DNA from: a virus
Taxonomy: Duplodnaviria; Caudoviricetes
Strand: one strand, 5' to 3'
DNA: 64,000 nucleotides
IMG/VR virus record: IMGVR_UViG_3300042924_003217
Location: 2,073 to 66,072 of that record
In this document: in pieces, positions 1-64,000 of the stretch
How the letters are laid out: every line of letters starts with the position of its first letter
Position numbering within the stretch: position 1 is the stretch's first letter
Notes under the pieces: model-generated
What the model was told of the DNA's origin: nothing
Database searches by the model: none
The model's input: only the letters and a program-made list of their open reading frames with translations
Position numbers and translations under genes: made by a program

Positions 1-280
1 AGAGGTTTTCGCGCTTTAGAGCCGTCACCTCGTTGTGGAGCTCCGCGTTCTCGCGTTCCATCTCATCGACAGCATCGCACCACTTGAACCCCTCGTAACT
101 GTTCTCGGATGTGGGAGGGCACTGGTACACGTCGCGACGTAGCGCGGCGTTCTCGCGTTCGAGTTCGCGGGTGAATTCGGGGGAAACAAACTCTTGCGGC
201 TCAGACGAAAGCCCCCAATGTCCGACAAAAGCAACGTCCACGTCTCGGACCGCTGCGTCAGTTCGTGGAGTGTCGCTCAC
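1..280 (-). CDS. Modular accessory coiled-coil protein, 3' end truncated by the window edge
   Basis: Manual translation from GTG at 280: MSDTPRTDAAVRDV...ELERENAALRRDVYQCPPTSENSYEGFKWCDAVDEMERENAEL...; N-terminal part identical to 62126..62428; GTGA overlap with the upstream ORF. Confidence 0.75.
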   Translation of the reverse strand, partial: MSDTPRTDAAVRDVDVAFVGHWGLSSEPQEFVSPEFTRELERENAALRRDVYQCPPTSENSYEGFKWCDAVDEMERENAELHNEVTALKRENL

Positions 281-499
281 GGCTGCGCCTCCTTTCGGGC
301 TTTAATTAAAGCCGTATTTGCGATTGACGGACAATCGCAACCGTAAGGGCAAATGCCGTCTCCATGCGGTGAATTCTGATCATATTTGGCTATCGTCTTT
401 AACGCCTCTAGCAGCGCGGAGTTTTGGTTCACAAGTACGCTTATCTCATCCCAACTGACTTTCATCTTTTCACGCAATGCCGCGTTTTCGCGTTCAAGC
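153..499. repeat. 347-bp direct repeat, copy 1 (copy 2 at 62301..62647)
   Basis: Identical on manual comparison; both borders fall inside LERENAAL-coding motifs and the flanks differ. Confidence 0.95.
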
Positions 500-660
500 T
501 GTTCGATCCTCCCTCGCAACGAGTATTCACGCTCGCTGCCCTTAGCGTTGAGCGTGCATTGCTCTTTCACCTCCTCCCGCAGCGCGGTGTTGTCGCGTTC
601 AAGCTGTCGCACTTTTTGAAACAACTCAGCCGCTCGACCTAATGCGTGGGTGTAGCTCAT
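277..660 (-). CDS. Modular accessory coiled-coil protein
   Basis: Start MSYTH at 660 after AAGGAGG with ATGA overlap; two LER(D/E)N(T/A)ALRE motifs; C-terminus identical to that of 62425..63279. Confidence 0.8.
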   Translation of the reverse strand: MSYTHALGRAAELFQKVRQLERDNTALREEVKEQCTLNAKGSEREYSLRGRIEQLERENAALREKMKVSWDEISVLVNQNSALLEALKTIAKYDQNSPHGDGICPYGCDCPSIANTALIKARKEAQP

Positions 661-998
661 GGCTTGGCCTCCTTGCGTGCGGCGTTGAACGCGGCGCGAT
701 CCATCTGCACGATGATGTCGTTGGGATACATCCAGCATTCGATCACCCGCCATTCGCGTCGTCCATCGAAGTGAGTGTATTCTGCCAACACTTCGGCTCT
801 CGCCAACACCTCGCGCAGCGCGGCGTTCTCGCCGTTCAATCGGTAGCGTTCCACAGCATCTTCGCACGCCATGTCGTGTGCTTTGCGGTTCTCCTCGCGC
901 AGCGCGGCGTTCTCGCGTTGGAGCTGTTGCATTTTTTGCAGCAGCTCCTCTTTTTCCGTGAGGCCGGAATTGCTCCACAACTTGGTGTTGTCGCTCAT
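657..998 (-). CDS. Modular accessory coiled-coil protein
   Basis: Two ENAALRE motifs, ends NAARKEAKP; ATGA overlaps on both sides. Confidence 0.8.
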   Translation of the reverse strand: MSDNTKLWSNSGLTEKEELLQKMQQLQRENAALREENRKAHDMACEDAVERYRLNGENAALREVLARAEVLAEYTHFDGRREWRVIECWMYPNDIIVQMDRAAFNAARKEAKP

Positions 999-1222
999 GA
1001 CTGACCTTTCTTAGCCTTGAGGCGTTCGGCCAGCATCTCGTCGGCGCACTCGTATGCGTGTTGAGAGGTGTCGCGCCATCCCAGTTCCCACGATGAGTTA
1101 GCCAACAGTCCTGACAACGCGGCTGCTGCGAGGTAGTCCCGCAGGGTCATGCCCTTAGCAATAACCGAGTGCCCTGTGGTGACGGGAAAAGCCGGGCCTC
1201 CGTCGTTTGGTGATGTGCTCAT
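995..1222 (-). CDS. Conserved small phage protein of unknown function
   Basis: Widespread phage motif GGPAFP...GMTLRDYxAA.AL.G...AY..AD.ML.ER. Confidence 0.85.
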   Translation of the reverse strand: MSTSPNDGGPAFPVTTGHSVIAKGMTLRDYLAAAALSGLLANSSWELGWRDTSQHAYECADEMLAERLKAKKGQS

Positions 1223-1542
1223 TGCTCAACCTCAAAAGTGAGTGCGCTCAAGATCTCTGAACAGACAGCAGCAAGCTGCGGGTTGTGCTGGCACTGGATC
1301 ATGGTTGCCGCGACAAATGCGCGAGCATTAGCCAAACGCTTCATCCGTTCGGCCAAGCCTTCGCCTGCGTTCACGCTTGCCGCCAACTCCTTTGCCTTCA
1401 CCTCCGCATCGGGACCATACATAGTGAAAGAATCACTGTAGTGGTAATCCGGAGTGCGGGTGACAATCCACCACCCCTGTTTCTTGCCTTCATGGACGCC
1501 TTCTACCGCTACCCATGGTTTTTTTTCTTCAGTCGTGCTCAT
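1219..1542 (-). CDS. Hypothetical protein
   Basis: AAGGAG SD with CA-rich leader; ATGA overlaps. Confidence 0.75.
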   Translation of the reverse strand: MSTTEEKKPWVAVEGVHEGKKQGWWIVTRTPDYHYSDSFTMYGPDAEVKAKELAASVNAGEGLAERMKRLANARAFVAATMIQCQHNPQLAAVCSEILSALTFEVEQ

Positions 1543-1739
1543 TTCTTAGTCTCCTTGTTGTTTGTGTTGTGCTTGTTGAACTGGCAGCAAGAGAGCGCCA
1601 GTCGTAAATGTTCGATAGCTTGCACAGCTTGTTCTGCTGTGCGCGACACACCATCGCCGTACTTCTCGTCCTGTTCTTCTTGCAGGATGCGAAGGTCCTC
1701 CACCAGTCGATCAAGCGCCTTCGGGTCTTCGTAGTTCAT
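1539..1739 (-). CDS. Hypothetical protein, paralogue of the N-terminus of 63276..63674
   Basis: RLVEDLRILQEEQDEKYGD vs RLVRDLRIMQESEDERNGD; ATGA overlap at 1736-1739. Confidence 0.75.
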   Translation of the reverse strand: MNYEDPKALDRLVEDLRILQEEQDEKYGDGVSRTAEQAVQAIEHLRLALSCCQFNKHNTNNKETKK

Positions 1740-2164
1740 GGCTGGGCCCCCTTGGCGCGTGCGGCGTTGATGGCGGTGCGGATGCGCTCTCGGCCCCGAA
1801 CTTGATCGTAGAGCCACTCAGTATCGTGACCCACAGTCCAGAATTCTCCTGCTAGCTCTTTGTCGCAGTCACGCCAGCAGACTCCACGCTTCAGCAGCCA
1901 ACTGAGCAGTTCAGAGTCTTCCCGCAGCGCGGCGTTCTGCTTATCTGCGTCATCACGCTCCTCTAAAGCCTTGTTCGTCATCTCGACAAGATCGGTTTTG
2001 CTCCAAACCTCATCGGGGATGTTGCGGAAACGATCTTCGCTTTGCTGAAGCTCTTCGCGCAGCTTGGCGTTTTCAAACTGCAATTCCTCAATGCGTTCAT
2101 GCTGCTCGTTGATTTTGCGAGTAGCCTGTTCCATGACAGAAGTAACGAAATCAAAAGTACTCAC
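1736..2164 (-). CDS. Modular accessory coiled-coil protein
   Basis: ENAKLREE and QNAALRED motifs; ends AINAARAKGAQP. Confidence 0.8.
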   Translation of the reverse strand: MSTFDFVTSVMEQATRKINEQHERIEELQFENAKLREELQQSEDRFRNIPDEVWSKTDLVEMTNKALEERDDADKQNAALREDSELLSWLLKRGVCWRDCDKELAGEFWTVGHDTEWLYDQVRGRERIRTAINAARAKGAQP

Positions 2165-2466
2165 GACTTAACCTCCTCATCGTTCCACAGCGGGGACGGT
2201 TTCTTGTTGGTCACGATCCACTCGGCAGTCAGGAGATAGCCGTGCGCATCGATCAGGTTGTCATCCTTGGGGCGGTGCATCTGACGACGCAGCTTGAGTG
2301 CCGTCATCATCAGCGCCACATCCATCGGCTCGATCTCGCTCTTCAACTTGTTGTTGAGGAGCCCGGACCACATCAAAGCGATGCCCTCGAAATCTTCGCG
2401 AGGGTCGCCGTAGTCGGTGTTGCGGTCACCGAGGACCAGTTGTGCTGCTTTGTCTGCGTTGTTCAT
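2161..2466 (-). CDS. DUF6378-like phage protein
   Basis: DR..DYGDP..DF..IA.MWS...DVALMM..LK..R...K.DN..D..GY pattern. Confidence 0.75.
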   Translation of the reverse strand: MNNADKAAQLVLGDRNTDYGDPREDFEGIALMWSGLLNNKLKSEIEPMDVALMMTALKLRRQMHRPKDDNLIDAHGYLLTAEWIVTNKKPSPLWNDEEVKS

Positions 2467-2481
2467 GGCAGTAGAAATGAA

Positions 2482-2598
2482 TTCGCTCGGGGCTCACTTA
2501 GTGAACCCACTCATGCGGTTTTTCCGTTACCTACGATCTCTGAAGTTTTTCAACTAGCAGTTATCTAGCCCGCATGATGCACGGTTTGTGCGAGCGAA
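2482..2598 (-). ncRNA. Putative structured RNA element (multi-stem junction)
   Basis: Nested complementary stems filling an intergenic gap; see findings. Confidence 0.45.
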
Positions 2599-2602
2599 AG
2601 TG

Positions 2603-2830
2603 TTAGTCATCAATCGCCGTTTCGGAATCGGCGTTGACGCAAAGTGCGTTGATCTTGGCCAACTTGGCCTCCAGCTCTTCAATCTTGGCGTCAGCCTCCA
2701 TAAGGGCGAGCACCAGCGTGTCGATGTCGTCAACAAACTGGGTGATGTTGTCGTGGTGCAGGCGCATGAATGCGCGGTTCTGATTAGCGGTGAAGGTTTT
2801 GAGCTTCATGGGTTGTTGTTGTTGCGCCAT
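2603..2830 (-). CDS. Hypothetical coiled-coil protein (alternative start at 2809)
   Basis: ORF with heptad-like C-terminus. Confidence 0.6.
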   Translation of the reverse strand: MAQQQQPMKLKTFTANQNRAFMRLHHDNITQFVDDIDTLVLALMEADAKIEELEAKLAKINALCVNADSETAIDD

Positions 2831-2883
2831 GACCTTGGACTGCGTTTGTCTCCAATGCAACATTATTTTGTAGGAAAGTTGTG

Positions 2884-3480
2884 TCAGCTCAAACGGAGCA
2901 CGGTGTCGTGACCACTCCTGACTACCTTGTACCCCACGGACTCGTACCGTCGCACAACTTCCGCAACCTCCACGAAGTCCACCAATGAGTTGCTCTCAAA
3001 CTCGCACTGAATGGGCCACTGGTGGTGCTTTCCGGCTCTGGTCAGGTAGCTCCACAACTGGAGCATGATCTTAGCGTCCATGCCCTCGGTGTCGATCTTC
3101 AGGCGCTCCACGCATTGAACGTCGTAAGCATCCCAGACGTACCCGATAGGCAGGCACGGCACCGTTTCCACGGTCACCAAGTGCTTGACCCCTAACTCAA
3201 TGTGTTTCGGGTGATAGTCGCCAATGCTGTTGCAGCCGCGAAGCCAGTGGGGCAGGCCATGTTTCTCGATGACATCCTCTGTGACGTAGTACAGGGACAG
3301 GATCTGAAACTTATCGGTTGGCGAAATCGCGATGTTGAGCTTCTGAACGCGGGGCTTGTTCGGCAACCGGTCCAAGTAGAATTTCAACGGCTCGATGGAC
3401 AGGCCAACGGTGTCGTCGCCTGCTTCCTCGATCAGGGTTTCAAAGCAGGACGTTCCAATTTCAATGAAGGAGTATAGCAT
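2884..3480 (-). CDS. FkbM-family methyltransferase-like protein
   Basis: FIEIGT, SIEP and LKIDTEG.D motifs. Confidence 0.75.
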   Translation of the reverse strand: MLYSFIEIGTSCFETLIEEAGDDTVGLSIEPLKFYLDRLPNKPRVQKLNIAISPTDKFQILSLYYVTEDVIEKHGLPHWLRGCNSIGDYHPKHIELGVKHLVTVETVPCLPIGYVWDAYDVQCVERLKIDTEGMDAKIMLQLWSYLTRAGKHHQWPIQCEFESNSLVDFVEVAEVVRRYESVGYKVVRSGHDTVLRLS

Positions 3481-3764
3481 GTGGGGGATTTGATGTTGTG
3501 GCGCTTACAAAGGGTTTTGATTGTGGTCTGAGAGGCTCCGTAACGATCACCAATCTCTCGGTACGAAATGCCAATCTCCCGTGCTTTCGTGATCTCTGCG
3601 AGCTTCTCCTCGTCCCAGACGTAGCGGTTGTTGTAGCGGTTGTTCTTGGCCTCGTACATGAGCTTCTTGAGGGGCACCCCAGCGGTTTCCCTCGGCAACT
3701 TACTCAAAAACCGCTCATGAATCGACTCAAAGTACCTCATGCATGACGATGTTTGGCTATCCAT
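3432..3764 (-). CDS. HTH DNA-binding protein (tandem paralogue A)
   Basis: W.EE....G.SYREIGDRYGASQTTI helix-turn-helix. Confidence 0.75.
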   Translation of the reverse strand: MDSQTSSCMRYFESIHERFLSKLPRETAGVPLKKLMYEAKNNRYNNRYVWDEEKLAEITKAREIGISYREIGDRYGASQTTIKTLCKRHNIKSPTCYTPSLKLERPALKP

Positions 3765-4071
3765 GGTTCTTGATCACGTTCTTGGTGATGCTGGTAGGCG
3801 AGTACATTTTGTGGATTTCCGCCAGTCTCTGAATGGCGCAGGCGCTCATGTTGAAGTGCTTTCCGATTCGCCGGAAGCTGACGCCCTGTAGCCGCATTTC
3901 ACGCATTGTCTGGATGTCTTCTTCGCTCCAGATGTAACCGTGCTTCTCGCGGCTCTTGATGCCCTTGTTCGTGAGTTTTGACGGATCCCCAGTCTCCACC
4001 GGCAGCTTACTCAGGTAGCGTTCGTAGATGCTCTCATAGTAGCGCATCGTTGATGCCGCTTGTGAGTCCAT
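3757..4071 (-). CDS. HTH DNA-binding protein (tandem paralogue B)
   Basis: WSEED...GVSFRRIGKHFNMS; shares MDSQ..S.MRY.ESI.ER.LSKLP.ET with its neighbour. Confidence 0.75.
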   Translation of the reverse strand: MDSQAASTMRYYESIYERYLSKLPVETGDPSKLTNKGIKSREKHGYIWSEEDIQTMREMRLQGVSFRRIGKHFNMSACAIQRLAEIHKMYSPTSITKNVIKNHG

Positions 4072-4073
4072 GG

Positions 4074-4220
4074 TTAGAGTTCGTGTGGAGTGTTGCGATA
4101 CCTGTTGCGGATCTCGTCCAAGCGAGCCATCTCCTCCAGTTCCGCTTCGGTGTAGCCGACATCGTTGGTATCGGCCAGAATCTCATCCAGTTCGGTCGTG
4201 TTTTGTTGAGCAAAGTTCAT
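4074..4220 (-). CDS. Small acidic hypothetical protein
   Basis: ATG at 4220; first gene of the leftward operon. Confidence 0.5.
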   Translation of the reverse strand: MNFAQQNTTELDEILADTNDVGYTEAELEEMARLDEIRNRYRNTPHEL

Positions 4221-4330
4221 CGCCCAAACTCTGAAAACACGACTGAGCGATTTCAAGCCTCAAAAGTTTTTTTCTAAAAAACTCGAAATAGGCTTGACGG
4301 TGTTCGGCGCGAGGTCCAATTGGGAAATCG

Positions 4331-4747
4331 ATGAAAGCACTAGCCACCAAAGCACGGACCCTTCAGTTCGTTGCTCATTCAGGACACAACCTCATTGAGG
4401 GACGGTCCTTCTACGGAGATCACGCCGCTCTGGGTGAACTCTACGGTACGTACACCAAGCTCTACGATTTGATCATCGAACGGATGATCTCTGTCGATGA
4501 GACAACCCAACCGCTTGAGATCACCGTTGCCGCTGCGCAGGAAGCTGCTGGCGTTGGTGAAACCAAGGACGCTAATCAGATCTTCGCAGATCTCTCCTCG
4601 TTGGAGATTGAGCTTCGCGGACTGTGCAGCAAGTCCCTTGATCAGGACGAGTTGACGCCGGGAGTTAAGAACCTCGTTGAACAGATCGCCAGCGATAGCG
4701 AGGACCGTTCGTACAAGATCGACCAAAGGATCGCCAATGTTCGTTAA
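4331..4747 (+). CDS. Ferritin/Dps-like four-helix protein
   Basis: H..H..I.G..FY.DH..LGELY......D..IER matches the Dps ferroxidase-type signature. Confidence 0.7.
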   Translation: MKALATKARTLQFVAHSGHNLIEGRSFYGDHAALGELYGTYTKLYDLIIERMISVDETTQPLEITVAAAQEAAGVGETKDANQIFADLSSLEIELRGLCSKSLDQDELTPGVKNLVEQIASDSEDRSYKIDQRIANVR

Positions 4748-4976
4748 CAACAGACCAGCCAAGGAGGGGGAAGAGGAATACGCTACGCTGACCATGCGCG
4801 TTAAGGACGGTCAGTTCAGCACCAACTTTGAGCTATCTCACACTCCCGACATCAGCAAAGGCCAAGAAGGCATCTCGTTTGTTCAGATGGCCGCTTACGT
4901 TGCTTTCGAGAGCGTAAAAAAGTTTGCCGATGAAATCTCGCAAAACGCACAAAACCCAGAAACCCCTAAGTCATGA
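4737..4976 (+). CDS. Hypothetical protein
   Basis: ORF overlapping neighbours, AAGGA upstream. Confidence 0.55.
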   Translation: MFVNNRPAKEGEEEYATLTMRVKDGQFSTNFELSHTPDISKGQEGISFVQMAAYVAFESVKKFADEISQNAQNPETPKS

Positions 4977-5124
4977 CGAATTGGTCGCTGAAATTGAACG
5001 ACTTCGTGCCATTATTGCCGAGGCTGCTCAGTATCCCTTCCAGTCCATCAACCTACATAACATACTCAAGAAAGGTCTCAATGAAGCCCATCAAGAAGAA
5101 AACAGGACGACCGCTGCTCGGTAA
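4930..5124 (+). CDS. Hypothetical protein
   Basis: Short helical ORF in operon. Confidence 0.5.
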   Translation: MKSRKTHKTQKPLSHDELVAEIERLRAIIAEAAQYPFQSINLHNILKKGLNEAHQEENRTTAAR

Positions 5125-5266
5125 AGAGCGCCGCGTGCTCCTCACCGTATCAATCGACCCCAGTACTGCTGCGTACATCAAGCGTAACGCCAGCAAGTAC
5201 GGGTCCCGTGGCAGCGTGGTTGATCGCGCTCTGGCCAAGCTCATCCGAAAGGACAAGCGGTCATGA
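5081..5266 (+). CDS. Ribbon-helix-helix DNA-binding protein
   Basis: GRP..GKERRV.LTVSID...SRGSVVDRAL resembles RHH. Confidence 0.6.
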   Translation: MKPIKKKTGRPLLGKERRVLLTVSIDPSTAAYIKRNASKYGSRGSVVDRALAKLIRKDKRS

Positions 5267-5886
5267 GCAAGCTTACCAATCTCAGTGAGATCGCTGATCT
5301 GGCCGACAAGGCTTGGATCAATGGTTCCTTCAAGGCTATCGTCACCCGCGCCAAGGCTGGTTCCGGCAAGGTTCCCGGTCGCGCCGTGCTGGTTGACCCC
5401 GACAACGCCGCGATCACGGCTGAGTCCTGCTGGTGGGGTGGGCGCGATCCGTCGCCCTTCGAAGGCAAGATCGTCAACTTCGCTGGCGCTGGCATGTCCA
5501 AGTCCACGTACAAGGATAAGCTCCAGATCAACGTGAACGAGAAGGCGAAGGTGGACGTGTTCCAAGACGCCATTCCCGGTCAGCACATGCCTCACAAGGC
5601 TCCTGCTGTCGCTGCTTCCGTTAAGCCTGCCGTTGCGGGCGATTTTAACGAGGAAATGACCAAGATCGGGCAGACGTGGCTCCACAGCCTCAGGACCGCT
5701 CTAATGGTCAAGGAACTGGCATCCCTGAGCCTGCAACACGATCTGACCGAGGATCAATTTCAGGCTCTTGTGTCCTCGATCTTCATTGAGGCGAATCGTA
5801 AGGGCTTGGGCGCTAACCCGCCTCCCTTGAGCCCCCGCGAGAATCCAGCCCCCTCCCACGCACCCGCACCGGAAGACCCGTACTGA
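5263..5886 (+). CDS. Putative single-stranded DNA-binding protein (OB-fold-like)
   Basis: Beta-rich N-terminus, Pro-rich acidic tail ending EDPY; directly before exonuclease and primase. Confidence 0.45.
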   Translation: MSKLTNLSEIADLADKAWINGSFKAIVTRAKAGSGKVPGRAVLVDPDNAAITAESCWWGGRDPSPFEGKIVNFAGAGMSKSTYKDKLQINVNEKAKVDVFQDAIPGQHMPHKAPAVAASVKPAVAGDFNEEMTKIGQTWLHSLRTALMVKELASLSLQHDLTEDQFQALVSSIFIEANRKGLGANPPPLSPRENPAPSHAPAPEDPY

Positions 5887-5909
5887 GCAGCACCTGAGCA
5901 ACAACAACA

Positions 5910-6719
5910 ATGAGCTTTTTCACGTCGGGTAACCATTGGTATCAGGTCGATGCCAAGGGCGCTATTGCACCAGCGCACGATATCGACCTACGGGAGGCGC
6001 GGAAGATTAACGCCTACCCCTCGATCACAACCATCCTCAAGGAGCGGGCCAACCCTGCTCTGGATAAGTGGAAACAGGATGAGTTGTTCAACGCGGTAGT
6101 GGACAACAAGCGGAAAAAGGGCGAGAGCGAGGACGATTACCGTGAGCGCATCGCAACCATTGCCCAGACCAAGGGCCGGGAGGCTGCTGAGTTCGGCACC
6201 CGCCTGCATGATGCGCTGGACTTGTTCCCCCAGACCACCATCGACGCGGACTTAGCTCCATACGTCGAACTATTCGCGCCCAGTTATTTCCATCACGTCA
6301 GGCAGCGTATTGCGAGTGAGATCATGCTGGCTGACACCGAGATTGGGGTTGCGGGTCGTACCGACTTGATCGCGGAAACCGAATGGGGTCTGGCAATCAT
6401 CGACTACAAGACAAGCAAGTTCAAGGGCGGTAAGGCTAGCTTTTGGCCGAGCTACCGAATCCAGTTGGCTTTCTACGCCAAGGCGTACCAGAAGCTGCAC
6501 AACTTGGCCAAACCCCCGGTGTGCATCAACGTGGGCATCAACTCCCTTGCGCCCACTGAGCCAGTTTGGAAGGTCTACACGGTTGAGGAGCAGGAGGCGG
6601 CGTATGCGGAGTTTCTCGCAATTGCCTTCCTGTGGTTCTCCACCAAGAACTACTGGCCTGTGTCCAACCATCGTTGGACCGCTCACTTCAACGTCAACGG
6701 CAAGCTTCAATCCGCCTAA
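5910..6719 (+). CDS. PD-(D/E)XK exonuclease (RecB/Cas4-like phage recombination nuclease)
   Basis: YPSITTIL, GTRLH, AGRTDLI, IIDYKTS, QLAFYA motifs. Confidence 0.9.
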   Translation: MSFFTSGNHWYQVDAKGAIAPAHDIDLREARKINAYPSITTILKERANPALDKWKQDELFNAVVDNKRKKGESEDDYRERIATIAQTKGREAAEFGTRLHDALDLFPQTTIDADLAPYVELFAPSYFHHVRQRIASEIMLADTEIGVAGRTDLIAETEWGLAIIDYKTSKFKGGKASFWPSYRIQLAFYAKAYQKLHNLAKPPVCINVGINSLAPTEPVWKVYTVEEQEAAYAEFLAIAFLWFSTKNYWPVSNHRWTAHFNVNGKLQSA

Positions 6720-8551
6720 TGGACACCGCAGAACTCAACAACGCTCTCAAGCAGCGCATGAACGACATGGTCTCCATGTTGTACCCGAATGCCAAGGTTC
6801 GCGGGTCGATAGCCCACCTTGGCGGGATTTCGGGTGAGGCTGGCGAGTCGTTCCATATCTACGTCAGTGGCCCCCGTATCGGTTGCTTCATTGACAGGGC
6901 GAACGAAGCCGACAAGGGAGGTACGCCGCTCTACCTGTGGTCAAAGGCCAAAAACATCACGTTCAGCCAAGCCGTCAAAGAAGCCAAAGACTGGCTGGGC
7001 ATCGCAGACAACCACGTCAGCGTGAAGAAAGTGAAGCCGAAGACCTACTCCCAGCCCAATCTGGCAGGGCGAGGGGTCAAGCGACTGGAGCCGGAAACCC
7101 GAGCCATGGACTACCTCGTCATGGAGCGGAAGCTGGACCCGCTGATCCTTCACAAGAACAAGATTGCGGACTGCGACAATGGGGAGGTGATAGTCTTCCC
7201 GTACTTCGATCAGGTGACTGGAGAAAAGCCGCAGGCTTGCCATGTGAAGTATCTCGCGGTCCAGCGCGACGTAGACGGTAAGAAGAAGATGTGGTCTTCT
7301 GACGGCACCAAGCGGTGCTTGTTCGGGAAGCTGGGGATCGGTGAGGATGAGCGGGAGCTTATCATTGCCGAAGGCGAGATCGATGCCCTCAGTTGGCAGT
7401 CTGTAGGTTTGCCTGCGGTCAGCGTGCCCAATGGCGTTGCGGATCAAGAGTGGATCGAATTGGACTGGGAGTGGTTGGAGCGTTTTGAGAAGATCTACAT
7501 CTCGACCGACATGGATGAGCCGGGACGTGAGGCTGCGGAGAAGTTTGCCCGACGCCTTGGCCTGCACCGTTGCTACATCGTCAAGCTGCCGCTCAAGGAC
7601 GCTAATGAGTGCCTCTTAGACGGTATGAGCCGTGACGACTTCATCCGCAACCTAGAGGACGCCAAGCAGATCGATCTTGAGGAAATCAAGTCGGCTGGCG
7701 CGTACACGGACAACGTCTGGAGCCTGTTCGAAGGCAAGAACGGCAACAGCGGTTACCCTGTTCCGTGGGACGGTATCCCGCTGCGAATTCGTCCGGGCGA
7801 GTTCACGGTTGTTTCTGGTTACTCAGGGCACGGTAAGACGCAGATGCTCAATCACCTGATGATTCATCTGACGGCTTTGGGTGCCAAGATCTTCGACGCT
7901 TCGCTTGAGGTTACGCCCAGCAAGACGCTTCAGATGATGACGCGCACTGCGCTGGCCAAGCGATACCCCGACAACAAGCAGGAGCTTGAAGCGTGCATCA
8001 ACTGGCTCAACGAGAGCATGTACTTCTACGACTACGTCGGCATCGCCAACAAGAGCAAGATTCTTGAGGCAATGGCTTACGCCAGAAAGCGGTACGGTAT
8101 CGATGTCTTCGTGATCGACTCCCTGTTCAAGTGCGGGGTGTCCGGTGAGGACTTCAATGGTCAACGCACGTTCATGGACGAACTGACGAGCTTTGCCCGC
8201 GAGACAGGTGCCCACGTCATCTTGGTGGCGCATGCCCGCAAGTCCGAGAACGAGGACAAGGTGCCGACCAAGACCGACATCGCGGGGTCGTCTGACATCA
8301 ACAACTCAGCCTTCAACGTGCTGATCATGTGGCGCAACAAGCTCAAGCAGCGCAAGTATGATGAAGCTGTTGCCAAGGAGGAAGCCATGAAGGCTGTGGA
8401 GATTCAGTCGTGGTACGACGGCAAGCTCCGTCTCGACAAGCAGAAGTTTGGCGAAGGCGAAGAGAAGGACCTCAGCCTGTACTTTGACTCAGTTAGCTGG
8501 CAGTACTGGCCCAAGCAGCACCATCGCCATGCCTACTTCAAGCAAGGTTAG
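6719..8551 (+). CDS. DNA primase-helicase (T7 gp4/Twinkle-like: TOPRIM plus SF4 helicase)
   Basis: EGEIDALS, SVPNG, TDMDEPG, KDANE; Walker A GYSGHGKT, Walker B FVIDSL, LVAH, DIAGS; TAATG overlap. Confidence 0.95.
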   Translation: MDTAELNNALKQRMNDMVSMLYPNAKVRGSIAHLGGISGEAGESFHIYVSGPRIGCFIDRANEADKGGTPLYLWSKAKNITFSQAVKEAKDWLGIADNHVSVKKVKPKTYSQPNLAGRGVKRLEPETRAMDYLVMERKLDPLILHKNKIADCDNGEVIVFPYFDQVTGEKPQACHVKYLAVQRDVDGKKKMWSSDGTKRCLFGKLGIGEDERELIIAEGEIDALSWQSVGLPAVSVPNGVADQEWIELDWEWLERFEKIYISTDMDEPGREAAEKFARRLGLHRCYIVKLPLKDANECLLDGMSRDDFIRNLEDAKQIDLEEIKSAGAYTDNVWSLFEGKNGNSGYPVPWDGIPLRIRPGEFTVVSGYSGHGKTQMLNHLMIHLTALGAKIFDASLEVTPSKTLQMMTRTALAKRYPDNKQELEACINWLNESMYFYDYVGIANKSKILEAMAYARKRYGIDVFVIDSLFKCGVSGEDFNGQRTFMDELTSFARETGAHVILVAHARKSENEDKVPTKTDIAGSSDINNSAFNVLIMWRNKLKQRKYDEAVAKEEAMKAVEIQSWYDGKLRLDKQKFGEGEEKDLSLYFDSVSWQYWPKQHHRHAYFKQG

Positions 8552-8834
8552 GCAGATCAACAGCATACCGGGGGAGCCTCTGCGCTTCTGGGTTGAGTCC
8601 TCAGAAGGCGACATCCCCCACATGGTGGATTTGTTGGAGAAGTCGGGTAACGGAGAATGCTCCTGCCGCGACTTCCAGATCCGCTGTCAGCGCACTTTCA
8701 GGGAAAACGGCAGAAATCGCGTCGAGTACGGAGACCCTGACCGCACACGATGCAAACACATCAACGCAGTATGTCTGTTCCTAGCGAACAGAGTCATCGA
8801 GGAAGTGAAAAATGAACACAGCAAAAGTAATTAA
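8529..8834 (+). CDS. SWIM zinc-finger protein
   Basis: CSCRDF...CKH motif. Confidence 0.8.
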   Translation: MPTSSKVRQINSIPGEPLRFWVESSEGDIPHMVDLLEKSGNGECSCRDFQIRCQRTFRENGRNRVEYGDPDRTRCKHINAVCLFLANRVIEEVKNEHSKSN

Positions 8835-9354
8835 GGCAGCTATCGCCATGATTGTAGTCGCAGTCATGATCAACGTGGTTTGGTCGTCCAACAAGCCTAT
8901 CAAACAATGGCCTAAGGTAACAGAGGTGGACGAGCAAAAGATGCTGGAGAGCATCCGGCAGATCGAGAACAGCGGCTGGAGAACTGGTGCGCGGGGCGAG
9001 AAAGGTCCCTACCAGATTCATCCGAATACGTGGGACGAGCACTGCAACATTCCGGTTAGCTTGGCACCCAAGTCCTACCACGACAGGATTGCCCTCAGCA
9101 TCCTGCGCCAGTTTGGTAGCATCTTGCGTAAGCGTAACATAGAAGTTAATGCATATAATCTTGCATTAGCTTGGTGCAGTGGCCCATATTACAAAAAGCC
9201 GAGCAGCAGAGCGGTTAGCTACGCTTCCCGGCTCAGGAACTACTATGAGTCGATAAATGAAAGCCAGTATTCTCAATCGCAGCAACTGCCCGGAGTGCGG
9301 TACAAGCTTGCTGGGGAACGTGATTCCCGAAGCTTTGCGCAAGGAGTACGGTAA
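8812..9354 (+). CDS. Lytic transglycosylase/lysozyme-like protein with N-terminal membrane anchor (candidate endolysin)
   Basis: Hydrophobic N-terminus; IRQIENSG...G..G.YQI...TW lysozyme-like motif. Confidence 0.7.
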   Translation: MNTAKVIKAAIAMIVVAVMINVVWSSNKPIKQWPKVTEVDEQKMLESIRQIENSGWRTGARGEKGPYQIHPNTWDEHCNIPVSLAPKSYHDRIALSILRQFGSILRKRNIEVNAYNLALAWCSGPYYKKPSSRAVSYASRLRNYYESINESQYSQSQQLPGVRYKLAGERDSRSFAQGVR

Positions 9355-9472
9355 CCGTGAACGATTCACCCGACTTGTTGAAGTCCACGACTGGAACCGA
9401 AAGAGGATTGTTGGATGGGAGTGTCCCGATTGTGGGGCGAACTTCAGCAATGATCACAATCGGAATCGATAA
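9257..9472 (+). CDS. Small zinc-ribbon protein
   Basis: CPECG and WECPDCG. Confidence 0.65.
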   Translation: MKASILNRSNCPECGTSLLGNVIPEALRKEYGNRERFTRLVEVHDWNRKRIVGWECPDCGANFSNDHNRNR

Positions 9473-9917
9473 CGGCACGTCGGGGTCTTGGTCCGTCCTT
9501 GGGAACGGGTGGGTGTACTTTGCGCCCGTTCCCACTAAGATGTCCCTGTTGGGGAGGATGGAGCGCCGGATCACCCGTATCGATGTGCCGCCGTTATTGC
9601 AAACCCTCATAAAAAGCAAGGGAGACAGGGCTTACGTGGAGCGTCCGTTCACAGGGAGGTTCCTGAATGCCGTGCTGCCTGCGCAAAGGGCCTTTGAAGC
9701 CGTTTTAATCGCCTTAGAGACCGCAGGGGTGCCTTATGAGGTGATCGACAGCAAAGTCTGGCAAAAGCCAATGCTTGGGGCCGTAAAGGGCTCTGAGAAC
9801 CTAAAGCGGGCCAGCATGGAGCTTGGCATCAAACTGTACCCTCAGTTGTCCTATCAGATCACCAAGCACGGGGATGCGGATGGACTACTGATTGCGCATT
9901 ACTTCAGCTATCGGTAA
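9450..9917 (+). CDS. RuvC-like Holliday junction resolvase
   Basis: IGIDNG, YVE, W, ADGLLIA catalytic pattern. Confidence 0.8.
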   Translation: MITIGIDNGTSGSWSVLGNGWVYFAPVPTKMSLLGRMERRITRIDVPPLLQTLIKSKGDRAYVERPFTGRFLNAVLPAQRAFEAVLIALETAGVPYEVIDSKVWQKPMLGAVKGSENLKRASMELGIKLYPQLSYQITKHGDADGLLIAHYFSYR

Positions 9918-9929
9918 ACTGCCGGGGCT

Positions 9930-10142
9930 GTGGTAGATGCCCCAAAGTTCAACATTGGCGACCTTGTCTATCACCGGACAGAGGACATTCCCGGCATCGT
10001 GATCGCCATGATCTACCGCCCCACAGGCATGCTGTATCAGGTAGTTTGGCAAGGGCGGATCACGGAAGACCACTACGAGGTGGAGTTGACCACCGAAAAG
10101 CCGTTCTTCGTCAGTAGCGGTGCGGATACTGAGGAAGCTTAG
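9930..10142 (+). CDS. Small SH3-like hypothetical protein
   Basis: PKFNIGDLVYH...G.V...Y.V.W pattern. Confidence 0.6.
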   Translation: MVDAPKFNIGDLVYHRTEDIPGIVIAMIYRPTGMLYQVVWQGRITEDHYEVELTTEKPFFVSSGADTEEA

Positions 10143-10147
10143 TATGC

Positions 10148-10177
10148 TTGACACGCAGGCACCAGCTATTGTATGCT
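10148..10177 (+). promoter_or_regulatory. Sigma70-like promoter
   Basis: TTGACA-N18-TATGCT. Confidence 0.6.
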
Positions 10178-10243
10178 TTACGCATAGTTTAGGACTAAGC
10201 CGTGTTATTGGCGCGGCAACGGTTGCGCAACCTGTCCAGAACG

Positions 10244-10278
10244 CCTCCTGTACGCACTGTGCAGGAGGTTTTCTTTTT
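10244..10278 (+). terminator. Rho-independent terminator
   Basis: CCTCCTGTAC/GTGCAGGAGG stem followed by TTTTCTTTTT. Confidence 0.8.
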
Positions 10279-10313
10279 GCGGTAGGCGCTTGTGGTATGA
10301 TCGCCCCTACGCA

Positions 10314-11150
10314 ATGAACCGACTATTCTTCGATTTAGAAACCTCGCCAAACATCGTGTTGAGTTGGCGGGTGGGCAGGAAGATCAACATCGACCACGAC
10401 AACGTTCTTAGAGAGCGATCTATCATCTGCATCGGCTACAAGTGGGAGAATGACAAGAAAGCCCACGGTTTGGTCTGGGACGGGAAGCAAGACGACAAGG
10501 CGATGCTCAAGGAGTTCGTGGAGATCGCGAACATGGCTGACGAGCTTGTTGCGCACAACGGGGACCGATTTGACCTGCCGTGGATTCGAACCCGCTGCAT
10601 CTTCCACGGGATCCCGATGTTCCCCAGTTACAAGACGATTGACACGTTGCAGTGGGCGCGGCGCAGGTTCCTGTTCAACAGCAACCGTCTCGACTACCTT
10701 GGCAAGTTCCTTGGCGTTGGCGGCAAGATCAAGACCGAGTTCGACCTATGGAAGCGCATCACGCTCGATAACGACCGCGAGGCGCTTGAGCGGATGCTGG
10801 TGTACTGCAAACGCGACGTGCAGATGCTACAGGAGGTGTACAACAAGCTGGCCCAGCAGGCGCCCCACCACAGCCACGTTGGTGTGATGGAAGGTTTGGA
10901 TAAATGGACCTCACCGTTCAACGGTGGCAAAAATGTGGTGCTATCGAAGCACGTTGTGTCGGCTTACGGGACGCGCAAACACCGCATGCAGTGTCTCGAC
11001 ACGGGTCGCTACTTCACCATCAGCGACAAATCCTTCTCCGACTACCGGGAATGGCGCAAAGACAAGGACGACAAAGCGAAGAAGCTTACTGCTTCGACTC
11101 GCGGTTCCACTTCCACAGCAGGTACAAAATGCCGAGCAGACCGGCGATGA
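10314..11150 (+). CDS. Stand-alone DnaQ-like (RNase_H_2/DEDDy) 3'-5' exonuclease
   Basis: FDLET, AHNGDRFD, IDT, LDYL, YCKRDV; extended -10 TGGTATGAT upstream. Confidence 0.9.
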   Translation: MNRLFFDLETSPNIVLSWRVGRKINIDHDNVLRERSIICIGYKWENDKKAHGLVWDGKQDDKAMLKEFVEIANMADELVAHNGDRFDLPWIRTRCIFHGIPMFPSYKTIDTLQWARRRFLFNSNRLDYLGKFLGVGGKIKTEFDLWKRITLDNDREALERMLVYCKRDVQMLQEVYNKLAQQAPHHSHVGVMEGLDKWTSPFNGGKNVVLSKHVVSAYGTRKHRMQCLDTGRYFTISDKSFSDYREWRKDKDDKAKKLTASTRGSTSTAGTKCRADRR

Positions 11151-11253
11151 TTCCGACAAGCTGATTGATGACGCCCAAGGCGGCGGAACTAACCGCTGGT
11201 ACTGCGGCTGCGATTAGGTCTTTGACCGTGAGGTGCATGTGGTTGTTGTCCAT
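11086..11253 (-). CDS. Small membrane protein, holin-like (55 aa, absent from the ORF track)
   Basis: MDNNHMHLTVKDLIAAAVPAVSSAALGVINQLVGIIAGLLGILYLLWKWNRESKQ; hydrophobic segments with charged tail, downstream of holin-like gene. Confidence 0.6.
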   Translation of the reverse strand: MDNNHMHLTVKDLIAAAVPAVSSAALGVINQLVGIIAGLLGILYLLWKWNRESKQ

Positions 11254-11281
11254 GTTACCTTTTCATTGTTATCAGGACAAC

Positions 11282-11722
11282 TTATTTGGTGCCGTAAATT
11301 TGCCGTTGGAACCGGATGCCGAGCCAGAAGTAGCCGCACGCGAAGCAGAAGCTGACGATCTCCGGTTGCAGTGCGCCCAACTTGTCCTGTGGCAGCGTCC
11401 AGATGTACCAGCACGCACCAAACACCATTGCAGGCCTCACAAGCCGCGTTACCGCCTCAACGCAGGTGAAGACCCAGTGCATGGCCATGGATGCGTTAGC
11501 GGGCGGCTGGTAGCTGCTGCCGATGGCCCCTTCCTGTGCCTTGCGGAAGGCCTCAAGCTCACCAATCGCGATGTCGCGCTCCTTGAGGGCTTGCAATTCC
11601 GCGATGCGTCGCTTGGCTGCGGACCACTCCTTTGCCTCACCGGCAACAACCGACAGTAGCTGGGTGAAGCCACCAAGCAGGGTGCCACCAGCAGCGGATG
11701 CGAGGAACGAGATGAGGCTCAT
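11282..11722 (-). CDS. Putative holin (3-TM holin-like)
   Basis: Hydrophobic segments; LVRP and YFWLGIR motifs. Confidence 0.65.
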   Translation of the reverse strand: MSLISFLASAAGGTLLGGFTQLLSVVAGEAKEWSAAKRRIAELQALKERDIAIGELEAFRKAQEGAIGSSYQPPANASMAMHWVFTCVEAVTRLVRPAMVFGACWYIWTLPQDKLGALQPEIVSFCFACGYFWLGIRFQRQIYGTK

Positions 11723-11725
11723 GGC

Positions 11726-11968
11726 TTAGCACTTCCAAGCTTTGCGCGACCAGTAGTTAGCCGAGAACTTGTCACCGGTGCCCTTGATGCCGCCTGAACG
11801 TGCGCAGTAGGACGCCTTCCGTTCCGGCTGGCTGAGCTTGATGCTCATGTTGGCGTCGCCAAACCGCACGACCTTGCTCTGCCCGTCCTTGCAGGCGCGT
11901 ACAACCGACTTCTTGCCGCCCTGTACGTCACGACGGGGCTGGTTGCAGGGGAGTTTCTTGGCGTTCAT
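11726..11968 (-). CDS. Conserved small basic phage protein
   Basis: KVVRFGD...RKASYCARS...SANYWS..W motif. Confidence 0.75.
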   Translation of the reverse strand: MNAKKLPCNQPRRDVQGGKKSVVRACKDGQSKVVRFGDANMSIKLSQPERKASYCARSGGIKGTGDKFSANYWSRKAWKC

Positions 11969-12212
11969 GATTCGGTGGGGTTGATCGGATTTGTGCGGTG
12001 GACGTTTTCCAGTTTATCGCAAGGAACCCGTAGCAGCAAATGTTATAATCGACATCATTTGCGTCTTTCTCGCTTTTAACGGGTACGTTGATGTCTAAGT
12101 GTTTGCAGACGTACTCCTGATTGTCGTTTTCAAAGACCCGCCACACGTGATCAACCGACCCGCGACCGGGAAGGCCACGGGTCTTGTTGAAGCGTATGGC
12201 GTACTTGTTCAC
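11928..12212 (-). CDS. Hypothetical protein
   Basis: GTGA overlap in late operon. Confidence 0.65.
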   Translation of the reverse strand: MNKYAIRFNKTRGLPGRGSVDHVWRVFENDNQEYVCKHLDINVPVKSEKDANDVDYNICCYGFLAINWKTSTAQIRSTPPNHERQETPLQPAPS

Positions 12213-12595
12213 TCAGGCTTCTGCGGCCAGACGGGGTCCGTAGGGAAGCTGGGTTGCAGGCGGATCTCACGCAGCACGCGCCGGTACTCGATCCACGCTG
12301 CTTTATCCCCAGACGACATCGGCACGTCAGGCAACATGGACCAATCAGACTCCGCAAGGAGGCGCTTTGCGCGATCCCACACCAGTTCAGCAGGCGTGGA
12401 CGGTGTCGGCAACGCAGGACCATCACCCACTTCGAACCAGCCGAGGTCCGTGTACGGCTCGCCCAGCCAACTCAGGTCATTGAGTCGGTCGGCAAAACCA
12501 GAGAGCCCGAAAATCGGACCCCAGTTTTCAGGCAGCGGTTGCGGCTCGCTTAATACGGTGCCGTCTTTGCGGTTTTTGAGTTGCCACAGTTTCAT
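12209..12595 (-). CDS. Tail fibre assembly chaperone-like protein
   Basis: LLAESDW..LPD.P...W..YR..LR.I...FP....WP..P. Confidence 0.85.
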   Translation of the reverse strand: MKLWQLKNRKDGTVLSEPQPLPENWGPIFGLSGFADRLNDLSWLGEPYTDLGWFEVGDGPALPTPSTPAELVWDRAKRLLAESDWSMLPDVPMSSGDKAAWIEYRRVLREIRLQPSFPTDPVWPQKPE

Positions 12596-13046
12596 TGGAA
12601 TCCTTTGGGGGTGGTAGGGCTAGTCCGGGTTGTTGATCAGGAGGCGGCAGCACTTGGCCTTTCGACTGGTGCGGTGCCATATCGTTAGAGTGCGGCGGAT
12701 GACCGACGCCGGGAAGCGATTGCACGCCGCGATAGTGCGCTAGTTCCTCTGGCGTGTACTTCCAGTCGCGCCAGCTTGCAAAGTCACGACGCGGCAGCAT
12801 CTGCAAGTGACAGCCGATCTGTGCGGAAAGCTGGTGAATCAGCTCAACCACTTCGACTGGTTGCAGGATGATGAAAGTGTTGCTGCCGTCAGCACGGCGC
12901 ATCGCGACCTCAATCGTGCCACCACCGCACGTCCCGACCGTGATCGAGCGTGCGCGATTCAGTCCTTCGCTGACGCCGTTTAGATGCGTGCGCAGCGTAG
13001 CCTCATCGATCTTCTTCTGAATGGCTTTTTTTACTGCGGGTTCCAT
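12528..13046 (-). CDS. Hypothetical protein
   Basis: Likely start MEPAV at 13046; upstream in-frame part is a shadow of the Gly-rich gene. Confidence 0.6.
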   Translation of the reverse strand: MEPAVKKAIQKKIDEATLRTHLNGVSEGLNRARSITVGTCGGGTIEVAMRRADGSNTFIILQPVEVVELIHQLSAQIGCHLQMLPRRDFASWRDWKYTPEELAHYRGVQSLPGVGHPPHSNDMAPHQSKGQVLPPPDQQPGLALPPPKDSNETVATQKPQRRHRIKRAATAA

Positions 13047-14056
13047 GACACGTTCACAAATCCGCCGCCGCCTTGAATTGTGATTGGATAGCTTGTGCCG
13101 CCTGTTACTGGGACGCAGTTGTAGACTGTGGCTGCTGGTGCTGCGCTGCCTGCATTGCCGGGATTGGCGGGATTGCCTGCGTTGCCGCGCCCGCCACCAC
13201 CGCCGCCACCACCACCAATTCCAAGATTTCCGCATCCGGCCCCACCACCACCGCCTGCGCCTGCCCTTCCGGTGCCTCCTCCACCGCTATTGCCGGGAGC
13301 ATTTGATCCAGAATTTCCTCCTGTACCGCCTCCGTTACTTCCACCGGCCCCACCTAAACCCGGAGTTCCTATAATGTTAGTACCGCCCGGAGAACCAGAA
13401 TTGCACGTTCCAGCACCACCACCCCCTCCACCGCCTTTTTGGCAATATGATTGACCGAAACCGCCGTCTCCGCCTCCGGGAACTCCTCCGTTTCCGCCAC
13501 AGCCTCTTGATTGATAACAAGCAACTGGTCCGCCTTGATAATAATTACCTCTGGTTCCTTTTTGCCCGTAAGCGCCACCAGTTCCTCCGTTTCCAGCAGT
13601 TCCTCCATTTCCACCTAATCCGCCAGAAAAAGTGTAATTAAATGCACTTGAGTTTCTGGTTGTACCCGCGCTTCCAGTACTGCCAGTTCCTCCACTGTAC
13701 CCTGTTTGCCCATTGTTCCCGTCGCATCTCAAGCCACCGGTTCCACCAATTGCTCCTAAAGTATTGTTTCCTCCATTACCTCCGCTTGTACTAGGAAAAC
13801 AATTACATGAGCAGTAGTAACAACAAGTAAAATACCATTTTTTGACACCGCCGCCACCTCCGCCACCTGCCCCGCCCCCACAGCCTCCCGGATTTCCGGG
13901 ATTTCCGGGATTTCCAGTGCCACCACGACCAACAACGGTTACTTTACTAACGCCAACCGGAGCAGTAAAAGTCCCGCTTGTGTTGTAGGTCGTAGAACCT
14001 CCCGGCACAAGCGCCTTACCTCCGAACAAGTTAACTTTAGGTGTTCCAGCGGGCAT
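13031..14056 (-). CDS. Glycine-rich tail/fibre protein
   Basis: TSGTFTAPVGVSKVTV..GGG...V.VTGGTSYPITI frame enclosing a Gly-rich core with GNP repeats and a Cys cluster. Confidence 0.8.
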   Translation of the reverse strand: MPAGTPKVNLFGGKALVPGGSTTYNTSGTFTAPVGVSKVTVVGRGGTGNPGNPGNPGGCGGGAGGGGGGGVKKWYFTCCYYCSCNCFPSTSGGNGGNNTLGAIGGTGGLRCDGNNGQTGYSGGTGSTGSAGTTRNSSAFNYTFSGGLGGNGGTAGNGGTGGAYGQKGTRGNYYQGGPVACYQSRGCGGNGGVPGGGDGGFGQSYCQKGGGGGGGAGTCNSGSPGGTNIIGTPGLGGAGGSNGGGTGGNSGSNAPGNSGGGGTGRAGAGGGGGAGCGNLGIGGGGGGGGGRGNAGNPANPGNAGSAAPAATVYNCVPVTGGTSYPITIQGGGGFVNVSWNPQ

Positions 14057-14061
14057 GATGT

Positions 14062-14658
14062 TTACTCGTAGTAGAACCAACCGGTGACGATGTATTTGCT
14101 GCGCTGACCAAAAACCGTGTTGCCGCGATGCGCGTGCGTGAACGCAGCAGGCCAGATCAGCATCAAATTCTCCTGCGGCTTAATGCGGCACTGCTGATAC
14201 AAGAACTCTGTTTCGCCAGCCTCCTCCGGTTCAAGCGTGTTCAGATAGACCATGTACGCCAGCACGCGAGCCGAGTGCGCTCCGTTGCCCTGTTCGCCGT
14301 GCCAGACGTGATAGCCACCACCCGGATCAGTGCGCTGCATCTTCATCGCAGTGCCGGTGATCTTGTCGTTCTTCAGGATCGAGTACTGCTCGGCGTAGAT
14401 GTCGTAACACTTTTGAAGACCGGCAAAGAACAGGTCCGTTGCATTCTTGCCCTCAAACGCTGCGACGTTGTGAACGCCGAAGTTCAGGCCAAGCTGCATA
14501 TCGTTCTTGCGATGCTTGGCTGCGCCTTCGCTCTGCTGCCGGTTGCTGCCCGCTCCAGATTGCACCAGACGCTCAAACTCGCTGATCAGGTGCTTGCAGT
14601 AGCCCTCTGGGTAGAGGTCATGAAAGCTGCCAATGAAGTCTTTGAATTCGGCTCTCAT
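14062..14658 (-). CDS. 2OG-Fe(II) oxygenase (prolyl-hydroxylase-like)
   Basis: WHGE, YLN...GETEF, WPA.FTH.HRG, KYIVTGW. Confidence 0.9.
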   Translation of the reverse strand: MRAEFKDFIGSFHDLYPEGYCKHLISEFERLVQSGAGSNRQQSEGAAKHRKNDMQLGLNFGVHNVAAFEGKNATDLFFAGLQKCYDIYAEQYSILKNDKITGTAMKMQRTDPGGGYHVWHGEQGNGAHSARVLAYMVYLNTLEPEEAGETEFLYQQCRIKPQENLMLIWPAAFTHAHRGNTVFGQRSKYIVTGWFYYE

Positions 14659-15236
14659 CGAAATGCGGGTCCGCTGACCCAAGAAACAAGGGATTGACGA
14701 CTGCCGCTCGTTACTGGCGTGACTTGGTGAAGAACGTAGGACGGGAAAGCCGCAATGAGGCCGCGCTGCTTGCGCACGTTCATTGCTTCGCCACCCGTCA
14801 TCACCTGCAAGTTGCCGCCATCGTACTCGCTCGGATCGGTAAGCTGCACCACCAGACTCAGCTTGCGGCTGATCTTGGCGTTGTAGTCCTGATGCCAGCC
14901 GTAGGTTCCGGCGTCCGAGCCGTCGTAGTTCGTTAGCTGCAACTGCTCGCCAAAGCCAGTCAGATCAAAGCGGAAGTGCTGCGCGTTCAATGACGACGCA
15001 ACGTGCGCGAGCTTCTCGAAAATCCACGCCGTGTCTTGCGTCTTGCCGAGCCACGAAACATTTGATCGACGCACCTTGCGCAGTGACTCCTCATCCTTGG
15101 CTCCGCCAATCTGCGCCTGCGTGTCGGCGTTCTTGGCCTGCTCTTGCAGCCAGTTTAGCTCCTTCTCGGAGAACGCGCCTTCCCACCAAGCGTATGGCTC
15201 AATGTTGGCGGCGTAAGGTGTTAGCAGATGATGCAT
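14655..15236 (-). CDS. 2OG-Fe(II) oxygenase (PKHD/P4H-like)
   Basis: WHQD, RKLS...L.D..EYDGG, FPS..LH.VTPVT.G.R.SLV.W. Confidence 0.92.
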   Translation of the reverse strand: MHHLLTPYAANIEPYAWWEGAFSEKELNWLQEQAKNADTQAQIGGAKDEESLRKVRRSNVSWLGKTQDTAWIFEKLAHVASSLNAQHFRFDLTGFGEQLQLTNYDGSDAGTYGWHQDYNAKISRKLSLVVQLTDPSEYDGGNLQVMTGGEAMNVRKQRGLIAAFPSYVLHQVTPVTSGSRQSLVSWVSGPAFR

Positions 15237-15814
15237 GAACGGTCTTTGTGCGACACCATGAAGTGTACGCACCGCGTGGGGGTTTCAGATTGATTTGGGA
15301 AAAGCTGATGCTGAAGCCATGAATTGCCGAAGAATACCGACCCCGGCTTAACGTTGTTGAAGTGAATGGCTCGCGTTGCGTTGCTTACTTCTTCGGTCTG
15401 CTCGAAATCAAGCTCGACCATGGCTTTGTTGATGCGCGTATCGTGATAAACGGGATAAGAGCCGCCTTCTGGTGTTTCTAGGAAGAACCATCCGCATACT
15501 TGGGTGTTGCGATGAACGTGTACATCGGTTCCGCCGCCACGGTTCAGTTCTTGCGCCCAAAATCCTGACAGATGGAAGTCGTACTTTTCCGTGCTGTACC
15601 CTTGGTCCCGCAAGAACCCGACCGCCGACAGGAGCAGGTAGTCCGACAATTCCCGCAGGGCCGATTCTTGTCCGAGGTGGATTGTTTGACTGATGGGGCG
15701 GTTGGGTTGACGCACTTCTTCCAAACGCCTGAGGCACGTGCCCAACACTTTCCCCACCAGATCGGGACGTTCATCGCGATAGATGATTACCGGGAAATAC
15801 GCGAAGCCTTCCAT
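15221..15814 (-). CDS. Putative 2OG-Fe(II) oxygenase (HxH type)
   Basis: HVH, GWFFL, SWLQH...N...R pattern. Confidence 0.8.
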   Translation of the reverse strand: MEGFAYFPVIIYRDERPDLVGKVLGTCLRRLEEVRQPNRPISQTIHLGQESALRELSDYLLLSAVGFLRDQGYSTEKYDFHLSGFWAQELNRGGGTDVHVHRNTQVCGWFFLETPEGGSYPVYHDTRINKAMVELDFEQTEEVSNATRAIHFNNVKPGSVFFGNSWLQHQLFPNQSETPTRCVHFMVSHKDRSCIIC

Positions 15815-16032
15815 TAGGAAGCGACGTAGTTCGTCAGAGTATCAGCAAACGCAGTGATCTGTTGCGCGGTCACGTCACGGGAATCCACCGGCTTGCTGCG
15901 GGCGTTCTCGATGAGAACCTCCTTGGCAAGGCGAACGGCTTCCAACTTGGCACGTTTGGCCTCAAGGGCCAGTTGGTTAGCGTGCCGAGCGGCTTCAAGG
16001 TCAATCTGGAGTTGTGCGGGATCGATGGCCAT
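15814..16032 (-). CDS. Hypothetical protein
   Basis: TAATG overlap, helical. Confidence 0.7.
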   Translation of the reverse strand: MAIDPAQLQIDLEAARHANQLALEAKRAKLEAVRLAKEVLIENARSKPVDSRDVTAQQITAFADTLTNYVAS

Positions 16033-16044
16033 AGTTGTTAGGGG

Positions 16045-16731
16045 TTAAGCTTTAACGTCTTTCATTGAAATATTGCCGTACCATGTAGTGCCACCATCTG
16101 GCGTAAAGAACACCCAGATGTCAACCGCACTTGCGGTGGTGGTGCGCGAAAGGGAAGCCGCGCCGCCGGGAAAGCGAAACGCGCCACCGGACCACGCCAC
16201 AGTGCGTCCAGCCGTGCCGTCATTGGTCAAAATGAGCGTAAACGAGGATGCGCCAGAGGCTACAGGGTAGCGAAGCGTAAAGGTGCAGTTGCCCGTAAGG
16301 GTTGCCGTAAAGACGCCACCACTGGTCACGTCAATGTTGATAGCGGTGCCGGTATTGCCAAGTGCCGTGACCGTGTCCGCAAACCCAGTCACTTTAAGAT
16401 AGCTTCCGGTTGTTACCGCAGCCGAGATAGCAGCAAGCGAGCTAGTACTTGGTGCCGCACCCGCACCGCCACCCACCACAATCTGATTGGCCGTTAGTGC
16501 GCCAGACGATGCAATGGTGGTCGCGCCGGAAAAGTAGGGCAAGCCGCCGGACGCACCCGTAGCAATGCCCAAACCGCCATTGCCGACCGGCAAAGTGCCC
16601 GTAACGCTCGTTGTGAGCGAGACATTGGTGATGGTATTGCTCGCACCGCTGATCGTCTTATTCGTCAGCGTAGCGGCATTGCTCGCAGTAAGGATGTTAC
16701 TGGGCGTGATGGTAGCGGAAAGTGTTGCCAT
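16045..16731 (-). CDS. Tail fibre-related structural protein
   Basis: TLTNKTI repeat, GTLPVGNGG, C-terminal beta domain ending DGGTTWYG. Confidence 0.75.
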   Translation of the reverse strand: MATLSATITPSNILTASNAATLTNKTISGASNTITNVSLTTSVTGTLPVGNGGLGIATGASGGLPYFSGATTIASSGALTANQIVVGGGAGAAPSTSSLAAISAAVTTGSYLKVTGFADTVTALGNTGTAINIDVTSGGVFTATLTGNCTFTLRYPVASGASSFTLILTNDGTAGRTVAWSGGAFRFPGGAASLSRTTTASAVDIWVFFTPDGGTTWYGNISMKDVKA

Positions 16732-16737
16732 GGTTGA

Positions 16738-17238
16738 TTACGGTTGTTCGGGCCACTGCACGTTGAACGGGAACCCGGCCTGTTCGGGTAGGGTTCGCAA
16801 CGCCTGACGATAATTTGACCATGCTACAGAATTGACCGGTGCATCAGCAAGTTGCGTCCAGTCGGTTTCAGTAAGCTTGCGGTTGCGCTCCTCGCGCACG
16901 CCCTTGGCCTGCTCTGCGTCCTTCCGGGCCTTGTAGGCAGCTTCGTGCTGCGCAGCAGTTGTGACCGTGCCGTCCTCTGCCGTGGTGTCCGTAAAGATGG
17001 GGCCAAGCACGTACTTCGTGTACCACTTGCCGTCGATCTGCTCCACGCCAGCAGGCTGGCTGAACTGGTAGACGGTGCCGCCCGTGGCCTGCGGTCCCTC
17101 AAAGACTGGGTCCGCGCCAACAGCCTCCAGCACCTCGTCGGTAAGACGGTCAAACGACGGGCCGTCGTTCGCCAGCAGGTAGCGGCGTAGCTCGTCCTCA
17201 AACATTACGGCTCCTGTGGAGCGAAGTCGGATTTGCAT
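16738..17238 (-). CDS. Tail fibre assembly chaperone-like protein
   Basis: REERNRKLTETDWTQLADAP...W..YRQALR.LPEQAGFP..V.WP. Confidence 0.9.
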   Translation of the reverse strand: MQIRLRSTGAVMFEDELRRYLLANDGPSFDRLTDEVLEAVGADPVFEGPQATGGTVYQFSQPAGVEQIDGKWYTKYVLGPIFTDTTAEDGTVTTAAQHEAAYKARKDAEQAKGVREERNRKLTETDWTQLADAPVNSVAWSNYRQALRTLPEQAGFPFNVQWPEQP

Positions 17239-17243
17239 GGTGA

Positions 17244-19232
17244 TTAAGCGATGGCGAGGAAGAAGTAGTTAACTCCACTCGCGTTGAGAGCTACAGGTGC
17301 GGTTGCGGTGAGGCCAAAACCCGAAGATTGCACGCTAATGTAATCGGTGCCGGTTGTTTCAGCAGCCGTACTGTTCAACAACAAGTATGGGTCGTTACCG
17401 GCGGTTATTCCGCGAGCCGTGTCCCACACATACCAATCGTATCCAGCACCCGTAGTGCGCTTGATTAAAACAAAGCGAGCCCCACCCGTGAAACCGCAAT
17501 TGATGGTCTGGGCGGCTCCTGTTCCAACGTAGATTCCTGCTTTGCTAACACCGGGACAATCGGCAAACAAGTACGCAACGAACGTTCCGCCGCTGCTGTT
17601 GACTTCGGAGTAGCTTACCGGAAAAGTTGTGCTTGTAGGTGAGCCCGTGCCCCAGAGTATCGTGCTGGTGCCGAACTGGCCCGTGCCGTTGAGTTCGCCG
17701 TAACCAACTCCACCGTTAAATGCAGCAGCCCAAGTCCACCAAGAACCAGTCGTGCTGCGGCGTTTCACGATGTAGAAACTTGGCGTAACTCCAAGCGAGT
17801 GGGTTACGTTACGGTTGGACGTTCCGTCGCCTGTGTAGCACACAACATCGAAGAAGCCGGGAGCGCGGCGGAAATTTTGAAAAACTTGTGACTCGGTTGA
17901 GTAGTTAGGCCAATCGTAGTATCCGTTATTGTTAATGACCAAACCCATTCGATCTAAAGAAACTCCGGGAGGCGAACTTGAAGCTACTTCTGCTTGAGTG
18001 CCAGTTCCCAAAAGGCAGGAGCTTAATTCATTTAACGCGCCTCTGAGTCTGTCGTAAAAAACGCTAGAATTGGTACCACTTCTGTTTAAGTTTATAGCCA
18101 AATCCACGTATGAAAGTGAAATCGGAAGAGATCTTCCGTTGGTGTTGTTCGCAATATATGCTACTGGTTCAAACACGCTCGTCCCGCTCGTCGGCGTGCG
18201 CATCGGCCCACGGCGAATGGCCATGTAGATGTAGGTGGTGGACGGCGAGCCAGTCGCAGTAAATCCTGTTGCAGTGGGACCAAAAACGCGAGTACCCAGA
18301 GAAGACTCAGCTAAGGAGGTATTTGCAGTAAGAAACGGACTTCCACTCGGAGGAGCCAAAAGACCTCTTATGTTGTCGCCAATCTCCCAGCCCGTAGCCG
18401 TTGAGCTTGACGACTTGCGCATGATCCATTGCGGCTCCCAACCAAGCGTCACCGTCGCGTTGCCTGATCCGTCTGTCGTAAACGACCCACATGAAATTAC
18501 GTTGTCCGTCCCAGCCGCACCAAAGCCGCCCGCGTCGTGGGCGAATAGGTAGGCGACGTAAGTGCCGCCAAGGCCATCGGTGGCGTTGACGTTAATGTTT
18601 GTTCCAAGCGAAAAGTTTGTGCTTGTTGGCGTGGTGCTATTCCAAAACGTGGAGTCAGTTACTACGGAGTCTGCTGTGTTGAGATAGAGGCCCTGTGTGT
18701 TGGACAAAGAACGGTGGTAAACGACCCAGTTTCCGCCGTAACCATCTATCCGCTTCACCATTATGCAGCCGGGAACACTGCCGAGGTTGTGGGCGATGGT
18801 GCGATTAGCACCGTTGCCCGTGTACGTCACCACATCAAAGAACTTCGGTTGTTTACGGAAAGTCCATGAGGCGTAGGTCTCTGCGCTGGTGTTTAATTTT
18901 GCAAGCGATCCGATACTAAATCCTGACGACGTGAAAGACGTAAGACCTGTGGCCTGCGTTGATTGAGCGTCTGATGTATTACTAACTAAGTCTTTCGTAG
19001 CACCACGTGCCGTGTCGTAGAGTGCATGTGCCGTTGAACCTGAACGACCTTTCATCCAAACGAGACCGCCTTTTGTGGATAGATCGATCCCGTTGGTGAT
19101 CGTCTGCGTGCTACCGTTGCCCGTGTACAAATACGTCGAGAACACGTCCTCGATGTAGTTCGCGGCAACCTGCCGAGCAAACTGCCCGAATCCACCTGAC
19201 GATGCGGCACCCTTTGTTTCGATTACGGGCAT
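17244..19232 (-). CDS. Repeat-containing tail fibre/virion protein
   Basis: Repeated FFDVV.YTG.G, H.LG..P, YVAYLFA units; two-fold internal duplication. Confidence 0.8.
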   Translation of the reverse strand: MPVIETKGAASSGGFGQFARQVAANYIEDVFSTYLYTGNGSTQTITNGIDLSTKGGLVWMKGRSGSTAHALYDTARGATKDLVSNTSDAQSTQATGLTSFTSSGFSIGSLAKLNTSAETYASWTFRKQPKFFDVVTYTGNGANRTIAHNLGSVPGCIMVKRIDGYGGNWVVYHRSLSNTQGLYLNTADSVVTDSTFWNSTTPTSTNFSLGTNINVNATDGLGGTYVAYLFAHDAGGFGAAGTDNVISCGSFTTDGSGNATVTLGWEPQWIMRKSSSSTATGWEIGDNIRGLLAPPSGSPFLTANTSLAESSLGTRVFGPTATGFTATGSPSTTYIYMAIRRGPMRTPTSGTSVFEPVAYIANNTNGRSLPISLSYVDLAINLNRSGTNSSVFYDRLRGALNELSSCLLGTGTQAEVASSSPPGVSLDRMGLVINNNGYYDWPNYSTESQVFQNFRRAPGFFDVVCYTGDGTSNRNVTHSLGVTPSFYIVKRRSTTGSWWTWAAAFNGGVGYGELNGTGQFGTSTILWGTGSPTSTTFPVSYSEVNSSGGTFVAYLFADCPGVSKAGIYVGTGAAQTINCGFTGGARFVLIKRTTGAGYDWYVWDTARGITAGNDPYLLLNSTAAETTGTDYISVQSSGFGLTATAPVALNASGVNYFFLAIA

Positions 19233-19237
19233 GAGGA

Positions 19238-21874
19238 TTAAGCGAAGCGGGTTTGCGACGCGAAGACCGAGTAGGTCGGCGTAGCGGCTGTCTTGACGAT
19301 GGTGTAGACGTAGGCGTCCACGCTACTTGCGTTGCCCGCGCTGGGGGCCGTGCCGCCCTGCCAACGTGTCGTCACACCAACAGTCGTGCCGTCAACCTGC
19401 ACGGACGTGTTGTAGAATGCCGCAGCACCGTTCGTAACAAGGAACGCAGCGGTGACGCTTTGGCCAACAGCAAGAGCCGTGTTGAGCGTTGTTCCCGCTG
19501 AGGCTCGAAAGTTGACGACAAAGTTGCCAGAAGCGTTGCTGGTGTAAAACAGCACCGATTGCGTGGTGATATCGTAAGCGATGGTGCCGGTGGCTGCGGT
19601 AGCGGACACTGTCACGATCTCGGCAGCATCGTTCAAAACCAAGGCCAGTGCGCTGCTTGAGCCGCTGAGGGTCTGTGTAGCAGTAAACGTGTTGGCAACA
19701 CCGGTTCCAGCCACACCGGTTAACGTGTTGTTTGAGTAAGCAATGGTCTTGTTGGTGAGCGTTTGAACGCCGTTTAGCGTTACCGCATCACCGCCACCGC
19801 CACCGATCTGAGCATAAACTTCCCACGTTGTGCCGTCATAGACAAACTGCACGCTGACGCCGCTAATGTCGCAGATAAGATCCTGAGCAAGGTTGCTGAT
19901 GGTGGATCCGTTGCGGCCAACGGTCAGGTTGTTTGTGCCCCATGCGGCACCAGCATCCGCCACGACCACAAGGTCGCCAACAGACGGGGTTGCGGGCAGG
20001 GTTACCGTGAATGCTCCGCCAGAAGTGTCTGCTAGAACGCCTTCCTTATTAACAGCCGTATAGTTAGCAGTCTTGTAGACGTAGTTGGCTACGTTGCCTT
20101 GTGCTCCGGTTGCTCCGGTTACGCCAGCAGGCCCAGTTGCGCCAGTCACGCCAATCGGTCCGGTGGGGCCAGCAACCCCCGTTGCGCCCGTGGGACCAGT
20201 CGCGCCGTCAACGCCAGCCACGCCAGTGGCACCGGTAGGCCCAGTGACGCCCGTAGCTCCATTGACGCCAGCAACACCTGTTGCGCCTGTGGGCCCTGTT
20301 GGGCCATCGACACCCGCAACACCAGTAGCTCCGGTTGGGCCTGTGGGACCGTCAACGCCAGCTACGCCGGTAGCACCTGTCGGACCAGTTACTCCAGTAG
20401 CGCCAGTCGGACCAGTGACACCTGTGGCGCCTTGCGGGCCGGTAGCACCCGTGGCGCCAATCGGTCCAGTCGGGCCATCAATACCGGTTGGGCCTGTCGG
20501 ACCTGTTGCGCCATCAATGCCAGCTACACCCGTGGCACCAGCAGGCCCAATTGCGCCCGTAGCACCAGTCGGACCGTCCACGCCAGTCGCTCCAGTCAAT
20601 CCTGTTGCGCCGGTGGGGCCAGTTACGCCCTGCGGACCCGTCGGACCCTGAATACCAGTAGCGCCTGTTGGGCCACTAGCTCCAGCTTGCGTGTACGTCA
20701 CCTGCATGACCGTGATAATCACGGACGGAACAGCAGGCGCAGGCGAAGTTGCGTTGTTAGCCTCAAGGACAATGTTCACATTGTCCACGGACCACATGAT
20801 CTCGATGTTGTCTCCACCAACAACGCTGTTCAGCAGGAAGTCCCAAGCAGCAACCTGCAAGGTATTGCTGGCAATGTTGATCCGGGTTGCGGAGTCAGGG
20901 ATATCAACACCGTTCTTGCGAAACCAAATTTGGATGGTTTCGCCCGTGCCGCCACCGCTACGGTGGTTCAACTGAGCCGAGAACTGGATGTCGTATGCGC
21001 CGGGGTTGACAAACGTGATCTGCGAGCCACCAACCACGGTAACACCGCTGGAATAAGCGACGCTGGGCGCGGTCATCGCGTAAGCGGTGTTCGGGAGTGC
21101 CGCGATTTGATCAACCGTGCTGTAGAAGGAACCGTAGTGGGCAATCGCACCACCCGGACCAGCGGGACCCGTTACGCCTTGCGGGCCAGTCGCGCCAACC
21201 GCACCGGTGGCACCCGTAGCACCAATTCCTGTTGCTCCAGTTGCTCCGATGTCGCCTTGCAAGCCTGTAGCGCCTGTCGGCCCGGTAACGCCAAGTCCGG
21301 TTGCTCCAACAGGACCCTGCACGCCAGTCGCACCAGTAGGTCCGGTAACGCCAGTGACGCCAAGACCCGTAGCGCCAGTGAGACCAGTTGCCCCTGTTGG
21401 TCCCGCAACACCAGTAGCACCAATACCAGTTGCACCACTAAGACCAGTAGCGCCCTGCGGACCTTGGACTCCAGTTGCTCCGGTAGGGCCGGTAACGCCA
21501 GTTACTCCAAGCCCAGTCGCGCCGCTAAGTCCTGTAGCTCCGGTTGGACCTTGAACGCCAGTCGGACCCGTTGCGCCAAGCGGACCAGTAGCACCGAGAG
21601 AGCCCGTTGCGCCTGTGGGGCCTTCGATACCTGTAGCGCCTCGATATCCTTGCACGCCGGTTGCGCCGATAACGCCGGTTGCACCCGTAAGACCAGTTGC
21701 TCCGGTCGGACCTTGGATACCCGTCGCACCAGCGCCTTGCGGGCCGGTCGCACCCTGTGCACCGGTTGGCCCCTGCACGCCAGTAGCACCTGTAGGCCCA
21801 ATCAGGTCAGGGAACAGAACGTCAAAGTTGGGAGGCGTACACCAATTAGGCGTTGAACACGGGTTGCACGACAT
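19238..21874 (-). CDS. Collagen-like fibre protein (two Gly-X-Y tracts plus globular domains)
   Basis: Long GPT/GAT/GVT triplet runs separated by a globular insert; phage fibre-like C-terminus. Confidence 0.9.
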
Positions 21875-21886
21875 AGTGTTAAAGTA

Positions 21887-22231
21887 TCATTTCCTGTTGC
21901 CAGAGGCAACCTTCGCGAGCCCTCTAATGTACAGCCCATCCTGCATGGAGAGCAATGATTTACGCCGCACGTCGGAGTGTTCGAAGTGGATGCCGATCAT
22001 TTCGCGGCTTGGTCCGTTGACCTTGATCTTGTTGGCGGGCAATCGGCTCAAAAGCTCGTCATCCAGCGAGATGTCGTAGTACCGGACGATGTCCAACAGC
22101 CATTCTCGGCTGCAACCGTCCTCAATCGCCTTGAGGAGAACTGCCCACGCTAGGCCACGGTAACCCGGAGTGACGTAATCCAGTGAAAAACGACACTTCC
22201 GGCTATCATCCGTGTAGTAGTTAGCGTTCAT
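21887..22231 (-). CDS. Hypothetical protein
   Basis: ATG at 22231, divergent from the capsid promoter. Confidence 0.55.
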   Translation of the reverse strand: MNANYYTDDSRKCRFSLDYVTPGYRGLAWAVLLKAIEDGCSREWLLDIVRYYDISLDDELLSRLPANKIKVNGPSREMIGIHFEHSDVRRKSLLSMQDGLYIRGLAKVASGNRK

Positions 22232-22269
22232 CGCCCCATTGCGATGTTTATTGCATACTTCTATCCCTA

Positions 22270-22299
22270 TTGACAAGAGCAAACGACTTTTGCTATCGT
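22270..22299 (+). promoter_or_regulatory. Sigma70-like promoter for the capsid gene
   Basis: TTGACA-N18-TATCGT with extended TG. Confidence 0.65.
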
Positions 22300-22443
22300 T
22301 TGCCTTGCAGGGGTCTAACGGAAACGTCGCGCTCTCCCACCCGCTGTGAGCAAACGGGTCTAGGACATCTGGAACTACCCACCGGATGGCAGTAGTAATG
22401 GCTGCGAAACCATTGCAAAAAACAAACCAACTCACGTTAGAAA

Positions 22444-23700
22444 ATGCCTATCACTCCTACTCCCGCGTTTGTCGATCTTCCGACAGCGGTTCAACTGTTC
22501 GCGGCTGACCCGACGCGCATCATTGCGCCCATCGGTGCGGCTCTTGCTGCCAATGTGCCTTACCTCTCCGTCCTCCCGCAGAAGACGTTTGAGGCTCAGG
22601 TGTCCCCGATCCACGTCTCGGTCGTTCAGGGTCGTACCGTCCCCGGTACGTCCATGACGTTCCCGCAGTTCGTGACCATGGGCAACGTGACGAACATCGG
22701 TTCCAATGCTGGCAACAGCAAGTCCGGTACGTCGTCCTACCAGTATCAGGCCAAGATCTATCAGGACTTCTCTGATGTGATTGCCCTGAACGTGGCCTAC
22801 AATGCCTTCAAGGAGTCCCTGACGAGCCAGCTTCAGGCTGTGCAGCAGTACTCCACGGAGCTTATCAACGCTGACGTGCGTGGTGAAATGTTCACCCGCT
22901 CGGGCGTTAAGGCTATCGTGCAGTCTGGTGTTTCGTTCTACTCGACCATCTCCGGTGGTCAGCAGCAGATCGACACGCCGCTCCCGAATACGTATTCGAA
23001 TGCGCGTCTGACGTTTGCGCTGCTCCACCACTACGCCCGCTACCTCACGCAGGACCTCCTTGCGTGGAAGTTCGGTGAGGGTGATGCCGCTCACGTCCGC
23101 TTCATCGGTTCCGCTGACATCCTTGAGGCCCTGCGTAATGACCTCGGTGGTGCGGCTGGCCCCGGTGGCTACACGCAGTACCCGATTGGTCCGCTGGGCG
23201 TTGGCTCGATGTCCGGTGACTCGGAGTCGAAGAAGGGTAACCTCAGTTACATCTTCAAGCCGATGTTCCGTGGTATCGACTTCGGTGAGGACCAGCGTCC
23301 GCTGCGCTACAACTGGACGGGTTCCACCTACGTCGCGGTTGAGCCGTATGTTTCGGTTGCCGGTACGACTGGCAACATTGAGGTCGTTAACCCCGGCTGG
23401 CTGGTCGCTTCGCACGAAGTAGGCTTCCTGTTCGCTCGTAACTCTTTCGAGCGTCAGGTTCCGGCCAAGTGGGTTGGCGAGGGCCGCGTGAAGTGGGCTC
23501 AGCAGATGTTCGGTGGCGAAGTCATCTTCGGCGCTTACCCGGACATGGTGCAGAACTTCTTCCGCAACTACGGCGTGCTGGCCTTCCAGCTCGGTCGCGC
23601 TTATCGCCCGATCTATCCGTGGTTCGTGCTGCCGATCCTCTACCATCGCTGCCTTGAGAACGATAATGTCACTTCTTGCAGTGGCATTAGCGGCGTCTAA
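22444..23700 (+). CDS. Probable major capsid protein
   Basis: 418 aa, strongly biased codon usage, own promoter and terminator, no other MCP candidate in the window; assigned by context, not motif. Confidence 0.65.
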   Translation: MPITPTPAFVDLPTAVQLFAADPTRIIAPIGAALAANVPYLSVLPQKTFEAQVSPIHVSVVQGRTVPGTSMTFPQFVTMGNVTNIGSNAGNSKSGTSSYQYQAKIYQDFSDVIALNVAYNAFKESLTSQLQAVQQYSTELINADVRGEMFTRSGVKAIVQSGVSFYSTISGGQQQIDTPLPNTYSNARLTFALLHHYARYLTQDLLAWKFGEGDAAHVRFIGSADILEALRNDLGGAAGPGGYTQYPIGPLGVGSMSGDSESKKGNLSYIFKPMFRGIDFGEDQRPLRYNWTGSTYVAVEPYVSVAGTTGNIEVVNPGWLVASHEVGFLFARNSFERQVPAKWVGEGRVKWAQQMFGGEVIFGAYPDMVQNFFRNYGVLAFQLGRAYRPIYPWFVLPILYHRCLENDNVTSCSGISGV

Positions 23701-23726
23701 GGCTTCGTCTAGTTAGACGAACTCTG

Positions 23727-23756
23727 GGGCTCACTCGAAAGGGTGAGCCCTTTTTT
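23727..23756 (+). terminator. Rho-independent terminator
   Basis: GGGCTCACTC-GAAA-GGGTGAGCCC-TTTTTT. Confidence 0.9.
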
Positions 23757-24687
23757 ATGTCACCAGCTTGACCCAACTGGGCACAAAATTGTGCCAGTCG
23801 TAAGCCCTTGCGCGTTCGTGTATCTCCCAGCACTTGTCCTGATAGGCCAGCGGGTTGTCCCGGTAGAACTTCAGGAGCCTGATGGTCTCGCGCATGAACT
23901 CCGTCTCGTCTTTTGACACCGCGATGCCGCCATGCGAGCCAATGCGGTCCATCCAATGCCCGACTGCCGTGCCGATCACCAATCGCCCTGCCGCGCCAGC
24001 CTCAAGTGCTGGCATACCGGCACCCTCTTCAAGGGACGGAATGATCACGCAGTCCACGTTGCGGTAGTAGGTCGGCATGCCCATGTACGACGTGTGGTAC
24101 GTACTGGCGGCTGAGAACTTCAATCCTGCCTCCTTGGCGGCTTCCTCTGCGAGGTAGCTACGCTTGCTGAATCGCGGCTCAAGCTCCTGCCCCGGTGTTG
24201 GTTGCGCGGAGTCCTGACGGCTCATGAATACGCCCCCGTAACCTACGGTCTTCAGTGACAAGGACGGATCGGCTCGGAAACGGTCTACATTGATCCCTAC
24301 GGGTACGTTTTTGAGCACCCTTGGCACATCGATTTCCCACGCTTTTTCGCACAAGAACTGGCTGACTGCTGCGGTCCTCTTGAACCGCATGAACTCGTCG
24401 TGCGGGATCTTGGTCTTCATCTTGTGCAGATCGACCACCGCATGGGCCACTAAGGCCACTTTTTCTGGCCTGTTTATGCCGTAGCTCTTCAGGGCGTCCC
24501 AGCCTTGCGGTAGGGTAACCCAGAGATCCGTATTGGCGTCCAGTTCCTGAATCTCAAGCGAGTTGTAGACGCGATGCCAAGGCAGCACCTGAGCGTCAAT
24601 GTCAGCCATCCAGAGATGCTTGCAAAGCTCGTAATGAATGGACCCCAGCGCCCATTCATAGTCCACGAAGAAGATTACCTTGCGCAT
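23755..24687 (-). CDS. Glycosyltransferase, GT-B/GT4-like
   Basis: IPS.EEGAGMPALEA (EX7E), VP.GI. Confidence 0.88.
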   Translation of the reverse strand: MRKVIFFVDYEWALGSIHYELCKHLWMADIDAQVLPWHRVYNSLEIQELDANTDLWVTLPQGWDALKSYGINRPEKVALVAHAVVDLHKMKTKIPHDEFMRFKRTAAVSQFLCEKAWEIDVPRVLKNVPVGINVDRFRADPSLSLKTVGYGGVFMSRQDSAQPTPGQELEPRFSKRSYLAEEAAKEAGLKFSAASTYHTSYMGMPTYYRNVDCVIIPSLEEGAGMPALEAGAAGRLVIGTAVGHWMDRIGSHGGIAVSKDETEFMRETIRLLKFYRDNPLAYQDKCWEIHERARAYDWHNFVPSWVKLVT

Positions 24688-25871
24688 CAGTTTGGCAAGT
24701 GGACGATGTGACCCTTCCGGTGATACCAGCCACTCCCCTGTGGGTCGTCTGCGGGCCTGCGAAGGTCGGCAATCTGTGCAAAGATGGCGTCAAAGCGTTT
24801 TGCGCAGGTTTCCATCGAATAGAGGTTCCTAGCCCTTGTTGCGGTGGCTTCGCGGCTTATAGCGCCCGCGTTGACCATTTCTATGGCTTCCAGATAGTCT
24901 CCGAGGGTGTTGCAGCGGTAACCGGTCCAGCCGTGGTCGATGGTTTCCGCAAAACAGCCGAAATTGGAGGCAATCAGCGGTGTGCCGCAAAGCTGGCCCT
25001 CGACCCCGGCTCCACCGAAGGGCTCAATGTAGCGGGTTGGCATCAAAAGCGCCTTGGCGTTGCCAACAAGGTCAGAACGAGCCTTACCGGTTACCGGACC
25101 AATGTACTTGAGACGCGGGTGCTTCCACGGGTCCAAAGAACCCTGTCCCGCCACCCAAATCTCCTCGTCAATGGCCTCAGCGATGGCTTTGACGACATCC
25201 AGACCCTTTTCGGGACAGATTCGACCGTAGTAGAGCAGGTACTTGCCGGGATTCGGCTGATAGTCCCAGTCATCAAGGTCAAAGTAGTTCGGGACGATCC
25301 AGTTGTACTCCTTGCCGCCCGACCCCTGCACCGGAAGGTGATCCGAGCCGAAGCAAAGCCGCCCGTTGCCGTCAAAATGGAGCGTCTTGCCGTAGTGATA
25401 GTGCATCCATGCGTAGCTTTCGAAGATGCGGAAAGCTCCAAAGTCGGGATCCGGGTATCCGATGCCGGTTTCGACGTGGTAGACGTTCGGGAACATCTTC
25501 ACCAAGTCCATGTGGGCGCGACCAAACGGGTGACACACGATGTCGCCGTCCTTCAGGTACTTCGGTAGCGCGGCTTTCAGGCGCTTGTCGAACTCAGTCC
25601 ACTGCTTGGATCCCAAAACCGCTGTATTGCCGTGGAAAGCCGTCTTCTGGTGGCGTCCTGTTGCCGCCATAAGCTCTTGCTCGGTCAGCATCTGCACCTT
25701 GGTCTCTGCTGCGGATTCCGACGTTCCGTTGTGGTACTCGATACACGGGTAACCAAGCGGCTGCATCATTTTCGGGATGCGGAACGCTTTCTGGGTGAAC
25801 GCGCAGTGATGGTAGTCACTGTTCGGAATCGTGTGAAACAGTCCCAGTACGTGCAGCGTTGGTTTGCTCAT
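24687..25871 (-). CDS. Glycosyltransferase, GT-B/GT4-like
   Basis: YYGRI..EKG, EPFGGAGVE (EX7E), CGTPLI. Confidence 0.92.
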   Translation of the reverse strand: MSKPTLHVLGLFHTIPNSDYHHCAFTQKAFRIPKMMQPLGYPCIEYHNGTSESAAETKVQMLTEQELMAATGRHQKTAFHGNTAVLGSKQWTEFDKRLKAALPKYLKDGDIVCHPFGRAHMDLVKMFPNVYHVETGIGYPDPDFGAFRIFESYAWMHYHYGKTLHFDGNGRLCFGSDHLPVQGSGGKEYNWIVPNYFDLDDWDYQPNPGKYLLYYGRICPEKGLDVVKAIAEAIDEEIWVAGQGSLDPWKHPRLKYIGPVTGKARSDLVGNAKALLMPTRYIEPFGGAGVEGQLCGTPLIASNFGCFAETIDHGWTGYRCNTLGDYLEAIEMVNAGAISREATATRARNLYSMETCAKRFDAIFAQIADLRRPADDPQGSGWYHRKGHIVHLPN

Positions 25872-25900
25872 GAATTTCAGTTGCCTTGATAGGCAGCGTC

Positions 25901-26119
25901 ATGCCTAAATCAAGCATGAAAGTCTCAAGCAGCAATATCGATGAGGTCAGCTACGACGAAAACAGCCAGACCATGACTGTTGAGTTCAACAGCGGTGCCC
26001 GATACCTGTACCGGGACGTACCCAAGGGTGTGTACGAGCGGCTGATCAATGCCGCCAGCAAGGGCGGTTACTTTGCCGACAACATCCGCCCCAACTTCAC
26101 AGGCATCAGGATCCGCTAA
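25901..26119 (+). CDS. KTSC domain protein
   Basis: SSNI..V.YD....M.VEF.SG..Y.Y..VP...Y..L..A.SKG.YF...IR. Confidence 0.92.
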   Translation: MPKSSMKVSSSNIDEVSYDENSQTMTVEFNSGARYLYRDVPKGVYERLINAASKGGYFADNIRPNFTGIRIR

Positions 26120-26121
26120 CC

Positions 26122-29100
26122 TTACGAATCGAAGTTGATGGTGATGCCCTTGTCGGCGTTCTTGAAGATTCTCGGCTTCTCCGAGGAGATTGACTTCAAG
26201 ACCTTGTCGAGGGCAGGGAGGCTCCAATACCTCTTGGTCTTGCCATCGACAATCAGCGTGTAAGGCGCAGCACCGGAACGTTCGCTGGGCGACGTTTTCA
26301 TCGACTCTAGGTTGAGGCTTTCCGCGCTCCAGTACTGTTTGCTGCCGGTTTCCTTCTTAGCATCGATCTTATCCTGTAGAAGCTTGTTAAGATCGCTGAT
26401 CTTCCTGACTCCAGAAACCTCGTCAGCGGTCAACAGGCCCTTTTTCACAACGCCGTCCGCGATCATGCCTACCACCTTGGGGGAAACAGGTCCCGGAGGA
26501 ACCACCTGAGAGATTCGATAGATCTCGTCCTCGTAAGACTTGGTTGTGGGCTTAGAGGGGGGCGTGCTTGTCTTGGCGGGTGCCGGTTTTTCCGCAGGCT
26601 GCTCAAGCGTGACCTTTTTGCCGCCCTTCGGAGCAGGTTCCGCGAATTTGCCAGCAAGCTCCTCCGCAATAGCTGCCTTCTTCTTCTGGGCGCGAAGGTC
26701 CTTAACCGAGGTCACTTCCTCGGACTCTGCCTTAGCTTTCTTGGGCGCGGACTGCTTGGGTTTCACAGCGCGACCCTCAATCGGGGGTTGGCCAACAACG
26801 GGAGGCTCAGCAGTGCGTGGAGCAGCAAACGCATCCGCAATGAAACGGGTCGTGCTGTTGATGTCCCACGTAGCCTGATCGCCAAGCATCAAGCCATACT
26901 CAACAGCCTTCTCGGCAATCGTTTCGCCAAGCTCATCCAAGGTTTTGCCACCTTTCTTGAAGCTCTTGAAGTTGATTCCGCTTTCACGCAGCAAGTTTAC
27001 CTCGCCAGCGTTCTTGTACTTCGGATCGTTTGTGATGCCGCTTTCGTTGACCAGTTTGCGAACATCGGAGTAGAACTCAGCCTCGACATTTGGCTGCTGC
27101 CACTTCGATAGGGCCTCTGCCGCTTTCTCGTTGCCCAGTTCCGCAGCAAGCTCAAGGCGCTCTTCCAGTAGCTTGACGCGAGTCTTCGGGCCAGACGTGC
27201 CCATAAGCTCCGCATCGATCTCGCGCATGCGCTGCGACATGCGCTTCGCGTCACGGGCTGTCTTGCCCGGAGGTACGGTTGCGGACGCTTCAAACGGAGC
27301 ATCAGGCTCCTTGGTTACTGGAGCAGGCGTTGCCTCAACGTTGGCCTGACGAAGAGCCTCTTCGGATGGCGGGAACTCCACGCCAGCTTTCTTGCGATAC
27401 GAAGCGAGCGGCACGCGGCCCTCTTCCTTGTAACGCTGACGACGTTCAGCGTCCTGCGCGCGTTTCTTGAGCGTTCCGCGAAGGGCTTCAGCACCAAGGG
27501 GCGACTGGCGGATCTGTTCCTCACGCGCCAAACGAGCATCCTCTTCCGCAAAAGCCGCTTCCACGTCTTCTCGACGTTGGACTCGCTCAGTAGGCTCCTG
27601 AAGCATCGGCCTACGGACCTCGGTTGTGCCAAGAACGGGTTGCGGCTCGGGCAACGGAGCAGCAGCAGCCAACGCACGTCGCTCAGGAGCAGCGCCAAGC
27701 GCCTTCTGTGGCTCTTCTACAGGAGTCCCACGGGTGCGCGATTCACGCCGGAATCGTGCGATGTCAGCGTCACTGACCCTTTCTGAAGCGGCTGGAGTAC
27801 GCTCGCCCTCTTCCATCGTACCAAAGGCTTCGCGAACGCCTTTGTAGGCTTCGCCAGCCTTTTTCCCGACAAATTCAAAAAACGCGGGATTCCATTCCTT
27901 GCTTCCAATGTCGCCAGAAGAAGCAGTAGTTGGTTCGGTCTTGGAGATTTCCGGTACGCGAAACTGAAACTCAGGAGGCGTACCGCTTCCCTTGCTGAAG
28001 CCCCACTCAGGATGAAAATCCAACTTTCCTGTGTTGAGGTCGTTAATCAGCGAATTGAGTTGCGCGTCCGTGATTACGGGGCGCGACATGCGAACGCCGT
28101 ACCCGCCCTCCCCGGCAATTGCGTTCAATTCGGCCTGAATGCTGGGAGAATCGATGATACGCTGCGCAAGCTCAGGTGGCACGTTCTGGTAAACGTAGCG
28201 ATCACGCGGTACGTAGTCCCCCTTGGTTGATTCGCTCATCACCACCTGCATGGTGCGCGTCTCAGGATCATACCCAAAGCGCATGACCGAATCGTCCGCA
28301 CCATAGCGCGGATTGGCTTGCATGTTCTGATACGAACCAAGCGTGTCCCGATGAAGCGTTTCTCGCGTCGGACCAGAGAATTTTTGCGCTTGTTCGCCAA
28401 CGCCAAGACCGGTTTCCATCGCCCAGCGGTTTTGATCAACACGAACCGCTCCTCCACCATCAAAGTCTCGGAACGCATCTGCGGGGCGCGGAGCGTTTCG
28501 TTCGGCAATAGCAGCTTTGCCTCCAAGGAACGCACCAGCACCACCGCCCATTATTACGCCGGGAGCAACGCCACGCGAAAGTGGCGTGCCAACGGGTTCC
28601 TGTGCGCCAACCGTGCCAGCGCCAAGCACGCCACCCACGGTTCCGCCAGTAAGAGCACCCTTCGCGGTGCCAGCGGTAACATCGACTACAGGCTCAATCG
28701 TTGTGCCAACTGCGCGACCAAGCCCAGACCCGATTTCTTCGCCTACGGCTTTACCCAAAGGCCCGCCCGCACGTCCAACAACCCTACCGGCAAAACCGCC
28801 TGCCTTTTCTGACATTGCCGCAAACCTGCCAGCTTTTGCGGCAGTTTCAGCAGCCTCAGCCGCAACACCAGCAGTCTTTGCGCCCTTGGCAATTCCGCCA
28901 ACCGGCAAAGCAAAGCCTGTTGCCGTGCGACTGATGTCAAACACGCCCTGCCCCTGTTCGCTTTCCGGTCTAAGGTACTTTTGAACGCCAGCCTCGTACC
29001 TTGCGGTGTCGCGCAATCTGCCAGCCGCACGTTCAGCAGCGGTTTCGTACTGACCAGCTTCCGCCAGAGCCTTTTCGCCAAGCCACGAAACGCCCTGTAG

Positions 29101-29496
29101 GGCCATGACGCCCAAATCGGAAATTGCCGCAGCAGCACCGGCTTGCTGTCCATACAGAGCTTGTAGCGGGTTTACGCCGCTTGCCGCTTTCTTGGCCGAC
29201 TCCCATTGCGCACCAAAGAATTGCTTACCGCCCTCAACCAAATTCTTGACCGTGTTCTCGTCAGGAATCAGATCGCCTTTGGCCCCGCCCTGAACCGTGT
29301 AGTAGGTCTTTACGGCATCACGATAAGCATTGTAGGCGTTATCGTCATCGGGATTGGCACGCAGTGCGTTGCCTAGTTCCCGCGTGCCATCGGTAACGTA
29401 CTTCGTGTAATCCTTGTAGTCGGCAACGTACTGCTCGTACTCTTGCCGCTCTTCAGGAGTAGCGTCTGCGGGCACGGTAGTACCTTTCGAGTCCAT
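26122..29496 (-). CDS. Large internal virion (DNA ejection) protein with an embedded KTSC-like domain
   Basis: 1124 aa, Ala/Gly-rich hydrophobic segments, last of three ejection-type genes. Confidence 0.65.
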   Translation of the reverse strand: MDSKGTTVPADATPEERQEYEQYVADYKDYTKYVTDGTRELGNALRANPDDDNAYNAYRDAVKTYYTVQGGAKGDLIPDENTVKNLVEGGKQFFGAQWESAKKAASGVNPLQALYGQQAGAAAAISDLGVMALQGVSWLGEKALAEAGQYETAAERAAGRLRDTARYEAGVQKYLRPESEQGQGVFDISRTATGFALPVGGIAKGAKTAGVAAEAAETAAKAGRFAAMSEKAGGFAGRVVGRAGGPLGKAVGEEIGSGLGRAVGTTIEPVVDVTAGTAKGALTGGTVGGVLGAGTVGAQEPVGTPLSRGVAPGVIMGGGAGAFLGGKAAIAERNAPRPADAFRDFDGGGAVRVDQNRWAMETGLGVGEQAQKFSGPTRETLHRDTLGSYQNMQANPRYGADDSVMRFGYDPETRTMQVVMSESTKGDYVPRDRYVYQNVPPELAQRIIDSPSIQAELNAIAGEGGYGVRMSRPVITDAQLNSLINDLNTGKLDFHPEWGFSKGSGTPPEFQFRVPEISKTEPTTASSGDIGSKEWNPAFFEFVGKKAGEAYKGVREAFGTMEEGERTPAASERVSDADIARFRRESRTRGTPVEEPQKALGAAPERRALAAAAPLPEPQPVLGTTEVRRPMLQEPTERVQRREDVEAAFAEEDARLAREEQIRQSPLGAEALRGTLKKRAQDAERRQRYKEEGRVPLASYRKKAGVEFPPSEEALRQANVEATPAPVTKEPDAPFEASATVPPGKTARDAKRMSQRMREIDAELMGTSGPKTRVKLLEERLELAAELGNEKAAEALSKWQQPNVEAEFYSDVRKLVNESGITNDPKYKNAGEVNLLRESGINFKSFKKGGKTLDELGETIAEKAVEYGLMLGDQATWDINSTTRFIADAFAAPRTAEPPVVGQPPIEGRAVKPKQSAPKKAKAESEEVTSVKDLRAQKKKAAIAEELAGKFAEPAPKGGKKVTLEQPAEKPAPAKTSTPPSKPTTKSYEDEIYRISQVVPPGPVSPKVVGMIADGVVKKGLLTADEVSGVRKISDLNKLLQDKIDAKKETGSKQYWSAESLNLESMKTSPSERSGAAPYTLIVDGKTKRYWSLPALDKVLKSISSEKPRIFKNADKGITINFDS

Positions 29497-31289
29497 TATT
29501 TATTGGCGTTAGGCTTATTTGCGCGTCGATCTTTTAGCCATTCGTCGAATAGCATTAACCCACCACTAGAACTCATCGGTAATGATTCAGTTCTGGTTGG
29601 TGCGCTTTCAGTCTTGCGAGACATCGGTGCGCCGGGGTTCTGTCGCGCGAATTTCTCGTAAGGAACGTTGCTGAAATTGCGCGTAATGACCTGACGGACT
29701 TGATTCGGTGGAAGCCCACGGCTCAAGCCCTCGTTTGCCGCAAGGGCGGCGTCCTGCCAACGGCTCAGTCCCTTCGCCAAGTAATCGATCTTGGACGTAA
29801 CCACGCTTGGGTCGTCCGAAGGCTCAGGCTTGGTCGCACGAATGAGGTCAACCACCGCGAAGTTGCGGAACTTGGTGTCTTCGGAGAGCTTGTTGACAAG
29901 TTCGTTAACCGAAGAAACGAAATCTTGCTTTGATGGATCGCCCATCAACTGAAGCAAGTCAGCGGGTACGTACTTCTGCCATGCTCCAGTACCGACGCCA
30001 TCGCGTTCAATTTTTTCAGCAGCAACCTTAAGTCGAGAGAGAGCGTCAATCTTGGTTTGCAGCGTTTGCGCCGCAAGCGTGGCCTCTTGCTGATATTCCG
30101 TGAAGTCCTTGGCCACGTCGCCCTTTAACTGAGCCTGTGGCGCTTTACTTGATTGCAGCCTGTCGAATTCCATTTCCGTCTTTGCCAGCGGCGAATCAAC
30201 GGTAACCTCGCGGTTTTGCAGCCACGGCAATACGACCGTTTCCGGCTTTGCGGGTGCGGCAGCGGGCGCACCAGCACTCGGAGTGGGCAAGAACGGTGAC
30301 GGTTGAATGCGCGTGTCAACTGGAGCCGCTGGAGCGGGTGCCGGTGCCGGAGCAGGAGCGGCAGCAGCAAGTGCGCTACCTGCCCTTCCCGGCATCAGCC
30401 TTGTATCAGGCGCAGCGATTGTTTCCCCGCCAAAGGTTGCCAACGGGCGCTGCGGAAAAGACTGAGGAGCAGCCTGAGGCGTCGGCTGCGCTCCCATCAT
30501 TCCTTGACCCATCGGGTACTGAACTACTTCGTCTCTAAGGTCGGGGCTGTATGGGACAACCGTCTTTGTCAGAACCGATCTCGATCCGTTGGGATGAGTC
30601 TGAAAGCGTGTGCGCTCGGCAAATTGATTTCCTGCCGCGTCTGTAAAGACGTTGGTTGTGGTCGTGTACTCGCCAGTAACGCCCCGCGACAGCATCTGAC
30701 CGGCAATCGTGCCGCCAAGTTGCGTGACGCCGCCACCGGTACCAACTACAATCGGAAGCTCAATACCGCCACCAAGTGGAACTTTTTCAATCGCAACGCC
30801 ACCGCCCTGCAACCGTTTCTGTTGAATTGCGCGATCAGCCTCAGCACCGTAGAAGCCACTCAGTGCTTTGCTTTGCCCGACCGGAACAGCCAATCCACGT
30901 TCAGCTAAAGCAGCAATTTCTCCTGTTTCGGCACCCGCAAGTTGACCACCAGCGGCTGCGCGTGCGGTTGGCGCAACATACGGACGCTGAGCCCCAGATG
31001 CGATTGCAAGATTCTCCTTGGCAAGCTGATCCGCGCGGTAACCGGCAACCAGCGCCTGTTCCTGCGGTGAGAGCAAGCGGCTCTGTTGGCGGGCCAACTG
31101 CTCCTGATAGTCCAAGGCTGCTTTCTGCGCGGCTACACGCTGGCCAAACAGTGCCGTGTCCTGCACGTTCTGCATGGCGTTGGAGTACGCCTTCTGCATC
31201 TGCCCAACATCGACCACACCGATATTGGTCGGGATGCTCAGGGGCTCGGGCAACTTACTAAGCTGAAAGCCTGATGTGGGGTTAGCCAT
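29496..31289 (-). CDS. Internal virion protein
   Basis: Ala/Gln-rich with PA linker; position in the podovirus ejection module. Confidence 0.65.
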   Translation of the reverse strand: MANPTSGFQLSKLPEPLSIPTNIGVVDVGQMQKAYSNAMQNVQDTALFGQRVAAQKAALDYQEQLARQQSRLLSPQEQALVAGYRADQLAKENLAIASGAQRPYVAPTARAAAGGQLAGAETGEIAALAERGLAVPVGQSKALSGFYGAEADRAIQQKRLQGGGVAIEKVPLGGGIELPIVVGTGGGVTQLGGTIAGQMLSRGVTGEYTTTTNVFTDAAGNQFAERTRFQTHPNGSRSVLTKTVVPYSPDLRDEVVQYPMGQGMMGAQPTPQAAPQSFPQRPLATFGGETIAAPDTRLMPGRAGSALAAAAPAPAPAPAPAAPVDTRIQPSPFLPTPSAGAPAAAPAKPETVVLPWLQNREVTVDSPLAKTEMEFDRLQSSKAPQAQLKGDVAKDFTEYQQEATLAAQTLQTKIDALSRLKVAAEKIERDGVGTGAWQKYVPADLLQLMGDPSKQDFVSSVNELVNKLSEDTKFRNFAVVDLIRATKPEPSDDPSVVTSKIDYLAKGLSRWQDAALAANEGLSRGLPPNQVRQVITRNFSNVPYEKFARQNPGAPMSRKTESAPTRTESLPMSSSGGLMLFDEWLKDRRANKPNANK

Positions 31290-31307
31290 GGTGTAAAAGT
31301 TTTTACC

Positions 31308-32117
31308 TTAGAAACGAGGACCAAAATTAAACCCGCCGCTTGTCGGGGTTGTAATGTTGGACGAACCGAATCCGCCACCTAGAATGCTGGTGTTGGTTGG
31401 CGAGATGCGCGGCGCACCAGCACCAAAAGGATTGATCATGGTGCCGCCCTTGCCAGCAGAGTCCGCAAAAGTCGGCAAGTTGGTGGAACCGCCACCGGCG
31501 AAATACATGCCCCCGAGGGATCCAAGCTGGCCAATCATGCTCGACATAGCATTACCCTGCGACTGGATTAGGTTGGCCTGAGCGCCAGCCTTGCTGAGGT
31601 CGAACTGGTTCTGGGCCTGATTCTGTGAGATTGTAGCGGAAGCCAGAGCACCCGGATCAAGCCCCGAGACGGGAAGCTGGTTGGCGGCAAGGAATGCGTT
31701 GGCGCGTTCCTGTGCGCGGGCGCGAAGGTCAAGCGACGTGAGGCCAAGTTGACCAGCAGTGAGCGGGCCAGCGCCAAAGCCGCCAGCACCAGCCTGAGCC
31801 ATGCTGGACCGCGTTACTTGATTGGCGACATCAAGGGGAAGTTTGCCACCGCGAGCAAGGTCCTGAGCAATCTGGCTCTGAAGCTCAAAACGCGCAGCAG
31901 AAACCTGCGGCATGTACTTCTGCTCAAGAGCAATCGACTTCGCGAGGTTCTGCTCGGCGTTCTCACGCGCATCGGTCTGGAGCTTCGCCAGATCGATGGG
32001 GTTATACTGAAGTTTGTCGATCTGGGCTTGAGCCTTCTTGGCGGCATTGCGCTGCACAAGCGAGCTAGCAACAGTCGCGCCGCCCATGACCAAGGCTGCT
32101 GTGGTTCCAATAGCCAT
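31308..32117 (-). CDS. DNA transfer/pilot-like internal virion protein
   Basis: Hydrophobic Gly/Ala N-terminus then AAKKAQ; Gln-rich; Gly-rich C-terminus (P22 gp7-like architecture). Confidence 0.7.
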   Translation of the reverse strand: MAIGTTAALVMGGATVASSLVQRNAAKKAQAQIDKLQYNPIDLAKLQTDARENAEQNLAKSIALEQKYMPQVSAARFELQSQIAQDLARGGKLPLDVANQVTRSSMAQAGAGGFGAGPLTAGQLGLTSLDLRARAQERANAFLAANQLPVSGLDPGALASATISQNQAQNQFDLSKAGAQANLIQSQGNAMSSMIGQLGSLGGMYFAGGGSTNLPTFADSAGKGGTMINPFGAGAPRISPTNTSILGGGFGSSNITTPTSGGFNFGPRF

Positions 32118-32118
32118 A

Positions 32119-32580
32119 TTACGAAATCTCCTTGAAGTAGTGGGTTTCCATGGGGCGGTATCCTTTTCTAACGTAAAGTTTGTTTAGTGTCTTATTATTA
32201 TCACCTAGCAGGTGAACGAGGCCAATTCTTTTGACGCCAATATGCTGCGCAACTTTCTCGTATGTGTTCAAAAGTTTGATGCCTTCGCCTTTTCTGTACT
32301 CAGGATCCACAAACCAAAACATCTCTTGCGAAACCAACTCTCCATCGTTGGGGTCGTTCGCAATCACAAATCCCATGACGCCAATCAACTTGGGTCCTCG
32401 CAGCGCACCAATGATCGCGCCCTTTGAGTTTGTGATGATGCTTGTCCAGTTGGCTTTGAATACCTCCGGTTTGAGTTTCCCGATCAAAAATCCCTCATCA
32501 AAGAACTTCTGCCCAACCCGGATGACTTCATCCAATTCCTGATACTGCATCAGCCGGATTGTCAGGGCGTCGTTTTCCAT
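32119..32580 (-). CDS. GNAT-fold acetyltransferase-like protein
   Basis: WFVDPEYRKG.G..LL, LY.RKGY; typical position before ejection proteins. Confidence 0.85.
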   Translation of the reverse strand: MENDALTIRLMQYQELDEVIRVGQKFFDEGFLIGKLKPEVFKANWTSIITNSKGAIIGALRGPKLIGVMGFVIANDPNDGELVSQEMFWFVDPEYRKGEGIKLLNTYEKVAQHIGVKRIGLVHLLGDNNKTLNKLYVRKGYRPMETHYFKEIS

Positions 32581-32582
32581 CG

Positions 32583-33290
32583 TTAGGACGGATAGCCGCA
32601 GAACACGAACCAACGGGGTCCGAATATCGCGCTACCGGTGAGCAGTGAGTTGAGTACTTGATCAGAAGTGGCCTGAACTTGCGAAACAACCGACTGGAGG
32701 TTGTTCGTGGAACCAAGCAGGGTCTCGGTGTTGTTGCGCAGCGTGGTGATTTGCGTCTGGTCGTAAGTGCTGCCGATGTTGATCGAACCAATCGCACCCA
32801 CGTTGGGCTGAATGGGGTTGTTGGTGATTGCGCTGAATGCCCCAGAGGACGGCAAGCCAACCAATGCTCCGAGGAAGGAGTAGTTCGGCAGTGACGAATT
32901 CACCCCAAAGAGCGTCTCAAGGTTGCTCTTCTGTAACTGGGTGATGTTGCTGAGGCTGTTGATGCTGCGACCGTTCAGCAGGATCCATCCGTTGGCGGGA
33001 TCATCCACTTGGCTCAGCGCCACCTTGAGGTCGCCAACCGAGTTCTCCGTGATCGGCAAGTATGCGCCTGCGGTCGAACTCCAGTCTTCGAAGCGGCGCG
33101 TGGTCGTGTTGTAGAAGATGCCCTGATTGCTCTGCGGGGGCGTGGACCCCTGAATGAAGAAGCTGACGTTCTGCGAGATCGTGCCGCTGACGTATTCCGC
33201 AACAATGCTCAGCAAGTCATTGATATTAACCGCCTGAATGCCAACAGGAACGGGGTTGGCGTTGAGGGTGATCGGAATCGAGGTCGGCAT
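32583..33290 (-). CDS. Tail-associated structural protein (tail-collar-like motif)
   Basis: VGDLK...P.NGWILLNG...LFG....LP motif. Confidence 0.55.
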   Translation of the reverse strand: MPTSIPITLNANPVPVGIQAVNINDLLSIVAEYVSGTISQNVSFFIQGSTPPQSNQGIFYNTTTRRFEDWSSTAGAYLPITENSVGDLKVALSQVDDPANGWILLNGRSINSLSNITQLQKSNLETLFGVNSSLPNYSFLGALVGLPSSGAFSAITNNPIQPNVGAIGSINIGSTYDQTQITTLRNNTETLLGSTNNLQSVVSQVQATSDQVLNSLLTGSAIFGPRWFVFCGYPS

Positions 33291-33325
33291 AACGTTACTT
33301 TATCACTGTCAGTTGGTTGAGGCAA

Positions 33326-35362
33326 TCAAGACGGGTACTGCGGCACATAGCCAGTTTCGATGTACTGATTTACAACAGGAACCAGTACTTCCATGCTGTC
33401 GCGTTTGACCAACGTGTACGCCTGACTGGTGCCGGGGTAGTACTTGGGGCAGGAAGACTCCGGGAGGACTCTTTGTCCTGTTTCCGGCGGCACCACAGCG
33501 CCTTCCGTGTTGTCCGGGTTGTAGTCTACTGCCAGACGATACGCTTTAAGCGCACCAATGCCCTCAAACTGAAGCAGTAAGCTGAACGCACGGTCGATGT
33601 CGTCTTGGTTAGGAGACTCAACCATAGCAGAAGTACATAACTCTTTAGCTCTGTTGTCTTTAGAGAGAATGTCGCGCGTCTGCTTTGAGAAGTTTTCATT
33701 GATGGTGGTGTTGGTTAACGGGTAGTAGTTTGGGTTGTTCAGCAGGACGGATCCCGGCGTGGCATAGACCGACGTGTCCAGCAACTGATGGTACTTGCCG
33801 CGCAGGCCCTTCCAGTAGCCTTTCATTTCCAACGTACCGTAAACCTGTGTCAACAGCAGGCGGAAGTACCGGAAAACCGCCTGCGAGAAGGGGCTATCCG
33901 TCATGGCATGCGCCCGCGTCTCGATTGTCCACTTGATCGATCCGTTGTTGTCCGCGCGATTGCCGTTAAACCCCTCCCAAATGCGAATTACGCCATCGTA
34001 ATCCATGGACATACAGAAGGTACGCACCCGCCCGCCAATGTTCGCTGTAGCCCATTCTATGGGCCGAATACCGGTCCATACGCCCTGCCATTGACTGTTC
34101 ACCAAGGACGCTGCCGTAGAGACTTTGATGTCAATGGGCATGACAATGCGGTCCATCACCTGCGTGTGACCGTTGTAGATGCGCCCGCCATGAGTCGCCT
34201 TGTACTGCGGGTCCTCAGGCTTGACCGCAACCGGAACCGACCACCAAACGTAGCTATCGAAGGAGCCCGCACAAATGGCCGACTTGTCGTATGCCATCTG
34301 CAATTTGGAGTACGCCATTTCACTGTCCGATGGCACCAAGGACTGCGTGGACGTGATGGTGCCAAGACTGTCAAAAGATACGATGCCGTTCTCTGTGTAC
34401 CAGTACAGCAGGCCCATGTGCGTGATCATGGACTTGTGGGACACGCAGGACACGCCAGCAAAGACCTTGCGAACGAAGTCTTCCGTAATCACCCAGTAGC
34501 CGCGATTCTGGACGCCAGAGTGAATGGTAAAGATGCCGTTCTTGGTTCCGACAAACAGCAGGTTCTGCTGCACGCCCGAGGTTCCGCGATCAATCAGGCC
34601 AGTGACTTCGTCCGGAAACGTGAACGACGGAATGTTGACCAGTACGGTCTCTTCCGTGAAGTGCAGCGGGTCTCCAAGGTCAGAGGCAAAGACTTGGTTG
34701 CCGTTGGCCACCCAAAGACGATTGGCTGACCACGCCATCCAACGGCCCATGCGGGTCTGGTTGTAGCCGTCAACGTAGATGGTGCTGCCGAAGTCATCGG
34801 TCGTCCATTTCTTGATGGGATTCAGGTGACCACCGGAGTCGCCATCCCAGAAGGCTGCGCGACTGACTCCGTCCTGCATCATCAGCAGGTTGGCTGGCGT
34901 CACCACCACGTATGCGCCGTTCTGAAGGCTAGCAGTCTGGACGACCTGCGTTGCGCAAATCTGCGTTACGTTCGCATCAAAGCTGATGGACGTGATAAGA
35001 CGCGGCTTGTCGATGGTGCGGTCTGCATTGATGCGGCAGTAAAACACCGCACCGGACACCGCGAAGACAAACTGAGGATCGCCACCAGTCGGCTGAAAAA
35101 CCGTGAAGAACTGGGGGTGCACAGTCGGCTGACCGTTAGCCAACCACCAGTTGTAGAACTCACCGCTGCTGCTGTTGAAAGCGAGCGCCACGATGCTATC
35201 AAATCCCGGTCGCGTCTGCCAGATGCCGCCCTTGTTGACGGCATTCTCTGCCCAGCGCACCTCGTCGTCACCGACAAACTGAGGGTCAACGTAGCTGTTG
35301 ACGCCCCCAGTAAGTCCAATGACATCTTTGAACGTTCTGGTCGGTGGGACTGTTAGCGCCAT
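33326..35362 (-). CDS. Tail nozzle/stabilisation protein (P22 gp10/T7 gp12-like)
   Basis: 678 aa beta-rich; GG.N, AENA....G....RPG N-terminal motif, NRLW, SDLGDP. Confidence 0.75.
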   Translation of the reverse strand: MALTVPPTRTFKDVIGLTGGVNSYVDPQFVGDDEVRWAENAVNKGGIWQTRPGFDSIVALAFNSSSGEFYNWWLANGQPTVHPQFFTVFQPTGGDPQFVFAVSGAVFYCRINADRTIDKPRLITSISFDANVTQICATQVVQTASLQNGAYVVVTPANLLMMQDGVSRAAFWDGDSGGHLNPIKKWTTDDFGSTIYVDGYNQTRMGRWMAWSANRLWVANGNQVFASDLGDPLHFTEETVLVNIPSFTFPDEVTGLIDRGTSGVQQNLLFVGTKNGIFTIHSGVQNRGYWVITEDFVRKVFAGVSCVSHKSMITHMGLLYWYTENGIVSFDSLGTITSTQSLVPSDSEMAYSKLQMAYDKSAICAGSFDSYVWWSVPVAVKPEDPQYKATHGGRIYNGHTQVMDRIVMPIDIKVSTAASLVNSQWQGVWTGIRPIEWATANIGGRVRTFCMSMDYDGVIRIWEGFNGNRADNNGSIKWTIETRAHAMTDSPFSQAVFRYFRLLLTQVYGTLEMKGYWKGLRGKYHQLLDTSVYATPGSVLLNNPNYYPLTNTTINENFSKQTRDILSKDNRAKELCTSAMVESPNQDDIDRAFSLLLQFEGIGALKAYRLAVDYNPDNTEGAVVPPETGQRVLPESSCPKYYPGTSQAYTLVKRDSMEVLVPVVNQYIETGYVPQYPS

Positions 35363-35365
35363 GGA

Positions 35366-36367
35366 TTACCGGTAGTCAGTGCAGCCGAGACCAAAGCTGG
35401 GCTCGACTTGCAGCTTGAAGGTGGCGGGACCGTCCTCAATGAGCGTGCGCTCAAGGAGAATGGCCACAGCCTTGTTTTCGTAAGCTTGTGCGATGTCGAT
35501 ATTGTTGGTCTCGAAAAGGCGGATGCTCTTAAGGAGCAGCAGCATTGCCTGCTTGGACGGGAAGGGCACGATGTCCGTGTCGTTCACCATCTTCAGTTCG
35601 CTGCGGCGATATTTCACGCGCACCCACTTGCAGGCAGCGTTGACGCGGATGCGGCGGTATTGCGGATCCGTTTCGGACGGCGCATACCAGCCAAGCGTGC
35701 GACCCTGAGCCTGCTGCTGGCCGGGGAATGCGATCAGCTTCACGTAGCCCTGCGTTACCGGCTTCACCACGCGAGTGATCCGCTTCAACTGAGTCGCGTT
35801 GGCGTCAGTTGCCGCGTAGCCGTTGAGGAGTGGGATCTGGATCGTGACGAAACGATCATTGTAGCCGGGGTCCATCGTGTCACCGTACACCGTGATGGAC
35901 TTGTCACCCAAGCCATCGGCAGGGTTCTCTACAAACGCCGCGAGGTACGACCAGTTGTTGAGGTCCTGAAATACAGGTGAGGTTCCCCGATCATCCCAGA
36001 TGTAGCCAGTATCCGGGCCAATTCCGCCACCCCAAGGCTGTCCCGGCATCCTCTCCGTGCCCGGACCATTGATGTGGTACTCAAACCACGAATTGCGGAA
36101 CTGCGCCGGAAAGCCACCAACGTTGGTCGCAAGGATGACGCCAACCTCGCTAGGAAGCGTAACCACGCCACAGGCATCCGAGCAGATGTCCATGGTCCCG
36201 ATGTACGGGTTCCATTGCGCCTTCCACGTCGCCAACTCGATTGCGCGTTGGATGTAGTCGATGATCGAGCTACGGTCCTCGATGCCAAGGATGTCCCGGC
36301 TCTTGGAGGCTTCGATAATCTCTCCAAGGGTCGGGTATCCCAAAATGGGTTGGCCATGGGTTAGCAT
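35366..36367 (-). CDS. Putative head-tail adaptor/tail tubular protein A
   Basis: Helical N- and C-termini; directly upstream of the nozzle gene. Confidence 0.55.
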   Translation of the reverse strand: MLTHGQPILGYPTLGEIIEASKSRDILGIEDRSSIIDYIQRAIELATWKAQWNPYIGTMDICSDACGVVTLPSEVGVILATNVGGFPAQFRNSWFEYHINGPGTERMPGQPWGGGIGPDTGYIWDDRGTSPVFQDLNNWSYLAAFVENPADGLGDKSITVYGDTMDPGYNDRFVTIQIPLLNGYAATDANATQLKRITRVVKPVTQGYVKLIAFPGQQQAQGRTLGWYAPSETDPQYRRIRVNAACKWVRVKYRRSELKMVNDTDIVPFPSKQAMLLLLKSIRLFETNNIDIAQAYENKAVAILLERTLIEDGPATFKLQVEPSFGLGCTDYR

Positions 36368-36370
36368 AGG

Positions 36371-36751
36371 TTATTCTTCGTCTTCGTCTTCCTCTGTGTC
36401 GTCACCGACAACCTTCTTCGACTTCTTGTACATCTTGTCGATCATGTCGTCCGTGTCCGTGTCTTCCTCTTCCTCTTCAAGACAGATAGTGCGGATCTCA
36501 ATTTCAACGGACGCAGTGGTTTCGCCCTTGTCGTTTTCATTGACCGACAGGTTGCGGCGCTTGAAATCGACAAGCATGCATCCCTCAGCCGGGATGTTTT
36601 GCAGCCCATCCACGTTAGCAATGTAGAGCGTAGGATAGACAGTGCGCTTCTTGCCCTTCTTGACGCCTTTCGGAGTGATTTCAATATCATCGGCTTTTTC
36701 GCCAAGTTCAATGTGGATGGGGAAAGCCCGTTCGCGTTGCTCTTCGGTCAT
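36371..36751 (-). CDS. Hypothetical protein with acidic tail
   Basis: ORF in late operon. Confidence 0.7.
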   Translation of the reverse strand: MTEEQRERAFPIHIELGEKADDIEITPKGVKKGKKRTVYPTLYIANVDGLQNIPAEGCMLVDFKRRNLSVNENDKGETTASVEIEIRTICLEEEEEDTDTDDMIDKMYKKSKKVVGDDTEEDEDEE

Positions 36752-36778
36752 GGTAGTGGTGGTTAAGTGATTGGCGCG

Positions 36779-37477
36779 TTACATGTTGATCACGTAGCTC
36801 GGCACATTGAAGACCGTGAGCTGCGCACCAAGCAGGAAAGGACCGTCATCGGTCGTCTCGACGTAGATGTTCTGGCCCTGTGCAACCGTGGCGATGAACT
36901 GGTGGCTGTAGCTCTCGACCTCACCGTAGTTGAAACCGGATCCGCCATTCTTGATGCGTGCCCAGTTCCACTTCGCCATGTAACCCGTACTGGCGTTGGC
37001 CTCGATTTGACTGATCCACAGCCAGCCATTGCGCTGGTTCTGACCAGACGGATTGCCGTTCCAGCCGATTTGAGTCTCAAGGTGGAAGAGGTACTGACCG
37101 CTCGCGAAAGGCACATTGCCAAGGTTGATGGTAGCGCGAGCGTTGTTGTACGCCGAAAGTTCCGAAGAGTATGGATAGATCGGCTCCCAGATCTTGCCCG
37201 TGAAAATGGCCACAGGAGCACTTGATCCGGCGGGACCGGTCATACCAGTTGCTCCAGTGTCGCCCTTGAGGCCAATCGGACCCTGCGGACCCGTGGGACC
37301 AATCGGGCCAGTGGGGCCGGATGGACCGCGAATGCCGGTCTGGCCTGTGGCACCAGTTGGGCCGGTTGGCCCCTGCGGTCCCGCAACAACTGTTGCTACA
37401 GGAACCGGAGGCTGGCACATCGAGTCAAACGGCTGCAAGCAGCCCGTAGCTCCGTAGTAATTTTGGTTGCAGGACAT
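36779..37477 (-). CDS. Short collagen-like protein
   Basis: Cys-containing N-terminus, Gly-X-Y tract, C-terminal beta domain. Confidence 0.85.
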
Positions 37478-37513
37478 AGGATCAGTTTAGCAGTTGAAGG
37501 TGAGGTGGAGCAA

Positions 37514-39967
<2,454 letters not shown>

Positions 39968-40016
39968 TTGTTTACCGGATGACTGTAGCTACTGCCAATT
40001 GCTGATGGCTAGCCAA

Positions 40017-40904
40017 TTACGGCTCCTGAATCCAATAGGCCACGATGTTGCTTTCCGTCGTGCCGTAGGAGTAAATCGTCAGGATTGCGGTCTTAAATGC
40101 GCCCATGCTGCCCGGAGCGCCAAAGCCGAGCCAAACCCAAGGCCCCGGCCAGCTAAGCGCACGGTTGCTGGCATCGCACACCACGCGCAGGTACAAAACC
40201 TGACCAGCCGTGATGTTGGTCATCTCGATGTAGGCGTCGTCCGAGATGTTCAAAGTTTGCATGGAACCAGCGGACATGTCCACGCTGCTGATCGGGAAGC
40301 CCCAAGTAGCGCCGGTAGGTGTGCTGATAAACCGCTTTGAGCCAACGGAATTGGCTGCGCGGAAATCCGGTTGGATGCTGATCGTGTTAACGCCAAGAAT
40401 GTTGAGGGCAGTAACGCCGTTTGCTGTGCCTACAATGGTCGTTCCCGGTCCAGTGGCACCCGTAGCACCCTGTGCGCCTGTCGGCCCCGTAGGGCCGCCC
40501 GCAGGGCCAGTTGGACCCTGAACGCCAGTCGGGCCTTGAATGCCGGTGGCGCCAATAGGGCCTTGATCGCCTGTGGGACCTGTAGGACCTACAATGCCAG
40601 TAGCCCCTGTGGGGCCGTGTGGTCCGCTTGCGCCGACGGATCCTGTTGCGCCGGGAGCCCCCTGAATGCCTTGAATGCCGCTCGCGCCTGTTGCGCCAAC
40701 TCCGGTAGCCCCGGCAGGGCCGGTCGGGCCAGTCGGACCAACAATGCCTGTCGCTCCCGTAGGGCCAGTCTGTCCAGTAGGCCCACCACCCGGACCCGTG
40801 GGGCCAACCGGTCCCGTCGCCCCGGTCATGCCCTCAACCCCCTTGAAAAGGTACGCAACGGTCGGGGGGATCATGCAACTGTTAGTGCTCGACATGCATG
40901 CCAT
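40017..40904 (-). CDS. Collagen-like protein
   Basis: Cys-containing N-terminus, GPT/GAT tract, C-terminal beta domain. Confidence 0.85.
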
Positions 40905-40946
40905 GATAGACTTTACCGAAGGCTGACGCAACTCTATTACTTACAG

Positions 40947-41810
40947 ATGAAAGCAGAACTCTTCCTGATCAGCTACGAACCCGATTACCAGTTTGCGGAA
41001 TACTGCCTGAAGTCGGTCCATAAGTTCGGTAGCGGGTTTGCTGGCATAACCATCGTTGTGCCAACGCAGGATGAGCACAAATTCAAGTATCTGGCACAAA
41101 AGTATGATGCTACCCTGAGGTCGTACTACGTTGCTGCTGGTAAGGGGTTTCTGCATCACGAAGTCTGCAAGTGCGAAGCGGACCTTTGGATTCCGAAAGA
41201 CCGGGATCTGGTTGTTCACATCGACTCCGACTGCATCTTTCAGCACAAGTTTTCCCTCGATACGTTCATGCATGAGGGGAAGCCGATTCTGTTGCGCGAA
41301 CATTTTGAGGACTTCCGGCACTATGACCATCGGTACTCATGGAAGTCGTGCGTAGATCGTGCGCTGGGTTGCGACATGGGGTGGGAAACGATGGTGCGCC
41401 ATCCGTCCGTGTTTCATGTCGATCTGTACCCGCGCATGCGCAGCCACATCGAGCAGCGCCACCGGATGCCGTTCACGCAGTACGTCCTCCTGCAACGCGA
41501 AGAGTTCCCGCAGACGTTCACTGAGTTCCCGACGTTGGGCGCGTACTCGCTCATCAATGATGCGGATCGTTATCAGATCGTGACCCGTGTCGTTACGCCG
41601 GGACCGTACTGGGAGGATCCGCGTTGGGGCGTAAAGCCGATGCAGCGTCAGGCCAACGGACAGCCTGTAGGCACGTTCGACCCGATTCACATCTGGCACC
41701 ACGGTGAGGCATTCACCGTGGCGCCCCTTGACTATCCGATTCACTATTTCTGGTCGCGCCGTGGGGTCACGCCAGAAATTCGTGCGAAGATTGAGCAGAT
41801 TCTTGCCTAA
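40947..41810 (+). CDS. Putative GT-A fold glycosyltransferase
   Basis: ELFLISY N-terminal strand, K..AD, HIDSD DxD motif, TEF..LG. Confidence 0.7.
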   Translation: MKAELFLISYEPDYQFAEYCLKSVHKFGSGFAGITIVVPTQDEHKFKYLAQKYDATLRSYYVAAGKGFLHHEVCKCEADLWIPKDRDLVVHIDSDCIFQHKFSLDTFMHEGKPILLREHFEDFRHYDHRYSWKSCVDRALGCDMGWETMVRHPSVFHVDLYPRMRSHIEQRHRMPFTQYVLLQREEFPQTFTEFPTLGAYSLINDADRYQIVTRVVTPGPYWEDPRWGVKPMQRQANGQPVGTFDPIHIWHHGEAFTVAPLDYPIHYFWSRRGVTPEIRAKIEQILA

Positions 41811-43207
41811 GGCTTTAGCGTCTTCAGGTGCTGCTCAATGATGGACGGCTTGTGCGGGTTAGCGGATACCGTCTTGCACGCAGCCAGAGAGAAGTGAACC
41901 AGTTTTGATTCAGGCCAACGTTGGGTGTTCCAATTAACGCAACGCTGTTCTTTCTTCAGCCAAAACGGTGAGTCCTCTTTTGCGAGGATGTCGGCATCCG
42001 TTGGCACAGTCTGCGCATTCGCGTAGTCGAAGTTCTCGATAACTTCCGAGAAGCAGCGGAGCCCCTGACGATCAGCGGACACCGCAGCCATGCCTTTCGC
42101 CTCAAGGGCAATCACGCCATCCGGCGTTGGTACGTCGTCACTCGTAAAGGACTGACCGGGAAGCACGTCGTACTCAAGGTACAGTCCCCCGCCAACGTTT
42201 TCCAAAGCCAGCCAACGGTAAATGCTGGCCAGTTCCTTCTTGCGCGAGTGCGTGCCCTTTAGCGTTGCCAGCTTCGGCTTGATCTTGGCGTACACGGGAT
42301 TCTTGCTCGCGTCCCACTCAGTCAGGACAATCGGATTGTAGCCGTAGGCGCTCCAAACGTGCTTCCAAACGTCAATCTGACGCTTTTGCTCTTCCTGATT
42401 GTACTCCGCGCAAATGTCGAAGTACGTGAACACGGTCTTCAGTCGGATCGGAACGCCATTGGAGCCACCACCGCAGTACTTGTTGCGGACATGGATGAAA
42501 GCCGAGGAGTCTTTCACGCCATGTAGAAGATACGGACGCTTGCCGTGCTTGTTGATCAGATCAAGGTCTTCAGCACTGATCGTCTTGCGATTGAAATCCA
42601 AGAGGATGTTCGTGGTGTCGATTGAGATCGGCAGCACACGCTCGGCGTGGTGAACGTCGTAGGCGATGTTGGCGGGACCACCGATGATGTTCATCGCACC
42701 AGCCTTGTGCCAGAAATCCGTGGAGTAGATCGCAACGCCGTTCAAGTGGACCTTGACCGGATCCTGACAAACATGCCCAGCAGCCGATTTACCGCTGTTC
42801 CATGCCTCTTCGTAGGACTCGATCATCTTGTCGATCCATTCGGGCGCTAATGGGCAGCAATCAGCCTCCAAATTGAGGAATGCGTAGTACTCAAGCTGCC
42901 AGTCCCGGTTGCCGAGCCGCTCAAGGATGTCGTAAAACATCTCGTTAGGCCCAAACGGATAGCCAACCGCGTTCATGCGGCGGCACTTGAACTCCAGTAC
43001 CTTGGAGAACTTGCTGAGCAGCTTGTCCTTGACCAGATTGGGCATCTGCTCGGCGTCAAAACGCCGATGGAACGCGATGTCCGCTTTCTCGTTGGTCCCC
43101 GGCTCAAGGTCAGCGATCAACTCGCCAAGCTTTCTGGCCATGTCCCGGTCACCAGAGTAGTAATTGATGACGATCAGGAGCTTCCGCTTCTTTTTTTGAT
43201 CAAACAT
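41807..43207 (-). CDS. Putative two-domain glycosyltransferase-like protein
   Basis: N-domain LNLEADC.P and NGVAIY; C-domain W...W...GY.P, RWLAL...GGGLYLEYDV (GT32/DxD-like). Confidence 0.6.
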   Translation of the reverse strand: MFDQKKKRKLLIVINYYSGDRDMARKLGELIADLEPGTNEKADIAFHRRFDAEQMPNLVKDKLLSKFSKVLEFKCRRMNAVGYPFGPNEMFYDILERLGNRDWQLEYYAFLNLEADCCPLAPEWIDKMIESYEEAWNSGKSAAGHVCQDPVKVHLNGVAIYSTDFWHKAGAMNIIGGPANIAYDVHHAERVLPISIDTTNILLDFNRKTISAEDLDLINKHGKRPYLLHGVKDSSAFIHVRNKYCGGGSNGVPIRLKTVFTYFDICAEYNQEEQKRQIDVWKHVWSAYGYNPIVLTEWDASKNPVYAKIKPKLATLKGTHSRKKELASIYRWLALENVGGGLYLEYDVLPGQSFTSDDVPTPDGVIALEAKGMAAVSADRQGLRCFSEVIENFDYANAQTVPTDADILAKEDSPFWLKKEQRCVNWNTQRWPESKLVHFSLAACKTVSANPHKPSIIEQHLKTLKP

Positions 43208-44165
43208 TGCTGTACTGAGGCTGAAAACCTCGTTTTTGGGTGGTGTTGTGGTAGCAGTACGCAGCTTCGCCAACGTGGAGCGGCATCACAGCGTAATCGA
43301 CGTAGGTTTGGTGACCCGCTTTCTTTGCGCGGATGCAGAACGAGGCGTCCTCCGAGTATTCCTCAGTGATGTGGTTAAAAAACCGGTACTTGTAGCCGAA
43401 TTTTGCCACAAATGCCTGATCGTTCACCTCGATTTCAGGCTGCGTCTTGATGATGTCCTCAAAGACGCTGCGGTGAACAAGCACGCAGCCAAATCCAACC
43501 CACCCAACAGGGTCCACGCTGTTGCGCGGGCCGTTATGGGCAGCGTCATTGACCATTTGCGAGCTATACGCCTCCTGAAACTGAGCAACTCCGGTCGGGT
43601 TTCGGCCAAAATAGCAACCACCAACCAGCGTTCGCTTGGTCTGGATGAGACGCGCAATCGGGTTGATGTTGATGTAGGCCGAAGGAAAGTTCGGATTGGC
43701 TGCAACCTTGCGGTAGTAATCAACGTCTCCATGCGGCAGGATCGTGTCGTCATCCAGCCAGAAAGAGTACTCGCAGTTGCTGTCCAAAAACCGCTGTGCG
43801 CAGGCGTTTCGGGAGCGAACGATAGACGTGTCGCTCAGGGTGAAGAACTGCATCTTGTCGCGCTCGTACAGCGTAGCGAACGCTTTCACGACACCGGGAT
43901 GCACGGAACGGTTCGTGGGCATCAGCACGCACACACGCTGACCGCTGGGGATCTCGTATGGTGCCAAGACCTCTACCGTATCGGCAGCAACGTCAAAGCA
44001 CTCCGGTGAGTTGTCGATCATGAACTGAACGTCCGCTACGGTCGGGTTCTTGCCCGATGCCCATAGCGCAACGTAGTTCGCGGTCTTGCCCAGTTGAGTG
44101 GCGACCTCTTCAGTACCGTACTTCTGTAGGTACTTGTCGATGCCAGCCCGTAAGTTGAGGCCCAT
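43200..44165 (-). CDS. HTH-fused GT2-like glycosyltransferase
   Basis: N-terminal EVATQLGKTANYVALWASG HTH; RSRN, WLDDD, GFGCVL, SED..FC motifs. Confidence 0.85.
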   Translation of the reverse strand: MGLNLRAGIDKYLQKYGTEEVATQLGKTANYVALWASGKNPTVADVQFMIDNSPECFDVAADTVEVLAPYEIPSGQRVCVLMPTNRSVHPGVVKAFATLYERDKMQFFTLSDTSIVRSRNACAQRFLDSNCEYSFWLDDDTILPHGDVDYYRKVAANPNFPSAYININPIARLIQTKRTLVGGCYFGRNPTGVAQFQEAYSSQMVNDAAHNGPRNSVDPVGWVGFGCVLVHRSVFEDIIKTQPEIEVNDQAFVAKFGYKYRFFNHITEEYSEDASFCIRAKKAGHQTYVDYAVMPLHVGEAAYCYHNTTQKRGFQPQYSNV

Positions 44166-45595
44166 TAGGATTCGCGGTTAGTGATTTCCGACGCGAGGCT
44201 GTCAACGATGTCGTCAAAACCCTGATCGAAATTGACGTTGCTCTTCGGCGTGGCACGCGGAGCGGTTGTTCCGATGCTCTTAGCGGCAGAACCGGACTGC
44301 TTCATCTTGCCGACTTGCGAGCGCAGGGCTTCAATTTCCTTGCGAGCCTCAGCAAGCTGGTTCTGCAACTGCGGCGTTACGTGGTCGCGATACAGAATGC
44401 CTACGCGAGCAGCAATCTGAGCATTCAGCGGATCAGTCGTCTCGTTCTTGATCGTCTCTGCAAACTTGAGAGACGCGTCATTGTAGCGGTTGATCGCCTC
44501 TTCCTTCTGCTTGCGGATCGCAGGAGCATCCGAATCCATGATGTCCGAAGGCTTTTTCAGGAAGTCCCACTTACCGAGGTGCGTTTCGAATTCCTTATTG
44601 AGCCGCGAAGTGGCTTCCTCGATGGATTTTTGCTGCTGTCCCTGCGTCTGCTTCGTGCGCTCCTCGTAGTTGGTGCGCCACTCGTCAATTTCTCGCGTCT
44701 TGTCCTTCGACAAGCGCAGGTTTTCCCGCAGCGTTTCGCGGATTGCCTCAGCCGTATCGGGATCGGCATCGTACTGATTGCCGTCAGCGCCTTTTCCTGA
44801 CTCCAACGTATCGAGATACGGCTTCAAGTTCGCAAGCGTGATGCCGCTCTTCTTGAGCTTCTCAGCGTGCTCCTTGGGGAGCCCTGCATCCGTCAGCGTC
44901 TTGATGATGTTCTCGTTGTTCTTGGTGATCGTCTTGTCGTACTTCTCGACAATCGCGGGATCCGCGTTTGCGTCGAGCGAACGAAGGCGATCACGTAACT
45001 GCTGAAGCTCCTCGTTAACGGTGGCAGGAGCCGCATCCTTGGCTTTCTTGATCTCCTCTAATTGCTTGCGCGTGTCTTCAAGCTCCTTTGAGATTCGCTC
45101 ACGCTCAGTCCGCTCCTTCGATGCGAGCGCCTTTACCTCATTGAAGAGCTTCTTGGTCTTGGGGGACGTATGCTGACCCAACTTAGACTCAATCGCCTCC
45201 AACTCCTTGTTGGCTTCCTCTGTCTTTTGCTCGGTCTTGGCCTCTTCAGGAGCAACCTCTTCCTTTTTGGGCTCGCTTTCCTTTGCGGCTCCCTCTGCCT
45301 TGGCCTCAGGGGCCTCCGCTGGCGTTTCCTCGGCAATCTCTTCCTGCTTTGGCTCCTCTTCCGTGGCGGCTTCCTTGGCAGGCGGATCGTTGCTTACAAC
45401 GTCCTCTGCCTTCTGCTCGGTCAAATTCGCAAACGCCCCATCGATAATGTTGTCAAAATCAATCGGGCTAAACGGTTCGTTTGACTGACGCTGACCAACG
45501 CCAAGTTCCTCAGGCGAGGCGGGCGTGTTCGGATCTACAACAGGCTGCTCCTCATTCGCAACGTTCTGATTATCCATAATTGATGGGCTCATCAA
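44165..45595 (-). CDS. Probable capsid scaffolding protein
   Basis: Acidic disordered N-terminus, long coiled coils, downstream of portal. Confidence 0.7.
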   Translation of the reverse strand: MMSPSIMDNQNVANEEQPVVDPNTPASPEELGVGQRQSNEPFSPIDFDNIIDGAFANLTEQKAEDVVSNDPPAKEAATEEEPKQEEIAEETPAEAPEAKAEGAAKESEPKKEEVAPEEAKTEQKTEEANKELEAIESKLGQHTSPKTKKLFNEVKALASKERTERERISKELEDTRKQLEEIKKAKDAAPATVNEELQQLRDRLRSLDANADPAIVEKYDKTITKNNENIIKTLTDAGLPKEHAEKLKKSGITLANLKPYLDTLESGKGADGNQYDADPDTAEAIRETLRENLRLSKDKTREIDEWRTNYEERTKQTQGQQQKSIEEATSRLNKEFETHLGKWDFLKKPSDIMDSDAPAIRKQKEEAINRYNDASLKFAETIKNETTDPLNAQIAARVGILYRDHVTPQLQNQLAEARKEIEALRSQVGKMKQSGSAAKSIGTTAPRATPKSNVNFDQGFDDIVDSLASEITNRES

Positions 45596-45627
45596 TCATG
45601 GCATCAAATGCAAGCGTCAAGCACAAA

Positions 45628-45897
45628 TTAGTCGCGAGGGTCGAGCAGTATTCGGTCATATTCGTTTACAGCAGCAGGCGCAACCTCATGCGGCAGAGCA
45701 AGAATGGTGCTGATCGCCAATTCGTAGCCTTCACGCATCTTGGCCTGTAAGGCGACTACGTGTAGGTCGTTTGTGCTGTTCGCGTACTCAGGAATGCGGG
45801 CTTTGGCTACCTCAATGAGGTGCTTAAAAACCGCGCCCTCCATCATCTTCAAAGCATCTGCCTTGAAGCCGTCTTGGAAGATTGCGTTATCGCTCAT
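45628..45897 (-). CDS. Small helical protein following portal
   Basis: ATGA overlap with portal; common podovirus position. Confidence 0.7.
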   Translation of the reverse strand: MSDNAIFQDGFKADALKMMEGAVFKHLIEVAKARIPEYANSTNDLHVVALQAKMREGYELAISTILALPHEVAPAAVNEYDRILLDPRD

Positions 45898-48329
45898 TCA
45901 ACTCCGGGTGGGCGATAGTACGCCCGCTTCTTGCGCTCTTCGATCTCCGGTGGCGCAAACTCACCAGCTTCGCGTGCAAGGGCAGTCTGGATCGCCTCAA
46001 CGTCAGGACCCTCCTGCTCAGTACCCATGTCAGGGGAAGTCGGAGGAGCGCCAACGCCTGCGCTGTACGGAGGCAGATTGGGGTTCTGCGTGTTAGTAGC
46101 AGCGGCAACCTGTTCCGGTGTAGCCCCCTGCTCAACCAATTCCGCAGCCATCTTCTGCTGTTCAGCAATCATCACAGCCTGCGCGAAGTCAGATTTGAAT
46201 TTCTTGTAGAAGTCGTTCATCTCCTTGAACTGCGGGTTCTGACTGGGGTTACCCTGAGCAAGGTAGTTGGCCAAGTGCTCCGCGAAGTGATTGAGCAGTA
46301 GCTCGGTCGGCTTCGCAAACATGTCGATAGTCGTGAGGTCACTAATGCCTTGACCCGCCTGAATGAGTAGCTGCATGCACACCTGCGCATGAGCCATGTG
46401 GTTGTCACGCGGTGATACCGGAACCGGCATCTTCAGCGTCATCATGGTCGTGGCCTCTTGCTGCTGCATGCGCGTAGCCTCGGCCATGATCGTCTGGTCA
46501 GGATTCTCGATGATGAGAGCCTTGGCAGCATCCGGACCAGCAAGAGCCTCGACGTTGCGCTTGGTAAGCTCCACCTGATCCACGTTCGGGTTGTTGGCGT
46601 ACATGCGCCCAACTGCAAGGATTCCCTGAGCAACGATAGCGTCGTCTGTGTGCGCGTAACCAGAGGTTGCGGCATCGCGGCAAATGCGAATCTCGCTCTC
46701 CGTGAGGCCATCCATGAACATCATGACCAACGTCCGCACCGGAAGGCGCGATTCGTCGGTCGTGTCCATCAGGTCCGTGATGGTCTTCATCACCTCGTTA
46801 CTGTCGGACCCCTGCGTCACAAACTGCTCGGTGATCTTGGTGAAAAGCTCTCGCGCTTCCTTGATGTGATCATCGGAGAACGCACGCTTCTGCATCGTCT
46901 GCACAAGCTGGGAGAATTGATCACGCCAGCGGGCCTCTGTGATGTCGGAGTTCTCGCGCTCGCGTTGCGCGTCCTGAGACGCCTCAGTTGCGGTTACGGG
47001 TTGACCAGAAGCGTTCGGATTGGCCGAGACGTAAGCGCCCGCAGCCTGCTCCATGTAGTTCACCATGCGCTGGTCGAGCGCGGCATACATCTCGCCATCA
47101 GCCGAGAACTTCTGCTGATCGACCTCAATCGACTTGTCGATCACCACGAACGGAGCATGAACGACAGGCTGTAGCTTGTTCCTGTTGGCGGAATCCGCCT
47201 TCAGGATCACAAGGGACGACATGTTGACGTTGTCCACCATGCGATTGCGGATGCGCTCCGCGATACGCACGTTGCCAATGATCATGCGCCCAATGCCCTT
47301 GGACGAGTGCAGGTGTCCGTTTCCGGGCTGGAAACTGAACAGCGTTACCACCTCGTCAAAGCTGTCGTAAATCTTCTCCGCAAAGCGCAACAGCTTGCCG
47401 TTGTCGCGCAGGAGGATCCAGAAGGACACCTTGCCGTCATACTCGCGATTCCAAAGCAAATACGTCTTCACGACGCGCGGACCAGAAACCGAGTACGTCA
47501 GACCAAGCACACCGTCACTGATGAATTCCGCAAACTTGCGGAACTCCGTAACCATCATGTCCTCGCGGGGATTTTTGATCTCCGAGGTGTTAGCCGCCAT
47601 GATGCAGTTCGGGATGTTGTAGCCCATCTCCTCGGCGGCTTTCTCGTCCTTGAACAGATCAATGAATTCGTGCAGGAGGAAGTCGTGCTTGATGACGTAG
47701 AACTGTAGCTCGTTCGCGTACTGCGATGATTCGTCGGGCACGTAGGAAACGTCCTGCTTGAACATGCGCGGCGTCCAAGTGTACGGATCAAGGAAAACAC
47801 CGTAGGCGTAACCGTGCAGCACGTTCTCGCGGGCGAGCGCGGGGATGAACGTCGAGTACTTCTTCCACGACTGGATCATCCGCGTCGTGTGAATGTCGAA
47901 CAGGTCGCTCTTCTTCTTCCAGTCCGGGTACGAAGTCGGAAGGGACGAGCGAGTCAGGTAAATCTGCGAAGTGATCGCATTGACGAACCGCAACGTCTTG
48001 CGGTCCACAATGCCAGCAAGGATGCCCGTGGAGGTGTTCGACTGCCAGCTATTCGCCTTCTCGATCTGGTCGGTTTGCGAGAACGGTGCCTGACCGGAGT
48101 ACTCCAACTCCATCATGGTGGCACGCTGGGAACGGGTCTTGTTGGCCGATTCCGTGGACTTACACAGGTTCCACGCTTGATCGGTAGTCCTGACCGACCT
48201 CGCCTCAAGGTTAAGCTCAGGCTTGCCGCCCTTCTCCTTCAGGGGCGGAGCCTCAATGGTCACAACACCGGAGACGTTCGGGTACTTACTGGCGGGAACT
48301 GTGGTATCTTGAGGAGCCGTCGATGCCAT
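45894..48329 (-). CDS. Probable portal protein
   Basis: 811 aa between terminase and scaffold; TATE motif, Gln-rich helical C-terminus. Confidence 0.75.
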   Translation of the reverse strand: MASTAPQDTTVPASKYPNVSGVVTIEAPPLKEKGGKPELNLEARSVRTTDQAWNLCKSTESANKTRSQRATMMELEYSGQAPFSQTDQIEKANSWQSNTSTGILAGIVDRKTLRFVNAITSQIYLTRSSLPTSYPDWKKKSDLFDIHTTRMIQSWKKYSTFIPALARENVLHGYAYGVFLDPYTWTPRMFKQDVSYVPDESSQYANELQFYVIKHDFLLHEFIDLFKDEKAAEEMGYNIPNCIMAANTSEIKNPREDMMVTEFRKFAEFISDGVLGLTYSVSGPRVVKTYLLWNREYDGKVSFWILLRDNGKLLRFAEKIYDSFDEVVTLFSFQPGNGHLHSSKGIGRMIIGNVRIAERIRNRMVDNVNMSSLVILKADSANRNKLQPVVHAPFVVIDKSIEVDQQKFSADGEMYAALDQRMVNYMEQAAGAYVSANPNASGQPVTATEASQDAQRERENSDITEARWRDQFSQLVQTMQKRAFSDDHIKEARELFTKITEQFVTQGSDSNEVMKTITDLMDTTDESRLPVRTLVMMFMDGLTESEIRICRDAATSGYAHTDDAIVAQGILAVGRMYANNPNVDQVELTKRNVEALAGPDAAKALIIENPDQTIMAEATRMQQQEATTMMTLKMPVPVSPRDNHMAHAQVCMQLLIQAGQGISDLTTIDMFAKPTELLLNHFAEHLANYLAQGNPSQNPQFKEMNDFYKKFKSDFAQAVMIAEQQKMAAELVEQGATPEQVAAATNTQNPNLPPYSAGVGAPPTSPDMGTEQEGPDVEAIQTALAREAGEFAPPEIEERKKRAYYRPPGVE

Positions 48330-48353
48330 AAGGCGTAATATATCAAATGTTTA

Positions 48354-48590
48354 TCAACTGCGCCACCTGCCCAATGGGCAACGTTCGCTTTTCAGCAAAG
48401 CCTTGACGGCAACATAGCAGGAGCACTGGTAGCACTGACCGTCACGGTATGACTCGCACGCATGGCATTCTGCAAGTCGTTGGTCTGTTTGCTCAGCCGA
48501 AAGGATGACATCTCGCCCCTGCAAACGCAGCTTTGCTGCGCGATACATGGCAGCAACAAAGCGAAACGGAGATGCCAGCGTCAGCCTCAC
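48354..48590 (-). CDS. Cys-rich protein (DUF6171-like)
   Basis: RLAEC..C...C..C.C....K......CP..RW. Confidence 0.8.
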   Translation of the reverse strand: MRLTLASPFRFVAAMYRAAKLRLQGRDVILSAEQTDQRLAECHACESYRDGQCYQCSCYVAVKALLKSERCPLGRWRS

Positions 48591-48904
48591 AGCGTGAAAT
48601 CTACGAGATACCGGAGTCCTTTCTCGCTCACCACGGCATAGTCGCCCTCCGAAACAATCAGCTTCTTGTCCAGCAACAGCTTGAGCGTTTCCGTGTCCAC
48701 CGCATCCCTGCGGCTGACTTTGGAAAAAACGGAGATGGCTTCAATGACCTTCGAAGCGTTGTTCTTTGGCTGAACTGGTTGCGCAACGGGCGCAGGCGCT
48801 TCGGGCACAGGAACCCCTGCGGCTTCAGGAATCGGAGGCAACTTACCGTCGCCAACAGGAATCGTCACGTTGATGTCAGAGAATCCCTGTCTGCGGGGTA
48901 TCAT
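48587..48904 (-). CDS. Hypothetical protein
   Basis: Start MIPRR; Pro-rich linker and winged-helix-like end. Confidence 0.6.
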   Translation of the reverse strand: MIPRRQGFSDINVTIPVGDGKLPPIPEAAGVPVPEAPAPVAQPVQPKNNASKVIEAISVFSKVSRRDAVDTETLKLLLDKKLIVSEGDYAVVSEKGLRYLVDFTL

Positions 48905-49199
48905 GGTATTTGATGTTGGCTTGGAAGATGTGCTTGGTGGGCGTCTGGATAATCGGGATCTTGCATTCCCACTCTCCCGCAATCGAGGACTCGCCCTCTT
49001 TGTTTTTGACGTAATGCACGACGTGCAGGATCGCCTTGCGCTCCTTGATTCCCGCCTCGTCAATGATCGGAAAGACGGCAAGGAGGTTCTCCTTGTCCTC
49101 CACGAACTTGTACGGACAAAGGCTGGCGATGTGATTCGCGTCAGCCTTGCTGTAGTTGAGTACCGGGATGCAGATCACCTCGGGTCGTTTGTCGCTCAT
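48876..49199 (-). CDS. Hypothetical protein
   Basis: ATGA overlap. Confidence 0.65.
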   Translation of the reverse strand: MSDKRPEVICIPVLNYSKADANHIASLCPYKFVEDKENLLAVFPIIDEAGIKERKAILHVVHYVKNKEGESSIAGEWECKIPIIQTPTKHIFQANIKYHDTPQTGIL

Positions 49200-49468
49200 A
49201 GAGTTTCAATCTTCATCTGCAAGCCACCCGTCTCCTCATTGAAGCGGTCCCAAGCTTTTTGAGCTTCGGGACCATGCGTGGACGGGTTGGGAAGCTCGTA
49301 ACGCTTCCCGTTTTTGTAGACGATCTTTACGTGGCCGGGATTGCGACTACGAGTCTTGAACGCCTCGTCATAGTTGGCGAGGAACTGCTCAGTCGTCTTG
49401 CTCTTTTCCCCTGCCCGCGACCATGAATCCTTCGTCTTGCCGAAAGGCTTTTGGTCGGGAATCTTCAC
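49196..49468 (-). CDS. Hypothetical protein
   Basis: GTGA overlap. Confidence 0.65.
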   Translation of the reverse strand: MKIPDQKPFGKTKDSWSRAGEKSKTTEQFLANYDEAFKTRSRNPGHVKIVYKNGKRYELPNPSTHGPEAQKAWDRFNEETGGLQMKIETL

Positions 49469-49659
49469 TTGTAGCTCGACAGGGACTTCTTGGACTTGCG
49501 CTTGAACGCGGGCGTGACCGGCTTGTTCTTGGCTTGGTCTTTACTGCCAACACGTTCCGGCAGGTTCTTCAAGCTAGTCGTGTCCTCGGCCATGTCCTCC
49601 GCAGTCTTGGGGGCTTGGGAGAACAGGTAACGCATCTGGGCTTTCGATTTGATGGGCAT
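49465..49659 (-). CDS. Conserved small basic phage protein
   Basis: MP.KSKAQ.RY.....P..A......T....LPE.V motif. Confidence 0.75.
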   Translation of the reverse strand: MPIKSKAQMRYLFSQAPKTAEDMAEDTTSLKNLPERVGSKDQAKNKPVTPAFKRKSKKSLSSYK

Positions 49660-49663
49660 GGTC

Positions 49664-50257
49664 TTAGTCGATTGATTGTTTGAGCCAGCAGTTTTGTGGG
49701 ATCGCCTGAAGCTTTTCCTCGGTCTGCTTGAGAGCAGACAAAGGCAGGTGCACGGCTGTTCTGTTATCCCAGCCATTGATAGCGCAACCCAGCAATGACT
49801 CGTCAAGCACAATTTTCCGTAACTGCCTCAGGCGAATCAGTATTGTATCAGTTGCCTGCGTGCAACTGCCACATCCGTTGCGCCATGCTTTGTTGAAGGG
49901 GCAACTGTTGCAAATTTTGCAACGATTGGTCGCCACGTTCTGATCAACCAACGGATAGCCGCCAACGGGCGTATCGCGCATCGTCACAGCCGCCCATCCG
50001 TTGACTCGCTTTAGCATATCGCTGTTCTTTTGAATCAAAGCGCCCTCTGCTTCCGTTGTAACGCAGTAGCTTGGCCACTTGGAGCAAAAGTAATCGTCAA
50101 TGTCCTTGTCGGGGTCACCCATCGGGATGCCGTTCTGCGTGCGCCAGTTGACGATTTCCTTGACCAGCAGTTCGTAGGTGCTGGCCCGTAGGACAACTCC
50201 TTTATCGACCGGGAAGTGAAAGTTGTTTGGCGGGATGACGCCGCGATTGAGGTGCAT
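49664..50257 (-). CDS. Cys-rich hypothetical protein
   Basis: C..CP.N, CGSC, C and CW motifs. Confidence 0.75.
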   Translation of the reverse strand: MHLNRGVIPPNNFHFPVDKGVVLRASTYELLVKEIVNWRTQNGIPMGDPDKDIDDYFCSKWPSYCVTTEAEGALIQKNSDMLKRVNGWAAVTMRDTPVGGYPLVDQNVATNRCKICNSCPFNKAWRNGCGSCTQATDTILIRLRQLRKIVLDESLLGCAINGWDNRTAVHLPLSALKQTEEKLQAIPQNCWLKQSID

Positions 50258-50259
50258 CG

Positions 50260-52248
50260 TTAATCCTTATCAAGCGCCAGTTCCTTGGGCAACTTGGGGT
50301 TGAAGCCAAAGTCAACGGACTCACCCATCCGCAGCGCAAAGGCGTCCTTCATGGCGTATAGCGGCGGGTTTTCCACCAGTGCGACCGTATCGGGCGACTT
50401 GGGCTTGATTCCGCCAGCAATGCGGGCGCACTGCACCAGCATGGTGAAGGCATCCGCCCTGTCGGGGCTCTTGTTGCCGCGACTCTTGTAGGCGTCCTTG
50501 CTTTCCACCTGTAGCAACTTTCCGCGACCAGCCGGGGAGCCTCCTTGGCGCTCGATAAGCTCCTGAACGGTTTCCAGATCAACGCCATTGCCGATCTTCA
50601 GGTAGCCGTACTCGAAAAATCTGCCTGTAGCGAACCACAACTCTGACCGGATACCGTCATAAAGCTCCTTTGGCACCTTGGTGTCCTCTTCGCACACCGA
50701 GGTCTCGGTTGCGGTTTCCGCATAGTTGATGCCCATGATTCCGGCAGGCTCCGCACCGCCCCTAAGGTTCTGTGCACCCATGACCTTCTGCGACCATTGG
50801 CGGCGGATGTTGTCGTGAACGCCCTGACCGATACCCGTGCGGTCGATAGCGAAGAACTCCGGGGCGCAATCGAGGTCCTTGAGCCTGCTCATGGTCTCGT
50901 CTGCCAGTTCTTGCGTGTCCCCGCGCGGCAGGATGCCCACAGCATCGATTTGCAGGCGCGTTCCGGGCGTTTCTAGCTCATATCTCTCACCAGATGGGGT
51001 CTTCCATGCCACCGCGTGTCCAATGCGCCCTGTAGCCATTGCCGGGAGGTCTCCCGTGAAGGCAGGGTCAAGGCTGGCAACCGTCCGGGTAGGCCCGTCA
51101 AAGACCCATTCCCCGTGTGCGCGGTCCATCCAGTGCTTCTGAATGATGGCGGTCTTGCTGCCACGCGGCGGGAACATGCCGTAAACCTCCGTCCACATCA
51201 TTGGGTGGTCGGGATCGCCATTGTACTGGCGCAACTTCATCCGGTAGCCGTTCCACGTGAAGAACCGCTTGTACACGTCCTTCCTCTGGATGACGTTTTC
51301 CGACTTCATGGCATTCAGACGCACGCAATGCCAGCCAGTCGTGGAAGTCCACGTGTCCTCAGGCGCGTCAATCGACTGATACGCATCCCATCCTTTCTCT
51401 GGCGTGCAATTCTTGCCGTACTCCGAGTGCGGGTCCTTCGGATTAGCCGCCATCACGATCTTCGTGTGCTCCGTATCCCCCTCCTCCATTGAGGAGTAGA
51501 GGTTCGGGATCTCGTCAAAGGCGTTCGGCGGCACTTCCTGTGCCTCGTCAATCAGGAGCCGGGAGCGCGAGCTTGTCCCAAACAGCGGATGGACGGGGCG
51601 GGGTTTAATCTTAGCACCTTTGATGGCACCACGGGCTTCGTGCCCGCGTGCGATGGTGAGGATGAAGATGCCCATACCCCCTCGCTTGCCCGTTTCTGTA
51701 GCGATTGACTCTGCATCAGCCTTTCCGGGGAGCGGAATGACTGAATTGGTGTAGAGACGCTGCATGTCACCGAAGAGGTTCTTTTTGACGTGCTCTTCCT
51801 TGGTGGACATGACGCGGACGAGGGTCCAGTCGGGGTCGAGTACCCAGTCGAGAAGCATCCAAGCAGATGCCGAATATGTCTTACCCATCGACGCAGCACC
51901 CAGAATGTTAACAAGGTTGTGGTTGCGAATACCACCCCATACCATACGGACTGAACGAGGCTCATGAGTAAAAGTTTCGTCTCCCCAGAGTAGTGTTGCG
52001 GCAGATTCGTAGTCCCGACGCATCAGGAACATCTGCAAGTACAGCTTCGTGATCGCGTACAGGTCCTCTTCAGACTTTATCTCGACCCTTTTGTTCAGTT
52101 TCGCGAAAACTTCTGCGAACGCTGGGTCCTGAAGGATCAGATAGACGGCTTCCGTCAAATCTTGGAACCGATCTGAATTGTGTGGATCCTTTGCACGCTC
52201 TAAGATCCGGTTTACGTCCGACAAATGCCTTTTTTGGGCTTCCGTCAT
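50260..52248 (-). CDS. terL: Terminase large subunit
   Basis: Walker A GAASMGKT, Walker B LLIDEAQE, ANP; nuclease LDPA, IDRTGIG, SPDRADA. Confidence 0.92.
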   Translation of the reverse strand: MTEAQKRHLSDVNRILERAKDPHNSDRFQDLTEAVYLILQDPAFAEVFAKLNKRVEIKSEEDLYAITKLYLQMFLMRRDYESAATLLWGDETFTHEPRSVRMVWGGIRNHNLVNILGAASMGKTYSASAWMLLDWVLDPDWTLVRVMSTKEEHVKKNLFGDMQRLYTNSVIPLPGKADAESIATETGKRGGMGIFILTIARGHEARGAIKGAKIKPRPVHPLFGTSSRSRLLIDEAQEVPPNAFDEIPNLYSSMEEGDTEHTKIVMAANPKDPHSEYGKNCTPEKGWDAYQSIDAPEDTWTSTTGWHCVRLNAMKSENVIQRKDVYKRFFTWNGYRMKLRQYNGDPDHPMMWTEVYGMFPPRGSKTAIIQKHWMDRAHGEWVFDGPTRTVASLDPAFTGDLPAMATGRIGHAVAWKTPSGERYELETPGTRLQIDAVGILPRGDTQELADETMSRLKDLDCAPEFFAIDRTGIGQGVHDNIRRQWSQKVMGAQNLRGGAEPAGIMGINYAETATETSVCEEDTKVPKELYDGIRSELWFATGRFFEYGYLKIGNGVDLETVQELIERQGGSPAGRGKLLQVESKDAYKSRGNKSPDRADAFTMLVQCARIAGGIKPKSPDTVALVENPPLYAMKDAFALRMGESVDFGFNPKLPKELALDKD

Positions 52249-52481
52249 GCGCCGCCCTCTTCGGTTTTGGGCTTACGTCCGCGCCCACCTGCTTTCCATG
52301 CGTTGCAGCGGTTCTTTTCGCGTGTCCTGAGCGTTTCAGCAGCTTGGCAGTCGTCGCAGCGGTGCTTATACAGATTGCGAGGCTTGCCGCAGCGCACACA
52401 ACAGCCTTCAGCCAATCTTTTGGCCTGCCAAAGACGCTGACGAGACGGCTTTTTCTCTGAACCACCGGCTTCATTGCTCAT
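52245..52481 (-). CDS. Small zinc-binding protein
   Basis: CVRCG...RCDDC; ATGA overlap with terL. Confidence 0.7.
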   Translation of the reverse strand: MSNEAGGSEKKPSRQRLWQAKRLAEGCCVRCGKPRNLYKHRCDDCQAAETLRTREKNRCNAWKAGGRGRKPKTEEGGA

Positions 52482-53178
52482 TTGTTACAACAATCTCTTT
52501 TTTCGTGTGGCTGATACCCTGTACCAGCTTCTCGGAATTGCCGTTCTGGATATTCACCAACAACATGTTCAGTTTACTCAATTTGCTCATCTCATCGCCA
52601 GTACCCATGCCGCTTGCGATCTTGCCGTTGAGCACCAAACCAATTCCCTGAGCGCCTGAAGCCATCTTCATGAAGCCGTCCATCGCCTGATTCAGTAAAA
52701 ACACCTTGTCCTCGATCAATTTCGCTCGTTTCGGGTAACGTTTGACGACGCCGTTGCCGTCTTTCTCCAGTTCGTCTTCTGGAACCTGCGACGGCTCAAC
52801 CGGAAGGTCGCTAATCTTGTCGATTACCTGTAAATAGGCTTCAGTTGCCTTTTTGATCGCGTAGTCCGCAGCCTGAACGACTCGATCATCAACTGCCTTG
52901 GCTGTGTTGATCCGCTTTTCGTTCTGAACCGTGCTGATAATCGACTTCTGCTGAAGCCGCATCTGCTCCCACCCCTTGTTTTGCGCGTGACGCATCAGCG
53001 GGGCTGGCTGCATCTTCAATTCCCGCGCCACTTCCGTCAGGTTTAGCTGCCGGGGGTCGTTCATGAACAGATCGAAGGCTTTGAAGTAGAGATCCGACTT
53101 TTCCTCGGGACTCAGTGACTTCTGGGACACGATCGTATCCGGTATCTGGTCGGTGATCTGTTGGTTGACTTCCGGCAT
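52471..53178 (-). CDS. Putative terminase small subunit
   Basis: N-terminal HTH (LTEVARELKM...W), helical body, upstream of terL. Confidence 0.6.
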   Translation of the reverse strand: MPEVNQQITDQIPDTIVSQKSLSPEEKSDLYFKAFDLFMNDPRQLNLTEVARELKMQPAPLMRHAQNKGWEQMRLQQKSIISTVQNEKRINTAKAVDDRVVQAADYAIKKATEAYLQVIDKISDLPVEPSQVPEDELEKDGNGVVKRYPKRAKLIEDKVFLLNQAMDGFMKMASGAQGIGLVLNGKIASGMGTGDEMSKLSKLNMLLVNIQNGNSEKLVQGISHTKKEIVVTNEQ

Positions 53179-53971
53179 GGCGGCTTGCCGCACGATTCAG
53201 GTGCTTCTTTATCCAGTCAAGCACAATAATCTCCTCTTCCTTTGCTGCCTTTTCCCATGTTTGCCACATCACGCGAGTTACGCGAATGCCATAGGTCGTC
53301 CTTTCGCCGTACTCTAGGAACTTACCAAGCCGCTTTTGCCATTTCTTGAAATTGTGGCGTGCCGTTTTGTACGAAATCCTGTGCTTTTTCAGCGCATGGT
53401 AGATCGGCATGCCATTCGCGATGTCCTCGTAGGCAGGGAGTAGCTTGTAGCCGCGCTTCTTGAGCCATTTTTCGTACTTACTGTTCCACGGATTGGCTCG
53501 CCACTTGGCGGCTTTCACTTTTCGCGCTGCCGTAGCCTTCCTCGCAATGGCTTTTTGACTACGAGAAACGTGTTTTCTGCGAAATTCACGGGCATCGTTC
53601 ACGCCCATGCGCTTCAGGGCGTTGAAAATCGCCGTAGAACCGCATCCCGCGATCTTCGCGATCTCCCGCATGCTCAATTTTTCGTGATAAAACAGATGAA
53701 CAACGTCAAAACCGTCGAGTTCGGTGGTCCCAATCGTCCTGTACTCGGCTTTTTCGTCCTTGCGGGTCAGCTTCAGGTGGTTTCGCCACCTCACGGCCTT
53801 CTGTACGGTCAACGGAGTGCCCCTGACGGCTTGCAGGGGCGTCATACCAGCCATCAGGCGACTGGTTACGGTGGCGCGATACAGTTCATCAATGGGCTGC
53901 TCGTAGTACGTGATGCTGAAATCATAGTTCTTCAGCAATGGCCCCGGCGGGAGCGTGTCGATACCCTTCAT
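52889..53971 (-). CDS. Multi-HTH DNA-binding protein
   Basis: LSMREIAKIAGCGSTAIFNALKRMGV HTH; very basic; C-terminal tail overlaps the next gene. Confidence 0.7.
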   Translation of the reverse strand: MKGIDTLPPGPLLKNYDFSITYYEQPIDELYRATVTSRLMAGMTPLQAVRGTPLTVQKAVRWRNHLKLTRKDEKAEYRTIGTTELDGFDVVHLFYHEKLSMREIAKIAGCGSTAIFNALKRMGVNDAREFRRKHVSRSQKAIARKATAARKVKAAKWRANPWNSKYEKWLKKRGYKLLPAYEDIANGMPIYHALKKHRISYKTARHNFKKWQKRLGKFLEYGERTTYGIRVTRVMWQTWEKAAKEEEIIVLDWIKKHLNRAASRHAGSQPTDHRPDTGYDRVPEVTESRGKVGSLLQSLRSVHERPPAAKPDGSGAGIEDAASPADASRAKQGVGADAASAEVDYQHGSERKADQHSQGS

Positions 53972-54039
53972 CGCAGCTCAGCTTCCGCGCAATTTTGCTC
54001 TGGTCAAGCACACAAATATGTGCAGTAGTGCCATCACGC

Positions 54040-54549
54040 ATGGTCTACGTTGGTCACTTGTTTCGCTGGCAACCGGAGAACGCCAAACTCCTGTACGTTG
54101 CTCGCAAGTACGACTACTTTTGGTGCCGCATGTGGTCGGACACCTCGTTTGACGAGATGGCCAGAATGTATCATGCCATGCGCGGGACCAAGACATGGCT
54201 CTGGTGTCGCGACCACAACAGCGTTCCGTACTACCTGTTGCACCCGCACTTGCGCCAGAAAGCGATCAGGCTTGGTGCCAAGATCAAGGACTGGGACAAC
54301 CCACAACTTCCACCCGCAACCAAACCCGTTTACTTGAAGCCCAAATACCTTGAAAAGGAAAAGCAGACTCAAGCCTATCAGCAAGAAACGGAAAGAGGAA
54401 CTGGCCCGTTACTATTTACTGAGGAAGACCTACTTAAGCTCGCATCCATACTGCGAGATACCAAGCCGGATGCCCACTTTGACGACGACATGTTCGCGCC
54501 GCTCAACACAGATCCATCACGTGAAGCGCCGGGGCAAGCACCTCAATGA
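54040..54549 (+). CDS. DUF4031-like protein
   Basis: MVYV...WC.MWSD...E......W......PYY.L....R..AI..GA. Confidence 0.6.
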   Translation: MVYVGHLFRWQPENAKLLYVARKYDYFWCRMWSDTSFDEMARMYHAMRGTKTWLWCRDHNSVPYYLLHPHLRQKAIRLGAKIKDWDNPQLPPATKPVYLKPKYLEKEKQTQAYQQETERGTGPLLFTEEDLLKLASILRDTKPDAHFDDDMFAPLNTDPSREAPGQAPQ

Positions 54550-54670
54550 CGTAGCGACATGGCTTGCCTGCTGCCATAACTGCCACCGCTATGTCGAAAC
54601 CCATGCCAATCTCGCCCGACTTGCCGGGGTCATCGAAGATGATCGATCCCACCAGAATCTTCCGAATTGA
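54350..54670 (+). CDS. HNH endonuclease
   Basis: CE...C...STQIHH...RG...W...C.NCH. Confidence 0.8.
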   Translation: MKRKSRLKPISKKRKEELARYYLLRKTYLSSHPYCEIPSRMPTLTTTCSRRSTQIHHVKRRGKHLNDVATWLACCHNCHRYVETHANLARLAGVIEDDRSHQNLPN

Positions 54671-54833
54671 GCGCCAGCTTGGGGAGCAGTGGCAAATCAT
54701 CGAGCTTGTCCATGATGTCGGCCACGGCATGACCCGCCTTGCCCATTGGGCTAACGCAGTACCGATGGAGCGCCATCGCCTCACCAGCTACGTCATTCTT
54801 CACGACACACATGACCCCCGATACAACGCCTGA
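54639..54833 (+). CDS. Hypothetical protein
   Basis: Overlapping ORF chain. Confidence 0.5.
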   Translation: MIDPTRIFRIERQLGEQWQIIELVHDVGHGMTRLAHWANAVPMERHRLTSYVILHDTHDPRYNA

Positions 54834-55077
54834 CGACATTCTTGGCGTCAGCATCCTGCTCCGCAGCAACAGCGTTGAGTTCCACATCCGCAAATCGGAA
54901 TTGGCGATGCTTGAGGAGACCCTCACCACCATCAGCCTCATTCCCGCTGGATCACCCAAGAAAGTACAGATCCAGACCAACATGGGTCTGGTGAACTTCT
55001 TCTCCTCGCACCTGACCGGATGGGTCATCTATGACGACCCTGCTCAAGTTCACGGCTGGATGCCTGATGAGATGTAA
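54811..55077 (+). CDS. Hypothetical protein
   Basis: Overlapping ORF chain. Confidence 0.55.
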   Translation: MTPDTTPDDILGVSILLRSNSVEFHIRKSELAMLEETLTTISLIPAGSPKKVQIQTNMGLVNFFSSHLTGWVIYDDPAQVHGWMPDEM

Positions 55078-55083
55078 CGGTTT

Positions 55084-56058
55084 ATGAACATACTAGTCAC
55101 TGGCGGCGCTGGGTACATTGGCAGTCATTGCGTGCGGCAACTTGTGGCGGCTGGCCACAGGCCCGTCGCACTCGACTCGTTTGAGTTCGGTCACCGCTAC
55201 GCGGTGCCCACCGATGTACATTCGTACAACTGCAACATCAGCGATACCTCACTGGTGCGCTTTGTCCTCAAGACCGAGGAGATCGATGCGGTCATGCACT
55301 TCGCGGCCTACACCTACGTGGGCGAATCAGTGAAGAGCCCGCTCCGCTTCTACCTCAACAACGTGGTCGGCACCCTGCACCTGCTGGAGGCAATGCGTGA
55401 CGCCGGGGTCAACCGCATGATCTTCTCCAGCACCTGTGCCACCTACGGCATACCGGATGTCGTCCCGATCACTGAGGACGCCCCACAGGCCCCCATCAGT
55501 CCCTACGGGCAGACCAAGCTCGACATCGAGAACGCCCTCTGGGCGCTCAACGCTGCCAGCGACTTCCGCTTCATCTGCTTTCGGTACTTCAACGCTGCCG
55601 GTGCATCAGCCGATGCCACCACCGGTGAGGACCACACACCAGAGACCCACCTGATCCCACTCGCCATCAATGCCGTGCTCGGTCGCGGCGAACCCCTCCG
55701 CATCTACGGCAACGACTACCCCACGCCCGATGGCACCTGCCTGCGCGACTACGTCCACGTCGATGACATCTGCCGCGCCCACATTGCCGCACTCCCCATG
55801 CTCAATCACCCCAGCATGGCACGCGACTACAACCTCGGCACCGGTAACCCCACGTCAGTCCTCCAAGTCCTCAACGCCATCAGCACCTGCGCGGGCAAGC
55901 CCGTCCCCCACACCATCGCCCCACGCCGCCCCGGCGACCCCCACACCCTCTGCGCTAACGCCACCCGTGCCCAACAGGAACTCAACTGGTTCCCCCACTA
56001 CACCCACATCCAGCCCATCGTGGAGACCGCATGGCGCTGGCACACACGTACCCAGTGA
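55084..56058 (+). CDS. galE: UDP-glucose 4-epimerase
   Basis: TGGAGYIGSH, HFAA..VGES, FSSTCATYG, Y...K, RYFNAAGA, DGTC.RDYVHV.D. Confidence 0.96.
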   Translation: MNILVTGGAGYIGSHCVRQLVAAGHRPVALDSFEFGHRYAVPTDVHSYNCNISDTSLVRFVLKTEEIDAVMHFAAYTYVGESVKSPLRFYLNNVVGTLHLLEAMRDAGVNRMIFSSTCATYGIPDVVPITEDAPQAPISPYGQTKLDIENALWALNAASDFRFICFRYFNAAGASADATTGEDHTPETHLIPLAINAVLGRGEPLRIYGNDYPTPDGTCLRDYVHVDDICRAHIAALPMLNHPSMARDYNLGTGNPTSVLQVLNAISTCAGKPVPHTIAPRRPGDPHTLCANATRAQQELNWFPHYTHIQPIVETAWRWHTRTQ

Positions 56059-56175
56059 CCACCCAGTTGTTGCAGATCATGCAACACGTGGCCCCGTCAT
56101 GCACACATATACCCATGCCCATGCACCCATGCCCATGTAGTGCCTAATAATATGGGACATGCACGCCTCTCTGGT

Positions 56176-56239
56176 GGGGGAGGTGGGGGTGGGGTGGGGT
56201 GGGGAGGGGCCGGGGGGTAGGGGGTGGGCGGGGGGTGGG
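56176..56239 (+). repeat. G-run cluster (11 runs of 3-6 G; G-quadruplex potential)
   Basis: GGGGT-like runs directly visible. Confidence 0.85.
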
Positions 56240-56436
56240 TGCATAGGTCAATGCACGGGACCGGACGGGGTGCAGCGCAGCGTAGCGTGCCGCTCCCGCT
56301 GGCGTGGTGGTGGTGACCGGGAGGAAGCGGGTGGCATTGGATTGGATTGGATTTGATTGGCATGGCGATCCGATCCGACCGCTAGGCTGGCCTAGGCTGG
56401 CACCCGTTCGCCCCGTAAAGGCGACGCAAGGGCATG

Positions 56437-56468
56437 AAAAAGCCCCCACCCGGTGAAGGATGGGGGCT
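56437..56468 (-). terminator. Rho-independent terminator
   Basis: AGCCCCCA...TGGGGGCT stem with T-run on the minus strand. Confidence 0.8.
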
Positions 56469-56487
56469 GAACGAACGAACAGCTAAC

Positions 56488-56580
56488 TTAGCGCACGGCC
56501 ACGGTGATCAGGGCAACGATCAGGCCAATGGCCATGACCGCGAGCCAGACCACGGTGACCGCAAAGTCGGTGCGTCTCAT
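56488..56580 (-). CDS. 30-aa single-TM peptide (absent from the ORF track)
   Basis: MRRTDFAVTVVWLAVMAIGLIVALITVAVR; ATGA overlap with upstream ORF; ends just before terminator. Confidence 0.6.
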   Translation of the reverse strand: MRRTDFAVTVVWLAVMAIGLIVALITVAVR

Positions 56581-56804
56581 GATTGAGTCTCAGCGGGAAA
56601 GGTTACGGGGAGGTTCAGCAGGGCATCAGCCTCAGCATTGAGGCGGGCGACATGCTCATTCCAATTGTCGGCAGCGCGGGCCATGCGGGTGAGTTCGTCC
56701 AGCAGGTCGCGCTCGACCTCGTGGGGGAGGTCCGGGCTCTGGAGTGCGGCCACGATGATGGGCAGGATGCCGCGCCACGTGGGGGTGATGTCGATGGTGT
56801 TCAT
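56577..56804 (-). CDS. Hypothetical protein
   Basis: TIDITPTW.GILP...E...MA..AD. Confidence 0.7.
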   Translation of the reverse strand: MNTIDITPTWRGILPIIVAALQSPDLPHEVERDLLDELTRMARAADNWNEHVARLNAEADALLNLPVTFPAETQS

Positions 56805-56864
56805 GATATGGGAGGGAGTTGCCCCGCCTGCGGGTTAGGCAAGCGGGGCGGTTGAGGCTAGGCG

Positions 56865-57824
56865 TTAAACGGCCAGCAGATCAAACGCGCGGGCCTTCAG
56901 ATCGTCACCGGAGCCGAGCAGGACCGACTCGAAACGCGCCTCCTGACGGGAGCGGCCACCCGAGACCCGGATCGTGCGGGCGTGATCAACGTACTCAGTT
57001 ACGGCGTTGAAGGCGTCCCAACGAGTGCGTCCGTCAATCTGCGTCCCGGTGCGGAGAAACAAGGAGGACAAGTCATTGTAAGCGGTGCGCGACTTGGCGC
57101 TATTGTCGTCGTCCGTTGCGGCGGGGTTGTAGCCGATCAGGTCCGCGAAGACCTTGTGCGCGTCCCCGTGGCTGATCCGCGTTGCGGCCATCGTGGCCAG
57201 CTTGCGGCGCTCCTCCTGCTCCTGCTCCTCGACCTTCAGGAGGAGGTTGATCGCCTGCGCTGCACCCTGCTCGACGTTGACGGTGTGGCGAACCCCAAAG
57301 ACGCGATTGCGACCCTTGCCGATAGCAGCATTCCACGTGTTCGCGCAGACCACGCGCACGTTAGTCCGGTGCAGTTCAAAACACCCGGAGCCGTCGTGAC
57401 GGTTGACCCAAAGGTCATAGGCCCGGATGTCATCCTGCCCGATGCGGTAGGCCTCGCGCCTGACAAGGACCCAGAGCCGCTTGCCGTCGCGAAGGGTCCC
57501 GGCGGTCTCGACCACAGCGCGGCCACCGTAAACCGCCTCCAGCATCTCAAACACCTTCTGATCTTTGAGGACGCCATAATCCGCTCCGACAATGGAGAGC
57601 GGGACCACAGCGCCCTTACTGGTGACGCCTGTCAGCGCCTTATAGCCGGGGAAAAGCTGACCCTGAATCTCCACGGGGGAAGAGAGAACGTCGCGCAGGC
57701 CGACGCCCTCCACGAACACCCGCAGGGGGGACATAAGACCCGCAAAGACGGTCCCCAGACCGTGCCAAGCGGGAACGTTGCGACCAAATACCGTTACGTC
57801 GTGCTGTCCGATTTCATGTGCCAT
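56865..57824 (-). CDS. DUF932 domain protein
   Basis: MAHE, PAWHGLGTV, ETAG.L..GK..W, N.HDGS, RVVCANT, .RHT, W.AFNAVTEY.DH; AGGAG SD. Confidence 0.92.
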   Translation of the reverse strand: MAHEIGQHDVTVFGRNVPAWHGLGTVFAGLMSPLRVFVEGVGLRDVLSSPVEIQGQLFPGYKALTGVTSKGAVVPLSIVGADYGVLKDQKVFEMLEAVYGGRAVVETAGTLRDGKRLWVLVRREAYRIGQDDIRAYDLWVNRHDGSGCFELHRTNVRVVCANTWNAAIGKGRNRVFGVRHTVNVEQGAAQAINLLLKVEEQEQEERRKLATMAATRISHGDAHKVFADLIGYNPAATDDDNSAKSRTAYNDLSSLFLRTGTQIDGRTRWDAFNAVTEYVDHARTIRVSGGRSRQEARFESVLLGSGDDLKARAFDLLAV

Positions 57825-58060
57825 GACTGAGCTAGCTCCTATGTTGTGTTGTTGTTGCCGAAGCGGAATGCCCCGGACTGACTGGAGGAGACCATAAGCG
57901 GGCGGCGTTGTCAGCAATAAACGGGACGGCTTGTGGTGCTAGTAGGGCAGCTAATGACCCCGGCTCTGGTGTATCAGGGTAGCTTATGGCCACGCGGGTG
58001 CGGGTGGCGGGGTGGTGCGGTGCCGGGAGGTGGGCGGCACGTTGCTCGGCACGACAAAGG

Positions 58061-58141
58061 GATTGCCCAATCGGATTGTTCAATCGGGTTGGCTTATGCC
58101 CGACCGTCACGCCATGCGTGAGCCAATGGGATTGCGCAATC
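58061..58141. promoter_or_regulatory. Three palindromic GATTGnnCAATC sites
   Basis: At 58061-58072, 58074-58085 and 58130-58141. Confidence 0.7.
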
Positions 58142-58191
58142 GGATTGGATTCGCGCAAGCCGGATTCGCGAATTGGCGATTTCGCCAAAGC

Positions 58192-58223
58192 AAAAGCCCC
58201 CACGGCATGGCGACCGTGAGGGC
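58192..58223 (-). terminator. Rho-independent terminator
   Basis: GCCCTCACGG/CCGTGGGGGC followed by TTTT on the minus strand. Confidence 0.75.
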
Positions 58224-58240
58224 AGGAGCTAGCAAAGGGG

Positions 58241-58945
58241 TTATGCGGTAGCAGCAGCGGTTGCGCGGGAGCTACGGGAGCCGTGGGGGGCGATCCAGAC
58301 ACTAAGGGGGCGACCCGTTAGACCGTTGCAGGCAAGCTTGCAGTTCGCGCATTGCACGCGCCCATGCGTGGAGGTGGCGAGGCATTCGACCGTGTCGGCA
58401 GGCTGATCGGGCGACACGTGAAACGTCCGGTAGCCGAGGGAGGAGGCGAGACGGTAGCTGCTCTCGGTCTCGGTGGACGCCATAAAGTAAGCCGAGTATT
58501 GCTTCGCAAGGGGGTTGGCCTGCCAGTCGTGGAAGTAACCAGTCCAGCCAGCCGAGACGCTAGCGATAGCCTTGACGATGGACAAGGGGAGGAGTGTCGG
58601 GTTGCCGTATGCCCCAAACCGGATCTTGCGCCCGCCAAAGACGGCTGCGTAGTCCTTCGGCTCAAGCTGGGGGTAGATACCGCGCTTGTACCCGTTGTAA
58701 ATAGCCGAGGGGGCCTGACCTACGTTGACGTAGCAGCCATTACCGGAGGCAAAGGGGCAACCGGAGCAAATAGTGCGCGCGTCCAGTCCCTGCTTAACGG
58801 CAAGGACGGGGTGGAGTCCGGTCAGGATAAACCAAACCTGCACCATGTCCCCGGTCTTCCGGTTGGCGGTCTTGAGGGTGGCGATAGCGGCAAACTCATG
58901 ACCGCTCACCGTGCCCGTATGGAGGAGATAGCCCGTTGTTTTCAT
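58241..58945 (-). CDS. Conserved Cys-rich phage protein (possibly GP88-like)
   Basis: N.KTG, C..CP...CY, RFG.YG.P, TGY.H.W, MAS, C..C..C. Confidence 0.75.
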   Translation of the reverse strand: MKTTGYLLHTGTVSGHEFAAIATLKTANRKTGDMVQVWFILTGLHPVLAVKQGLDARTICSGCPFASGNGCYVNVGQAPSAIYNGYKRGIYPQLEPKDYAAVFGGRKIRFGAYGNPTLLPLSIVKAIASVSAGWTGYFHDWQANPLAKQYSAYFMASTETESSYRLASSLGYRTFHVSPDQPADTVECLATSTHGRVQCANCKLACNGLTGRPLSVWIAPHGSRSSRATAAATA

Positions 58946-59133
58946 CGTCCACACCCTAGCTGATGCCTCGCGTGCGGGCGAGCCGTAACGGTCTCGCGTG
59001 CGTTGTCAGTAGCTCTGCTAATGACCGATATGGCTGACCCTAATGGCTACTGGGTCCGCTATGGCTGACGGCACCGGTGGCGGTGGGTGGCGGCACCGGT
59101 GGCTGACCGGCCAACCTCGGCTAGTAGCTGGGG

Positions 59134-59205
59134 GATTGCTCAATCGGATTCGGCATTAGCGTGTCTACTGACCAGCGATTGCTCAATCTATTGGATTGCC
59201 CAATC
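59134..59205. promoter_or_regulatory. Three palindromic GATTGnnCAATC sites
   Basis: At 59134-59145, 59177-59188 and 59194-59205. Confidence 0.7.
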
Positions 59206-59231
59206 GGATTGGTGAATTCGTATTCGTCCAT

Positions 59232-59474
59232 ATGGACACCGGATTCGTGATTTCGGATATGGTTACGATCAGCAAGACATTGGGGTTCATTCCCAATGAG
59301 CTTCGCCCTATGGGCTGGGTTTGGTACGTGGACGGCAACGAGTGTCGCATCCTTGCCAAGTCCGGCAACCGCCACCCCTACCACGCTCCCGATTGGATCA
59401 TCGAGGGACTCTTTGGCGATGCGGAGGGGGTTACCATCATTCCGACCAAACCGCGAGCTAAGCCCTTGACTTAG
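59232..59474 (+). CDS. Hypothetical protein
   Basis: Short ORF; start uncertain. Confidence 0.4.
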   Translation: MDTGFVISDMVTISKTLGFIPNELRPMGWVWYVDGNECRILAKSGNRHPYHAPDWIIEGLFGDAEGVTIIPTKPRAKPLT

Positions 59475-59495
59475 TCACACTCAACACCACATAGT
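59466..59495 (+). promoter_or_regulatory. Sigma70-like promoter
   Basis: TTGACT-N18-CATAGT; same spacing as the promoters at 10148 and 22270. Confidence 0.5.
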
Positions 59496-59501
59496 AGCGG
59501 T

Positions 59502-59586
59502 GCAGGCTGTGCTGCCTGCTTCTGCTCCTTGTTGTTGTTGTTCATCAAGACCCCGGTGCTGCTTAGCGGTGCCGGGGTTCTTGCTT
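59502..59586 (+). ncRNA. Candidate small regulatory RNA
   Basis: Promoter, 5' hairpin, single-stranded CUCCUU(GUU)4, 13-bp 3' hairpin with three G-U pairs. Confidence 0.45.
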
Positions 59587-59594
59587 ACTGACAC

Positions 59595-59670
59595 TGGAGC
59601 CGTGTACAGGAATCGAACCTGCAACCGCCTGCTTACAAGGCAGGTGCTCTACCGATTGGGCTAACACGGC
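59595..59670 (-). tRNA. trnT: tRNA-Thr(UGU)
   Basis: Cloverleaf: GCCGTGT/ACACGGC acceptor, CCTGC-CTTGTAA-GCAGG anticodon arm, GGTTCGATTCC T-arm, encoded CCA; 76 nt. Confidence 0.96.
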
Positions 59671-59742
59671 AAAAGGGAAGCGCCCCAATAGTGCACGGAA
59701 CGTGTGTTAGGGGCAAGGGGTTCTGTGTTGTTGTGTGTTTGG

Positions 59743-59967
59743 CTAGGTGGGTGGCTTTTGGTTTTGGGGTTTTCCGTTCTTTGGGGGTTGGGTGAAGGGT
59801 TTGAGTTTTTGGGCTAGGGCTCTCTCTGTGGGGAGGGTTGCGGCGGCTGACGTTGGTTTGCCGGAATGGTAGATGAGGAGGGCTTCGTAGGCTTTGGTGT
59901 ACTGCTTGAGGGCGTCCCTTAGTTTCTCTTGTGCTTTTTGGAAGGCTTGTTGCGGGTTGCGCGGCAT
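59743..59967 (-). CDS. Hypothetical protein
   Basis: Start MPRNP; helical. Confidence 0.5.
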   Translation of the reverse strand: MPRNPQQAFQKAQEKLRDALKQYTKAYEALLIYHSGKPTSAAATLPTERALAQKLKPFTQPPKNGKPQNQKPPT

Positions 59968-60305
59968 GGTTTTGCGCGGGGTTCGGGTTTCTTCTTGATG
60001 AGGTCGGGGAAGATGGTGCGCAGCTTGAGCAGATCGCGGAGTGTTTTGGCGTCGTAGGTGAGGATGAGCGGGGGTTGCAGTTTGCGCTTTGCGCTGTCCC
60101 TGATGCTTTTGTTTACTACGTTGCAGTATCGTTCGGCGTCCCTGCCGAGGATGTTGTACAGGGTCCACTTGTTGTAGACGAGACGGCTGCAATGCAGTGC
60201 GTGGTCGATTGCGAGGCCGACAATGGCGTCGTCGCAGTTGGGGGTGCTGATGCTGGCGATGTTAGGGTAGAGCTTGCTGAAACGGGGCTCTGGTTTCTTC
60301 TTCAT
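59919..60305 (-). CDS. Hypothetical protein
   Basis: DDAIVG...RLVY motif; CA-rich leader. Confidence 0.6.
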   Translation of the reverse strand: MKKKPEPRFSKLYPNIASISTPNCDDAIVGLAIDHALHCSRLVYNKWTLYNILGRDAERYCNVVNKSIRDSAKRKLQPPLILTYDAKTLRDLLKLRTIFPDLIKKKPEPRAKPCRATRNKPSKKHKRN

Positions 60306-60317
60306 GTGCTGGTTGTG

Positions 60318-60893
60318 TTATTCGACGCTTGGAATGCTGTGTTGGCGGGTTAAGCCGCTGGGCCAGATGTGGGGGATGGGACCAAGGGACTTGTCGAGGA
60401 AGATGAGTTCGTTGGTGGCGCGGATGGCGATCCGGCCATGCCTGTCGTTGACCTCATCGGGAATTGCCGTGGTGATGGCTGACACCACAAACTCCTTGGC
60501 TTGATCGAGGTGGCGGCTGTACGGGTCGTTGCGCGGGATGATGGTGAAGAGGTAGCGCCCCCGGTATGAGCCAATCTCGCCATGGTTTTGCGCCCTGCTG
60601 AGGGTGGTTAATCCACGCAGGTAGCCGTACTCATGGACTTTCACGTCCTCGCTGTAGCAGTTCCACCATTGTAGGTCCTCTGGTGCCCATTCCGTGGCTT
60701 TTACGGGCAGATCGGTGCTCAACCGTAGGCTGCATAGGGGTATGTTGCGGTAGAGGGCTCCGTTGGCCAGCAATACGTGGCCACCGTATATACCGCCAAT
60801 GTTTGGCTGTATGGCGAACCAGACCCCTTCCTGTCGGTCCTTGCTGATGGTCCCGGCGTCGATGGTGACGTACTGGTGAACAGGGAGGTCCAT
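60318..60893 (-). CDS. Hypothetical protein
   Basis: 191-aa ORF in operon. Confidence 0.7.
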   Translation of the reverse strand: MDLPVHQYVTIDAGTISKDRQEGVWFAIQPNIGGIYGGHVLLANGALYRNIPLCSLRLSTDLPVKATEWAPEDLQWWNCYSEDVKVHEYGYLRGLTTLSRAQNHGEIGSYRGRYLFTIIPRNDPYSRHLDQAKEFVVSAITTAIPDEVNDRHGRIAIRATNELIFLDKSLGPIPHIWPSGLTRQHSIPSVE

Positions 60894-60899
60894 GGTGTG

Positions 60900-61805
60900 T
60901 TAGCGTTGGCGGGTTGGCGAACCGTTGAGTAGCGCGACCCAATCGTAGATGCACGATAGCCAATCGTGACTGAAGAGGGTGTACTCTTGGTAGGCGCGGC
61001 AGGCTTCCCGGAAGGCTCTGGGGTTGCCGCGATAGAAGCTGAGTGCTGCCTTGGCGTCCTCCACGTACTCCTCGTCAGGGGTACGGCAGATGATTCCCTG
61101 TCTCCCGTTGGCGTAGCCGACCAAGGCGCTCAGGACAAGGCGTCCTGCTGCTGACCCCTCAAGGATCGGCAGGCCCACGGTCTCACTACTGCTCGTCACC
61201 ATGACCGCGTCGCACTTCAGGTAGAAGCCAGCCATGCAGAGGTGGTGGTACTTGTTATGCATGACCTTGGTTAGACCCAGTTCGTCACAGACCCGCAGGA
61301 ACAACCTGCCTCGTTTGATCTCTGGCCCATGGGAGAGCCATGCCTCCATGGCACCGGCGTAGCCAACTGTGTTGAGGCTGGTTGGCGGCTCGGCACGGAA
61401 GTGCTCAGCGTCAATGCCGATCTGCACGACCTGCATGGGTCGCGTAACACCCATCGCCGCGCTCGTCTCGACCAAGTCCTCCGTGACCCCAGCATAACCA
61501 TACAACGTGTTGAAGAACTCAGTGCCATGCTCATGGACCGCAATGGCGATGTCCCGCTCACAATGAGCGACCGCCACAATGCGACTATTTGGGATCCCGC
61601 CGCTGTTGAGGATGTGAACCGCTTCAGGGTGCGTCACGAACAGGTCGTACTTGTCGTGCAGCATCTTCATCTCATCCACCGTGTAGTTGACCGTCCAGTC
61701 GAGGAGGTGTGCGTAGATGTCCTGCGCGTAGAGCCGCTTGATCAGCGCATGGTGGATCTGGGCATAAGCCCAGCGTGGTTGTGTAAAGAAAAGGACTGAT
61801 TTCAT
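60900..61805 (-). CDS. Glycosyltransferase, GT-B/GT4-like (paralogue of 23755..24687)
   Basis: ETVGLPILE (EX7E); shared FF...WA...IH..L, SL.TVGY.G, AAGRLV...VG. Confidence 0.88.
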   Translation of the reverse strand: MKSVLFFTQPRWAYAQIHHALIKRLYAQDIYAHLLDWTVNYTVDEMKMLHDKYDLFVTHPEAVHILNSGGIPNSRIVAVAHCERDIAIAVHEHGTEFFNTLYGYAGVTEDLVETSAAMGVTRPMQVVQIGIDAEHFRAEPPTSLNTVGYAGAMEAWLSHGPEIKRGRLFLRVCDELGLTKVMHNKYHHLCMAGFYLKCDAVMVTSSSETVGLPILEGSAAGRLVLSALVGYANGRQGIICRTPDEEYVEDAKAALSFYRGNPRAFREACRAYQEYTLFSHDWLSCIYDWVALLNGSPTRQR

Positions 61806-61856
61806 GGTCTGTTGTTCAGAAGCGTAAAGAAAAGGGCTGTTTTGTTGGCACGTCGC

Positions 61857-62129
61857 TCATGACTGGGCCTCCTCTTCCCATTTCCCAATCGTGCGCAGGA
61901 AAGCCTCGGCACGCTGCGGGGCGGTGGCGTCAATGGCCTCAAACGTACCAGTCAACTCGATCAGCCGGTTCCGATACCACCTCAACTGATCCTTTTTAAG
62001 CGATTGGGTCGCTTCGTGCATCGCGTTGAGATCATTGAGGTAGTCGGGTAGTCCATGAAAAGCTTTTACTATCTCATCTTTCCACCCGCACGCTTCCGCG
62101 ATGGCAATCCGTTGTGATCGTGGACTCAT
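61857..62129 (-). CDS. Conserved small phage protein (ABA-sandwich-like motif)
   Basis: IAIAEACGW, PDYLNDLNAMHEA, ATA.QRAEAFLRTIGKW. Confidence 0.75.
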   Translation of the reverse strand: MSPRSQRIAIAEACGWKDEIVKAFHGLPDYLNDLNAMHEATQSLKKDQLRWYRNRLIELTGTFEAIDATAPQRAEAFLRTIGKWEEEAQS

Positions 62130-62428
62130 GGCTTGGCCTCCTTGCGGGCGGCGTTGATAGCAGCGCGAAGATCGATGCAGATGCCCATGTTTTCAGGACA
62201 TGGGTGGCCGGTCTCTACTTTCTTGTGCAGGACGAAAGCCTCTAAGACTTCGCTCGCCGTTCTCACTAGCCGCTCTCGACTCTCTCGCAGCGCGGTGTTG
62301 TCGCGTTCGAGTTCGCGGGTGAATTCGGGGGAAACAAACTCTTGCGGCTCAGACGAAAGCCCCCAATGTCCGACAAAAGCAACGTCCACGTCTCGGACCG
62401 CTGCGTCAGTTCGTGGAGTGTCGCTCAC
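62126..62428 (-). CDS. Modular accessory coiled-coil protein
   Basis: Same N-module as ORF 1..280 but a different C-module after LERDNTALRE; ends NAARKEAKP. Confidence 0.8.
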   Translation of the reverse strand: MSDTPRTDAAVRDVDVAFVGHWGLSSEPQEFVSPEFTRELERDNTALRESRERLVRTASEVLEAFVLHKKVETGHPCPENMGICIDLRAAINAARKEAKP

Positions 62429-62647
62429 GGCTGCGCCTCCTTTCGGGCTTTAATTAAAGCCGTATTTGCGATTGACGGACAATCGCAACCGTAAGGGCAA
62501 ATGCCGTCTCCATGCGGTGAATTCTGATCATATTTGGCTATCGTCTTTAACGCCTCTAGCAGCGCGGAGTTTTGGTTCACAAGTACGCTTATCTCATCCC
62601 AACTGACTTTCATCTTTTCACGCAATGCCGCGTTTTCGCGTTCAAGC
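62301..62647. repeat. 347-bp direct repeat, copy 2
   Basis: Identical to 153..499. Confidence 0.95.
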
Positions 62648-63279
62648 ACCCCAAGACGAATCTTGAGTTCCGCCGACTCCTGCGCCCACTCACGGTTGGA
62701 CTCGCTCTGCTGTTTCTGCTGCGCGAAAAGAGCCGTACGCAACTCGTTGCGGTCATCGCGCAGCGCAGCGTTGTCGCGTTCGAGCACCTCGAAAGCATCG
62801 GACCACTTGAGCCCCTCGTATCCGTTTTCGGAGGTAGGGGGGCATTGGTACACGTCACGACGCAGCTCGGCGTTCTCGCGTTCGAGTCGCTCCACCTTAC
62901 CGAGCAGAGCGCACTCGCGCTCGCCGCCCTTTCCGAGCAGCACGCATTGCTCGGCGTTCTCGCGTTCGAGTTGTTGCACTTTCTGCAACAGTTCCTCCGA
63001 CTCGTGGATGGCCCACGGCTGGCTGGCCTGCGACACGCGCTCGCAGATGAGGTCGTTCAGCTCCTTGGCCTTCAGGACGAGCGGCTCCATCTTCTCGTGG
63101 ACCGCTTTGAGCTGACGCTCGATGTCGCCGAAACGTGCGACCTCGTACCTCAGGCCGTTGGCCGCGTTGGTCATCTCGATCATCCGGGCGTGCACTTCCT
63201 TCGGCGTCCGCGTCTGCTGCGTGCGCTGCCTCGCGTCGTGCTCGGCGATGATGTCACTGACAATCGTGTTCGTGCTCAT
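62425..63279 (-). CDS. Multi-module accessory coiled-coil protein
   Basis: Four LER(E/D)NA motifs separating modules found in other ORFs. Confidence 0.85.
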   Translation of the reverse strand: MSTNTIVSDIIAEHDARQRTQQTRTPKEVHARMIEMTNAANGLRYEVARFGDIERQLKAVHEKMEPLVLKAKELNDLICERVSQASQPWAIHESEELLQKVQQLERENAEQCVLLGKGGERECALLGKVERLERENAELRRDVYQCPPTSENGYEGLKWSDAFEVLERDNAALRDDRNELRTALFAQQKQQSESNREWAQESAELKIRLGVLERENAALREKMKVSWDEISVLVNQNSALLEALKTIAKYDQNSPHGDGICPYGCDCPSIANTALIKARKEAQP

Positions 63280-63674
63280 GGCTGGGCCTCCTCCGGGCGG
63301 GCGATTTCCTTGGCCAGCTTGCGGCACAAGTGATCGTAGGCGAAGCGGAACACGTCGAACTTGGACGATTCAATCGTCTCCGGCGAGAAGGCGTAATCAA
63401 TCCGCAGGGACTTCCCGGCGCGTTCGCCGCAGACACTGATCACCACCGAGTGGATGGGCGGCTCGGAAGAACGATCTTCTCCCTGCGGCCACTTCAGCGC
63501 GTCCAACGCGGAAGCGAGATTGCGCTCCGCCCAGTACAGGCGCACCGACAAGGACTCGATCATCTCGGCAGCGTGACGTGCCGTCTGCGGCGCGGCGTCG
63601 CCGTTGCGCTCGTCCTCGGACTCCTGCATGATGCGGAGGTCGCGGACGAGTCTGAATGCGTCGGGGGTGCTCAC
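63276..63674 (-). CDS. Hypothetical protein
   Basis: N-terminus paralogous to 1539..1739; ends EEAQP with ATGA overlap. Confidence 0.75.
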   Translation of the reverse strand: MSTPDAFRLVRDLRIMQESEDERNGDAAPQTARHAAEMIESLSVRLYWAERNLASALDALKWPQGEDRSSEPPIHSVVISVCGERAGKSLRIDYAFSPETIESSKFDVFRFAYDHLCRKLAKEIARPEEAQP

Positions 63675-63913
63675 GACTTGTTCTCCTTCGCCTTTTTGAT
63701 CTGCCTCTTCACTGCGATCAGCTCGGCAGCTTGGTCGGTGAGGACTTCGATGGACGTGGCCCCGAGAAGAGTGAGCAACGAGTACACCTCGTCGTTCGTC
63801 TTGGCGACCCAGACGGTGCCGGGCTTGGATTCGGTGGACAGGTCGAGGATCATGTACCCGTTCTCGACGCGGCGAAGAAGGTACGGGCTTTCTTTGGGTT
63901 TCTTTGAGGACAT
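63671..63913 (-). CDS. Hypothetical protein
   Basis: RRVENGY motif; GTGA overlap. Confidence 0.7.
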   Translation of the reverse strand: MSSKKPKESPYLLRRVENGYMILDLSTESKPGTVWVAKTNDEVYSLLTLLGATSIEVLTDQAAELIAVKRQIKKAKENKS

Positions 63914-64000
63914 GTGCTGTATGGGTTGTGGGATTACTGGACGAAAAGGTTTAGCTCCGGCGGGGCGGCGGGACGGTGGGCTGCGGGATCGTGTTCACGG

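Follow-up and report, generated by a model that had tools for sequence, protein, structure and literature searches.

How do small phage proteins come to share their pieces in different orders, joined at one recurring short coding motif, and is this the work of a dedicated system? The question is raised by the two ends of a 64,000 nt stretch of DNA (the whole of which is called the window here), representing bases 2073–66072 of a single virus contig of 66,072 bp. The contig (IMG/VR record IMGVR_UViG_3300042924_003217) belongs to an uncultivated tailed phage from lake water, i.e. from freshwater. The completeness of the record is rated as 100% by CheckV. All sequences used in this study are short-read metagenome assemblies.

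A nine-residue unit recurs in a chain of small genes

The array consists of small, translationally coupled genes on the minus strand, the products of which are mostly helical (Table 1). The recurring unit comprises nine residues or 27 nt, L-E-R-E-N-A-A-L-R, and follows the pattern L[EQ][RGK][EDQ]N[AT][AEK]L[RH]. At each of the 13 motif positions listed in the preliminary description an in-frame copy was indeed found on the minus strand inside one of the small coupled genes. Two extra copies precede the window, in the first 2,072 bases of the contig, which brings the number to 15 in-frame copies in 7 genes, all of them on one strand and thus direct. Each of the 7 proteins has 1–4 copies, with unrelated modules in between. 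A stricter peptide pattern recovered 11 of the 13 window copies and nothing in other frames or at other places of the 64 kb. The 29-mer reported earlier matched 3 times when up to 3 mismatches were allowed, versus 0 in 100 shuffled sequences, and a 20-nt core gave 7 matches versus 0.01 expected, none of them outside the array or on the plus strand.

Table 1. Location of genes, motif copies and shared block within the window.
Feature	Position	Strand	Description
Gene A (window part)	1..280	-	Whole gene 173 aa, extending beyond the left window end and ending in the first 2,072 bases of the contig; N1 front, motif, RRDVYQCPP module, motif, LKRENLSLR; LTGENDALH beyond the window
Gene B, 127 aa	277..660	-	Front, LERDNTALR, EEVKEQCTLNAKG module, LERENAALR, KMKVSWDE...CPYGCDCP C-terminal module
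Gene C, 113 aa	657..998	-	Front, LQRENAALR, EENRKAHDM module, LNGENAALR, EVLARAEVL C-terminal module
Genes D, E, F	995..1739	-	D 995-1222, E 1219-1542, F 1539-1739; small, translationally coupled, without motif
Gene G, 142 aa	1736..2164	-	Front, LQFENAKLR, middle module, ADKQNAALR, DSELLSWLLKRGVCW C-terminal module
Gene H, DUF6378 protein	2161..2466	-	Upstream neighbour in the coupled chain; 76.1 bits vs cut-off 27.1
Left-locus motif copies, n=8	35-61, 137-163, 472-498, 577-603, 813-839, 897-923, 1922-1948, 2057-2083	-	In-frame pattern
Left copy of shared block	141..499	-	B C-terminal module, gene junction, A N1 module; motif at each end
Candidate driver pair	5263..6719	+	5263-5886 OB-fold-like protein; 5910-6719 PD-(D/E)XK exonuclease
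Gene R1, 90 aa	61857..62129	-	Without motif; very widespread small phage protein family
Gene R2, 100 aa	62126..62428	-	N1 front, LERDNTALR, ESRERLVRT...HPCPENMGIC C-terminal module
Gene R3, 284 aa	62425..63279	-	N-terminal helical domain; four motif copies separate VLLGKGGERE, RDVYQCPP, DDRNELRT and KMKVSWDE modules
Genes R4, R5	63276..63913	-	R4 63276-63674, R5 63671-63913; coupled, without motif
Right-locus motif copies, n=5	62285-62311, 62620-62646, 62758-62784, 62860-62886, 62944-62970	-	In-frame pattern
Right copy of shared block	62289..62647	-	R3 C-terminal module, gene junction, R2 N1 module

The unit may be read as a leucine-zipper heptad pattern, with Leu at position d and Asn at position a. 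All four copies in R3 fall into predicted helices of a single-sequence model, which is mostly helical with a separate C-terminal part, at a pLDDT of only 65. The zipper is not that of a bZIP protein. Scores for bZIP_1 (PF00170, 24.2 bits) and bZIP_2 (PF07716, 20.4 bits) stayed below the respective cut-offs of 27.6 and 22.3, the bZIP_1 match covers the zipper part only (in gene B), and reading the sequences directly revealed no basic cluster before the motif.

The motif is far denser here than in other phages with an R1 homologue. R1 has 552 relatives in IMG/VR, and in other phages carrying one only 5 motif copies were found over 80 loci and 741 kb, compared to 13 in the window here. The same peptide and DNA are also present in ordinary bacterial coiled coils of GC-rich genomes, for instance in MreC-like proteins; therefore, part of the recurrence may be protein-level convergence.

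Modules are exchanged at the motif

The sharing of modules described before was found again throughout. The front MSDTPRT...EFTRE leads into RRDVYQCPP at the left locus but into ESRERLVRT at 62126–62428; RRDVYQCPPTSEN reappears within 62425–63279 (120 bp, 85% identity); KMKVSWDE...CPYGCDCP forms the end of two proteins with different fronts; and EL.QK..QL is found in three genes. The stretch common to both loci is a single block of 359 bp, which spans a gene boundary and is 99.4% identical between the left and the right copy, with both differences falling into the motif copy downstream. Identical copies of the block are present in W_left, W_right, L002, L004, L052 and L053; L055 has 5 scattered differences inside it and L054 matches only to an earlier break. 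According to base-level alignment, the similarity of the flanks stops exactly at the motif on both sides, and the block was seen with no fewer than 4 contexts upstream and 5 downstream.

That breakpoints in related phages should cluster at the motif had been proposed as a check, and they do. Among relatives, most of which were gathered by motif-targeted searches and hence carry an ascertainment effect, a motif copy (±5 nt) contains 14 out of the 30 distinct ends of homology blocks, compared to 8.2% expected (binomial P = 2e-8), and still 10 out of 25 (P = 1.4e-5) if the duplicated block is counted once. Eleven of the 30 fall outside both motif copies and gene junctions, and the break in L054 is inside the N1 module. 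Continuity is lost at the same place: in 134 motif contexts, from which the pairs are not independent, the next 12 residues within the module were alike in 69/100 and 86/104 pairs with similar flanking 12 residues, but across the motif in only 26/100 and 26/104 of them. Of the 19 recurrent upstream modules, 15 are joined to at least two different downstream modules.

The recombinant ORFs in other records are intact and in frame. The front of C is fused to the back of B in two separate records (L004 and L052), L017 has the middle module of C followed by the C-terminal module of G, gene C of L054 is without its middle module, and the KMKVSWDE module stands behind at least five different fronts. 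In Logan contigs of run X13, gene A has lost 144 nt between two motif copies, in register, and a replaced segment has its edge at the KQNAALR copy. Two marks of module shuffling at conserved motifs, as exemplified by gp38 and HsdS, were thus observed: conserved in-frame motifs alternating with unrelated segments, and natural chimeras joined in or next to the motif above chance. These comparisons support the view that the motif is the main junction for an exchange of coding modules in frame, between genes as well as between phages.

One genome or an assembly path

The two loci are 62 kb apart on the contig, but this layout is probably an assembly path through the 359-bp block and not that of one genome. 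The contig resembles a circle of 62,148 bp plus two overhangs; this length is also the distance between the block copies, and end repeats are absent from the record. The overhangs (contig positions 1–2212 and 64720–66072) form one contiguous 3.9-kb cassette in L002, at 99.3–99.6% identity, whereas the other genes of L002, including structural genes, are only 30–36% identical. No contig bridging the block was found in four runs, and Logan unitigs break there. Mean word depths of overhang, block and body were 20.4, 46.4 and 25.1 in X1, 16.2, 23.3 and 6.8 in X2, and 54–61, 93.3 and about 0–8 in X7; therefore, the abundances of cassette and body vary among samples. With the block unbridged and the depths of its sides unequal, a comparison of left and right may be one of two phage genotypes and not of paralogues. 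The preliminary description had allowed for a chimeric assembly. This concern keeps some force as to the connection between the loci, where no contig bridges the block and depths differ; the junctions, on the other hand, recur in separate records.

Alternatively, and with a chance somewhat short of even, the contig represents a single real genome in which a segment has been duplicated in tandem and has diverged; the paralogous arrays would be adjacent on the circular map, with gene conversion keeping the block identical. The loci are collinear (the fronts of F and R4 are 47% identical, B and R3 have the same C-terminal module, A and R2 the same front, and P175 and P191 are 54% identical), yet collinearity is equally expected for alleles of a single locus. 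The completeness rating agrees with one genome, and a contig carrying protein X has a recorded length of 66,931 bp, close to the 66,072 bp here. Furthermore, in X7 the B region has a depth of 0–1.1, and loose ends lead from the block into R3 and R2 sequence, so the order at the right locus probably exists. The contiguity of the overhangs in the otherwise distant L002, the spacing of the block copies without end repeats, and the differing depths among X1, X2 and X7 all speak against a single genome.

Uniform codons and short exact identity

Within this genome, E2 of the motif is encoded by GAA in 10 out of 10 cases (38% in the genome), the arginine R3 by CGC in 11 out of 11 (45%) and N5 by AAC in 15 out of 15 (71%). 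The summed codon homozygosity of the motif is 5.85, versus 3.14 expected, a value reached by none of 20,000 simulations, with the qualification that the copies behind it are not independent of each other. A codon-unbiased sample of 109 copies from IMG/VR gave GCC for A6 in 73%, GCG for A7 in 75% and CTG for L8 in 74%, compared to 36%, 40% and 21% for the corresponding codons of AAL tripeptides elsewhere in the same loci. In this wider sample E2 (GAA 47, GAG 62), L1 and R9 vary freely. The suppression of synonymous variation postulated earlier thus applies to the core, where codons are more uniform than codon usage explains, but not, in the wider sample, to these three positions.

Exact identity between the copies is short. 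For 104 pairs in this genome the maximum is 26 nt and the median 8.5; at least 20 nt are shared in 10 pairs, at least 23 nt in 5, and the full 27 nt in none. The minimal pairing segment is given in PMC3945230 as 23–27 bp for Red-beta and 31–34 bp for RecA, which places the shared runs of 20–26 nt near the first and below the second value. Since long exact runs between copies are few, homology-driven exchange would be inefficient.

Taken as a whole, the reading to which we give somewhat better than even credence is that the array is a hypervariable region of early genes (early by their position) in the tailed phage, in which short-homology recombination and selection act together at a zipper-coding linker, the motif being a passive recombination substrate and not a programmed generator of diversity. 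As the comparisons show, the proteins are built from short modules of about 20–60 residues, separated by the recurring 27-nt unit, and in the natural population this unit is the preferred site of module exchange, deletion and fusion, always in frame, between genes of one operon as well as between otherwise distant phages. The exchange itself would be a rare event, either of short-homology (homeologous) recombination or of template switching, in the roughly 20–26 nt common to copies, carried out by general phage or host recombination functions. Selection would keep products with an intact helical register, and repeated exchange through the motif would keep its codons uniform.

It is unlikely, but of some weight, that selection is the only force. 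Breaks would then be random and illegitimate, the motif a generic convergent coiled-coil element and DNA identity irrelevant, with all other joints destroying the protein; selection alone could concentrate the surviving breakpoints at a helix-compatible linker. The occurrence of the peptide in cellular coiled coils, the median identity of 8.5 nt, the free synonymous sites and the 11 breakpoints outside motif and gene junction are in agreement with this explanation. Against it stand the core codons, the uniformity of which goes far beyond what codon usage or the same tripeptide at other places would predict, the position of junctions inside shared nucleotides with 100% identity right up to them, and the X13 deletion, which lies in register between two motif copies.

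More doubtful still is the idea of the LERENAALR codon block as a universal adaptor that is maintained, i.e. that uniformity at the DNA level serves a combinatorial assembly of mini-proteins across freshwater phages, with the shared zipper pairing products of the same operon and the motif selected for evolvability together with structure. If true, this would be exon shuffling of a kind, without introns, and each swap would rewire a small set of host-directed (e.g. anti-defence) complexes.

Recombination functions in the record

The array had also been suggested to be a diversification system driven by the gene pair at 5263–6719. Of this exonuclease/SSB pair, the exonuclease was confirmed: it is recognized by PF12705 (39.3 bits) and belongs to phrog_298. 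Its partner had no family match in profile searches but is predicted to hold an N-terminal OB fold resembling ssDNA-binding proteins (Foldseek E = 1e-5, model pLDDT 68.5), and is a probable ssDNA-binding protein. As a driver the pair found no support: these are ordinary phage replication and recombination genes, and nothing ties them to the array.

Searches for dedicated enzymes were negative. No RVT_1 match was obtained in six frames of the 66-kb record, while control genomes did match, and a diversity-generating retroelement was rejected on this basis. Neither Phage_integrase nor Resolvase, representing tyrosine and serine recombinases, matched in the record, and the 15 motif copies are all direct, which makes inversion impossible; thus a shufflon or invertible cassette was rejected, too. 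The single-strand annealing families RecT and ERF had no match in the record either. A search for Enc34/gp2.5-like proteins was uninformative, its control being silent.

A programmed diversification, in which a dedicated cassette system with the pair at 5263–6719 actively reshuffles modules at the motif during infection, is very improbable. An exonuclease and a probable OB-fold ssDNA-binding protein 3–4 kb away, 13 copies in the window versus 5 in the 80 R1-homologue loci, and a motif core uniform at the DNA level are what one would expect of it. Yet, besides the missing enzymes and the direct orientation of all copies, eight relatives of the exonuclease (L008–L015, 59–70% amino acid identity) have no motif copy in the fetched flanks. 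Moreover, L002 shares the cassette at 99% despite its distant structural genes, therefore modules travel without the pair. Least probable of all is an assembly artefact, with the shuffled orders being chimeric short-read joins at the repeated motif and biological shuffling absent: it accords with the use of metagenome assemblies throughout, the unitig breaks at an unbridged block and the circle-plus-overhangs appearance of the contig, but the longest exact run between motif copies of this genome (26 nt) is below the 31-letter words of Logan, the same junctions occur in separate records (L004/L052; L034/L048; L003/L049/L054) and runs (X7/X13), and at least seven records with different flanks have the 359-bp block in identical form.

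Comparison with known systems

Mosaic coiled-coil accessory proteins such as those of the lambdoid Ead/Ea22 family had been put forward for comparison. Ea22 is described as an early accessory protein that combines a short front and a long coiled coil with C-terminal domains that are unrelated and swapped, and is called mosaic (PMC10834534). The array proteins may resemble these lambda exo-xis proteins in architecture: their C-terminal modules are swapped, the low-confidence R3 model is mostly helical, and early expression is judged by position. In contrast to Ea22, no integrase was found here, and Ea22 mosaicism, as described there, concerns blocks and not one repeated motif. None of 20 proteins, including all 7 motif-bearing ones, matched PF13935 (IPR025153) in scans at E up to 0.1 or up to 0.01, nor did the whole record when searched in six frames with an E limit of 0.1, whereas control genomes matched; an Atlas cluster named Ead/Ea22 scored 0.81, below the lead level of 0.9. 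Membership of the family was therefore dropped and the comparison retained as an analogy; we would guess that the array proteins are oligomerising early accessory proteins of the Ea22 kind.

In the gp38 adhesins of T-even phages, glycine-rich motifs (GRMs), which are also structural, separate hypervariable segments in one ORF (PMC3157838, citing Tetart et al. 1996, 1998). Short conserved in-frame motifs alternate with variable segments in both cases. However, gp38 is portrayed as a virion receptor-binding protein, the single gene of which has 5 motifs and 4 segments in fixed order, whereas the motif here is helical and zipper-like, with 1–4 copies in each of 7 small early genes, and modules vary in number and pass from one gene to another. 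Homology to gp38 was not found in the array proteins. The variable domains of Type I HsdS subunits are split by conserved coiled-coil 'leucine zipper' helices, and crossing-over in the near-identical DNA of these dimerisation helices swaps the domains (PMC3874165). There, the account is of a homology stretch of about 130 nt and two target-recognition domains of known function, compared to 20–27 nt here and to numerous short modules spread over many phage genes.

Relaxed homologous recombination is regarded as a source of modular phage evolution, with mosaic joints at short identity (PMC3945230, PMC2327257), and the Red-beta minimum of 23–27 bp reported in the former matches the 20–26 nt shared here. 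Those studies deal with gene-scale modules, homology between genes or at gene boundaries, and temperate phages with Rad52-like recombinases; here the joints are inside ORFs, in frame and at a repeated coding motif, and RecT and ERF were not found. With diversity-generating retroelements and shufflons the array has in common a localised, repeat-bounded protein variation on a mobile element, but the defining enzymes were not found, repeats are all direct and the variation was seen between genomes.

The modular genome hypothesis includes an older idea of linker sequences. Whether phage mosaicism arises via homology at short 'linkers' that are conserved, or from breaks at random on which selection then acts, is a long-standing question for which natural tests are hard to find. 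The system described here unites one defined 27-nt in-frame joint in many copies, flanks that are either 100% identical or unrelated, and many recombinants in public lake metagenomes; therefore, the two models give separable predictions for it. The motif repeats and the 359-bp inter-phage block can mislead assemblers as well as completeness estimates. Although its two-locus layout may be an assembly path, the array represents module shuffling in frame in a clean, natural form. It shows that sub-domain pieces can be interchanged in the making of small early 'hypothetical' phage proteins, which matters for annotation, for protein clustering and for the search for anti-defence or host-takeover proteins.

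Distribution of the motif

The preliminary description had located 13 copies of the motif, a 27-nt in-frame unit coding for a LERENAALR-like 9-mer, and all of them were borne out, on the minus strand and in frame. Two further copies lie in the first 2,072 bases of the contig, which raises the total to 15. Every copy is situated within one of the small minus-strand genes forming the array at both window ends, namely A, B, C and G of the left locus, X in the contig's first 2,072 bases, and R2 and R3 of the right locus, with one to four copies per gene. A strict peptide pattern gave 11 matches in the window and none in other frames or regions. The 20-nt DNA core, with up to 3 mismatches allowed, was found seven times, always in the array, where 0.01 matches would be expected, and the 29-mer from the preliminary description gave three matches versus 0 in shuffled sequences. 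An explanation of the motif by iterons, by a Chi-like site or by RNA structure was set aside because the copies are spread over 6 kb, keep to a single reading frame and code for one peptide.

The motif is unusually dense in the array: 80 loci (741 kb), fetched via homologues of the motif-free gene R1, contained it in only 4 cases, with 5 copies in total. A scan of bacterial genome contigs with the DNA motif yielded 11 scattered matches, no prophage array and no host clue. Each of these contigs (L152–L162) has the 23-nt DNA pattern and the LERENAALR peptide a single time, located in an ordinary cellular coiled-coil ORF of a GC-rich bacterium; two of the proteins are MreC-like. Therefore, the motif unit is not phage-specific.

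Module exchange and breakpoints

Which modules these genes have in common, and where they differ, had been stated correctly throughout in the preliminary description. Self-comparison yielded a 359-bp block (141–499 = 62289–62647, 99.4% identity) with a motif copy at each end. In the left copy it comprises the C-terminal module of B, the junction to A and A's front module; in the right copy the corresponding parts belong to R3 and R2. A second self-match of 120 bp and 85% identity (45–164 = 62768–62887) is motif-bounded, too. When both window copies of the block were aligned at base level with L002, L004, L052, L053, L054 and L055, the block sequence was essentially identical across all of them. 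Upstream, the similarity is gone completely just before the first motif copy, with at least four different contexts; downstream, it is gone within or just past the second copy, with at least five contexts. The exception is L054, in which the similarity already ends inside the front module. Two differences separate the block copies of the window, both in the downstream motif.

Recombinant genes with further joints at motif copies were found in several relatives. In L004 and the separate record L052 the front half of C is fused to the back half of B, and the 31 bp covered by both alignments are the motif. In L017 the middle module of C is followed by the C-terminal module of G. In L054, C lacks its middle module, B has another C-terminal module, and R3 is a short form that has a new front. 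In L007, a 97–99% relative of window 1921–13174, the similarity stops at the KQNAALR copy. All these products are intact ORFs.

The breakpoint set was drawn from HSPs (minimum 60 bp, minimum 80% identity) that the array shares with L002–L047, together with the self-matches, excluding L016 and L038 (same contigs as L004 and L002) and any ends at locus ends or at the ends of the window's contig. Among 30 distinct block ends, which come from short-read assemblies, mostly of relatives gathered by motif-targeted searches, and are non-independent units, 14 fall within a motif copy ±5 nt; such stretches make up 8.2% of positions (P = 2e-8). If the duplicated block enters the count a single time, it is 10 of 25 ends (P = 1.4e-5). 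The clustering of breakpoints at the motif in relatives, proposed as a check in the preliminary description, is thus supported. Gene junctions (45 nt before to 25 nt after a start) hold 5 of the 30 breakpoints versus 13.9% expected, which is no significant enrichment, and the remaining 11 lie outside both motif and junctions.

The specific DNA pattern of the motif was found in 32 IMG/VR contigs and a codon-degenerate version in at least 115. All 109 distinct motif hits among the codon-degenerate matches listed are within ORFs of at least 59 aa (median 139 aa). Eighty sources gave 139 distinct peptide contexts. Of the 19 recurrent upstream modules in them, 15 join at least two different downstream modules, and in the reverse direction 18 of 23 recurrent downstream modules join at least two upstream modules; the front FVGHWGLSSEPQEFVSPEFTRE has five different continuations. 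The continuity control comprised 134 contexts in which 24 clear residues flank the motif on either side, and 12-residue segments were regarded as alike at 66% or more. Among pairs that were alike in the 12 motif-adjacent residues, the likeness extended to the next 12 within the module in 69 of 100 and 86 of 104 cases, but to the 12 across the motif in only 26 of 100 and 26 of 104 (Fisher P = 1.5e-9 and 2.6e-17, with non-independent pairs). Protein X is recorded as encoded by 59 contigs. Close relatives of the right-hand body, which would reveal the sequence preceding R2, were not found with either of two proteins: R1 has 552 IMG/VR relatives, the best only 68% identical, and the 301-aa glycosyltransferase-like protein had no IMG/VR relative.

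Codon uniformity and length of homology

Codon choice is uniform in the 15 motif copies of this genome: E2 is GAA in 10 of 10 (genome 38%), the arginine at motif position 3 (R3) is CGC in 11 of 11 (45%) and N5 is AAC in 15 of 15 (71%). The summed homozygosity of 5.85 versus 3.14 expected was reached in 0 of 20,000 simulations; one duplicated pair among the copies limits their independence. In the codon-unbiased IMG/VR sample (109 listed copies, from L016–L151) position E2 is GAA in 47 and GAG in 62 cases, and L1 and R9 are mixed as well. The core is far more uniform, with CGC at the position 3 arginine in 87/109, AAC at N5 in 102/109, GCC at A6 in 80/109 (73%), GCG at A7 in 82/109 (75%) and CTG at L8 in 81/109, against a background of 36% GCC, 40% GCG and 21% CTG in the 694 other AAL tripeptides of these loci, some non-genic frames included. 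The two adjacent alanines prefer different codons, the first GCC and the second GCG, which may reflect shared descent, exchange or selection on DNA or RNA. Freely varying synonymous sites, which the preliminary description had regarded as speaking against its reading, are thus seen at the flanking E2, L1 and R9 and not in the core. Pure protein-level convergence is therefore unlikely. The uniformity would fit either repeated exchanges at the motif or a common ancestry of the unit, and is no proof of DNA-level selection.

Exact runs between different motif copies of this genome are short (median 8.5 nt, maximum 26), reaching at least 20 nt in 10 of 104 copy pairs and at least 23 nt in 5 of 104. 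The minimal pairing segments quoted in one study are 23–27 bp for Red-beta and 31–34 bp for RecA (PMC3945230), which places these runs at the lower edge of the Red-beta range and below that of RecA. The short exact runs count against a strong homology mechanism, and the motif is also present, as DNA and as peptide, in coiled coils of GC-rich bacteria.

Gene chains and genome layout

The source of the record is a tailed phage. The record measures 66,072 bp, of which the window covers bases 2073–66072, and is classified in IMG/VR as linear, without end repeats, with a CheckV completeness of 100%. Its main features are compiled in the table.

Features of the window (window coordinates; strand given where reported)
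Feature	Position	Strand	Remarks
Left chain H, G, F, E, D, C, B, A	2466 down to 1	-	
Overlap junctions, left	277-280, 657-660, 995-998, 1219-1222, 1539-1542, 1736-1739, 2161-2164		
DUF6378 protein (gene H)	2161-2466		inside early chain
FkbM-type methyltransferase domain protein	2884-3480		28.4 bits vs cut-off 22.7; inside early chain
Two adjacent small paralogues (MDSQ..S.MRY.ESI.ER.LSKLP)	3432-3764, 3757-4071		weak HTH_38 matches; head of minus-strand early chain
Protein with predicted OB fold	5263-5886		
PD-(D/E)XK exonuclease	5910-6719	+	replication block
Primase-helicase	6632-8551	+	replication block
DNA polymerase exonuclease subunit	10290-11150	+	replication block
Tail fibre-like genes with collagen-like repeats	19238-21874, 37514-39967, ~40017-40931		PHROGs 'collagen like minor tail', 'tail fiber'
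Large terminase	50260-52248	-	long structural block, which also holds collagen-like tail fibre proteins
tRNA-Thr, anticodon TGT	59595-59670	-	one copy; sole Rfam match, far from array
P191	60318-60893		
Right chain R5, R4, R3, R2, R1	63913 down to 61857	-	
Overlap junctions, right	62126-62129, 62425-62428, 63276-63279, 63671-63674		

The left chain continues into the contig's first 2,072 bases with the rest of A, X, Y, smaller ORFs and P175 (175 aa), and downstream of R1 follow the 301-aa glycosyltransferase-like protein and P191 (191 aa). At 13 consecutive chain junctions there is a 4-nt stop/start overlap, ATGA or GTGA, preceded in most cases by AAGGAGG. The junctions carry a second recurrent sequence, AAGGAGGCNCAGCC(A/G)TGAGC, consisting of a Shine-Dalgarno site and the 4-nt overlap. 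It dictates the residues at the gene borders, so that ...AR(A)KEAQP is the C-terminus of many proteins and MS the start of the following one. Gene-end stretches of 41–47 nt show 88–93% identity between genes. P175 (contig 333–860, L001) and P191 are homologous (54% identity), have no family match and are each located at the downstream end of one chain. Promoter and terminator scans of both loci gave sites no more numerous than in shuffled sequence.

The paralogues with HTH_38 matches may be regulators. The collagen-like genes contain tandem repeats with periods that are multiples of 9 (9 to 60), so that this phage has a further kind of in-frame repeat. Sequence of the left end was present in 24 public runs from 23 studies, all of them lake-water or freshwater metagenomes. 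In a cultured-phage collection from which records near the window's own genome are possibly omitted, megablast with both loci and tblastn with R3 gave no match; the best cultured-phage matches of the primase-helicase, in Vibrio and Pseudomonas phages, are only 36–37% identical.

Properties of the encoded proteins

Searches against Pfam, PHROGs and NCBIfam assigned no family above cut-off to any motif-bearing protein and gave weak generic coiled-coil matches only; for gene B there was no ESM Atlas match at 0.9 or higher. The best family signal was sub-threshold, the zipper part of bZIP_1 with 24.2 bits against a cut-off of 27.6, and precomputed Pfam labels of the bZIP type are attached to some homologues of X in the databases. 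Leucines spaced by seven residues with an asparagine between them are the heptad pattern of dimeric leucine zippers, which the sequence L-E-R-E-N-A-A-L-R would fit. A single-sequence AlphaFold model of R3 is mostly helical at low confidence (pLDDT 65), and its motif copies (residues 104–112, 132–140, 166–174 and 212–220) are all in helices; the Cys/Pro-rich RDVYQCPP module is non-helical, with low confidence. Clusters of Cys or His occur in several C-terminal modules (CPYGCDCP, HPCPENMGIC). A complex prediction for B and C (score 0.01, mark 0.34) carries no weight either way on pairing. Ea22-type proteins are described as tetramers with a coiled-coil scaffold and swapped C-terminal domains (PMC10834534). 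By analogy only, the array proteins may be Ea22-type early accessory proteins.

One genome or a mis-join

L002, an IMG/VR contig of 39 kb, is only distantly related to the window: its terminase and the genes next to it show no more than 30–36% identity. A 3.9-kb stretch of it matches contig 66072–64358 (99.3%) and contig 2571–1 (99.6%). Because both matches join through the block, R5-R4-R3-block-A-X-Y-...-P175 is one contiguous cassette in L002. Its two halves are the two extremities of the window's contig, or overhangs: contig 1–2212 and 64720–66072 (window 62648–64000). The block copies are 62,148 bp apart, and the parts outside them are collinear with those just inside (R4/F 47% over 45 aa; P175/P191 54%).

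Logan contigs of four runs were compared to contig 1–6000; none bridges the block, which forms a separate 347-nt piece in X1 and X2. The mean word depths of overhang, block and body (the DNA between the block copies) were 20.4, 46.4 and 25.1 in X1, the possible source run, 16.2, 23.3 and 6.8 in X2, and 54–61, 93.3 and about 0–8 in X7. X7 is also the only run with the cassette in which the B-C region has a depth of 0–1.1, and by eye its loose ends run from the block into R3 on one side and R2 on the other. A label of 'cassette only' for runs with 0.41–0.46 of the words was withdrawn; X13, the one run inspected, has diverged variants of both parts. From the differing depths and from X7 we conclude that cassette and body differ in abundance and that the cassette can be present while the body is not.

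The simplest account, and in our judgement a rather probable one, is a mis-join: a 62-kb circular genome (B-block-R2), with the assembly path leading in and out via the block that it has in common with a co-occurring cassette-bearing phage. Despite its linear class and the CheckV value, the record is then possibly a 62,148-bp circle plus two foreign overhangs. Alternatively, one real genome may carry both loci. The depth sums fit such a genome, but block depth is the sum of the flanks under both accounts, and therefore depth cannot separate one genome plus extras from two genomes; the contiguity of the cassette in the distant phage L002 and the unequal depths of cassette and body among samples speak against it.

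A chimeric assembly had been named in the preliminary description as a threat to its reading. The two-locus arrangement did not come through this check cleanly, given the unbridged block in four runs and the unequal depths. Under a mis-join, the left-versus-right comparison would describe alleles shuffled within a population, not paralogues shuffled within one array. The central result is untouched: in securely contiguous DNA there are six motif copies in B, C and G and nine in A, X and R3 of the cassette, and the tests on relatives are independent of the contig ends.

A possible driver and known systems

The protein at 5263–5886 has no family match. In a model built with five relatives (pLDDT 68.5) the first ~100 residues form an OB fold, with ssDNA-binding OB domains as best PDB matches (E = 1e-5 to 1e-3), so that 'exonuclease plus SSB' was a fair label for the pair at 5263–6719. 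This protein is kept beside the exonuclease in 6 related contigs (41–53% identity). As the specific driver of the array, which the preliminary description had considered possible, the pair has three points against it: eight phages with related exonucleases (L008–L015, 59–70% identity) have no motif copy in the fetched flanks, the cassette moves between phages not sharing the 5263–6719 genes (L002), and of further enzymes no RT, integrase, resolvase, RecT or ERF was found in the record.

The string LERENAALR had no occurrence in the scientific literature searched, and on phage coiled-coil domain shuffling in early genes the titles and abstracts among the matches listed held nothing equivalent. 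The class of mechanism, conserved in-frame motifs with structural and recombination roles, is already known. According to one report, crossing-over in the DNA coding for a zipper-like dimerisation helix of Type I HsdS subunits swaps the recognition domains (PMC3874165), and the exchange inferred for the array would be of this kind. The ea22 genes are likewise described as mosaic (PMC10834534). New in the array are the very short length of the unit (27 nt), its repeated use in numerous small early genes belonging to a single operon and the sub-domain size of the modules that it joins. Also new are its presence in a broad range of contigs from uncultivated phages and its almost perfectly clean junctions.
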